Shown here in pieces: positions 1 to 64,000 of a stretch of 64,000 bases of DNA. The notes beneath the pieces were generated by a model. It worked only from the letters and a program-made list of their open reading frames with translations, did no database searches and was not told where the DNA came from. How positions within the stretch are numbered: the first letter of the stretch is position 1; each line of letters begins with the position of its first letter. This DNA is from Chiloscyllium plagiosum (Eukaryota): NCBI RefSeq assembly GCF_004010195.1, contig NC_057717.1, positions 69,451,573 to 69,515,572 on the forward strand, read 5' to 3'. The translations under genes were made by a program, and so were the position numbers.

Positions 1-381
1 AGCATTGATGGGAACAGACTCCACATTGTCCAACTGAGTGGCCATCCTTTCCCTGTTTTGAAATCAATAAAATACCATTCAGATGGAAATATAAGAGGCA
101 CTGCAACTTCTTCCTTCCCTAGGGTGAAAGTGTGGACTGTAGATGGCGGAGATTTGAGTCAAGATTAGAGTGATTCGGGGAACGCAGAGCAGGTCAGGCA
201 GCATCCAATGAGCAGGCTTCACCATTCCTGATGAAAGGCTCTTGCCTAAAGCGTCGATTTTCCTGCTCCTCCGATGTTGCCTTACCTGCTGTACTTTTCC
301 AGCACCACTCTAAACTTGACTCTTTCCTTCCCTTGAAATTTTACGGCCATTTATTCACTGAACGACCTTGCAGCCTGTCCC
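1..381 (+). repeat. Direct paralog of 49134-49512 (3' flank of the - strand IgM cluster)
   Basis: Near-identical unique sequence AGCATTGATGGGAACAGACTC... through ...TTGCAGCCTGTCCC, including the same embedded palindromic element. Confidence 0.9.
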
Positions 382-1012
382 GTTGCGGGTACGTTGCGGT
401 TCGAGTCTGTTTGTATTTCATCATTCTTTACACAATATATCGACAAGTAAATAAGGGTCGAGGACACATTGAATTTGGAACTGGGGAATGTACCCGGCCA
501 GTTTTTAGATTTGAAGGTAGGTGAGCACTTTGGTGACAGTTCTCACAATTTGGTTATGTTTACTTTAGCGCTGGATGTGCATATACCGCAGGGCAGGAAT
601 TATAGCTGGGGGAAAGTCTATTATGATGTGATTAGGCAAGATTTAGGATGCATAGGATGTGGGAGGAAACTGTAGGGCATGGCACAATTGAAATGTGAAG
701 CTTATTCGAGGAACAGCCACTGCGTGTCTTTGATAAGTATATGACTGTAAGGCAGGGATGAGGCTGTCGAGTGAAGGGACCATGGTTTGCTCAAGAAGTT
801 GAATCTCTTGTCAAGAGGAAGAAGAAGGTTTATGTTAGGATGAGATGTGATGCCTCAGTTAGGGTGCTTGAGAAGTACAGGTTAACTAGGACAGACCGAG
901 ATCGAGAGCTGAGGAGATCCCAGAAGTGGACACGAGAATCCATTGGCGGATAGTATCAAGGAAAACTCGAAAGGTTTATCAGGAATAAAAGAATGGCTCT
1001 AGTAAGATTAGG

Positions 1013-1233
1013 GGAGAAAGTGAGGTCTGTAGATGCTGGAGATCAGAGCTGAAAATGTGTTGCTGGAACAGCGCAGCAGGTCAGGCAGCATCCAGGGAAC
1101 AGGAGAATCTTCAGAAGGGCTTATGCCCGAAACGTCGATTCTCCTGTTCCCTGGATGCTGCCTGACCTGCTGCGCTGTTCCAGCAACACATTTTCAGCTC
1201 TGATCTCCAGCATCTACAGACCTCACTTTCTCC
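1013..1233. mobile_element. Palindromic PLE terminal-repeat-derived mini-element with 97-bp perfect arms
   Basis: Arms 1013-1109 and 1137-1233 are reverse complements; the loop holds a partial hammerhead. Same sequence family as the 3' end of the PLE at 35451. Confidence 0.85.
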
Positions 1234-2766
1234 TCAAGGGTTCACAACGAGGTGGTGTTAGCAATTCTCGAACGTGTGAAAGTAGATAAGACCCCTGGCA
1301 CAGATGGGATTTATTCGAGGATTCTCTAGGAAGCCAAGGAGGAGATTGCAGAGCCTTTGGTTTTGGTCTTTATTTTGTTATTGTTTACAGGAATAGTGCC
1401 AGAAAGCTGGAGGATGGAAAATGTTGCTCCCTTGTTCAAGAAGGGGAGTTGAGATAACTCTAGAAATTATAGGCCAATGAGCCTTACTTTGGTTGTGTGT
1501 AAAATATTGGACAGGGTTGTAAGAGATAGGATTTATAACGATTGAGAAAAGAATATGTTAATTATGGATAGTCAACACGCTTTTGTGAAGGGTAAATCGT
1601 GCCTCACAAAACTTACTGAATTGTTTGAGAAGGTGATGAAACAGGTGGGTGAGGGTAAAGCGGTTGATGTGATGAACATGAATTTCAGTAAGGCGTTTTA
1701 TAAAGTTCCCTACGGTAGGCTATTGCACAAAATATGGAGGCATGGGATTGAGGGTGATTTAGCGGTTCAGGTCAGAACTTGGCGAGCTGAAAGAAGACTA
1801 AGAGTTGTGGTTGAATGGAAGTGTTCATCCTGGTGTTCATTAACTTTTGTTGGACCACAAGGATCTCATTCGGGGCCACTGGTGTGTGTCATTTTTACGA
1901 GTAATTGGGATGAGGGTGTAGAAGGCTGGTTTAGTGAATTTGCGAATGACATGAAGGTCGGTAGAGTTGTGGATAGTGCCAAAGGATGTTGTTGGTTCCG
2001 GGAGGACATAGATAAGCTGCAGAGCTCGGCTGACAGGTGGCAAATGGAGTTTAATGTTGAAAACTGTGAGGTGATTCACTTTGGAAGGAGTAACAGGAAT
2101 GCAGAGGACTGAGCTAGTGTTAAGTGTCTTGGTAGTGTCGATAGACAGAGAGATGTCGGTGCCCATGCACAGAAAGTTGCCATCCAGGTTGATAAAGATA
2201 TTAAGACCACCTACGTTGTTTTGGCTTTTATTAATAGAGGAATTGTGTATCGGAGCCATGAGGTCATGCTGCAGCTGTGCAAATCTCTGGTACGGCTGGT
2301 GTTGGAGTATTGCACATAGTTCCAATCGCTACATTATAGGAAGGATGTGGATGCTTTGGAAAGGGTTCACAAGATATTTACTGGGATGTTTACTGGTATG
2401 GAGAGGAGGTCATATGAAGGAAGGCTGAGGGACTTGAGGCTGTTGTCATTAGAGAGAAGAAGGTTGAGTGGAGTCTTAATTGAAACATATGAGATGATCA
2501 GAGGTTTAGATAGGGTGGACGATGAGAGCGTTTTTCCTCGGATGGTGATGGCTCGCACGATGGGACATAGCTTTAAATTCGGTCGTGATAGAAATAAGAC
2601 AGATGTCAGAGGTAGTTTATTTACTCAGAGAGTAATAGGGTTGTGGAATGCCCTGCCTGCAACAGTGCTCGACACGCCAATTTTAAGGACATTTAAATGG
2701 TCATTGGACAGACATATGGATTAAAATGGAATAGTGTCGGGCGGATTGGGCTTCAGATTAGTTTGA

Positions 2767-2973
2767 GGAGAAAGTGAGGTCTGCAGATGCTGGAGATCAG
2801 AGCTGAAAATGTGTTGCTGGAAAAGCGCAGCAGGTCAGGCAGCATCCAGGGAACAGGAGAATCGATGTTTCGGGCATAAAGATTCCTGAAGAAGGGCTTA
2901 TGCCCGAAACGTCGATTCTCCTGTTCCCTGGATGCTGTCTGACCTGCTGCGCTTTTCCAGCAACACATTTTCA
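2767..2973. mobile_element. Palindromic PLE-derived mini-element with 17-bp TSD
   Basis: GCTTCAGATTAGTTTGA at 2750-2766 and 2974-2990; internal inverted repeat. Confidence 0.88.
2880..2919 (+). ncRNA. Minimal hammerhead ribozyme motif (PLE type)
   Basis: AGATTC-CTGAAGA-A-GGGC(TTAT)GCCC-GAAA-C-GTC-GATTCT: intact core, stem II, ACGT palindromic stem III, GUC cleavage triplet. Confidence 0.7.
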
Positions 2974-4049
2974 GCTTCAGATTAGTTTGACAGGTTCACG
3001 CAAAATCGAGGACCGAAGGGCCTTTATTGCACTGCAGTGTTCAATGTTCGATTCTATATTTCTATATATGGAATGAACTGCCAGAGGAAATGTTAGAAAC
3101 AAGTACAACTAAAACATGGGGGAAGACACTTGAGCAGGTACATGGAGTGGAGAAGGTTTGAAGAGATATGCGCCAAACGCAGGCAAATGCGTTTAGGAAA
3201 CCTGGTTCACATGGACGAGATGGATTGCAGAGTCTGTTTCTGTGCTCCATGTCTCCAGTTACTGGAAGAGAAGGATACCGAGATAAGACATGCTCTAGAG
3301 ACAATCATAATTTACATAGATAGGGATGATAGTCTGGGTTGGAGTACGTTTCAAATATGTGGAGAAATAAGCGAGAGACGAGAAGGTTACAACGATGGTA
3401 ACTGTTATAGGAGTTAGAATGATTGAAGACACTGGTCGACAAAATTGCCACAGATACAATTTCAGAGAGGGAACACAGAACACAAGGATCCCAGGAAGCA
3501 TTGCCACCGTCTCTTGGTAGCGCTGCTTTCACCTGTGTTGTACTGATGCCCACTCGACAATACAGGACTGGATTGATGACGGTGTTCTCCTTTTGCTGTC
3601 TTACTACAACATACATTAAATTAGGGATGGTGATTAAGCTTGGAGTGTGTCCGTACTGTGCTCCACCTCCAGAAATGTATCTACGCCACACTTTGTTAGC
3701 CGATGATTGGAGCCCTCCTATCGATCTCTGCTCTGTTCACAGTGAGTGACCTTACCTCGCTGCAAGATTTATTGAAAGCTCCAGGCCTCCATTAACGTTT
3801 GTCCCCCTGGATAACAAACCATCTTCAATGACGTGATGGACGAGACACTCAGCAACTGTGAGATCTATGGAGGCAGGATCTTCCTGAATACATACAGGAG
3901 ACAGGGAGATAGACAGAATGGGAAATTAGACTGATGAAGTAAGGCTGACATATAGATAAGGCTGACATATAGATAGAGTACCACAGAGACCCTGATAGAG
4001 GTAAGTTTGGAAACAGATTTGTTAGGAGTTATCAGTTATCTGTAAGAAT

Positions 4050-4710
4050 AATAGGATGGTTATGGTAGGGGATTTCCAACCATTGATTGGGACTGCCAAA
4101 GTGTTAAGGGTTTAAATGGAGAGGAAATTATTAAGCATGTACTAGAAAACTTTCTGATTAACTATGTGGATGCACATATTACAGAAGGTGTAAAACTTGA
4201 CCGAATGTTGGGAAATAAGGCAGGGCAAGCGACATGGCTGTCAGTGGGGGAGCACTTTGGGGCCAGTAATCATAATATTATTAGTTTTAAAATAGTGGTG
4301 GAAAAGGGTGGACCAGATCTAAAAGTTGAAGTTCTAAACTGGAGGAAGGCTAATTATGATGATATTGGGCACACACTTTCAAAAGCTGATTGGGGCAGAT
4401 ATTCACAGGTGAAAGGATGGCTGGAAAATGGGAAGCCTTCAGAAATGAGATAACGAGAGTCCAGAGACAGCATATTCCTGTCAGGTTGGGAGGAAAGATT
4501 GGTAGGTGAAGGGAATGCTGGATGAGTAAAGAAATCGTGGATTTGGTAATAAAGCGAAGGTAGCATATGTCAGGTACAGACAAGATAGATCGAATGAATC
4601 CTTGGAAGAGAACAAAGGCAATAGGAGTACACTTAAGAAGGAAATCAGGAGGGCAAAAAGGGGGCATGAGAGAGATTTGGCAAACAGAGTTAAGGAGAAT
4701 CCAAATGCAA
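4050..4710 (+). mobile_element. CR1 fragment (endonuclease/linker region)
   Basis: LSVGEHFGASNHNIISFKIVVEK...LNWRKANYD. Confidence 0.8.
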
Positions 4711-4939
4711 AACATGAAATGTATGCGGTATGAAGCAGAGCGGGCACAGTCTCGGACGAGAAACTGAGTTCAGGTTTCAAATCAAATCAAAGATGTGTTC
4801 ATTTTATTTTGCTGGATCTCTATCAATACTTTTCACACGACTTCCAGGGGAATGAATTCGCTGGCTCAACTCTCATGCATCAACATTGGAGTTATCATAT
4901 AACCCTCTCACCCTGTTAGCAACGTGTGCAGCAATATCA

Positions 4940-5385
4940 TAGAGCCATTAGATATGGACAGCAGGGAAAACACAGACTTCAGTCCAACACGTCCATGTCC
5001 AACATATCTCCTAAACCGATTCTGCCGCGATTGCAAGCACTTGACCCATGTCTCTCTAAACCCTTGCTATTCAAATACACGTCCAGATTCCTTAAAAGTA
5101 TTGGAATTGTACCAGCCGCCAACAACTCATCTGGCAACATATTCCGGACACTCACCACCCTCGGCGTGAAGCCGTTGCCCCTCACTGCCTTTCGAATTTT
5201 CACCCTCACACACCACACCCTCCCACACCAAATATACCCTTTATTTCTGCACTGCCCCACCTGAGCGGAAGGTACTTGTCTATTTACCCTATTCATGCCC
5301 CTCATGATTGAAAATCTCTATAAGATCAGCTCCCAGCCTCTGACGCACCCGGGAAGATAGTGACAGGCTATTCAGCCTATAAATG
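4940..5385 (-). mobile_element. CR1 3' fragment
   Basis: RLGADLIEIF; VRGNGFTPRVVSVRNMLP. Confidence 0.75.
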
Positions 5386-5859
5386 TTTCCATCTTTTCCA
5401 TTTTCAAATGTAGGAAGCAGCATGCTGTCTGAAGCAATCATCTTAGCAGCTGATCTGTCGCTGACAAACGCTGCAGGAAGGCGTGATAACTTGCTGAATG
5501 TGCTGACAAGCGAAGATTGCATAAGCAACATGAGCCATTGAACAAAACGTGCAACTGAGTTCTGAGCTGTTGCTGACACCAAAGCAACTGTGTCATTCGG
5601 GAGCGAAAAGAATCCCACTGTTAGATTACAATTCAAATGCATTTGGCATCAGGGTCGTAGCAGTTGCTCAGCAGCATATCACCATGACTCCAAAGGTCTG
5701 TGAGTACCAAGGAGCACAGTGTGCGATCGTTGAAGGTACGGTTCTCCAGACGATATTTGTCAACATGACAAACTGTAGCTGGGCTGGTGGCATTGAGATT
5801 GAAATTTCATGTGTCTGGACTTTGTGGAAAATTTTAGATATCAGAGCAAATGGTTATCT

Positions 5860-6730
5860 CGAGTATGTGCGTTTGGAAAGGTAATGTGGAAGCATTGGAA
5901 AAGTTGCAGAGGGGATTTACCAGTACGTTGCCTGAGAGATTTGGGGCTGTTCTCATTGGAAAGAAGAAGGCTGAGGGGGATTTGATAGAGACATGCAAGA
6001 GGATCAGGGGGTTAGATAGGGTAGACAGTGAAAGCCTTTTTCCTACGATGATGATGTCAGTTTGTATGAGGGGACATAACTACAAATTGAAGGCTGATAA
6101 ATTTAAGATGATGTCAGATGCAGGTTCATTAAATATGGAGTAGTAAGTGCGTGGAATACCCTACCTGCCAATGTAGTTAACTCAGCCACATTAGGGAGAT
6201 TGAAACAATCTTTGGATAAGCACATGGATGATGATGGAATAGTGTAGGGAGATGAGCTGAGAATAGTTCATAGGTCGGCGCAACATTGAGGGCCGAAAGG
6301 CCTGTTCTGCGTTGCATTGTTCTATGCTCTATGTTCTGGAATAGGGCCCCTCGAATATCAACAAGGCGGCCATTGTGTGGCGTTGCTGGAGATGGAGGAA
6401 ATAATAAACGAGTGTTTTGCGTCAGTGTTTACTGTGGAATAGGACATGGAAGATATAGAATGGAGGGAAATAGACGGTCACACCTTGAAAAAGATCCATA
6501 TGAGAAGAGGAAGTGCTGGATGTCTTCACACATATAAAAGTGGATAAATCCCCAGGTCCTGATCAGGTGTACCCTAGAACTCTGTGGGAAGCTAGGGAAG
6601 TGATTGTTGTGCCCTTACTGAGATACTTGTATCATCGACAGTCGAAGGTTGGCAAACGTCGTGTCACTGTTTTAGTATGGTGTTAAGTACAAACCAGGGA
6701 ACTATAGACCAGCGGGCCTGACGTCTAAGG
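5860..6730 (+). mobile_element. CR1 3' fragment with tail (to ~6337) followed by an internal CR1 fragment
   Basis: ALEKLQRGFT...GDLIETCK; TCTATG tail; then KSPGPDQVYPR-type sequence. Confidence 0.78.
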
Positions 6731-7139
6731 CAAGAGTAAAGGAGAACAGTTCTGAAAAAATATTTTCACACTTAGAATAAACTATCGTGATGCAGCATTG
6801 GTTGGAATAGTTTCTAATCTAGGGATAGAACTCATCGTGTTTGAGTGGACAGTGTTATTGCTGTAAAATTCCAGATTCTGTGTTTTTCTTATTTCATTAT
6901 GATGTACTGAGCAATAACATTCCTTGATAATTGGCATTAAGCTTGTTATTGTAATTAAATTACTCATTGACAGAAAATTGGAAAACAGCAAAACAAAAGC
7001 TGCGAAATAGAGTCAATATGTAACATCGATCTCCCCAAGGAGCTTCCACACAGTAATAAGGCAGCATTTCGGGGAATGCATCAGCTCAGAGTTTCAAACA
7101 AGGAGCTTGCCAGTTGCCTGAAGGGACTGGTCATCTCGC

Positions 7140-7209
7140 ATGGAAGAAATGTTACAACCAATTGATCACCTGGTCTTCTACACCACCCTTGCCTTTGCTG
7201 GCATTCCTG
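7140..7209 (+). CDS. Exon 1 of GPR139/GPR142-like orphan class A GPCR (MEEMLQPIDHLVFYTTLAFAGIP)
   Basis: ATG at 7140, 23 codons plus G, then donor GTATGG at 7210. Phase 1 matches the acceptor at 8625-8626 (G+TT = Val), giving the TM1 motif ...LAFAGIP-VNLLVIVIL. Not in the ORF track because it is too short. Confidence 0.8.
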
Positions 7210-8626
7210 GTATGGCTTCATGACAATTGAATTTGTTTAAATCTGCTGCTGATATGCTCTCCGCTTTTTGCTGTTGAAGAATAACGTCTCCAGTTCACTA
7301 CTGGTTAGCCTTATCCAGACACCAGAACAGTGATAGCAATTCACTGAGCAGCATTCTTGGTGCAATTCTCCACTGACAGAGATGCCCAACTCCACTGCTG
7401 CTGCAGCATTTTCAGATGTCAGTGTTGTATCAACTGTTCCACTTTCACATGATTTGAAGTTATGCGGAGTGATCAGTCAGGTTAGTTCTGAAGAAGGGTC
7501 ACTGGACTGGAAACATTAACTCAGCTTTCTCTCATATAGATGTTGTCAGCCCCACTGTGAAATTTCTGCTTTTGTTGTACAAATGGAGACTGATTCCGCT
7601 AGAAATTTGAAGTTTAAGGGATAATCTGAGCGAAACCCTTCAAAATATTAATGGGAAAAGACAGGAAAGATTAGCTATTTCCATTTCTGGTAGATTCTAG
7701 AATGAAGGAGCACAATATGAATTTTGGGGAGAGAAAGTTAAGGAGAGATGTTAGGAAGCACTTCTCCACACAAACGATGGGAAAGGTTTGGAACTCTCTT
7801 CCGCAAACAGCAGTGGATGCTTGATCGGTTTTGAACTTTAAATCGGTTTTCATTTTTTTCTGTAAGCAAAGGAATCGAAGGATATGTCCTGCACGGTAGT
7901 TTGCAAAGCTTTATTTAACTAACATATCTTCTGGAAAATCTTTCTTCCTCACTGTCTTTGGTCAAGTAATTCCAGTCTTGAGAGATTTCCCTCCTCCTCC
8001 CTTCATGTTGAGATGCTTGTCATGTCCAGATGTGTAGATTTACAGAGTAAATATATCAGCAGTCCTAACACGCACAAATTGTCCTTAACCAGCCCGTGCA
8101 TGCTGTGGAAAGTTGTCCTGTGTGTCTTGTTTGAAACCTTGTGCAGTTTTTTGACAATCATTTTTTCCTGATCCTGTTGTGACTCTGATCAGAATTTCAT
8201 TCAGTGATAAGAGCGGGAAATAACCCAATAAAAGGAGGTTTGAGTTTGCTTTATTGACAGTCCAATCACCAGCCCTATGAGTGAGTTGGGAGTGAGTTTT
8301 CTAATGGGGTTCTCCTCCTACCAGAGTTGGAGCTGAGAACTTAAAGAGTCTACTCCAATCATTCAAATAGTTACTTGGAATTCCTTTTGCTCTCCTAGCA
8401 TGCGCTCAACTTCTGTCAAAACTCCATAATCTCTGAAACGACTGGGCTGGAGGAGCATCTGAGGTGGCTGCAAATGTCTTAGACTTCAAACCCACTCAAC
8501 ACCAACCACTTCCGCTCACATAGTGCACAGGGATTCGATGGTAAAATCATACTGCTTTTCTTTGGAACAGGCGAAGTAGTTTCTAATCAATCATTCATTG
8601 CTTCTTTTCCCATTTGTCTTCCACAG

Positions 8627-9758
8627 TTAATTTGCTGGTGATTGTTATCCTTTCCCGGGGAAATTGTGGAGTTTCTCATTCCACTACTCGTTACCTGGTG
8701 CTTATGGCAGTTGCCGATCTGATGGTCATTATCTCTGGTGTTATACTGAGGAGATTTACCTATTATTATTACCCACTCTGTTTTTTGGCCATCCCTCCTG
8801 TGTGTAGTGTTGCTAGAGTCTTAACTTTTGCTGCCACCGATTGTTCTGTCTGGTTCACCGTCACTTTCTCCTTTGACAGATTTGTAACGATTTGTTGTCA
8901 GAAGCTGAGAACAAAATATTGCACTGAGAAAACTGCGACTGTGGTTCTAACAACAACATGCACCCTGTTCTTTTTGACAAATATCCCCATCTATTTTACA
9001 ATTGAGCCTCGGTGGATTATCAATAATGTGCCATTCTACTGTAAANNNNNNNNNNNNNNNNNNNNNNNNNNNNNNNNNNNNNNNNNNNNNNNNNNNNNNN
9101 NNNNNNNNNNNNNNNNNNNNNNNNNNNNNNNNNNNNNNNNNNNNNNNNNNNNNNNNNNNNNNNNNNNNNNNNNNNNNNNNNNNNNNNNNNNNNNNNNNNN
9201 NNNNNNNNNNNNNNNNNNNNNNNNNNNNNNNNNNNNNNNNNNNNNNNNNNNNNNNNNNNNNNNNNNNNNNNNNNNNNNNNNNNNNNNNNNNNNNNNNNNN
9301 NNNNNNNNNNNNNNNNNNNNNNNNNNNNNNNNNNNNNNNNNNNNNNNNNNNNNNNNNNNNNNNNNNNNNNNNNNNNNNNNNNNNNNNNNNNNNNNNNNNN
9401 NNNNNNNNNNNNNNNNNNNNNNNNNNNNNNNNNNNNNNNNNNNNNNNNNNNNNNNNNNNNNNNNNNNNNNNNNNNNNNNNNNNNNNNNNNNNNNNNNNNN
9501 NNNNNNNNNNNNNNNNNNNNNNNNNNNNNNNNNNNNNNNNNNNNNNNNNNNNNNNNNNNNNNNNNNNNNNNNNNNNNNNNNNNNNNNNNNNNNNNNNNNN
9601 NNNNNNNNNNNNNNNNNNNNNTTGGTTTCATGTTGCGGAATCTAACTTGCTGCACAAACACATTTATTTATGTAGTAACATTGTCTAGGTTCAGAGCAAA
9701 GATCAATAACACAGTAAAGTACCTGATTACGCGAATTCCTTGTGTTATGAATAAATAA
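8627..9758 (+). CDS. Exon 2 of GPR139/GPR142-like GPCR (TM1-TM7), middle hidden by an N-gap
   Basis: Polypyrimidine tract plus CACAG acceptor; VNLLVIVILSRGNCG, TM2 MAVADL, TM3 SVWFTVTFSFDRFVTIC. After the gap a frame reads GFMLRNLTCCTNTFIYVVTLSRFRAKINNTVKYLITRIPCVMNK* (TAA 9756-9758). Intactness across 9046-9621 cannot be checked. Confidence 0.85.
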
Positions 9759-9816
9759 AACTCATCACGTAAACGCACAGGAGGGTCATTTTCTTTCCCG
9801 ACGGATAACTGAGTTT

Positions 9817-10475
9817 TAAAAGTTCGCTCATGGGATATGGGCATCGCTGGCTGGGTTAGTTTTTATTACCCTTCCCTAGTGGGAAGTTGTTTGTGAGCTG
9901 CCTTCTTGAACTGCTGCTGTGCATGTGCTATATGTCAACCCACATAATTACAAGGAAGGGTAGTCAGGGAATTCAACCCGATTTTACGAAACAAACCGTT
10001 CTATATTTGCAAATCAGGAATGTGAGAAGCTTGGAGGGGAACTTGCTGGGGTGGTGTTCCCATGTATCTATTGGCCTTGTACTTCTGGATGGAAGTGGTC
10101 AGTTGCTGTCTGAGGATTTGTGGTGAATCTCTACCGTGCACCTTATAGATATTACGCACCGCTCCTCCTGAGCATTGGTTGTGGAGGCACTCGATGCTTG
10201 TGGATGTGGTATGAAAGAAGCGGCATACTTTGTCCTGGAAGGTATCGAGCGTCTTGAATGTTTGTTGGAGCTAGACACATCCAGGCAAGTGGGAAGTGGG
10301 ATATGATTGTTTAGATTCTTTTATATGTAAATGAGAGAATTGCATTCTCAAGGTGGCGTTGGATGTGGTGTGAAAGAAGCGGCATACTTTGTCCTGGAAG
10401 GTATCGAGTGTCTTGAATGTTTGTTGGAGCTAGACCCATCCAGTCAAGTGGGAAGTATTCCATCACACTCCTGAC
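9817..10475 (-). mobile_element. 3' part of a second non-LTR retrotransposon family (same family as 48165-48640)
   Basis: Reverse-complement similarity to 48165-48640 (CCAGCGATGCCCA, TTCAAGAAGGCAGCTCAC). Confidence 0.6.
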
Positions 10476-11371
10476 AGAGTGTCTTTATACCAATGCAGGC
10501 AAAGCGATGATTTGAGAACATGCGGATTCCCTATTGTAGCACAACGCAAATGAATTGGCCAGGTAAATAGAATTTCTTTCTGGGTAATTCTTTCAGCTTA
10601 GAACCGTCTGTAACCTTCCATCAAAATAACATTATTCAGTGGGTTCTAATGAAACGAAACAGAATGGTTAAGCAGAAAATGTTTCACTATTAAATACATG
10701 ACCTCACTGTTCAGTAACAATTCAACAAACTCACACAGAGCAACATATGAACTGTTTCGACGCGTGAAGTTGCAGCATGCTATCACAAATCGTTACCAGA
10801 ACCCAACCACCAAAGGAATGATAACAAATGCCTTGGCTCCCTATTTTTTAACGTCAAGCTGGTCAGTTCCAATGGGCTACTACTCCAATGTGGTCCAGTC
10901 AGAAATTTGCTGTCCCCGGGAGCAGAGTCGAAATAGTGCAACAAAGTTCCCTCTCTGCTGGCCTTCCCACGCCATTGCATGGAGTTGGTGGCGGGTGAAA
11001 ACACTGAAGGATTCAGTCAGAGAGGAATGATTTGGAGGTGCCAGTGTTGGACAAGGGTGGACAAAGTTAAAAATCACGCAACGCCTTGTCAAAGTCCAAC
11101 AAGTTTATTTAGAAGCCCTAGCTTACAAGGCTTTGCCTCCTCATCAGGTGACTGTGGAACATAATCGTACAACACAGAATTTGCAGCAAAATGGTTACAG
11201 GGCAATGACAACTTTAGTTGTTTAAACAAGAAATCACACAACACCAGGTTATACTTCTTAAACATATTTAAATTACGCCTATCATCTATTGAAATGGGAT
11301 ACGATGGTTGAGGTTCTTTAATATGTAAATATCAGAATTGCATTCTCAAGGTGGCGTCACCTTATCTAATA

Positions 11372-24128: not shown

Positions 24129-25260
24129 CTTTGGTGGGAATGAGCAGAAGCTACTGCAACATATGAATGGACACCACACAACAATTAACAGACAGGAGTG
24201 TTCCCTTCCAGACGGTGAACCCTTCAGTGGGCCAGGACATTCGACCTTGGATCTTCTTGTGATTGTCCTCCAAGGTGAACTTCGGGATGGGCACCAAAGC
24301 AAACTGGCCGAGCAGAGGCTTACATCCAAGTTCGGTACCTGTGAGGATGGCCTCAAACGGGACTTTGGTTTCAAGTCACACTACACACTGCACTACACAC
24401 ACACACACACACACACACACAAAGAAATTTGTCGGGTGAATTTGTACTTGAAGAATTACATTTTATTATTCTCAAAAACTACACGAATCTGTGTTAGATT
24501 CTTTCAGTCCTTTTTCAAGTCACACTACACACTGCACTACACGCACACGCACACACACAAAGAAATTTGTCGGGTGAATTTGTACTTGAAGAATTACATT
24601 TTATTATTCTCAAAAACTACACGAATCTGTGTTAGATTCTTTAAGTCCTTTTTCAAGTCACACTACACACTGCACTACACACACACACACACACACAAAG
24701 AAATTTGTCGGGTGAATTTGTACTTGAAGAATTGCATTTTATTATTCTCAAAAACTACATGAATCTGTGTTAGATTCTGTAAGTCCTTTTTCTAGATCAG
24801 AATCAGTCTGAACATTGTGTCACAGACAGTCTCACAGAGGACACCTCACAATTTAAATGCATTATCTGGGCCGACATTAGACTAATTGTTAAAGTTCACT
24901 TGAGAATGTAACTTTAAGAATGTTCTGTGATTTACATATGAAAGAACTGAAACCAACATGTTCATTCTAAAAGATGAGAAACTTATATTATATATTGAAC
25001 TGGATTGTCTTAATTTTCTCATCTTTAAAATGAACGTGTTGGTTTCAGTTCTTTCATATGTAAATCGCAGAACATTCTTAAAGTTACATTCACATGGTAA
25101 ATTTTTGCTGCAAATTCTGTGTCTTACAATCTTGTACTCAACAACCACCTGATGAAGGAACAGCGCTCCAAAACCTAGTGCTTCCAAATAAACCTGTTGA
25201 ACTATAACCTGGTATGGTGTAAGTTTTCACTTTCTAACCCCAGTCCAACACCGGCATCCT
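24129..25260 (+). mobile_element. Penelope-like element: GIY-YIG C-terminus, 3' region and decayed hammerhead
   Basis: QHMNGHHTTI...FSGPGHS...LAEQRLTSKFGT...GLKRDFGF; CACCTGATGAAGGAACAGCGCTCCAAAACCTAGTG at ~25146-25180. Confidence 0.75.
24370..24791 (+). repeat. Three tandem copies of a ~140-bp unit containing (CA)n
   Basis: TTCAAGTCACACTACACACTGCAC starts at ~24370, 24513 and 24652. Confidence 0.92.
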
Positions 25261-28200
25261 CAAAACATTATTTGAATAAAGGGATGTTATGCGAAGCATC
25301 ATTTGGGATCATTAACTAGACCATTAATTTCCACATCACTAGACAGAGTGTCGGGTGGAGTTTATTGATTTGGGATATCATTGAAATGAAAGTTTGAAAC
25401 ATTTCCCGTAAAGATCATATGAATTCCATCCTTCGAATTAAACAAAGTAGGAAGGGTGGATTTAGAGTAATCGAAATGTTTAATGACAGAGATGGATTAC
25501 TTCGCCCATCAGGCTTGTGACACGTAAAAACAGAACCTCCCAACCGACACCCACTTCATAGTATACTACCCGTAACTCTTCAGGTTTTAGCACATGAAGT
25601 ATATAGTGAAGCTCATTTTTAATGATATGAGTGTTCCTGCATCTACTATCCTTTCAGATTGTGAGTTTCCCGAATCTTCCCCGTGAGTTTGCTGTCTATC
25701 ACTTATGTCTATGCACCTTAGTTATCGAACTCGCCAACGCCTCCCCGCCTTCCCCAGCCAAGCTAAGGAGATTTTTCCCATCTATTTTATCCATGCATAA
25801 CATTTGAGTGTTTCTTAAGAAAAATATCCCTCAATCTCCTCTGCTCCAAATGAACAGCTCCAGGCGAACTAGAATTTCGTTATTAATGCTTTCTTCCAGT
25901 CTTAGCAGCATCCTCCGAGACTCATTCGAAAATACTTCCATTCTGACAGTAATGAAGTGATCAGATGAGTGTGTGTGCCCACGTGTATGTCTACATGGAT
26001 GTCGTAATTTTTGTTTCAATTGTCATTGTTCTTCTGTTTTGTTTCATTAATGTTAACTGAAATTGTATATACTATCACTTCACCAGCAACTGTGGAAATT
26101 ACTTGTATTCACGTCAAAATTTGATGGAAATAGTACAAACGGCAATGCGGAGCCATTACAGTCGGGATCATTGTGTAAGGTCAAATCCACTGTCCACACA
26201 GACATGATATCCAATGCTATTAAATACTGGCTATGGGAAAACTGTAGGCAGAAGAATATCATGATTCAAACAGTTGGTGCAGCCCTGAGAATCCTAATGG
26301 CCCGTTTCTAATCGTCGTTTCTCGAGTTATTTTAACTGATCTTGACTTACTTATTAAATTTAAGTTAACATGAAAATTAATGCACACATTGTCCCCAGAA
26401 ATGCTGACAACAATATCCCTTTTTTCAGCCAAGATCAGCAACATGAATTAAGAAAGTTTAAACAAAATATGTTTATTTTACTTAATACTGACAATACGGT
26501 TTTCACAAATGGCAAAGGAGAAGGTGTGGCGGCGTTCAGAGAGGGTATTCACTGTTCCCTGGTGTCTAATTACGTTTGTGAACAAGAGGTGTACTTGCCA
26601 AGTACATTCAGGATGGTTATGTAATTATTTCAGTAGACATTGTTCGCACAGAGATCTCCCATGAACCAGCAATGACATGGACAACTGATTTTGTGATGAT
26701 CTTTGGATCAAAATAAAATCGAACAATACAGGAAGGACAAGTCCCTTTCAATTCTTTGAAATAATATATGTGGACCTGGGAAGGCAGGAGGATCTCTAAT
26801 TTAAACACACGGGAAAATGTGAGGCACAGATCCACCGTTGGAAATCCAGGTGGTTGGAACTTCTTTCACTGGAGCGTAAGAGTTCGAGAGGTGACCTTGT
26901 ACAAGTTTGTAAAAGTCATGAGGGGTAAGGAAAATGGCAAACGTCTTTTCATAGGGTGGGGGATTTCAAGTGTAGAGAACATTTTTTAAGGTGAGAGGAG
27001 AAAAGTTTTAAAATGTTATCAGCGGCAACTTTTACACAGAGAGTGGTTCGTGTGAGGAATTATTTTCCGGAAGAAGAGTTATATATGAATTCAGTTATAA
27101 ATGTTAAAAGACTTTTAGTTAAATCCATGAATACGAGCTGTTTGGGAGGGTATGGGCCAATACCGGTGGGATTAGATTAGTTTGGGATTATGATTGCCCA
27201 TGGCCTTTTTGGACCGAAGGGTCTGTTTATCAGTGATTTCTCTCCATGACTCCATGAACAGCTATCTATCTGTTTTTTCTCAATTTCATAGAGTGCTGTA
27301 GTGATCCTCCAGTGAAATGGTGATTTTTCGCTTGTGACTGAGACTCTGTGAATATTTGTTTTAATGAGAGAAGGGACCAGTTCTCCAAGTTGCACAGCTG
27401 AAAATTAATATTTCCTGTATCATTGCTGCTGAGTAGATTTATTTATGTGGAGGCAGTGATTATGGTTTGACGTTGGCTTTCTGGCAATTGGTCAACAGTG
27501 AGACAAAATATCTTTGATCTCCTGCAGAGACTCCAGATGCTTCCGGTAAATGAAACTGGAAGCTCGAGAACCATTTCTGCAGTCAGCTTAATTGCTGCCA
27601 ACTAATGCATCTGGCAGATTAAAGGCAGTATGAATCAACTAAAACAAAATCTAACCAAACAAACTGTATTTTCCTGTTTACCCAAAATGGACACATTTCA
27701 CTTGGCATTTCTTCTTTAACAAGGATGGCCACTCAACTCAGCATTCACTATGTGACAATCAGAAAACAGGAAATTGACTGCATGACAGACATTTATATTA
27801 ATTCCGACTGAAGATCAGCCTAGTTAGTAAACCGTTTGTATTGAGGATTTTTAAAGCTCTTGAATATGACATTAATGGACCCAAACTCTCACATGGCACT
27901 AACATTTGTCATTTTCTCAATGTAAATTGACAAACTTGAATTGGCTTGAACTCGTATAACCTGTTGCACCATTCTCTGATTAATGCATCTCATTAAAACC
28001 GAATGGGCCATTTATACATAGTGAGCATCGGTGTCGTGTAATGCATAGTTTTCGCTGATTTCTACTCGTTGAACGTCCCGTGTCACAGTTACCAATGCGC
28101 GGATAAAGGTGCTGTTTATGACCTACATCCGTGGAAATTATTGATGTAATACTCTGTAACTTGCCAGACACTCCTGATGTACCCAAACAGTTACCTGCAA

Positions 28201-29192
28201 TGGTTTAGATGTTGAGAAATATTTACTAACATCTCACCAGCCTGCTCCACTTTATTAGATTCTCTTTCAAAGGTTGACCTGAGTGTTACGTATCACTATC
28301 AATCCACTTTTTATTTCTCGGGCACACAGCTTTCCTTTACAAGGCATTTTCAAATATCTATCTTATACACGGTTCACGTTAAAAAAAGATACAAGGAGAG
28401 AGATTCTGTAATATGGTGAGGTTCTTCTAATCTCCGTGTCCAAACAGTGTAGTGACATGCACATACATTCTTAACATATTCATTTTAGACATGCTCGATA
28501 TTCGCTTGCCTGAACTGAATTTAGAAAGGCCAAATACAAATGATAGCTTATTTTGTAATTTGAGAGAAACTTGGAGTGGTTAGAGAAATAAAGTCACTAA
28601 TTGTATTGTCTGACAATGGTATTGAACTTCGTTTTAGCTTTTTCTGCTTGTGGTTGAATGTAGAATTCAAGGGAGTTAATTTCCAATTGAATATTCTATA
28701 CATAATCATTTTGAACACGCTTTATATTCAGTTGCATAAAGTGAATTTAGAAACATCTGGTATGATTTACAAGTTATTTTGTAGTGTGGCGGAGACTTGG
28801 AGTGTCCAGGAAAAAGTATGGCCAGTTAATTATTTGGCTGATAATATCTTCGAACTTTGATTTTAGTTTTGCTTACTCGTGAATGCATGTAAAAATACAG
28901 AGAGCCAACTTCCAATTGAATTTGTTTTGTTGTTTTAAACAAAATATCTGAAAACTTCATCTGAAAATAATTCAAGCTGTTAAATTTCACTTTCCCCATT
29001 CAAAAAATACTTCGTAGCAGGCTAATCAGCAAAACAATATCCCAAGATGTGTATATGTCCACGTTTAACAATAATCTCATGTAAATATGAACCTATCTGT
29101 AAGGGCTGTGCAAGGTGCTACGAGGATCCAGTCTCAGCCTCCAGCAGGAAACCAACAGGCGGAACCTGTAAACCTGCCCCTTCTGATGATCA

Positions 29193-29199
29193 TATAAAT
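29193..29199 (+). promoter_or_regulatory. TATA box of VH promoter
   Basis: TATAAAT ~90 bp upstream of the leader ATG. No ATGCAAAT octamer seen nearby, consistent with shark IgH promoters. Confidence 0.55.
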
Positions 29200-29283
29200 C
29201 CGGGTCACTGTGCTTTCGTTCAACACTCCTGGATTTGGTTTGTTTAGAAAGCTCTTGACAGAACCGTTTTACAAGTTATCACA

Positions 29284-29332
29284 ATGATTAAGTCGACATT
29301 TTTTCTCAGTTTGTTACTGACGTTCTTATCAT
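29284..29332 (+). CDS. IGHV: IgM VH leader exon ([16 protein letters not shown])
   Basis: ATG 29284, hydrophobic signal peptide, phase-1 donor GTGAGT at 29333, 127-bp intron ending in AG at 29458-29459. Confidence 0.92.
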
Positions 29333-29459
29333 GTGAGTGTTTTTTTATTCATGTCTCTCTTTGTTACTGTCTCAATGTTAGTCTGCCTCAGAAATGTAAA
29401 AGACTCAGGCATCATTGTATCAGCATTATTCTCATGGGTTCTTTTTTTTATTTTTAAAG

Positions 29460-29764
29460 GTGTCCAGTCGGAGATTGTTTTAACTCAACTAGAGGCAGAG
29501 AGTGGCCATCCCGGAGCCACCCTGAAACTGACCTGTAAAACCAGCGGCTTCGATCTTACCAGTTACTGGATGCACTGCGTCCAACAGGTTCCCGGACAGG
29601 GGCTGGAGTGGCTGCTTAATTACAAAAGTTCATCCAGCAGTAACTATGCCCCAGCGATTAAGAATCGATTTATTGCGTCCAAAGACACTTCAAACAACAT
29701 ATTCGCGTTGGAGATGAAGAGCATGAAGATCGAAGACACCGCCATCTATTCCTGTGCAAGATAC
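29460..29764 (+). CDS. IGHV: Shark IgM-type VH exon, germline and unrearranged; open frame but W41C and YYC>YSC
   Basis: [51 protein letters not shown]...[39 protein letters not shown]; typical elasmobranch IgM VH framework. Confidence 0.95.
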
Positions 29765-29803
29765 CACAGCGAGAGGAACCAGGGCTGGACCCTTTCAAAA
29801 AAC
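29765..29803 (+). other. VH 23-RSS
   Basis: Heptamer CACAGCG (29765-29771), 23-bp spacer, nonamer TCAAAAAAC (29795-29803). Confidence 0.88.
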
Positions 29804-30163
29804 AGCTCAAGGGGATATTTTACCAATTTCATCGTTAACTGAGGGTCAGTGCCCGTTTTAAATTCAGTTCAACCAACTGCGATCTGAAGCACACCTCGGG
29901 CTGCCTTTTACAACCCTATCATAGAGGAAACATACCATTGAAACTAAAAAACTGGGTGATATCATGGGACAATGTTTTTGGCATGTCGTATGTACTGCTT
30001 ACTCTTCCACCAATTAAATGCTTGGACATGATGTTAGTTTTAATGTATCTCACAGTTCGGGAAATGACTGCTAAACGTGTTCTGTAAACCATGACGTTAA
30101 TTCTAAACACTGTCAGCACTAAATGTCTATTTCTCATGAAAATTGATACCCAGAGTGTCTTCC

Positions 30164-30243
30164 AGAAAATGTACGGGTCTAACTCGCTGTGATACTACAG
30201 TGGGTCACAGTGATGCCGATAGTGACATCCTCATACAAAAACC
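30164..30243 (+). other. IGHD: IgM D1 segment (ATACTACAGTGGGT, 30192-30205) with 5' 12-RSS and 3' 22-RSS
   Basis: 5' side: degenerate nonamer AGAAAATGT, 12 bp, CGCTGTG. 3' side: CACAGTG (30206-30212), 22 bp, ACAAAAACC (30235-30243). Core and 12/22 arrangement match shark IgM D1. Confidence 0.92.
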
Positions 30244-31937
30244 ACTGACAAGGGTTTGTCGCAAGTTGGTGATGACTAAAACTGAAGGAGAATGTGAAAA
30301 CTCCATGCAGACAGATGCCCGAGGCGGGAGTTGAACCTGGATCCACCGGCACTGTGAGGCAACAGTGCGAACCACTGAGCCACCGTGCCACCCCCTTAAT
30401 GTGCCTGTCCATGCTTTCCGACAGTTGAAGAATTCACAAATTTAGAGAAGACAGGAACTGGAGGGTAGTAGAGCACATTGTTTATTTAGGCACGGAGAAT
30501 AGAGTAAGATTAATTTCAATTAACATACTGGCGCGATTTTTGGAATGTAGCAATCTGAATGAGATTGCTCACATTAGTTAAGTGTTGATGACCATTTATT
30601 TCGACATCAGTTAAAGCGGGGAATGCAGACAGAAACTGTTTTCAATTCATACATTTTTTTTAAATCGTTGTTTAGAAAGAGGAATCAAGGAAAATAACTT
30701 GCCATTGCTAAGCACATCTGAGAGTAAATACTTGCCCTAATGTATCCAACAGAGATGCATTCACACAATGGAATGTATTGGTTTTGAGCAGTGCGTGCAA
30801 CATTTCCAAAGTTCAAAAAATATTTTAAGTATATGCAGAAATAATTTAGAGAATATTCTATTTCCGCCGGAACTGTGCTTGTATTGGTGAAATGGTACAC
30901 CACAATAATTTTCTTATTTACAAGCACGATTAAGTTTATTAAACCAGTAGGTAATCTTACTTCACTGTGAAAACGTTCTGAGAAGCATTGATGTTTTCTC
31001 TCTGGCTAGTCTCTATTATGAAAGTTAAATTACAGTGAATACATTTGATGTGACGAATTGAGCAGATATATCTTCTCAGATCATTACTGTTGTACAATGA
31101 GTTCCCGTGTTATCTCGACCGAGTTGTCAGCTGTTCCTGACCAGTTGTAAATCGACCGGTTCGGACACCTGAATCTCAGACAGTTCAATTTCATGTGGTG
31201 CTTCAAAACCACTTTTGTCTGCCAGATATTAGGCGCCACAGAATTGAAAGACCTGACTGAATTGTTACAATCAGATTAAACACTTCAGTAACCAAAGTCA
31301 TATTGTAAGACCCCTGAAGTCAGTTGTTAGCAATGAACGATATATCATTCAGTGAGACAGAGAGAAATATGCTGCATATTTTCTTTGTGACTCTCTTGTC
31401 AGTGACACATTTAGTGGCACAAGGTAGAATAAAATTATTAATAACTTATTGTCAGCATGTAATGTTACTGGTAAAGGTGATGTTACACTTCAAAAATTTC
31501 TAATCTATTTCAACCTAAGCAGACCATCTGGTGCAGCAACATACACAGGGTTAAAGGGAAGGGAGTTGTCAGTTGAAATCCAGTGACAGTAAATTTATGG
31601 CAGCGCAAATCCTAGTTTTATTCCTCTACAGTTCCCATAGAGCTTGAAAACTCGGAATTGCTATCAAAGCATTCTTGGATAATTTTTGAAATGCTACTTT
31701 CATCGTTTAAGCATTTTATAACAATCCCTGGTTGCTGAAATCCTTGGTTAATTATTAACAAATTTGTGCACTCTCAAACCGGTGGTCTGTGTTGTCGGAG
31801 ATTATGTTCCGATCTGGTATAATGTTGTGGCAGTGAGTCTGACTCTGAGGCAGATGGTTTGTGTACATTTACAACCTGTTAGAGAGGAATGTAATACCAT
31901 GTCTTATCCGGTTAATTCGGGCGAAAACACATTGAGT

Positions 31938-32496
31938 TTTTTCATTAGCAGAGGGATTGAATTCAAGAGTCGTGAAGTGATGTTGCAACTGGTCAGGACT
32001 TTGGTTAGGCCACATTTGGAGTACTGTGTGCAGTTCTGGTCGCCTCACTTCAGGAAAGTTGTGGAAGCTTTGGAGAGGGTGGAGAGAAGATTTACCAGGA
32101 TGTTGCCTCGAATGGAGAATAGGTCGTACGAGGATAGGTTGAGAGTGCTAGGCCTTTTCTCATTGGAACGGCGAAAGATGAGGGGTGACTTGATAGAGGT
32201 TTATAAGATGATCAGAGGAATAGATAGAGTAGACAGTCAGAAACTTTTTCCCCGGGTACAACAGAGTGTTACAAGGGGACATAAATTTAAGGTGAAGGAT
32301 GGCAGGTATAGGGGAGATGTCAGGGGTGGGTTGGAATGCGCTGCCTGTGGGAGTGGTAGAGTCAGAATCTTTGGTGACCTTTAAGCGGCAATTGGATAAG
32401 TACATGGATGGGTGCTTAAACTAGGACAAATGTTCGGCACAACATCGTGGGACGAAGGGCCTGTTCTGTGCTGTATTGTTCTATGTTCTATGTTCT
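31938..32496 (+). mobile_element. 5'-truncated CR1, present only in the + IgM copy
   Basis: FISRGIEFKSREVMLQL...LEYCVQFWSP; (CTATGTT)n tail; empty site CATTGAGTTCTTTGAGTAC at ~60685-60703 in the paralog. Confidence 0.92.
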
Positions 32497-35400
32497 TTGA
32501 GTACTATTGGAAGTCCACTCACAGAGGCCTGTGAAATCGATTTAATCGCTGTCCAGACTTGGGCCTCAGGTATTAGACAGACTGTTGGCAGTTTGCAGCC
32601 TTTTTCAAATCAATATTTGTTCACTAGCTTTTGGGAATTGTGAACTGGGTTAATCGTGTAACTCGAGGAGATAGTGAGGACTGCAGATGCTGGAGATCAG
32701 AGCTGAAAATGTGTTGCTGGAAAAGCGCAGCAGGTCAGGCAGCATCCAAGGAACAGGAGAATCGACGTTACGGCACAAGTCCTTCTTCAGGAATCTCCTG
32801 AAATCCTCAAAGAAATCCGGGACTTTGACTTGCTGTTATATCAATACCATTTATAACTAACCCACAATTAATTATTCCCAAAGCATATTTGATGACATTA
32901 AGTTGGAGCAGTTTTCGTTCGTATCAAACCATTACTGTGAGTGAATTTGACTGTTCAGTCCGGTGGGAGTTTGGTTGAATCCAACACTTTGGTGGTAGCT
33001 TTTCAACTAGTCTTCAACTGATATCTCAGATCATCCAGTACATCTTCTTATAATGCTTTTCCATCAGAAGTTAGGTAAACTTAATCACCGTCTAACTCAA
33101 TCGGAATGAGTTCTCGTTCGAGAAAATATGAAAACAATTTGCTGAAGGCGGATCACTGCACTTGAAATGATAAGCTTCCTTTCTCTGCACAGGAACTGCC
33201 AGACCTGCCGCTTTTCTTCAGAGAATTCTGTTTTTATTTCGGGTTTCTAGCATTCAAGGTTTGTTGTTTCATTTAAAAAAATAAGTCCTTTATATGAAAC
33301 AAGTTGTTCAGAGAGAAAATATATTTTACCAAATTGTGAATTGTCAGAAATATTTAATACCAGGTCATCGTTGAAAGTGAGTGATCTCATGTAGAGCCAT
33401 AATTTCAGAAGAAACTGTATGATGAAGTAACAACCTGTTCCAGAGGGCAATGGCTGCTGTATAGAATTATAGAATCTCTGCAGTGTAGAAACAAGCCATT
33501 TTTCTCAACAAGTCCATACCTACTCTTTGAAGAGTAACCCACCCAGACACATTCCCCTACCCTATAGATCATACATTTAACTCTAATGAATACATCTAAA
33601 TGACATATCCCTGAACACCACGTGCAATTTAGCATGGCCAATTCATCTGACCTTCGCATCTTTGGAGTGTACTTAGGCGGGAGTTATCCTGACCACTCAA
33701 ATAGTGAATGTCGATGCTCCTGTTCCAAATAATCAACAGGAATATTTAAAGAATATTTTCAACAATTAATTCGTTGAAATATTTTAGTAAATGGTGTTCA
33801 GCATCTTTGCTAGCTGAATTCATGACACAATGATAGGAAGGTATGATCAGGAGTAAAACACTCAGCCCCTCGAGCTATTCCACCACTCACTTAAAACATG
33901 GTACATCTGCGAGATAACCTTTGACTAAAAATCTTTAATACATCTGATTAACAAGCAATAACTATCCCCGATTTAATGATTCAACTGCACATAACAGAGG
34001 GAGACACCATTTCTGAAAGGCATTTGTGTAAGTATGTAATGTGACACAATGAGGCTGTAATTAATTGCTCGTGAAAATAAGTTTTAAGTTTCTGACAATT
34101 TCCAACTCAATCATCCCAATCGTCAGATCCCTTTAATTTAACATTATTTTTCTTTATTCCAGGGAAGTATAATGTGTGATTGCCGTGCTAAAAATGAGGA
34201 AAGCTTCTTGCCCATTAAATTAATAAGAAGTAATTCACTGGAAATACAATCAAACGACACACAACGAAACTATGAAGCACATCATCTTTGTGTGGACACG
34301 CAAGCGCCAGAATAATCTTCATTTTTTCAAGTAGTTATTTGCATCTGTAGATAGGCGTGGAAATGTTAGGCATTTTATATCTCCTTGAGAGATCAGTTGA
34401 CTTTGGCCTCCTTGGCTTTCCGACATTTGTGTGGTATTAACATTTTCACAGCTCTGTCAGGAAGTGAGTTCCAAGGCTGTGATACAGAAAGAGTAAAGGG
34501 GCAATGAAAGAATTGCAAGTCAAAATGTAGTAATGTTTGGAGGAACAGTCAACAGTCTTACCCACACACGATAAGATTGAACCCTTTTGTGTACTGTTCA
34601 ACTAAAGAATGAACCTTTGGATTTCACTGTCACAGAAAGGGTTTGAGGTCAAAACAAAAAATGATTTCAAGAAGGTGATAGTTTTTTCAAGCGTTGAAGG
34701 AAACAATAGGTATGTGGGGAAAAAAAGTTGATCCGTGTACAATATTAATTGAAAATTGTGAAAAATTTGAATGGGGCATAGTTTTTAAGTTTTCACATAA
34801 CAGCAAAATTGGTTCTATAATTGACAATAAAAGTTATCTAAAAGTACAACGAGATCATGATCAGCTGGGCCAATGGGCAGAGAAGGGGCAGATAGAGTTC
34901 AGTTTCAACTGAATATGACTCATTGCATTTTGGGAACAGAAATCACTTAAAGTGAATGATAGTGCACTGGGTCGTGATGTCGAACAGAAGCACCTGGGGA
35001 TTCAGATACATAGATTCGTACAGAGTTAATGATATGGCAATGGGTAGTTTTGTCGAACATAGGGACCTGAGGCATCAGTTACATATATTCTTGAAAGTGG
35101 TGTCTCAAGTAGCTGGCGTGTTCAAGATTGAGTTTGCAAAATGTGTTCTCATTGCACAGAGCATTGAGAATAAAGGTTTAGAGTTTGTGTTGCAACTGTA
35201 CCTGACATTGGAATGAACTGCCGGAGGAAGTGGCAAATGCATACCCAGTTACAAAATTTCCAAGACATTTGGACAGGTACGGGAATTGAATACATCTGGA
35301 TAGATATGGGCCAAATACCGGCTAATAGAATTTGTTTCGTTTGGGAACCCTGGTTGTCATGGACGAGCTGGGACGAATGGACTGTTTCTGTGTTGTATGA

Positions 35401-35543
35401 CTCTCTAAATTTCTGACTTTATGGTGGAGTTGGCTGAAAGTTGGAAGGTGAGGAGAAAGTGAGGTCTGCAGATGCTGGAGATCAGAGATGGAAATGTGTT
35501 GCTGGAAAAGCGCAGCAGGTCAGGCAGCATCTAGGGAACAGGA

Positions 35544-35580
35544 GAATCGACGTTTCGGGCATTAGCCCTTCTTCAGGAAT
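35544..35580 (-). ncRNA. Minimal hammerhead motif in the PLE 3' terminal repeat
   Basis: ATTC-CTGAAGA-A-GGGC(TAAT)GCCC-GAAA-C-GTC-GATTC, downstream of the GIY-YIG coding region. Confidence 0.7.
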
Positions 35581-36141
35581 GAGGAAAGTTGGTCCAGAAG
35601 GCTAAGATAAAATAGAGGGAGGAGGGACTTGGGGGAGGGGCGTCGGAAATGAGATAGGTGGAAAGAGGTCAAGGTGAGGGTGATAGGTCAGACTGGGATG
35701 GGGGCGGAGAGGTCGGGAAGAAGATTGCAGGTTAGGAAGGCGGTGCTGAATTTGATGGATTTGACTGAGACAGGCTGGGGGAGGGGAACTGAGGAAACTG
35801 GTGAAATCCAGTTCATCCCTTGTGGTTGGAGGGTTCCTAGCCGGAAGATGAGGCGTTCTTCCTCCAACCGTCGTTTCGCTGTGGTCTGACGATGGAGGAG
35901 TCCAAAGACCTGCATACCCTTGGTGGAGTGGGAGGGGGAATTGAAATGTTGAGCCACAGGGTGGTTGGGTTGGTTGGTCCGGGTGTCCCAGAGGTGTCCT
36001 CTGAAACACTCCGCAAGTAGGCGGCCTGTCTCCCCAATATAGAGGAGGCCACATCGGGTACAGAGGATGCAATAGATGATATGTGTGGAGGTGCAGGTGA
36101 ATCTGTGGCAGATATGGAAGTTTCCTTTGGGGCCTTGGAGG

Positions 36142-36549
36142 GAGGGGAGGTGTAGTCCAGGTAGCTGTGGGTACAGGGGGCAAGATGGGAGGAGGTGTAG
36201 TCCAGGTAGCTGTGGGTACAGGGGGCAAGATGGGAGGAGGTGTAGTCCAGGTAGCTGTGGGTACAGGGGGCAAGATGGGAGGAGGTGTAGTCCAGGTAGC
36301 TGTGGGTACAGGGGGCAAGATGGGAGGAGGTGTAGTCCAGGTAGCTGTGGGTACAGGGGGCAAGATGGGAGGAGGTGTAGTCCAGGTAGCTGTGGGTACA
36401 GGGGGCAAGATGGGAGGAGGTGTAGTCCAGGTAGCTGTGGGTACAGGGGGGCAGGATGGAGGAGGTGTAATCCAGGTAGCTGTGGGTACAGGGGGCAAGA
36501 TGGGAGGAGGTGTAGTCCAGGTAGCTGTGGGTACAGGGGGCAGGATGGG
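36142..36549 (+). repeat. 45-bp minisatellite, about 9 copies
   Basis: Unit GGGAGGAGGTGTAGTCCAGGTAGCTGTGGGTACAGGGGGCAAGAT. Confidence 0.97.
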
Positions 36550-36769
36550 AGTTGGAAGGTGGTGATCCAGTGAGGAGGTAGGTTGGTGATGTGGTAGACT
36601 TTGAGCTGATAGGCCGTGAGGTGTTGGGTGGCTGCTGGGTGAGCTTGCATGCACCTAGTCTGGCAGGGTGGCATCAAAGCAAATCATAATGGTCACAAGG
36701 AAATAAGTTGGTCACATTGTGCTTGGAATGTGAATGGTCGTTTGAGCAGCAATGCATGGTGTCTCCCTG

Positions 36770-37110
36770 GTACCAAGATGGTTAATTGAGTGGCCAGGAG
36801 GCTGCAGGGCTGGTTAGTTGTGAGGTGGGGAGTGAGTCATGTTGGGTAATTGAGTGGTAAACAGGGTGTCAGACTGGTTAGTTCAGACATTGGCAAGACG
36901 TCAGACTGGTTAGTTGAGAATTTGGCAGAGTGTCGGACTGGTTAGTTGCGAGATGTGCAGGCTGTCGGGCTGGTTAGTTGAGAGTTTGGCAGGGTGTCAG
37001 ACTGGTTATTTAAGAGATGGGCAGAGTGTCAGACTGGTTAGCTGAGAGCTGGGCAGGCTGCCGGGCTGGTTAGTTGAGAGGTGGGCAGGGTGTCGGGAAG
37101 TTTAGTTGAT
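36770..37110 (+). repeat. G-rich ~31-32-bp degenerate tandem repeat in the J-CH1 intron (paralog 57160-57520)
   Basis: Recurring GGCAGGGTGTCRGACTGGTTAGTTGAGAG. Confidence 0.88.
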
Positions 37111-38317
37111 CGCCTTATCAGAATGCTGGGCTGTTTCGATGACAGAAGGTTACTGTACTGATGTGTCAAGTGGATATGATGTCAAAACTTAAAGCTCGGA
37201 GTGTGGCGAAGGGCTGATGGGAACAGAGCTAGGATGCAATTTGCACAGGTTGACTTGGGTAAGATGAGAGGTTAGTGGTGAAGGTCTGAGGTCATATCTG
37301 GGGGAGTGGTATCCTGTCAGGGGTTGTGAAAAGTCTGATGTCAGGACTAGATTCACCAAGGACCAGGTGCAGTGTAGCAGGAATGGAATTGAGTGAAAGA
37401 AATCGAGATTACATTGTCGTTCGGAATATGGATTGCCTTGAATGTGTGTTATCTCTTGAGATGAGGGTCATGTGTTCCGAGGGTGGATGAGCGTGTAACA
37501 GTGTAGGGGTTGTCAATGTGAGTGGAAATTGAGGTTGAGAGAGAGAGTCAGAGCGGTGGTTAGTCTGAGAGATTAGAGTTTTACCATGAACTGCTTGTAA
37601 GTTTAATAGTTATTGGAGTAAGAGTACTTGTTCATTTCTCGAATCATATTCACATAAATGCTCAGTTCAGCTAGCTGTCGCACTCCAAAGTCTCTGAACC
37701 TTAATGGTCCTCTATGTTTCTGAGGCCTCCAGAATTCAGATAATTGTCAAGTCGATCATTGAGCTTCCAGATAATTGGCATGATATCAGCTGTGACAGAC
37801 ATTCTCTCAGTCCCAGTGCCCTGCAACTGCCTTCTTCACAGAGAGGAGTTTCTGACTGACATTGATAAGCGAGGAAGGGACACTGCACTCGAAACGTTCA
37901 CTCTGCTTTCTCTCCACTGATGCTGCCAGTTGTTGGGTTTCTCCAGCAACTTCGGTTTTTATTTCCAATCCCAACTTCCACCTTTTCTTGGTTTGCATTT
38001 TGTGAAACGACTATGCTCGTCACCTGCAATCCAATGAAAGTGTTAGTTGGTGAGCGTTTCTAACAGTTACTTTTCGTGGGATCAGGGCGTTCTTATTTTT
38101 AAGTTATATCGTAATGGTCAAGGTCGAGGGCATATTTCTGACGAGGGAACCAATAGATCATGATCAACGACTGATTGGAAACAAAAATAAACTTAAGGTA
38201 TGCTGAAGATTTTAGCAGGAACACACTGGCATACATTTACAGCTGAGGAAACATTTAGGTAACCAATAAGTTCGAATTATCAGAAAGTAACTTGCTCAAT
38301 TGATCATTCTATCCTAG

Positions 38318-38585
38318 AGACTGTATCTACCCCCACACTTTATGGACTTGCCTCCTCCTGTCAGCAACACAACGCCGACGGTTCTGTGATCTTTGGTTGT
38401 GGTGACGTGGAAGAAAGGTGGGCAGCCAATCACGACTGCATTGAAGACTTATCCATCCGTGAGAAACAAGAAGGGAACTTACACCCTGAGCAGCCAGTTA
38501 ACCCTGCCTGAGTCAGAAGCGGATTGCAGCAAAATCTCCTGTGAGGTTCAACACAGCGGGTCAAAGCAGAGCACTGGAATGCCAT
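38318..38585 (+). pseudogene. IGHM: IgM CH1 exon (+ cluster), frameshifted
   Basis: AG acceptor; [27 protein letters not shown], then a frame change to [33 protein letters not shown]...[15 protein letters not shown]; donor GTAAG. Length 268 bp (3n+1); the LAMDYSP-type segment is missing. Confidence 0.93.
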
Positions 38586-40653
38586 GTAAGTCTTGTGGGA
38601 ACTGAGGTGAACAGTACATCTGTGGTTAACATGAATAGGGCATTAGTTATAATACATTTGACATAGCCATAGAGATATACAGCATAGGAAATGGTCATTC
38701 GGCCAATCCAGTCCAAGCCAATCAATAACAGTTCCCTAACTATTCCAGTTCAATATGTCCGCAATTGATCCATTGCTTTGTGTGACTTGGCATTTCTTAT
38801 ATGCATCTAAATATTTCTCATATATTATGCGGGGCTCAGCCTCGACATGACTTACTGGCACTGAGCTACAGATTCACACCCTCTGTGTGATTTTGTTTTC
38901 CCCGATATCCTCCTGTCCTTACCTTAACCCTATGCCCTTGAGACATTGCTCCATACATTAAGGGAAAATGTTTTGTTCTGTTTACTCTGTGTATGTCTAC
39001 GTTAATTCCAGACATCACAATCATCTTCTCTCTCAATCTGCTCTGCTCCAAGAAAAACCCCAGTTTGGTGAATCACATTTCATACTTAAAAACTTCAAGC
39101 CCAGGAAAAATCCTGGAATATCTCAACAATGCTGCCTTCTGTCTAATCAATTCCTTCAATAACATGCAGTCCTATACTACGCACGATGCTTCATGTCTGT
39201 CTTAACCAGTATTTCATTAATTTCCAGTATCTTCACCCAACACCTAATGTAAATGTCTTGGCTCATAAAAGCAAATACCATTCACACATTCTTAACCTTT
39301 TTATCCCCCTGCCACATAACTATAAGGGATCGATGGGCATGAAATCCTTTTCAGGGTTTCACCATTCAAAACATTATACCTCTTAGTTTCTTCTGACCAA
39401 GTGCATCACCTTAGACTTATCCAGAATGATTTCAATTTGCCATTTCTCAGCACAAGTGGCCAACCCTTCTGTATCTTGCTGCAATCTAAAGCTGTCATGG
39501 TCAGAACCTGCCAACACGGCAATTTTCGCTTCATCTGTGAACTTACTAGCCAAATCTCCTGCAGTATATTCTAAATCACTTTTACATAATAGAGACATCA
39601 ATAAATCAACACTGAATCCTGCAGAACACCACTAGACATATACTTCCAGCCACACAAATATCCTACGGCCATTATCCTCTGCACTCCGCTACTCAGCGAC
39701 CTCAGGATTCAATTCGTCAAATTGACATGATCTCACCTGGCTCTGATCTTTACTATCATCTGGACATCGACTTATTTCTGCGAAAACTACCATCAAATTG
39801 CTCAGACATGACTTTCTCTCAATAAATTCGTGCTGATAATTGTTGATTACTCTTCCAGATGAAGGTTAATTCCCCTCTCCATAGTTACAATGTCTTCCCT
39901 ACTACTGAGTCTAGCTTGAGCCGAGCCTGTGGTTTCATTGTTTTTCCCTTCATCCGTCCTGCATAACAATTCCATTTTGGCAGTTTTGCCCTATCCCCTG
40001 TGGCCAGAAATTATAAATTATTGCCAGCGACCCACTATTTCATCCTTTACCTGGCATACATTTTATCTGCCCTGGAAATATAACTATTTTTCATCCAGCA
40101 AGACAGCACATCACATCATCTATCCTAAATCCTGAACAAAACATCACAACACTTCTCCATGTTTTCGATACCCACATATTCCCTCACACTGGTGAACATC
40201 AACAATCTTTACCGCCCTTCTACCTTTCCTGCCTCGCTTGAAGACATTATATTTGGAATATTGAACTGCCACTCCTCCCCCTCTCTCAACATGTCTCCAT
40301 GATATTAACACTTCCTCCTTTATGCCGTTAACTCATCTGCCTTGTTTATCATGCTCCTATCATTGAAATGAATGCCATCCAACATTACTATCTCACCCTC
40401 TGATTTAACTGGCCTATCATTTCTGTGTCTTCTTGACTTCCTTGCTGTGACCTGTAATTTTAGCATTACATTGTCATTATCACATCGTCCTGCTAATTGT
40501 ACTGTGTTGATCTCAGCTTCTATAACACTCTGCATAATTATGATACTTGTAATAATAAGGTTAGTATCTATTAGCCATAAAAAAACTTTGTTATAATAGA
40601 ACTGAATTTGTTATCAAATTTGTCAGATAATTTATGCAATGTTTTTCATAAAG

Positions 40654-40957
40654 GCCCATTTCTCCCGCCAACTCTTCTTCTGACCGTGGGTCCCAGTGAA
40701 GAAATCGCAAGTAGCAAGTTTGCAACCATCATCTGTTCAATCATTGATTTCCATCCGAAGGAAATCTCCGTGCCATGGTTGAAAAATGGCCGTGGATTCT
40801 GTTGTCTTCACGTCTCCTGTGTGTGAGGCGGATGGGAACTTCTCGGTGATGAGTCGGCTGACAGTCCCTTATGGTGAATGGTTCAACAACGCAGTCTATA
40901 CCTGCCAGGTCACTCATGGAGAGAACACTCAAAGTCAAAACATCACCACACACCAGG
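40654..40957 (+). pseudogene. IGHM: IgM CH2 exon (+ cluster), 5-bp deletion and dead splice donor
   Basis: [45 protein letters not shown] / [43 protein letters not shown]. Lacks the AATCC present in the paralog; donor reads ATAAG instead of GTAAG. Confidence 0.93.
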
Positions 40958-42791
40958 ATAAGACATACATACGAGAGAACTAGAAATCATTTTGAACTCC
41001 CATGTGAATCAGATACACACATTGATCAAATTTAGTGAACAGCACTAAGGTGTACAGCATCCCATTCACAAACGTGTCATGTATTTCAGTTTGAGTGTTA
41101 CATTGGCATTGCTCATTATTCAACATTATGTCAAATCAGAAAAGCATGTTTCCCTTTATATTGAAGACATATAGGCAGTGAGCTGGATTAATAGTCTTTT
41201 TTAAAGTAGTTTGTTGGCTGACCACATTTTTGGAGAGGCAGAGTGCCGAATCCATACCTGGTGACTTGCTTAAGGATAAAGGGTTGGGGTGGGGGAGGGG
41301 TGCGTGTCTGGTGGGGGCCGGGGTGCAGGGTCAGAGAAGTATTTCTTTGAAACAGAGAGCATGCTGAGAGGCCGAGATTGGATGAACGTGGAGTAAATGT
41401 ATTGGCCAGTCGGCTAGAGTAGGACATGAGTGCATATCCTCGGAGTCAAAGGGTGCACCATTTGGCATTGACATGGGGAAGAATTTCTTCAGCCAGAGGG
41501 TGGTGGATGTGTGGAATTAATTGCTCAGAGGGTTATGGAGGCCAAGTCAGTGATTGTATTTAAGGTGGCGATAGATCGGTTCGTACATGGAGAAGGCTGG
41601 AGAATGGAGTAGAAGAACATACCAGCCATGATCGAATGGCAGGGCAGACTCGATTGGCCGAACTGCCTCATTCTGCACCTTTACCTTACTATCTTGTGAC
41701 ATCGTAAAATGTGCAGCGACCCTTTTTTCAAAAGAGATCAAAATCTGTTCAGTGCTTCATTTCCAGTTCAGGAATGACTTGTTGTCCTTGGGCATTGTAC
41801 GTCATAGATTTTATCTGGTACTGAGCTCTTCAACTTCATTCATGGGACCAGGCCGCAGACCAAGTTGGTATCACATTTGATTAATCTGGATAAACATGAC
41901 CTAATTGTGCCTCTTTAAGATACTCTCTGCAATTAGTGGATGTGGCAGGAGAATACATTCTAGTGGTAAGGCGATGAACGATCTAGGAATTTGAGTCAGA
42001 CTGATTGAGCCCAGGTGAGGATGGAAATGTTCATGCATGAGCAGTGGAAGTCTGAATAATACTCGCGCAAATTTCCATCAAGTTGGTAGAATAATTTAAG
42101 ACACTCGTATTTGTTTAGTCTTTGTTCTACTAAGGAATTCACTGTTTTGTTTTTAGATCTACTCCAAATTTGACAGGAGTGATAATATCTCATGGTATGT
42201 TTTAGAGAATGATCTCACACCAATAATGTCAATTATTTTCAATAACGTTAAAGATATTGATTAGAATTTCTGTTACTGATCACTGCCCCGTAACACCTTA
42301 TATCCTCTGCAAATACATGAGAACAAAGACAATAATTATGATTGATTACAGTTTGCCCAAAATTCAGGATGTAATTTGGCATTCAGAATGCCCAGCAGCA
42401 TTTGCAAGTAAGTTTCATGAACATAGAAATGAAGTCGTTATATTCAGATTACTCTTGTCACAAGTATCAATGGATGGTCGTAAGTGAGAGATGAACTCTG
42501 GAAGGAAGGTAATTCCATGTGTTACGCCATGGTATCTTTGATTTTACTTTTTCACAGGTTTCACTTGTTACAAAGCCAGTGTTCTTTATGAATGATTACA
42601 CGGGGCATGTTATAGATAATAACAAATGTTTTCACAAATCAAAATATATAAACAACAGGAATCATCATTTCAGCAATAGTTGGAAGCTGCCATTTCAAAG
42701 TGGTTTCTTCACTTCATGTGGGAGTAGCCTGAAGACTCGGTGTTTTGATTCTACAGAGGCATTTTTCATTGATTTGATTTTTGTTTCATAG

Positions 42792-43100
42792 AGGTTAATG
42801 AGTGCCACGATTACACAGTTAAAATTCTACCACCGCCAGTAGAACAGGTCTTACTGGAGGCGACGGTGACATTAACCTGTGTTGTGTCCAAGCTTCCTTC
42901 TGGAGTCAATGTCACCTGGATACAAGAAAAGAAGACTCTGAAATCAGAGATTGCTAACCAGCCTGGAGAAGATACCGACAGCGTGATCAGCATATTGAGC
43001 ATTTCTACTCAAACCTGGCTGAGTCACGTTAGTTTTGAATGCGTGGTGAATCATCCGTATCTACCGACTCCTCTGAGAGACTCCATCCGCAAGGGAAATG
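42792..43100 (+). pseudogene. IGHM: IgM CH3 exon (+ cluster); this exon is intact
   Basis: 309 bp with AG/GT boundaries; [42 protein letters not shown]...[22 protein letters not shown]. Confidence 0.93.
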
Positions 43101-44544
43101 GTGAGCGTAGAGATGAAAGAACAAAGTATTCCATGTGTAATCTAGATCCAGTTACACACATGGCATGCTTAGATTGGCTCCAAATAACGTTGGAACCATA
43201 AAAGATGTGTCTGATGGCAGGATAGCTAAATATCTGATTGAGAACAGAATGGACCAAAGGTTGNNNNNNNNNNNNNNNNNNNNNNNNNNNNNNNNNNNNN
43301 NNNNNNNNNNNNNNNNNNNNNNNNNNNNNNNNNNNNNNNNNNNNNNNNNNNNNNNNNNNNNNNNNNNNNNNNNNNNNNNNNNNNNNNNNNNNNNNNNNNN
43401 NNNNNNNNNNNNNNNNNNNNNNNNNNNNNNNNNNNNNNNNNNNNNNNNNNNNNNNNNNNNNNNNNNNNNNNNNNNNNNNNNNNNNNNNNNNNNNNNNNNN
43501 NNNNNNNNNNNNNNNNNNNNNNNNNNNNNNNNNNNNNNNNNNNNNNNNNNNNNNNNNNNNNNNNNNNNNNNNNNNNNNNNNNNNNNNNNNNNNNNNNNNN
43601 NNNNNNNNNNNNNNNNNNNNNNNNNNNNNNNNNNNNNNNNNNNNNNNNNNNNNNNNNNNNNNNNNNNNNNNNNNNNNNNNNNNNNNNNNNNNNNNNNNNN
43701 NNNNNNNNNNNNNNNNNNNNNNNNNNNNNNNNNNNNNNNNNNNNNNNNNNNNNNNNNNNNNNNATTATTTCTGTATTTGTAATAACTTTTATCAACCCGT
43801 CAATTTACATTTAATTGTTACAGTTATCATGTGAATTACTGCACTTCACTGAGTACTTAACCAAAACAATCCCCAAAGCACAATAAAGTAAAACTGCAAA
43901 TTAAATACTGTCTCTAATTATTACAAAATAAAAGCATTTAGCAATTCAATGACATCAAATTGCTGGGAATCTGGTAAGCTAGTCAGATCTGAGGTCGGCA
44001 AGAAGTTACAGGAGGTCATTAATAAATTTACAGTGCGGTGAAATAATTGGCAAACGAAATTCGACACAGATGAATGTAACGTGATGTATCTTGGTAGGAA
44101 TAGTGTAGCAGGTCACTTATTCGAATTTGCACGTCTAATTGGGAGAGACAGATAAAGGGGTCTCACACAATTACATCAGTCACTAAAAAAAATGCCAAAG
44201 GAAAACGAAGACCATCAAAACACAAACAAAGCTCTAAGCTTTATGAATAAATGGAGAGATTTGAAAGTAGGGATATCTTGCTAAATTCCTACTAAAACTG
44301 GTTTCGATTTTAATTAAAAGTATTGCGTGCAGTTCCTGCTGCCACGTTATAGAATGGACACACAAGCAGTGGAGAGGATGAAGAGAGATTTAAAAGAGTG
44401 AAACACAAAATTTTTAGTGTGTATATTTTTGGAGGAGTTGTCGTGCTGTTCCCTCTTTCTTGAAAAGAAAAACAGGCTGAGGAGTCAAAAATTATGAAAG
44501 GTTTTGATAAGAGCAGAGGCAGAGAAAACATTTCCTCCATGAGG

Positions 44545-46556
44545 TAGAGCAGAAGTAGAGGTTGTCAACAAAAAGAAGGAAGCATATATCCGGTTTAGAC
44601 AGTATAGATCGAGTGAATACTTAGAAGAGTATAAAGGCAATTGGAGTGTACTTAAGTGAGAAATCAGGCGGGTAAAAAAGGGGACATCAGATGGCTTTGG
44701 CAAACAGAGTTAGGGAGAATCCAAAGGGCTTTGATAAATACATTAAGGAGAAAAGGGCATCTAGGGAGAGAATAGGGCCCCTCAAAGATCAGCAAGGCGG
44801 CCATTGTGTGGAGCCGCAGATGATGGGGCAGATACTGAGCAACTATTTTGCATCAATATTTATTGGGGAAAAGCAAATCGAAGATGTGGAATGCAGGGAA
44901 ATAAATGGTGACATCTTGAAAAATGTCCATATTACAGAGGAGGAAATGCTGGATGTGTTGAAACGCATAAAAGTTATAAATCCCCAGGACCTGATCAGGT
45001 GTACCCTAGAACTCTGTGGAAAGCTAGGGTAGTGATTGCAGGGCCTCTTACTGAGATATCTGTATCATTGATAGTCACAGGTGAGGTGCCCGAAGCTTGG
45101 AGGTTGGCGAACGTGGTGCCACTAATTAAGAAAGGTGGTAAGGACAAATCAGGGAGCTACAGACCAGAAAGTTTGCTGTCAGTGGTGGGCACGTTGTTGG
45201 AGGGAATCCTGAGGGACAGGATGTACATGTAATTGGAAAGGCAAGGACTTATTAGGGATAATCAACATGGATTTATGCGTGGGAAATCATGTCTCAAAAA
45301 CTTGCTTGAGTTTTTTTGAAGAAGTAACAAAGATATTGATGAGGGCAGAGTGGTAGACATTATCTATATGGACATCAGTAAGGCGTGCAACAAGGTTTCA
45401 AGGCGTGCAACAAGGTTTCCCATGAGAGACTGGTGAGCAAGGTTAGATCTCATGGAATACTGGGCCTACTCACCATTTGGATACAGAACTGACTCAAAGG
45501 TAGAAGACAGAGGATGGGAGTGGAGGGTTGTTTATCAGACTGGAGGCCTGTGACCAGTGGAGTGCCACAAAGATTGTTGCGAGGACCATTACATTTCATC
45601 ATTTATGTAAATGATTTGGATATGAGAATAAGAAATATAGTTGGTCCGTTTACAGATGACACCAAAATTGGAGGTGTAGTGGACAGCGAAGGTTACTCCA
45701 GGTTATAAAGGGATCTTTTTCAGATGGGACAATGAGCTGAGAAGTGACAGGTGGAGTTTAATTTAGATAAATGTGATGTGCTGCATTTCAGGAAAGCAAA
45801 TTTTAGCAGGACTTATGGTCAGGTCCTAGGGAGTGTTACTGAACAAAAAGACCTTGAAGTCCAGGTTCACAGCTCCTTGAAAGCGGAGTCGCAGGCAGAT
45901 AGGATAGTGAAGAATGCGTTTTGTATGCTTTCCTTTATTGGTCAGAGTACTGAGTACAGGAGTTGGGAGATCACGGCGCAGCTGGACGGACATTGATTAG
46001 GCCACGTTTGGAATATTGCGCGCTATTCTGGTCTCCTTCCTATCAGAAATAAATGTTGTGAATCTTGGAAGTGTTCAGAAAACATTTACAAGGATATTGC
46101 CAGGATTGAAGGATTTAACCCATCGGGAGAAGTTGAAACCGCTAGGGTTATTTTCCCTGAAGAATCGAAGATTGAAGGGTGACCTTATAGAGGTTTAGAA
46201 AATCATAAGGGGCTTTGATAGGATAAATAGACAATGTAATTTCCCTGGGATGGGGGAGTCCAGAACGAGGGGGCATAGATTTAGGGTGGGAAGGGAAAGA
46301 TACAAAAGAGACCTAAGAGGCAACATTTTCACTCAGAGGGTGATATATGTATGGAGTGAGCTGCCAGAGGAAGTGGTGACGGCTAGTACAATTGCAACAT
46401 TTAAAAGACATTTGGATAGGTCTATGAATAGGAAGACTTGGACGGATATGGGCCATGTGCTGGCACGTGTGACTCGACTTGGTTCAGATATGTGGTCGGC
46501 ATGGATGAGTTGGACCCAAGAGACTATTTCCGTGCTGTACATCTCTATGACTCTAT
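44545..46556 (+). mobile_element. CR1 LINE degenerate copy with 3' tail
   Basis: KENPK-like RENPKGF; WRLANVVPLIKKG; VTSGVPQ; FTDDTKIGG; FTQRVIYVWSELP; CTCTATGA tail. Confidence 0.92.
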
Positions 46557-46584
46557 GAGTCCCCACGAAATCCAAAAGGGAATT

Positions 46585-48160
46585 AAGATGAACCTGCACT
46601 CCAAGATCTCTGTTCAACAACACACCCTAGGACCTTACCATTAACTGCCTAAATCCTGCTAAGATTTGCTTTCCCAAAATACAGCACGTCGCATTTATTT
46701 GAATTAAACTCCATCTGCCACTTCTCAGCCCATTGGCCGAACTGGTCGAGATCCTGTTGTAATCTGAGGTAACCTTCTTCGCTGCCCACTACACCTCCAA
46801 TTTTGGTGTCATCTGCAAACTTACTAGCTGTAACTCTTAAGCTCGGTTCCAAATCATTTTTACAACTGACAAAAAGTATAGGTCCTAGCACCAATCCTTG
46901 TGGCACTCCACTAGTCAAAGGCCTCCAGTCTGAAAAACAACCTTCCACCACCACGCTCTGTCTTCTACATTTGAGCCAGTTCTGTATCCAAATGCCTAGT
47001 TCACCCTGTATTTAAGATCTAACCTTGCTGACCAGTCTGCTCTGGGGAGCTTTGCCGAATATCTTACTGAAGTCCATATAGAACACCTGTAGCTGTCAAC
47101 TGTCCATCCTCATCTAATTCGTCCGTTTTCCATTGATAACATCTTCATCAATCATGGTGCACACTTTCCAACCCATCAGAACTCTTTACTTGCGCAGTGT
47201 AAAATATTATTCCCCTTTATGTTGATATTCCTGCAGCTATCCTGATGAAAGTAAGATTTTTTAAAAACTGGAACAATACATGTGCTATTTTAAAGCAGTA
47301 CCCAAGATGTGGATTTGAATATGGGAACTTTTTGCAAATGGGGTATCCAAAATACAACTGGTATGATTAAAACGGAATCTAGGTTAAGGACTCGGAATGG
47401 TTTAACTCAGGATGTCCCACCTAAACAATCCTTGTGGCACTCCACTAGTCACAGGCCTCCAGTCTGAAAAACAACCTTCCACCACCACGCTCTGTCTTCT
47501 ACATTTGAGCCAGTTCTGTATCCAAATGCCTAGTTCACCCTGTATTTAAGATCTACCCTTGCTGACCAGTCTGCTCTGGGGAGCTTCGCCGAATATCTTA
47601 CTGAACACCTGTACTGCTCTGTCCTCATCAATCCTCTTTATTATTTCTTCAAACAAGCTTAGTCAAGTTTGTGAGACATGATTTCCCTCGCACCAAGTCA
47701 CGTGGACGATCCCTAATAAGTCCTTGCCTTTTGAAATACAGGCACATCCTGTCCCTCAGGATTCCCTGCATCTTTATGCATTTCAAGACATCCAGCACTT
47801 CCTTCACTGTAATATGGACATTTTGCAAGGTGTCACCATCTATTTCCCTACAATCTGTATCTTCTATATCCTTTTCCAAAGTAAATACTGATGCAAAATA
47901 CTCGTTTGGCATCTCCCCATTTTCTGCAGCTCCACACAAAGGCCGCTTTGTCGATCTCTGAGGGGTCCTATTCTCTCCCGACTTACCCTTTTGTTCTTAA
48001 TGTATTTGTAAAAACCTTTTGAATTCTCCTTAATTCTATCTGCGAAAGCTATCTCTTAAATATACTCCTCCTGCTGTTATACTATTTTTAGGATGACTCA
48101 GTCTATCCTGTCTATACCTGACATCTGCTTCCTTCGTTTTCTTAACTAAACCCTCAATTT
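46585..48160 (-). mobile_element. Rearranged CR1 copy, same family and opposite orientation
   Basis: SDWRPLTSGVPQGLVLGP...KFADDTKIGG; GKSCLTNL; internal duplication and deletions. Confidence 0.88.
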
Positions 48161-48164
48161 CTTA

Positions 48165-48640
48165 CCTGGATCGGTGCAACTCTGACAATCCTGAACAAGC
48201 TAGACACAAAGCTGCCTGCCTGTTTGGCACCACATCCACAAACATTCAGTCCCTCCATCACCAGCACTCAGTGGCAGCAGTTATTACACTCTACATGGTG
48301 CACTGCGGAAATTTACCAAAGTTTCCAAGACAGCATCTTCCAAACACACAACCACTTCCATCCAGAAAGACAAGGGGAGCAGGTGCTTGGGAGCACCACC
48401 ATCTGGAAGTCCCCTCCAAGCCACTCACCATCCTGACTTGGAAATATATCGCCATTCCTTCACAGTCGTTGGGTCAAACCCTGAAATTCCCTCCCTACTA
48501 GCGTTGTGGGTCAACCCACAGCACATGGACTGCAGAAATTCAAGAAGGCAGCTCACCACTACCTTCTCGAGGGCAATCAGAGATGGGCTATCAATGCTGG
48601 ACAGCCAGCGATGCCCAGGTCCCACAAATGAATAAACAAT
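48165..48640 (+). mobile_element. Non-LTR retrotransposon 3' end
   Basis: Ends ...CCAGCGATGCCCAGGTCCCACAAATGAATAAA; same family as 9817-10475. Confidence 0.6.
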
Positions 48641-50086
48641 AAATCACCATTGTATGAAACGAATTGAGTTTTAACAACATTATAAATCCTTTCATACAAA
48701 CACACACAGAAACGTCTCAAGTGTAAAGCACTGAACGTGAATATTTTTTCTCGCATGGCCGCTGTTCAATTTTAGCTTGACAGCACTGAAATAGCTGTGT
48801 TCATAATACTACCGCTTGGTGAAGTTTCATGCGCCAACTGGAGGGATGTTAAATGAATTATTAATGGCCTCAGCAGAACCTGCCAACCTGGCCCTGGCAA
48901 CATTGTGTACACGCCGCCTCCCATGGCCTCTTCTACTCATTTGCTTGGATTTCCAGTTGCAGTAATGACTGTGATCGTGGATAGGAGGCTGTTCCAGTAT
49001 GCAGTTTGGACACGCTGCTGTTAGCTATATGGTTTTGTTTAGGTGGGACATCCTGAGTTTTCAGGGGTGCCTCTAGTATTCAGTATATGGTATCCCACAC
49101 AACGGAGGACCCACCTACTGCTCATAAAATGTCAGCATTGATGGGAACAGACTCTACATTGTCCAACTGAGTGGCCATCCTTTCCCTGTTTTGAAATCAA
49201 TAAAACACCATTCAGATGGAAATATGAGAGGCACTGCAACTCCTTCCTTCCCTTAGGTGAAAGTGTGGACTGCAGATGCTGGAGATTTGAGTCGATTAGA
49301 GTGATTCGGGAAAAGCAGAGCAGGTCAGGCAGCATCCGATGAGCAGGCATCACCATTCCTGATGAAAGGCTCTTGCTCAAGGCATCTTTTTTCCGCTGTT
49401 CAAATGCTGCCTTACCTGCTGTACTTTTACCAGCACCACTCTAATCTTGACTCTTTCCTTCCCTTGAAATTTTACAGCCTATTATCCACCTCATGACGTT
49501 GCAGCCTGTCCCTGCAGGGCTGATAGAACCCAGTCTGATTAATGTAAACCTGGTTCCAATATACAAGAACATGAAAATGTGGCAAACTGGTCAATATTGA
49601 TAAAGTTCAACAAAAACAGTCTTGACTTACTCTGAAATTCAGAACTGTGACTTGGGCTCAGATCAATAAAAATGGAAGAAGTACATAAACAACCACTGTC
49701 ATCCATCCGAAACAATTTTCTCTGAATGTCAATGTATAGTCCACTATTTGGAATGGATCAGTGCATTAGAAAAGCTAATGAGAAGCAGCAATATTTTGGA
49801 TCAGATGTGCACACAGTTTGAAGTTGTTTCTTGCCTCAGTTTTGCGAGAGGTTTCGCAGATACATTCCAATTAGCATGAATTAAGTTTGCTAAAGTGAGC
49901 ATCAAATTCTCTTATTTATGAGGCGCTTTAATTGCAAATGATGAACTGATTGCCAAACAGGAGAAAGTTATTGGCAAGTACCAGAAGAGTTAGGAAGGAT
50001 GACCAGACACATGAAACAGGGGCTTTCAAAAAGAGTGAATGAGTTTTAGAGGTCATCTGAGGAAGTTATCAAGAGAATAAAGCCAA

Positions 50087-50376
50087 TTAAGGGTGCTCGG
50101 TATGTCCCACCACACAGGAGTAAGAAGCACCGCTGGCCCACTCCTCCGCTGTAATGGATAACAGGTTGTACATGAAGAAGGAGGTGTTCTCGCTCTCCGC
50201 CATCACCTCGGTGTTCTTGTAGTTACTGGGATTCACCGGCTTGTCATTGTTTATCCATTTGATGAAGTTCTCTCGGGGGTAGAAGCCTTTCACTAAACAG
50301 GTGAGAAACCTCTGAGCGGAAACGTCTTCTGTGGGTGGCAGTAGGATAGATACTGATGGCTCCAGTAGCTTTTCTC
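50087..50376 (-). pseudogene. IGHM: IgM CH4 exon (- cluster), 3'-truncated, no secretory tailpiece
   Basis: TGCAG acceptor; [40 protein letters not shown]...[15 protein letters not shown], then unrelated TEHP*. Confidence 0.92.
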
Positions 50377-51033
50377 CTGCAGAATTTTATGAAACCAATA
50401 TAAATCAACTATAAAAATCCAGAATCAACATTGCAATTTCACTACATATTAAAATATGTCAGTTTTGTTTTTAAATTTGGGCTTTATACACTCTTATTTT
50501 CTAAACCAGCAGAATAATATCCATTCTGTTCACTAAGAGTAAAGAGTTTAATTCGAAAGTCGACTCCATGTTTCTAACCCACAACTAAGACATCCTGTAC
50601 ATTTGTCATTGCTCATGTTAAAAACACAAACCAGGTTTCTTCCCACTTTATTTGACTTATAATCATGAAAGATCACCTTTGGTCCATTCTGTTCTCAATC
50701 AGATATTTAGCTATCCTGCCATCAGACAGGATAGCCAACATACCATGAGATGTTATTACTCCTGTCAAATTTGGAGTAGATGTAAAAACTAAACCGTGAA
50801 TTCTTTAGTAGAACAAAGACTAAACAAATACGAGTGTCTTAAATTATTCTACCAACTTGATGGAAATTTGCGCGAGTATTATTCAGACTTCCACTGCTCA
50901 CTGCAAGAACATTTCCATCCTCACCTGGGCTTTCATGGTCCCAAAGTTATTTGGAGCCAATCTAAGCATGCCATGTGTGTAACTGGATCTAGATTACACA
51001 TGGAATACTTTGTTCTTTCCTCTCACCGCTCAC

Positions 51034-51342
51034 CATTTCCCTTGCGGATGGAGTCTCTCAGAGGAGTCGGTAGATACGGATGGTTCACCACACATTCAAA
51101 ACTAGCGTGACCCAGCCAGGTTTGAGTAGAAATGCTCAATTTGCTGATCACGCTGTCGGTATCTTCTCCAGGCTGGTTAGCAATCTTTGATTTCAGAGTC
51201 TTCTTTTCTTGTGATCAGGTGACATTGACTCCAGAAGGAAGATTGGGCACAACACAGGTTAATGCCACCGTCGCCTCCAGTAAGAAATGTTCTACTGGCG
51301 GTGGTAGAATTTTAACTGTGTAATCGTGGCACTCATTAACTC
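51034..51342 (-). pseudogene. IGHM: IgM CH3 exon (- cluster) with nonsense mutation
   Basis: 309-bp paralog of 42792-43100; the conserved Trp codon TGG has become TGA at 51215-51217. Confidence 0.92.
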
Positions 51343-52157
51343 CTATGAAACAAAAATCAAATCAATGAAAAATGCCTCTTTGGAATCAAAACACCGAGCC
51401 TTCAGGCTACTCCCACATGAAGTGAAGAAACCACTTTGAAATGACAGCTTCCAACTATTGCTGAACTAATGGTTCCTGTTGTTTATATATTTTGATTTGT
51501 GAAAACATTTGTTATTATCTATAACATGCTCCGTGTAATCATTCATAAAGGACACTGGCTTTGTAACAAGTGAAACCTGTGAAAAAGTAAAATCAAAGAT
51601 ACCATGGCGTAACACATGGAATTACCTTCCTTCCAGAGTTCTTCTCTCACTTACGACCATCCATTGATACTTGTGACAAGAGTAATCTGAATATAACGAC
51701 TTCATTTCTATGTTCATGAAACTTACTTGCAAATGTTGCTGGGCATTCTGAATGCCAAATTACATCCCCAATTTTGGGCAAACTGTAATCATACTTATTG
51801 TCTTTGTTCTCATGTATTTGCAGAGGATATAAGGTGTTACGGGGCAGTGATCAGTCACAGAAATTCTATTGAATATGTTTAATGTTATTGAAAATAATTG
51901 ACATTATTGGTGTGAGATCATTCTCTAAAACATACCATGGGATGTTATTACTCCTGTCAAATTTGGAGTAGATGTAAAAACAAAACAGTGAATTCCTTAG
52001 TAGAACAAAGACTAAACAAATACGAGTGTCTTAAATTATTCTACCAACTTGATGGAAATTTGCGCGAGTATTATTCAGACTTCCACTGCTCACTGCAAGA
52101 ACATTTCCATCCTCACCTGGGCTCAATCAGCCTGACTCAAATTCCGAGATCGTTCAG

Positions 52158-52285
52158 GGCTTATGCCCGAAACGTCGATTCTCCTGTTCCCTGGATGCTG
52201 CCTGACCTGCAGCGCTTTTCCAGCAACACATTTCCAGCTCTGATCTCCAGCATCTGCAGACCTCACTTTCTCCATCCCTACTGTA
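52158..52285 (+). mobile_element. PLE terminal-repeat mini-insertion, specific to the - IgM copy
   Basis: Absent at the paralogous site ~41965-41990 (GGTAAGGCGATGAACGATCT). Confidence 0.85.
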
Positions 52286-53309
52286 GCCTTACCACTAGAA
52301 TGTATTCTCCTGCCACATCCACTAATTGCGGAGAGTATCTTAAAGAGGCTCAATTAGGTCATGTTTATCCAGATTAATCAAATGTGATAACAACTTGGTC
52401 TGCGGCCTGGTCCCATGAATGAAGTTGAAGAGCTCAGTACCAGATAAAATCTATGACGTACAATGCCCAAGGACAACAGGTCATTCCTGAACTTGAAATG
52501 AAGCACTGAACACATTTTGAGTTATTTTGAAAAAAAGGTCGCTGCACATTTTACCATGTCATTTTGAGACCACAAGATAGTAAGATAAAGGTGCAGAATG
52601 AGGCAGTTCGGCCAATCGAGTCTGCCCTGCCATTCGATCATGGCTGGTATGTTCTTCTACCCTATTCTCCAGCCTTCTCCATGTACTAACCGATCTATCG
52701 CCACCTTAAATACAGTCACTGACTTGGCCTCCATAACCCTCTGCAACAATGAATTCCACACATGCACCACCCTCTGGCTGAAGAAATTCTTCCCCATCTC
52801 AGTGCCAAATGGTGCACCCTTTGACTCCGAGGATATGCCCTCATGTCCTACTCTAGCCTACTGGCCAAAACATTTACTCCACGTTCATCCAATCTCGGCC
52901 TCTCAGCATGTTCTATGTTTCAACGAAATACCTCTCTGACCCTGCACCGGCCCCCACAAGACACGCACCCCTCCCCCACCCCAACCCCTTTATCCTTAAG
53001 CAAGTCACCAGGTATGGATTCGGCACTCTGCCTCTCCAAATGTAGTCAGCCAACAAACTACTTTAAAAAAGACTGTTAATCCAGCTCACTGTCTATATGT
53101 CTTCAATATAGAGGGAAACATGCTTTTCTGATTTGACATAATGTTGAATTATGAGCAATGCCAATGTAACACTCAAACTGAAATACATGACACGTTTGTG
53201 AATGGGATGCTGTACACCTTAGTGCTGTTCACTAAATTTGATCAATGTGTGTATCAGATTCACATCGGAGATCAAAATGATTTCTAGTTCTCTCGTATGT
53301 ATGTCTTAC

Positions 53310-53617
53310 CCTGGGGTGTGGTGATGTTTTGACTTTGTGTGTTTAGTCCATGAGTGGTCTGGCATGTATACACTGCGCTGTTGAACCATTCACCATAAGG
53401 GACTGTCAGCCGACTCATCACCGAGAGGTTCCCATCCGCCTCACACACAGGAGACGTGAAGACAACAGAATCCACGGATTGGCCATTTTTCAACCATGTC
53501 ACGGAGATTACCTTCGGATGGAAATCAATGATTGAACACATGATGTTGCAAACTTGCTGCTTGCGATTTCTTCATTGGGACTCACGGTGAGAAGAAGAGT
53601 TGGCAGGAGAAATGGGC
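53310..53617 (-). pseudogene. IGHM: IgM CH2 exon (- cluster), 1-bp deletion
   Basis: 308 bp; GCAACATC versus GCAACCATC in the + copy; donor GTAAG intact. Confidence 0.92.
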
Positions 53618-55678
53618 CTTTATGAAAAACATTGCATAAATTATCTGACAAATTTGATAACAAATACATTCAGTTCTATTATAACCAAGTTTTTTTATGG
53701 CTAATAGATACTAACCTTATTATTACAAGTATCATAATTATGCAGAGTGTTATAGAAGCTGAGATCAACACAGTACGATTAGCAGGACGATGTGATGACA
53801 ATGTAATGCTAAAATTACAGGTCACAGCAAGGAAGTCAAGAAGGCACAGAAATGATAGGCCAGTTAAATCAGAGGGTGAGATAGTAATGTTGGATGGTAT
53901 TTATTTCATAGAAAGGAGCATGATAAACAAGACAAATGAGTTAACGGCATAAAGGAGGAAGTTTTGATATCATGGAGACATGTTGAGAGAGGGGGAGGAG
54001 TGGCAGTTCAATATTCCAAATATAATGCCTTCAAGCGAGGCACGAAAAAATGTAGAAGGGCGGTAAAAATTGTTGATGTTCACCAGTGTGAGGGAATATG
54101 TGGGTATCGAAAACATGGAGAATTGTTGAGATTTTTTTTCAGGAATTTGGATAGATGATGTGATGTGCTGTCTTGCTGGATGAAAAATAGTTATATTTCC
54201 AGGGCAGATAAAATGTATGCCAGGTAAAGGATGAAATAGTGGGTCGCTGGCAATAATTTATAATTCCTGGCCAGAGGGGATATGGCAAAACTGCCAATGT
54301 GGTATTGTTATGCAGGACAGATGAAGGGAAAAACAATGAAACCACATGCTCGGCTCAAGCTAGACTCAGTAGTAGGGAAGACATTGTAACTATGGAGAGG
54401 CGAATTAACCTTCATCTGGAAGAGTAATCAACAATTCTCAGCACGAATATATTGAGAGGAAGTCATGTCTGAGCAATTTGATGGTAGTTTTCGCAGAAAT
54501 AAGTCGATGTCCAGATGATAGTAAAGATCAGAGCCAGGTGAGACCAAGTCAATTTGACGAATTGAATCCTGAGGTAGCTGAGTGGCGGAGTGCAGAGGAT
54601 AATGGCCATAGGATGTTTGAGTGGCTGGAGGTATATGTCTAGTGCTGTTCTGCAGGATTCAGTGTTGATTTATTGATGTCTCTATTATGTTAAAGTGATT
54701 TAGAATATACTGCAGGAGATTTGGCTAGTAAGTTCACAGATGAAGCGAAAATTGCCGTGTTTGCAGGTTCTGACCATGATAGCTTTAGATTGCAGCAAGA
54801 TACAGACGGGTTGGCCACTTGTACTGAGAAATGGCAAATTGAAATCATTCTGGATAAGTCTAAGGTGATGCACTTGGTCAGAAGAAACTAAGAGATATTA
54901 TGTTTTGAATGGTGGAACCCTGAAAAGGATTTCATGCTCATCGATCCCTTAGAGTAATGTGGCAGGGGGATAAAAAGGCTAAGAATGTGTGAAGAGTATT
55001 TGCTTTTATGAGCCAAGACATTTACATTAGGTGTTGGGAGATGATACTGGAAATTAATGAAATACTGGTTAAGCCAGACATGAAGCATCGTGTGTAGTAT
55101 AGGACTGCATGTTATGGAAGGAATGTGATTAGACAGAAGGCAGCATTGTTGAGATATTCCAGGATTTTTCCTGGGCTTGAAGTCTTTAAGTATGAAATGT
55201 GATTCACCAAAATGGGGTTTTTCTTGGAGCAGAGAAGATTGAGAGAGAAGATGATTGTGATGTCTGGAATTATAGTAGACATACACAGAGTAAACAGAAC
55301 AAAACATTTTCCCTTAATGGATGGAGCAATGTCTCAAGGGCATAGGGTTAAGGTCAGGACAGGAGGATATCGGGTAAAACAAAATCACACAGAGGTTGTG
55401 AATTTGTAGCTCAGTGCCAGTAAGTCATATCGAGGCTGAGCCCCGCATAATATGTGAGAAATATTTAGATGCATATAAGAAATGCCAAGTCACACAAAGC
55501 AATGGATCAATTGCGGACATATTGAACTGGAATAGTTAGGGATTGGCTTGGACTGGATGGGCCGAATGACCTTTTCCTGTGCTGTATATCTCTATGGCTA
55601 TGTCAAATGTATTATAACCAATGCCCTATTCATGTTAACCACAGATGTACTGTTCACCTCAGTTCCCACAAGACTTAC

Positions 55679-55946
55679 ATGTCATTCCAGTGCTCTGCTT
55701 TGACCCGCTGTGTTGAACCTCACAGGAGATTTTGCTGCAATCCGCTTCTGATTCAGGCAAGGTTAACTGGCTGCTCAGGGTGTAACTTCCCTTCTTGTTT
55801 CTCACGGATGGATAAGTCTTCAATGCAGTCGTGATTGCCTGCCCACCTTCCTTCCACGTCACCACAACCAACGATCACAGAACCGTCGGCGTTGTGTTGC
55901 TGACAGGAGGAGACAAGTCCATAAAGTGTGGGGGTAGATGCAGTCT
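55679..55946 (-). pseudogene. IGHM: IgM CH1 exon (- cluster), shared frameshift deletion plus dead acceptor
   Basis: 268 bp with the same GGTTGT|GGTGACGTGG junction as the + copy; acceptor CCTAG has become CCTTG. Confidence 0.92.
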
Positions 55947-58900
55947 CAAGGATAGAATGATCAATTGAGCAAGTTACTTTCTGTTAATTCGACCTTATTG
56001 GTTACCTAAATGTTTCCTCAGCTGTGAATGTATGCCAGTGTGTTCCTGCTAAAATCTTCAGCATACCTTAAGTTTAGTTTTGTTTCCAATCAGTCGTTGA
56101 TCATGATCTATTGGTTCCCTCGTCAGAAACATGCCCTCGACCTTGACCATTACGATATAACTTAGAAATACGAACACCCTGATCCCACGAAAAGTAACTG
56201 TTAGAAAATCTCACCAACTAACACTTGCATTGGATTGCAGGTGACGAGCATAGTCGTTTCACAAAATGCAAACCAAGAAAACGTGGAAGTTGGAATTGGA
56301 AATAAAAACCGAAGTTGCTGGAGAAACCCAACAACTGGCAGCATCAGTGGAGAGAAAGCAGAGTGAACGTTTCGAGTCCAGTATCCCTTCCTCACTTATC
56401 AATGTCAGTCAGAATCTCCTCTCTGTGAAGAAGGCAGTTGCAGGGCACTGGGACTGAGAGAATGTCTGTCACAGCTGATATCATGCCAATTATCTGGAAG
56501 CTCAATGATCGACTTGACAATTATCTGAATTTTGGAGGCCTCTGAAACATAGAGGACCATTAAGGTTCAGAGACTTTGGAGTGCGACAGCTAGCTGAACT
56601 GAGCATTTATGTGAATATGATTCGAGAAATGAACAAGTACTCTTACTTCAATAACTATTAAACTTACAAGCAGTTAATGGTAAATCTCTAATCTCTCAGA
56701 CTAAACACTGCTCTGACTCTCTCTCTCAACCTCAATTTCCACTCACATTGACCACCCCGACACCGTGACACGCTCATTCACCCTCGGAACACATGACCTT
56801 CATCGCAAGAGATAACACACATTCAAGGCAATCCATATTCCGGACGACAATGTAATCTCGATTCCTTTCACTCAATTCCACTCCTGCTACACTGTACCTG
56901 GTCCTTGGTGAATCTAGTCCTGACATTAGACTTTTCACAACCCCTGACTGGATGCCACTCCCCCAAATATGACCTCAGACCTTCACCATTGACCTCTCAT
57001 TTTACCCAAGTCAACCTGTGCACATTGAATCCTAGCTCTGTTCCCATCTGCCCTTAGCCACACTCCGAGCTTTACATTTTGACATCATATCACTTGTCAC
57101 ATCAGTACAGTAACCTTCTGTCACCGAAACAGCCCAGCACTCTGCTAAGCCGATCAACTAAACTTCCCGACACCCTGCCCACCTCTCAACTAACCAGCCC
57201 GGCAGCCTGCCCACTTCTCAGCTAACCAGTCCGACACACTGCACATCTCGCAACTAACCAGTCCGACACTCTGCCAACCTCTCAACTAACCAGTCTGACG
57301 TCTTGCCAATGTCTGAACTAACCAGTCTGACACCCTGTCTACCACTCAACTAACCAACATGACTCCCTCCTCACCTCACAACTGACCAGCCCTACGCCCT
57401 GTTGGCCTCTCAACAAATTGGCCTGGCACCCTGCACACCTCCAACTAACCAGCCCCACACCCTCCTCAGCTCTCAACTATCCAGCCCTGCAGACTGCTGG
57501 CCACTCAATTAACCATCTTGGCACGAGGGAGACACCCTGCATTGCTGCTCAAACGACCCCTCACATACAAAGCACAATATGACCAAGTTATTTCCTTGTG
57601 ACCATTATGATTTGCTTTGATGCCACCCTGCCAGACTAGGTGCATGCAAGCTCACACAGCAGCCACCCAACACGTCACGGCCTATCAGCTCAAAATCTAC
57701 CACATCACCAATCTACCTCCTCACTAGATCACTAGCTTCCAACTTTCAGTCTACTCCACCATAAAGTCAGAGATTTAGAGAGTCATGCAACACAGAAACA
57801 GGCCGTTCGGCCCAGCTCGTCCATGACAACCAGGGTTCCCAAATTAAACAAATTCTCTTAGCCGGCATTTGTCCCATATTTATCCAGATCTATTCAGTTC
57901 CTGTACCTGTCCAAATGTCTTGTAAATTTTGTAACTGGATATGCATTTGCCACTTCCTCCGGCAGTTCATTCCAATGTCAGGTACAGTTGCAACACAAAC
58001 TCCCAACCTTTATACTCAATGTTCTGTGCAATGAGAACACATTTTGCAAACACATTCTTCAACACGCCTGCTACTTGAGACACCACTTTCAACAATATAT
58101 GTATCTGATCCCTCAGGTCCCTATGTTCGACAAAACTACCCATTGCCATATCATTAACTCTGTACTAATCTATGTATCTGAATCCCCAGGTGCTTCCGTT
58201 CGACATCACGACCCAGTGCACTACCATTCACTTTAAGTTGTTTCCTGATTTCTGTTCCCAAAATGCAATGAGTCATATTCAGTTGAAACTGAACTCTATC
58301 TGCCCCTCCTCTGCCCAATGGCGCAGCTGATCATGGTCTCGTTGTACTTTTAGATAACTTTTATTGTCAATTATAGAACCAATTTTGCTGTTATGTGAAA
58401 ACTTAACAATCATGCCCCATTCAATGGTTTCAAAATTTTCAACCAATATTGTACACGGTTCAACTTTTTCCCCACATACCTATTGTTTCCTTCAAAGCTT
58501 GAAAAAACTATCACCTTCTTGAAATCATTTGATGTTTTGACCTCAAACCGTTTCTGTGACAAAGAAATCCAAAGATTCATTCTTTAGTTGAACAGTACAC
58601 AAAAGGGTTCAATCTTATCGGGTGTGGGTAAGACTGTTGACTGTTCCTCCAAACATTACTACATTTTGACTTGCAATTCTTTCATTGCCCCTTCACTCTT
58701 TCTGTATCACAGCCATGGAACTCACTTCCTGACAGAGCTGTGAAAATGTTAATACCACACAAATGTCAGAAAGTCAAGGAGGCCAAAGTCGACTGATCTC
58801 TCAAGGAGATGTAAAATGCCTAACATTTCCACGCCTATCTACAGATGCAAATAACTACTAGAAAAAATGAAGATTATTCTGGCGCTTGCGTGTCCACACA

Positions 58901-61260
58901 AAGACGACGTGCTTAATAGTTTCGTTGTGTGTCGTTTTATTGTATTTCCAGTGAACTACTTCTTAATTATTTAATGGGCAAGAAGCTTTCCTCCTTTTTA
59001 GCACGGCAATCATACATTATACTTCCCTGGAATAAAGAAAATAATGTTAAATTAAAGGGATCCTACGATTTGGATGATTGAGTTGGAAATTGTCAGAAAC
59101 TTAAAACTTATTTTCACGAGCAATTAATTACAACCTAATTGTGTCACATTACGTACTTACACAAATGCCTTTCAGAAATGGTGTCTCCCTCTGTTATGTG
59201 CAGATGAATCATTAAATCGGGGATAGTTATTGCTTGTTAATCAGATGTGTTAAAGAGTTTTAGTCAAAGGTTATCTCGCAGATGTACCATGTTTTAAGTG
59301 AGTGATGGAATAGCTCGAGGGGCTGAGTGTTTTACTCCTAATCATGCCTTCCTATCATTGTGTCATGAATTCAGCTAGCAAAGATGCAGAACACTTTTTA
59401 CTAAAATATTTCAACGAATTAATTGTTGAAAATATTCTTTAAATATTCTTGTTGATTATTTGGAACAGGAGCATCGACATTCTCTATTTGAGTGGTCAGA
59501 ATAACTCCCGCCTAAGTACACTCCAAAGATGCGAAGGTCAGGTGAATTGGCCATGCTAAATGGCACGTGGTGTTCAGGGATATGTAATTTAGATTTATTC
59601 ATTCGCGTTAAATGTATGGTCTATAGGGTAGGGGAATGGGTCTGGGTGGGTTACTATTCAAAGGGTAGGTATGGACTTGTTGGGACAAATGGCCTGTTTC
59701 TACACTGTAGAGATTCTATAATTCTATACAGCAGCCATTGCCCTCTGGAACAGGTTGTTATTTCATCATACAGTTTCTTCTGAAATTATGGCTCTACATG
59801 AGATCACTCACTTTCAACGATGACCTGGTATTAAATATTTCTGACAATTCACAATTTGGTAAAATATATTTTCTCTCTGAATAACTTGTTTCATATAAAG
59901 GACTTCTTTTTTTAAATGAAACAACAAACTTTGAATGCTAGAAATCCGAAATAAAAACAGAATTCTCTGAAGAAAAGCGGCAGGTCTGGCAGTTCCTGTG
60001 CAGAGAAAGGAAGCTTATCATTTCAAGTGCAGTGATCCGCCTTCAGCAAAATGTTTTCATATTTTCTCGAACGAGAACTCATTCCTATTGAGTTAGACAG
60101 TGATTACGTTTACCTAACTTCTGTTGGAAAAACATTATAAGAAGATGTGCTGGATGATCTGAGATATCAGTTGAAGACTAGTTGAAAAGCTACCACCAAA
60201 ATGTTGGATTCAACCAAAATCCCACTGGACTGAACAGTCAAATTCACTCACAGTAATGGTTTGATACGAACGAAAACTGCTCCAACTTAATGTCATCAAA
60301 TATGCTTTGGGAATAAGTAATTGTGGGTTAGTTATAAATGGTATTGATAGAACAGCAAGTCAAAATCCCGGATTTCTTTGAGGATTTCAGGAGATTCCTG
60401 AAGAAGGGCTTGTGCCCGTAACGTCGATTCTCCTGTTCATTGGATACTGCCTGACCTGCTGCGCTTTTCCAGCAACACATTTTCAGCTCTGATCTCCAGC
60501 ATCTGCAGTCCTCACTTTCTCCTCGAGTTACACTATTAACCCAGCTCACAATTCCCAAAAGCTTGTGAACAAATATTGATTTGAAAAAGGCTGCAAACCG
60601 CCAAACTTCTGTCTAATTCCTGAGGCCCAATTCTGGACAGCGATTAAATCGATTTCACAGGCCTCTGTGAGTGGACTTCCAATAGTACTCAAAGAACTCA
60701 ATGTGTTTTCCCCCGAATTAACCGGATAAGACATGGTATTACATTCCTCTCCAACACATTGTAAATGTACACAATTCACATGTCTCAGAGTCAGAGACAC
60801 TACGACTACATTATACCAGATCTGAACATAATCTCCGACAACACAGACCACCGGTTTGAGAGTGCACAAATTTGTTAATAATTAACCAAGGATTTCAGCA
60901 ACCAGGGATTGTTATAAAATGCTTAAACAATGAAAGTAGCATTTCAAAAATTATCCAAGAATGTTTTGATAGCAATTCCAAGTTGTTCAAGCTCTATGGG
61001 TACTGTAGAGGAATAAAACTAGGATTTGCGCTGCCATAAATTTACTGTCACTGGATTTCAACTGAGAACTCCCTTCCCCTTAACCCTGTGTATGTTGCTG
61101 CATCAGATGGTCTGCTTAGGTTGAAATAGATTAGAAGTAACATCACCTTTGCCAGTAACATTACATGCTGACAATAAGTTCTTAATAATTTTATTCTACA
61201 TTGTGCCACAAAATGTGTCACTGACAAGAGAGGCACAAAGAAATTATGCAGCATATTTCT

Positions 61261-61530
61261 CGGTGGCTCAGTGGTTTGCACTGTTGCCTCACAGTGCCGG
61301 TGGATCCAGGTTCAACTCCTGCCTGGGGCATCTGTCTGCATGGAGTTTGCACATTCTCCCAGTGCCTGGGTGACATTCCTGTGGATGCTCCGGTTTCCCC
61401 CCACAGTCCAAAGATGTGCAGGTTAGGCGATATGGATAAGCTGAATTGTCCATACTGTTCGGGGTTAATGTCGGGGAACGTGTCTGGGGGGTTGCTCAGC
61501 GCAGGTTTGGGCTTGTTGGGCCGAAGAGAA
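61261..61530 (+). mobile_element. tRNA-derived HE1-type SINE (truncated paralog at 30287-30395)
   Basis: A box GGTGGCTCAGTGG, B box GGTTCAACTCC, then TGGAGTTTGCACATTCTCCC...CCCACAGTCCAAAGATGTGCAGGTTAGG. Confidence 0.85.
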
Positions 61531-63825
61531 TCTTTAAAATCTCCGATTTTGCATTATTTATTCCCATGGTGAGTTGATGATGGATTATTTTAATTGATTC
61601 GAAATCTAGACTTGGTGACATAATCGACTATAGCAGCTGTTTCCTAATGAATGACTCTTCAGTTGATATATTGTTGTAAAATGTATCTATTTACTTAAAA
61701 CACATGGATTGGGAACATCTAAAGCGTGGCATGGATTAAATTACTCAGTTAATGTTACATTTTTTAATCCTGTAAATCTAATTTAATCAGATGTACAAGA
61801 ATTAATCATATCAAGTTAAACTGAAAAACTGATCAATTTAGTGAAATCAATTTGTTCTGCATCGAAATATTTGGAGCAGAATTTCTTAATCGTCTTTTCC
61901 AACGATCTCTTCCAGCCAGTAAACTTGTGTGTCGGGTACAGCGGAATTGAAAGGTAATTCTTGATTAATGATATCACAGTAATGGCATTTTTGCTCAATC
62001 GCAAGAAAATTAGAACATTATATTTTTGAAATTATATTTATATTTCTTGTTTCTTGTAAACTGTTTCAAGACAGACTTTGTGATTTAAGTAGAAAATTGC
62101 GTTCTGAGTTTTGAATTTAAGGTTTGGATTAGACCAGTCCTCAATTGTTACTTTCAAATAAAACTCGCGCCCTAACGTATCTGGTTTCCCTTCATTTCCA
62201 AATCCTTTGCGATTGGCCTTTCACTGAATATGAGGTTTAATGAAAGTTCAACTCCAAAGCTGATTGCATTGAATGAGGAAACTGGAGCAGTTTACTATCA
62301 ACAACCATGCAAACATTTCTAAAGCAATGTAGAAATAAAAAAGAGCTTCATCAATATATTAGCTTAATTTTACCTGAGCACATTCTCTCATCAACTGAAC
62401 AACGATTACCAAATCACAACACTGAGGATCAATGATGTGTTTGCAGCAAAACTGTCTCTTTGCAAGCATTTTCAACAGAACCAAGAACATTATGTAATCT
62501 CACAACAAATATCCCAAATTGGAAACCATCAAAACTGCTCACCATCACACAAGCGAATAATTAAATCAAATAGAAATAAAAAGTCATAACAGTTGCCATG
62601 GTTCTGGTATAACTTATTGAACAAAGCTTAAAGCTTTAACATTTTCGGCAACAAGTCAATTTGTTCTCAACCTGCATAGTATTTCTAATCATCTCAAACT
62701 TGTGCAGTGCACAGTAGAGCAGTGGAAGGCATCTATTGATTAATAGCCTTAAGGTCAAAATAAAATTAGTTCAATGGACAAACATTATAATTGAATGTTA
62801 TGATAAGTTAGTCTCAATTATGAAATCTGATGAATTCGGTAGCTTAAGATTTTAGTCCCAAATTTTATTTTGAATGAGGCTACTCAAAACAGACTTTAAC
62901 TAGTTTAAAATGAGAACTGAGATTGTGTATATAAAAAAAGCTCTAAAAAGTCGTCGTTTTTTTTTTCATTTCTCACACTTCCGTGTTTCTGCCTTAAGTT
63001 GGTCTTCACACAGTTACAAACGAATATAGTGTTTTCAATCAATCAGAAAAAATATTGCCCCGCGTTTAACAAATGCAGAAACGATTCGGTTCAAACAAAG
63101 AACTTCTCAGATATTCGTAATTGAGAGTCATCCAGAGAGACAATCTCTTTTGCTGATAGAAAACACCGATTATTGAAAGCATGAAAGCGCAGTTCAATTC
63201 CACAAGATGAATCAACTCATTTCAACACAATCAAATAAAGCAAAGTCAGAACCCAATCAACTTTTCAACAGAAGCAAAGAAAACACATGCAGCATCCAAT
63301 CAAAAGAATGAAATGCAGCACCGCAAGAAGATTCCATGACAGTATCCAACGTGCTTGTCATCAACAAAATTAACAATTCAAATGACAAAATGCAATCATG
63401 GTAAGAGCATTATGCACCCAGGGAATATATTCAATAAATTAACATTTTTTCATCCTGTTTAGTGATATTTCCAACATCTTTAAGTTCTTGGCATTTGTTG
63501 TCGAGAATAAAACTCACAGATAGTGGGTGTCACTAAACTTTGCTTAAACCTGACTGATTGAGAGACTTTAGGTGTTTCAAGTAATCAGCCACACAGAATG
63601 CCCATCTGATTTAAAAAAAAATATATACACTGAGCATCTGAATCCGCCACCACGACTTCAGTCATTTTCTGAGACTTAATGTAAGTCCATTGTCAGTTTT
63701 AACAAAAATCAAACTGAAGCAAACCAAGCTCAGCACAGGATCTAAGTTTCATTTAATTCAGGAATTATTCACATGAATGGAACGCTAGCAAAAAATAAAG
63801 TCACTGAGAAAGTTCACATTCTTAC

Positions 63826-63873
63826 CTGAAGTCACCGTCACCATGGTCCCTTGGCCCCAGTAATCAAGATAAT
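63826..63873 (-). CDS. IGHJ: IgM JH segment (YLDYWGQGTMVTVTS)
   Basis: WGxG motif; phase-1 donor GTAAG at 63821-63825 (minus strand). Confidence 0.96.
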
Positions 63874-63912
63874 CACAGCGTTACATTCTCTGGACTGGGT
63901 CACACAATAACT
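63874..63912 (-). other. JH 23-RSS
   Basis: On the + strand: CACAGCG (63874-63880), 23 bp, ACAATAACT (63904-63912). Confidence 0.9.
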
Positions 63913-64000
63913 GACTTTGCATACAAACAAACAAAAACCTGCATTATTCTAAATATTCAGAACCACTGACAAAATGAAGTCGCGATAAATCTTCATCACA

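Follow-up and report, generated by a model that had tools for sequence, protein, structure and literature searches.

A nine-unit array of a coding fragment in a Penelope-like insertion of Chiloscyllium plagiosum is probably a filled assembly gap

In a 64,000-nucleotide stretch of the Chiloscyllium plagiosum genome (contig NC_057717.1; the whole stretch is called the window below), an insertion of a Penelope-like element (PLE) at positions 35439–36561 begins with about nine near-identical 45-bp repeats of a piece of its own open reading frame (ORF), fused to the GIY-YIG endonuclease part of the same frame. The initial annotation took the repeats for a minisatellite created by template jumping and repeated re-priming of the element's reverse transcriptase (RT) during integration, or by slippage afterwards. 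Comparison of the sequence with its family leads us to conclude, with a probability of about 0.8, that the nine-unit array and its fusion to GIY-YIG are an assembly artifact, a filled gap, and that the true copy probably consists of a short two-to-three-unit 5′ iteration followed by the ordinary ORF.

The insertion is flanked by a 12-bp direct repeat, the longest flanking repeat found, with one copy at the element 3′ end (35439–35450) and the other at the 5′ end (36550–36561). The innermost base of the former may belong to the element, which would make the target site duplication (TSD) 11–12 bp long. An inverted paralogous segment (~57594–57883) aligns to both sides without the insertion, the empty site lying at 57725–57745 on the minus strand. 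Thus, the TSD and the absence of the insertion from the paralogue, both reported initially, were recovered. The window also holds a large inverted segmental duplication (~31650–43200 versus 50900–61000; ~89–97% identity in most arms). A degenerate 32-bp minisatellite (71–78% matches) is found in both duplication arms, at 36862–37096 and 57154–57487, and is therefore older than the duplication and probably real. A repeat search additionally revealed a 138-bp unit repeated three times at 24369–24792 (95%).

Read on the minus strand, the TSD is followed by an 18-bp partial unit that forms the 5′ end of the element (36532–36549, from unit-by-unit alignment), and then by unit 1, a 45-bp ORF fragment with one base unlike the commonest family forms (36487–36531). 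Relative to unit 1, unit 2 (36442–36486) carries two substitutions and two indels of one base each; both units are probably real. Units 3–8 (36172–36441) are six exact copies of unit 1 and probably the product of a gap-filling loop. The last, partial unit of 26 bp (36146–36171) shares a C-rich overlap of 5–8 bp with the body of the element, and is probably an assembly join. The body, ~700 bp long, consists of the GIY-YIG part of the ORF (35691–36145), in which the GIY-YIG core contains two Cys and is followed downstream by two His, and the 3′ untranslated end (35451–35690). A sequence resembling a minimal hammerhead core was noticed by eye in the latter, at ~35550–35578; an Rfam search up to E = 1 returned 0 matches. 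Tandem Repeats Finder reports 9.0 copies of 45 bp at 36146–36551 with 97% matches, made up of the 18-bp partial, 8 full units, and the 26-bp partial unit. The array of about nine units stands as a description of the assembled sequence; it carries the marks of gap filling and is probably not present as such in the animal.

The element belongs to an abundant family. The body (35450–36150) is 95–97% identical to 39 other long matches listed among the 40 scored of 4,976 candidates, and the genome contains 1,290 occurrences of a 31-base stretch of the unit; the first 100 of these 1,290 places listed were used as a family sample. A Pfam search with the window piece itself returned nothing, and GIY-YIG was recovered only in a longer natural copy, L134, to which the window body is 86% identical. 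L134 has an open frame of 682 amino acids, whose matches to RVT_1 (E = 2.7e-6) and to GIY-YIG (E = 3.3e-4) each fall slightly short of the Pfam curated cut-offs. The presence of RT and GIY-YIG in one frame bears out the original assignment to Penelope-like elements and is the arrangement of endonuclease-containing (EN+) PLEs, in which RT is followed by a C-terminal GIY-YIG in a single ORF (PMC8557442, PMC3846280). The window copy is, moreover, 5′-truncated and has a short TSD, as expected of an EN+ PLE. CCHH residues, the two Cys lying between GIY and YIG, could be seen by eye in translations of both the window copy and L134. A CX2-5CxxC linker precedes the endonuclease in L134 and belongs to the region that the window copy lacks. 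Such residues and such a linker mark elements of the Neptune/Nematis type (PMC8557442). Judged by its sequence, then, the element is a 5′-truncated Penelope-like element of the Neptune type, the type being assigned from the linker and the CCHH residues with L134 as a proxy. Known Neptune/Nematis elements share with it these features (linker and CCHH residues through L134), strong 5′ truncation, a short TSD, and rearranged 5′ ends. They differ in that their rearrangements are partial tandems of whole 3′ parts and inverted 5′ copies, together with 30–40-bp tails, and multi-unit arrays of an internal ORF fragment are not among the features described for them in the portions of PMC8557442 and PMC3846280 at hand. 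The insertion as such is an ordinary representative of a known type of element.

Translated on the minus strand, the 45-bp unit reads HSYLDYTSSHLAPCT. It maps once to the L134 ORF, at amino acid 376 of 682, which is 66 amino acids past the YIDD motif and 203 amino acids before the GIY-YIG core. Since L134 has RT and GIY-YIG matches in one frame and RVT_1 covers positions 147–327, the unit is an ORF fragment located just C-terminal to the RT core and natively hundreds of base pairs upstream of GIY-YIG, in agreement with the origin first proposed for it. We take the region that holds it to be the RT “thumb”; a search of solved structures for this assignment of the unit gave no relevant match. 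In intact copies, the unit starts ~505 nt ahead of the point where the window body resumes, and ~460 nt of ORF, comprising the rest of the thumb region and the Cys-rich linker, are missing between the array and the body. A real minisatellite is expected to expand in place with flanking element sequence kept; here, those ~460 nt are gone. The join of the array to GIY-YIG has 1 exact match in the genome, so the fusion is a fact of the assembly, but as a statement about the animal it is compromised by the marks of a filled gap at that join. The head-to-tail junction of the units has 8 exact genome matches, all at the window locus, and the unit is followed by itself in 0 of 100 other thumb-bearing copies. 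An array inherited as a family trait was thus rejected: alignment to the other copies showed the unit to be single in 100/100 of them, and the junction is private. Chance was also rejected as the source of the array.

Many copies of the family contain runs of N, and their lengths proved informative. N runs were present in 46/100 thumb-bearing copies. There were 44 internal runs, 23 of which were measured; the rest were dropped because of an unmapped or inverted flank (17), reversed order (2), or location in array-bearing copies (2). The 23 measured runs were shorter than the ORF sequence they replaced by a median of 236 bp (IQR 196–272), and their length tracked that of the replaced ORF (Spearman 0.86, n = 23). 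A mask would equal the hidden length; runs shorter than the replaced ORF are therefore estimated gaps, and the possibility that they are deliberately withheld stretches was rejected for the measured ones. Gap sizes in scaffolds are estimated from insert sizes, more than 90% of gaps were repeat-associated in a human test, and gap tools extend iteratively, with most partial extensions by one tool failing validation in one test (20 of 2,417) (PMC6551238, PMC4515008). PLE insertions of the Neptune/Nematis type cause trouble in short-read assemblies (Craig et al., PMC8557442).

Exact arrays (period 20–60, at least 4 copies) were found in 7/130 loci, including the window locus and one apparent duplicate pair. 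All of them lie in element DNA (135 kb) and none in 317 kb of other DNA, and they draw on different ORF pieces, of 41, 26, and 39 bp. Arrays of other ORF fragments, which the initial annotation suggested looking for, thus exist, but the length signature of the 26- and 39-bp ones is that of filled gaps. The junction of the 26-bp array occurs 1,162 times at no fewer than 53 loci, 30 of which were fetched and 29 of which were measurable. These 30 arrays are found in copies with 28 different 5′ ends and contain 0 mismatches in 13,962 array bases, while the 60 bp upstream of them show 5.5% divergence between copies (26/30 loci usable). Had the arrays aged with their elements, this divergence would predict ~380 changes in them; 0 were observed. 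The downstream ORF was kept in 0/29 measurable copies, and the net length relative to the ordinary element was −211 bp at the median (IQR −249 to −191, n = 29), with no difference from the N gaps (Mann-Whitney p 0.32). A net value within −150 to −320 was obtained for 23/29 of the 26-bp arrays versus 18/23 of the N gaps. The length filled was matched to the length lost more tightly than in shuffles (MAD 34 versus 75, p 0.001), and exactly 10 units were present in 6/30 loci. The 39-bp array has 406 junctions, and the five copies of it that were measured gave net values of about −136, −180, −175, −228, and −199. Two copies, L055 (G000:C1 near 64.50 Mb) and L130 (C2 near 109.87 Mb), are 100% identical over their shared stretch on different contigs; they share the 5′ end and a 10-unit array and differ in their flanks and 3′ parts, which is another sign of filling from pooled reads. 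Because the arrays fall short by about as much as the N gaps do across the family, they behave like filled gaps, the filled length following the estimated gap.

The window locus conforms to this behavior. If 1, 2, or 3 unit junctions are real and ordinary ORF follows, the assembled locus is short by 124, 169, or 214 bp, respectively, which places it inside or near the N-gap band. The array joins the body at reference position 1631, and two gapped copies, L008 and L024, resume nearby, at 1618 and 1612. A private base is common to units 1 and 3–8 and absent from two other flank-side units. The flank-side units alone spell the unit-1 cycle for k of 15–27, and this cycle is the sequence of units 3–8. 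We propose that short reads would fail to cross the middle of the high-copy element and that scaffolding would therefore have left a gap whose size was estimated. A gap filler would then enter the cycle formed by the real duplication (27 shared bases) and go on writing unit 1 until the estimated length had been consumed, whereupon the loop would be joined, at the short C-rich overlap, to a piece extended from the 3′ flank. The looping step is deduced from these data together with what is generally known of k-mer walks. PMC6551238 and PMC4515008, as far as consulted, describe the filling of scaffold gaps but no looping that writes perfect tandem arrays, and the literature searched (most subscription papers being outside its scope) contained no direct account of a tandem-array gap-filler artifact. 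The two-to-three-unit iteration at the 5′ end of the element is likely real, and may have arisen when the RT re-primed as cDNA synthesis was ending.

The distribution of the private base could also be explained if a real short duplication had later grown to nine units by slippage or unequal exchange, since its presence in units 1 and 3–8 only is what the expansion of one variant would leave, and tandem repeats derived from transposable elements that expand after birth are described (PMC3389668). A k-mer loop, however, yields an identical base pattern. Later expansion would further require a second, independent deletion of 460 nt, approximately the length of the array, and predicts growth in place with the ORF kept, whereas 0/29 measurable 26-bp arrays are in-place expansions with retained ORF. 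We regard slippage, the second origin offered initially, as very improbable. Minisatellites derived from transposable elements (Ahmed and Liang, PMC3389668) resemble the window array in that the tandem unit is a fragment of a young element, but they are expansions of real DNA, whereas the array in the window stands in place of missing element sequence about as long as itself.

An array that is real and was made during integration would require the RT to jump from the start of GIY-YIG to the thumb and to copy the 45-nt piece repeatedly, either re-priming each time or rolling around a small circular RNA. The array does start directly at the TSD, in the native ORF no homology flanks the unit junction, and template jumps have been proposed for PLEs (PMC3846280). 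Short iterations of ORF pieces also occur elsewhere in the family, in gap-free or imperfect contexts. L154 (~1480–1635) is a gap-free insertion of ~125 bp with a TSD of ~14 bp, in which 2.4 copies of the 26-mer are joined to the 3′ end; it is the probable seed of the 26-bp loops. L173 and L174 contain duplicated or triplicated ORF pieces, L174 (~1420–1590) having an inverted 3′ part followed by two different, imperfect short triplications (27 and 33 bp) at the 5′ junction. Similar short iterations are found in L019 and L046, and L110 has a similar 28-bp unit four times.

Reads from other animals point the same way for short repeats. These read sets (best share of words 0.40) come perhaps from another population or species, and include three raw-read runs of ~0.54-fold each. 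In all three runs, joints at L134:3054–3085 return by 27 and 32 nt to one and the same base at the start of the GIY-YIG region, and are supported by 22–69 reads per run each, the shorter side being of unit length. Only 3 pattern matches, at 2 loci, are found for these joints in the assembly, which suggests that they represent a real repeat, or a common 5′ duplication, nearly missing from it. The 26-bp joint, in contrast, was absent among the 15 of 1,211 joints listed (three raw runs and one contig set, other animals), so the commonest assembled array is not seen there; by arithmetic, real 26-bp arrays should yield roughly 130 reads per run, and the listed joints reached up to 69 reads in a run. 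Resting on 15 of 1,211 joints and on other animals, this absence lends support to an artifact but does not decide the matter. Synthesis by the RT also gives no reason for long arrays to match the shortfall of ~200–250 bp seen with N gaps, and leaves unexplained how one junction can be letter-perfect in dozens of independent, diverged insertions. We therefore consider it unlikely that the window array was built in this way during integration, and hold the same doubt about the wider proposal that, at integration, the telomerase-related RT of the family copies short internal stretches of its own RNA over and over, with the window array as a real long product. Of the re-priming claimed initially, a two-to-three-unit iteration probably remains and may indeed reflect re-priming; the nine-unit array with its GIY-YIG fusion does not find support.

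Contigs of four other samples were compared with the 5′ flank and first units of the window insertion, and none of those listed joins the flank to the element or crosses a unit junction. Two of the four samples have a high-depth contig of 95% identity that continues into empty-site sequence. These contigs may represent a paralogue, the flank being multi-copy; in other animals, it appears in contigs with depths of 66–129. A contig of run X3 (depth 13), matching window positions 36486–36552, goes back with 12 letters in between, which may reflect a distinct short duplication of this ORF segment carried by another animal.

No direct account of PLE fragment arrays was found in the literature searched, which left most subscription papers outside its scope. 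Junctions of R1/R2 elements, as far as PMC2718515 was available, show non-templated bases, microhomologies, and target duplications, and not fragment arrays. Non-LTR retrozymes are PLE-derived tandem arrays for which rolling-circle copying is proposed, but their units are hammerhead-bearing pLTR derivatives (bioRxiv 10.64898/2026.07.22.740005). The window array was rejected as a retrozyme: its 45-bp unit is an in-frame piece of the ORF, and the core resembling a hammerhead is ~570 bp away, at the 3′ end of the element.

Several observations fit a filled gap less well. In contrast to the perfect arrays shared among loci, the window array is private, lies at the 5′ end, and includes two units of variant sequence. 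A second private array, in L010 (13 × 41 bp, at the YIDD motif), is short by only ~39–96 bp unless several of its units are real. Of the 26-bp arrays, 6/29 fall outside the gap band (+286, +255, +620, −99, −402, and −815), and in L176 (G000:C1 near 14.00 Mb), 60 exact 39-bp units, 2.3 kb in all, run straight into non-element DNA with no 3′ end. L154 demonstrates that, in a gap-free insertion, a short array can directly abut the 3′ end. Moreover, looping would likewise fill a real array that exceeds the read length, and a real array of ~14 units fused to GIY-YIG would therefore fit the lengths.

As biology, the locus carries little weight, being a truncated Penelope-like insertion of the ordinary sort that starts with a short iteration. 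Perfect ORF-fragment arrays, present in ~5/100 long copies of the family, look like new minisatellites and behave like filled gaps, and other tandem arrays inside young repeats of this genome consequently need to be checked for the length signature. If RT reiteration is true, some arrays, such as those behind the 27/32-nt joints, would be real and yet collapsed or mis-sized in assemblies. If the long arrays are real, they would mean that the RT of a retrotransposon, itself sister to telomerase, can add repeats, and that minisatellites can be born in one step.

What the first reader, a model, noticed from the sequence alone, without database searches (positions are those of the whole stretch)
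36560..37570. Switch-region-like G-rich tandem repeat upstream of shark IgM CH1
Seen: a ~31-32-bp repeat array (36770-37110) inside a ~1-kb block that is strongly G-skewed on the sense (non-template) strand, 0.7-1.7 kb upstream of CH1. It is retained in both clusters (57160-57520) with a different unit order and number, and includes GAGCTGGG and TAGCT motifs. Established: tetrapod S regions are G-rich, repetitive and lie in the J-C intron, while sharks are reported to switch between clusters without recognised S regions. Inference: this could be an R-loop/AID-targeting proto-switch element. AGCT density here is low, so it may be an ordinary minisatellite.
Basis: partly seen in the sequence, partly recalled or inferred. 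Interest (0 to 1): 0.7.

Follow-up and report, generated by a model that had tools for sequence, protein, structure and literature searches.

The report
Shark IgM-intron G-rich minisatellite
A G-rich 32-base tandem repeat sits just upstream of the first constant exon in this shark's IgM antibody genes and almost nowhere else in its genome, but it lacks the AGCT motifs of true class-switch regions and is missing from the IgW and IgNAR introns checked, so it is most likely a passenger minisatellite rather than an early switch element.

Summary
The array is real: 10 and 11 units of 32 bp, G-rich on the sense strand (skew +0.55), 1.2-1.55 kb upstream of CH1. It is IgM-specific, not a dispersed repeat: 129 of 130 genome-wide matches to its core lie at the homologous spot of IgM J-C introns. 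Both window clusters are pseudogenes, but an intact paralogue carries 9 units. Most paralogues show 1-4 units in the assembly; read depth in two other samples suggests that many of these are collapsed longer arrays (resolved ones reach 34 units, 1.1 kb). Against a switch region: AGCT/WGCW are at or below chance, the unit and a flanking G4 motif are no better conserved than neighbouring intron, the one IgW and three IgNAR introns lack it, and it lies 6.3 kb from JH. Verdict: most likely a neutral minisatellite spread by cluster duplication (0.7); an R-loop-assisted proto-switch element stays possible (about 0.13). Junction mapping and DRIP would decide. The scan's unchecked notes report similar repeats upstream of shark Cmu1 in other genomes.

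The parts
36779..37098 (+). 32-bp minisatellite, 10 units, cluster 1 (sense strand G-rich; ends 1.22 kb upstream of CH1)
   Evidence: G 41%, skew +0.56, AGCT 2 vs 2.0 in shuffles
36550..37570 (+). G-skewed block: array plus non-repetitive G-rich flanks shared by IgM J-C introns; the flanks are not decayed units
   Evidence: all listed genome matches of the flanks are IgM-intron loci
57165..57515 (-). paralogous array, 11 unit lengths, cluster 2; 6.3 kb downstream of JH, 1.2-1.55 kb upstream of CH1
56690..57744 (-). G-skewed block of cluster 2 (sense skew +0.48)
35448..36549 (.). high-copy interspersed-repeat insertion present in cluster 1 only; not part of the IgM block
   Evidence: absent from cluster 2; depth 10^5-10^6 in other species' contigs
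36146..36551 (+). separate 45-bp x9 array (97% matches, one TAGCT per unit) expanded inside that insertion
   Evidence: its 23-nt core has 8046 matches genome-wide
29426..29804 (+). VH exon and 23-spacer RSS of cluster 1
30190..30243 (+). D segment and 22-spacer RSS of cluster 1; JH and the J-proximal intron are deleted just downstream (near 30290)
38318..38585 (+). IgM CH1 exon, cluster 1, frameshifted by a 32-bp deletion at 38400/38401
40665..40956 (+). IgM CH2, cluster 1, frameshifted
42791..43093 (+). IgM CH3, cluster 1
63825..63912 (-). JH and its RSS, cluster 2 (its V lies just right of the window)
55677..55950 (-). IgM CH1, cluster 2, same frameshift
50090..53556 (-). IgM CH2, CH3 (in-frame stop) and CH4 (frame lost) of cluster 2

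Best explanation
This is a 32-bp G-rich minisatellite fixed at one position of the IgM J-C intron, which likely arose once in an ancestral IgM cluster, was likely spread by whole-cluster duplication, and most likely has no role in class switching. Shown: the unit, its position, its strand, its confinement to IgM introns, and 1-34 assembled copies per cluster. Inferred: a 32-bp piece of an already G-skewed intron segment duplicated in tandem; the array then gained and lost internal units by slippage or unequal exchange while the first and last units stayed anchored to the flanks. This gave homogeneous long arrays (about 90% matches) in the largest IgM group and shorter, more diverged ones (63-78%) in the window's group and its sister. 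It drifts at the rate of the surrounding intron.
For: Confined to the homologous intron site: 129 of 130 core matches, 0 for the reversed control. The flank tree follows the IgM groups, and copy number varies inside groups: 34 vs 2 in sister rows L028/L069. Identity between groups is 0.69-0.75 in the first and last units and 0.65-0.92 in 32-column flank bins. AGCT is 2 vs 2.0 expected in array 1, and 1 vs 8.0, 0 vs 7.0 and 0 vs 4.0 in three longer arrays; WGCW is below shuffles in all five arrays tested. No canonical G4 in either window array; no R-loop initiation zone predicted in either window block alone. The upstream G4 motif of the major group decays like other Gs (mismatch 0.042 vs 0.043, P=0.47). 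No unit array in the single IgW intron or in three IgNAR introns, all gap-free. The array persists in pseudogenes, including a J-less one. Pairwise distances show no break across the array (rho 0.47 across, 0.59 and 0.50 for adjacent windows; 19 loci).
Against: Position, strand and skew are those of a mammalian S region. Skew of 0.45 or more is rare in controls (2 of 900 windows). Top-strand RGYW is enriched in the window arrays (34 vs 21.6, 0 of 200 shuffles), and the template strand has about twice the intron's WRC density (118 vs 62 per kb in L028). Arrays are probably longer than assembled: depth over the units relative to flanks is 21-40, against 5-8 simulated from the assembly. The 34-unit locus has a predicted R-loop-forming sequence with a 1.8-kb extension zone, and 23 of 37 major-group loci keep a canonical G4 motif 200 bp upstream. 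Every CH1 locus in which the homologous site was present without a gap had at least one unit. Conservation tests among paralogues cannot detect selection on composition or length alone.
Confidence: 0.7

Rival explanations
1. Proto-switch element. Transcription through the G-rich flank (a G4/R-loop initiation zone in the major group) and the array would form an R-loop, stall polymerase and expose WRC sites to AID, giving breaks that join a VDJ to another cluster's C exons.
For: IgM-intron-specific, sense-strand G-rich, 1.1-3.3 kb upstream of CH1. Likely 0.4-1 kb long in most clusters. Predicted R-loop-forming sequence in L028, L043 and L044. The block is present in two other species' contigs. 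R-loops enhance AID access in mammalian S regions (PMC2442634, passages).
Against: AGCT is the motif described as shared by mammalian and Xenopus S regions (PMC2442634), and it is absent or depleted here. The displaced strand is C-poor (WRC 46 per kb vs 52 in the intron). Absent from IgW although IgW-IgM switching is described as two-way. Similar R-loop predictions are common in control DNA (36 in 256 kb). Reviews state that sharks have no switch regions. My recollection of the abstract of Zhu et al. 2012 (not held, not seen) is that junctions lie in the intron flanking JH, whereas the array is 6.3 kb away.
Confidence: 0.13
2. Regulatory repeat. The block is an IgM intronic enhancer and the unit multiplies a transcription-factor site, so that array length tunes cluster expression.
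For: Fixed intronic position, and at least one unit wherever the site is intact. A 30-nt stretch about 145 bp downstream of the array is 0.90 conserved across paralogues, rank 7 of 475 windows.
Against: The unit is not more conserved than its flanks. The octamer-like word beside the conserved stretch is private to one cluster, and other intron windows are equally conserved. No chromatin or reporter data.
Confidence: 0.1
3. Relic of an old mobile element. The G-skewed block is a decayed retroelement fragment and the array expanded from one of its words, as the neighbouring 45-bp array did.
For: Interspersed repeats in this genome give skews of 0.3-0.45. The adjoining 45-bp array is exactly such a case.
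Against: All listed genome matches of both flanks are IgM-intron loci (43 and 40 rows; only 40 of 127 and 40 of 64 candidates were scored). Depth over 36669-37450 in other species is like that of the intron, not like a repeat. This rival concerns origin only and is compatible with neutrality.
Confidence: 0.07

Closest known systems
Mammalian IgH switch regions (Smu, Sgamma), as described in PMC2442634 (passages)
   Same: Intronic, upstream of CH1, tandemly repetitive, G-rich on the non-template strand.
   Different: 0.3-1.1 kb rather than 1-10 kb; no GAGCT/GGGGT pentamer arrays; AGCT at or below chance; not upstream of the partner isotype (IgW); no evidence of junctions or germline transcripts.
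Xenopus Smu (PMC2442634, passages)
   Same: Repetitive element in the J-Cmu intron of an ectotherm.
   Different: Xenopus Smu is AT-rich and works through AGCT-rich stretches; this array is the reverse: G-rich and AGCT-poor.
GC-rich, strand-asymmetric minisatellites (VNTRs) of vertebrates (general knowledge, no call)
   Same: 10-100-bp unit, interspersed variant units, fixed terminal units, wide copy-number range, G-rich strand, collapse in short-read assemblies.
   Different: Here it is multiplied across some 60 paralogous antibody gene clusters, not at a single locus; allelic length variation was not tested.
Shark inter-cluster isotype switching without S regions (reviews PMC4588147, PMC4279169, PMC8201067, PMC6795676; passages)
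   Same: Same loci (IgM clusters) and the same intron.
   Different: The passages seen describe no repeat in the intron and say switch regions are absent; the primary papers were not held.

Membership tests
Tetrapod IgH switch region | Lies in the intron 5' of the CH exons | tested here: met
   1.2-1.55 kb upstream of CH1 in both clusters; 1.1-3.3 kb in paralogues
Tetrapod IgH switch region | Tandemly repetitive | tested here: met
   32-bp period
Tetrapod IgH switch region | Length 1-10 kb | tested here: inconclusive
   0.32-0.35 kb in the window; up to 1.09 kb where resolved; many paralogues probably collapsed
Tetrapod IgH switch region | G-rich non-template strand (mammalian type) | tested here: met
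   G 41-46%, skew +0.53 to +0.58
Tetrapod IgH switch region | Dense AGCT/WGCW palindromic AID targets | tested here: not met
   AGCT 2 vs 2.0, 2 vs 1.8, 1 vs 8.0, 0 vs 7.0, 0 vs 4.0; WGCW below shuffles in 5 of 5 arrays
Tetrapod IgH switch region | Built from GAGCT/GGGGT/TGGGG-type pentamers | tested here: not met
   GAGCT 0-1 and GGGGT 0-1 per array; TGGGG and GGGCT were not counted
Tetrapod IgH switch region | Forms R-loops on transcription | tested here: inconclusive
   Sequence rule only: none in either window block alone or in L042 or L051; predicted in L028, L043, L044; 36 hits in 256 kb of controls
Tetrapod IgH switch region | A counterpart upstream of each switching partner's C exons | tested here: not met
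   No unit and no TRF array (period 10 or more) in 1 of 1 IgW and 3 of 3 IgNAR introns; one weak antisense single hit (score 13) in one IgNAR intron
Tetrapod IgH switch region | Germline (I-promoter) transcription through the region | not testable with these tools
   No suitable RNA data (see Tried and rejected)
Tetrapod IgH switch region | Switch junctions map inside it | not testable with these tools
   Primary junction papers not held; no B-cell genomic reads
Minisatellite / VNTR | Head-to-tail 10-100-bp unit with variant units | tested here: met
Minisatellite / VNTR | Variable copy number | tested here: met
   9-19 among diverged arrays, 8-34 among resolved homogeneous ones; part of the 1-4 class is probably collapse; variation between alleles not tested
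Dispersed TE or satellite DNA | Many copies outside Ig loci | tested here: not met
   129 of 130 core matches in IgM-intron context

The most novel reading that the evidence does not exclude
Shark IgM clusters carry an overlooked, AGCT-independent, R-loop-type proto-switch element: a G4/R-loop initiation flank followed by a 0.4-1 kb homogenised G-rich array in the J-Cmu intron, hidden so far because short-read assemblies collapse it to two units. It would serve as a break-prone acceptor for inter-cluster switching into Cmu, and would mean that a G-rich S-like region predates tetrapods or arose independently of theirs.
Probability: 0.13. Interest if true: 0.8.

Novelty: new member of a known kind. 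Interest (0 to 1): 0.36.

Why it matters
If neutral, it is a cluster-specific length marker, and a warning that shark IgM introns are misassembled at this spot: statements about what shark J-C introns lack, when drawn from short-read genomes, are unsafe. If functional, it would revise the view that sharks switch isotype without switch regions and would bear on whether G-skew/R-loops or AGCT came first. Either way it gives one defined target for junction mapping and R-loop footprinting.

Tried and rejected
Primary papers (Zhu 2012, Zhang 2013, Hsu 2016, Lee 2008, Zhu 2011) are not held, so junction positions could not be mapped; their supplements may bear on the claim. Nine literature searches listed no paper whose listing or read passages describe a tandem repeat in a shark IgM J-C intron. 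Expression: no RNA holder listed. Two single-cell RNA runs of one sample, read at about 2 and 6 in 100, put no read on the units or their near flanks; this is no test. A metagenome scan for shark CH1 loci found nothing. Folding array 1 as single-stranded DNA gave z = -1.6, not notable. The flanks are not decayed units: best profile scores are within shuffles and there is no 32-bp periodicity. The octamer-like word at 37233-37246 is private to cluster 1. My first reading that most clusters truly have two units was dropped. The 45-bp TAGCT-bearing array was rejected as an S-like element because it derives from a high-copy repeat and is in one cluster only. The test for a recombination break at the array was negative but weak (19 of 30 loci usable). 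Look-ups of earlier scan findings by sequence and by relatives returned nothing, nor did one word look-up.

Full report
1. The observation. Tandem Repeats Finder gives a 32-bp array at 36862-37096 (7.3 copies, 78% matches) and at 57154-57487 (10.5 copies, 71%). A position profile trained on 34 units finds 10 in-phase units at 36779-37098 on the + strand and 10 scoring units over 11 unit lengths at 57515-57165 on the - strand, and nothing else in the window. The two regions belong to an inverted duplication at 92-96% identity. The sense-strand skew is +0.56 in the array and +0.49 over 36560-37570. One-kb windows with |skew| of 0.45 or more are rare (6 of 230 in the window, all here; 2 of 900 in control loci), but skews of 0.3 or more are common (23% and 14%). 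GAGCTGGG occurs once, in array 1 only; TAGCT occurs once per array, at chance level. The unit order is shared; cluster 1 lacks three units and has two extra.

2. Context. The exons match shark IgM; the nearest named proteins are nurse shark and Chiloscyllium IgM heavy chains. Both window clusters are pseudogenes. CH1 is frameshifted in both; contigs of another species carry 32 more letters at 38400/38401. Cluster 1 has a frameshifted CH2 and has lost JH with about 3 kb of DNA. Cluster 2 has a stop in CH3 and a broken CH4. In cluster 2 the array is 6.3 kb from JH and 1.2-1.55 kb from CH1. The G-rich stretch 35448-36549 is an insertion found in cluster 1 only. It holds a separate 45-bp x9 array whose core has 8046 matches in the genome; it is not part of the IgM block.

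3. Genome-wide distribution. A 22-nt core pattern with one mismatch has 130 matches and the reversed control has 0. All 100 listed matches lie in loci with homology to the IgM J-C intron, and 29 of the 30 unlisted ones are accounted for in held IgM loci. The genome has at least 66 CH1 matches. Units are always on the sense strand. Of 63 loci scored, 45 show 1-4 units, 1 shows 5 and 17 show 8-34; some small contigs may be second haplotypes of other loci. Of seven CH1 loci with a long upstream stretch and no scoring unit, one has a unit with a 1-bp deletion, two have a gap at the site, and four lack the homologous segment or have it broken by gaps. A paralogue 50 kb away with open V, J and CH1-CH4 carries 9 units. 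The single IgW C1 locus of the assembly and three IgNAR loci have gap-free J-C introns with no unit array and no TRF array of period 10 or more; one weak antisense single hit (score 13, against 30-50 for typical units) lies in one IgNAR intron. Their highest 600-bp sense skews are +0.34 and +0.40, against +0.48 to +0.51 in IgM. Contigs of two other species cover the same block, one with about 290 letters between the flanks.

4. The two-unit forms are probably assembly collapses. In the largest IgM group the two units are the same as the first and last units of the resolved long arrays, whose inner units are about 90% alike. Two scaffolds run into a gap inside the array and two small contigs end in it. 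Laid on a two-unit locus, contigs of two DNA samples give a summed depth over the four unit bins of 32-40 and 21-23 times the flank. A unitig simulation from the assembly at face value gives 5-8. Adding 10-20 units per short cluster gives 20-36 when short unitigs count, but only 5-17 under stricter length cut-offs for any number added up to 30. The estimate is therefore rough (different individuals; simulated unitigs against simplified contigs), but it points to arrays several times longer than assembled.

5. Tests for a switch function. AGCT: 2 vs 2.0 and 2 vs 1.8 expected in the window arrays; 1 vs 8.0, 0 vs 7.0 and 0 vs 4.0 in three longer arrays. WGCW is below shuffles in all five. The block's 5.9 AGCT per kb is inside the control range (mean 3.4, 95th percentile 7). 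Top-strand RGYW is enriched in three arrays (34 vs 21.6 in array 1) but not in the two longest; these sites put the target C on the template strand (WRC 118 per kb there, 46 on the G-rich strand, intron 62 and 52). No canonical G4 lies in either window array. An R-loop rule finds nothing in either window block alone, finds a site with a 1.8-kb extension in the 34-unit locus and shorter ones in two others, and gives 36 hits in 256 kb of control DNA. A four-tract G4 motif 200 bp upstream is intact in 23 of 37 major-group loci and 4 of 24 others, is not found in the window's group, and its Gs mutate like other Gs (0.042 vs 0.043, P=0.47). The first and last units are no more conserved between groups than the flanks. 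Pairwise distances show no break across the array.

6. Mechanism. Best supported (0.7): a neutral minisatellite. Shown: position, strand, IgM confinement, variable copy number, no excess conservation, no AGCT. Inferred: one origin inside a G-skewed intron segment before the clusters multiplied (units are shared by lineages whose introns differ by about 25%), then turnover of inner units by slippage or unequal exchange. Rivals: R-loop-assisted proto-switch element (0.13), enhancer-associated repeat (0.10), relic of an old mobile element (0.07).

7. Comparison with what is known. [quoted passage not shown] The shark array meets position, repetition and skew, and fails AGCT, the pentamers counted and a counterpart at IgW. 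It is not a member of the S-region family; it may at most work like the R-loop half of one. Reviews (passages only: PMC4588147, PMC4279169, PMC8201067, PMC5192425, PMC6795676) say that sharks switch between clusters, IgW to IgM and back, without switch regions. PMC2435157 (passages) and PMC12227049 (passages) gave nothing on this intron. That the junctions lie in the intron flanking JH is my recollection of Zhu et al. 2012, which I could not read.

8. Novelty and verdict. Nine searches showed no description of this repeat, but the primary shark papers were not searchable. The scan's own unchecked notes describe G-rich repeats upstream of shark Cmu1 in other genomes, one with a G4 and one with a 20-bp unit; I could not test whether they are homologous, and they are leads only. 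Verdict: a real, IgM-specific, probably under-assembled G-rich minisatellite, most likely a passenger. Interest 0.36: ordinary as a repeat, but it offers a defined test of a standing question.

Noticed in passing
window 38400/38401 and 55864/55862; also L043 (G000:C8:69529278-69529463): The same CH1 frameshift deletion is shared by three neighbouring clusters, so they were duplicated after becoming pseudogenes; the fourth member of the group (L042) is intact.
   Followed up: partly
window 36146-36551: A 45-bp x9 array, 97% identical, with one AGCT per unit and predicted R-loop initiation sites, expanded from one word of a repeat with 8046 genomic matches; a 43-bp-period array of the same word lies at G000:C1:127469140-127469678.
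   Followed up: partly
window 37244-37262 (and 57000-57030): A stretch about 145 bp downstream of the array is 0.90 conserved across IgM paralogues (rank 7 of 475 windows) and reads like an acceptor followed 10 nt later by a donor; no evidence that it is used.
   Followed up: partly
L028:505-536 and the homologous spot in 23 of 37 major-group loci: Canonical four-tract G4 motif 200 bp upstream of the array; lost in the window's group; no excess conservation.
   Followed up: yes
L030/L032 (G000:C4:172600-183200): IgM-like cluster in which the array runs almost directly into CH3-like and CH4-like sequence; no CH1 or CH2 match was found, so a deletion seems to end at the array's 3' edge.
   Followed up: no
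L037 (G000:C18:58354000-58354300): Diverged 9-unit array whose downstream flank is not homologous to the IgM intron, so a rearrangement seems to end at the array's 3' edge here too.
   Followed up: no
L122/L123 (G000:C100836): Only one IgW C1 locus was found in the assembly, with two C1-like exons in tandem (60% identical).
   Followed up: no
L138:4981-5305 and L126:2024-2355: Other minisatellites near IgNAR and IgW-like V loci (21-bp x14.7; 50-bp x6.7), unrelated to the 32-bp unit.
   Followed up: no
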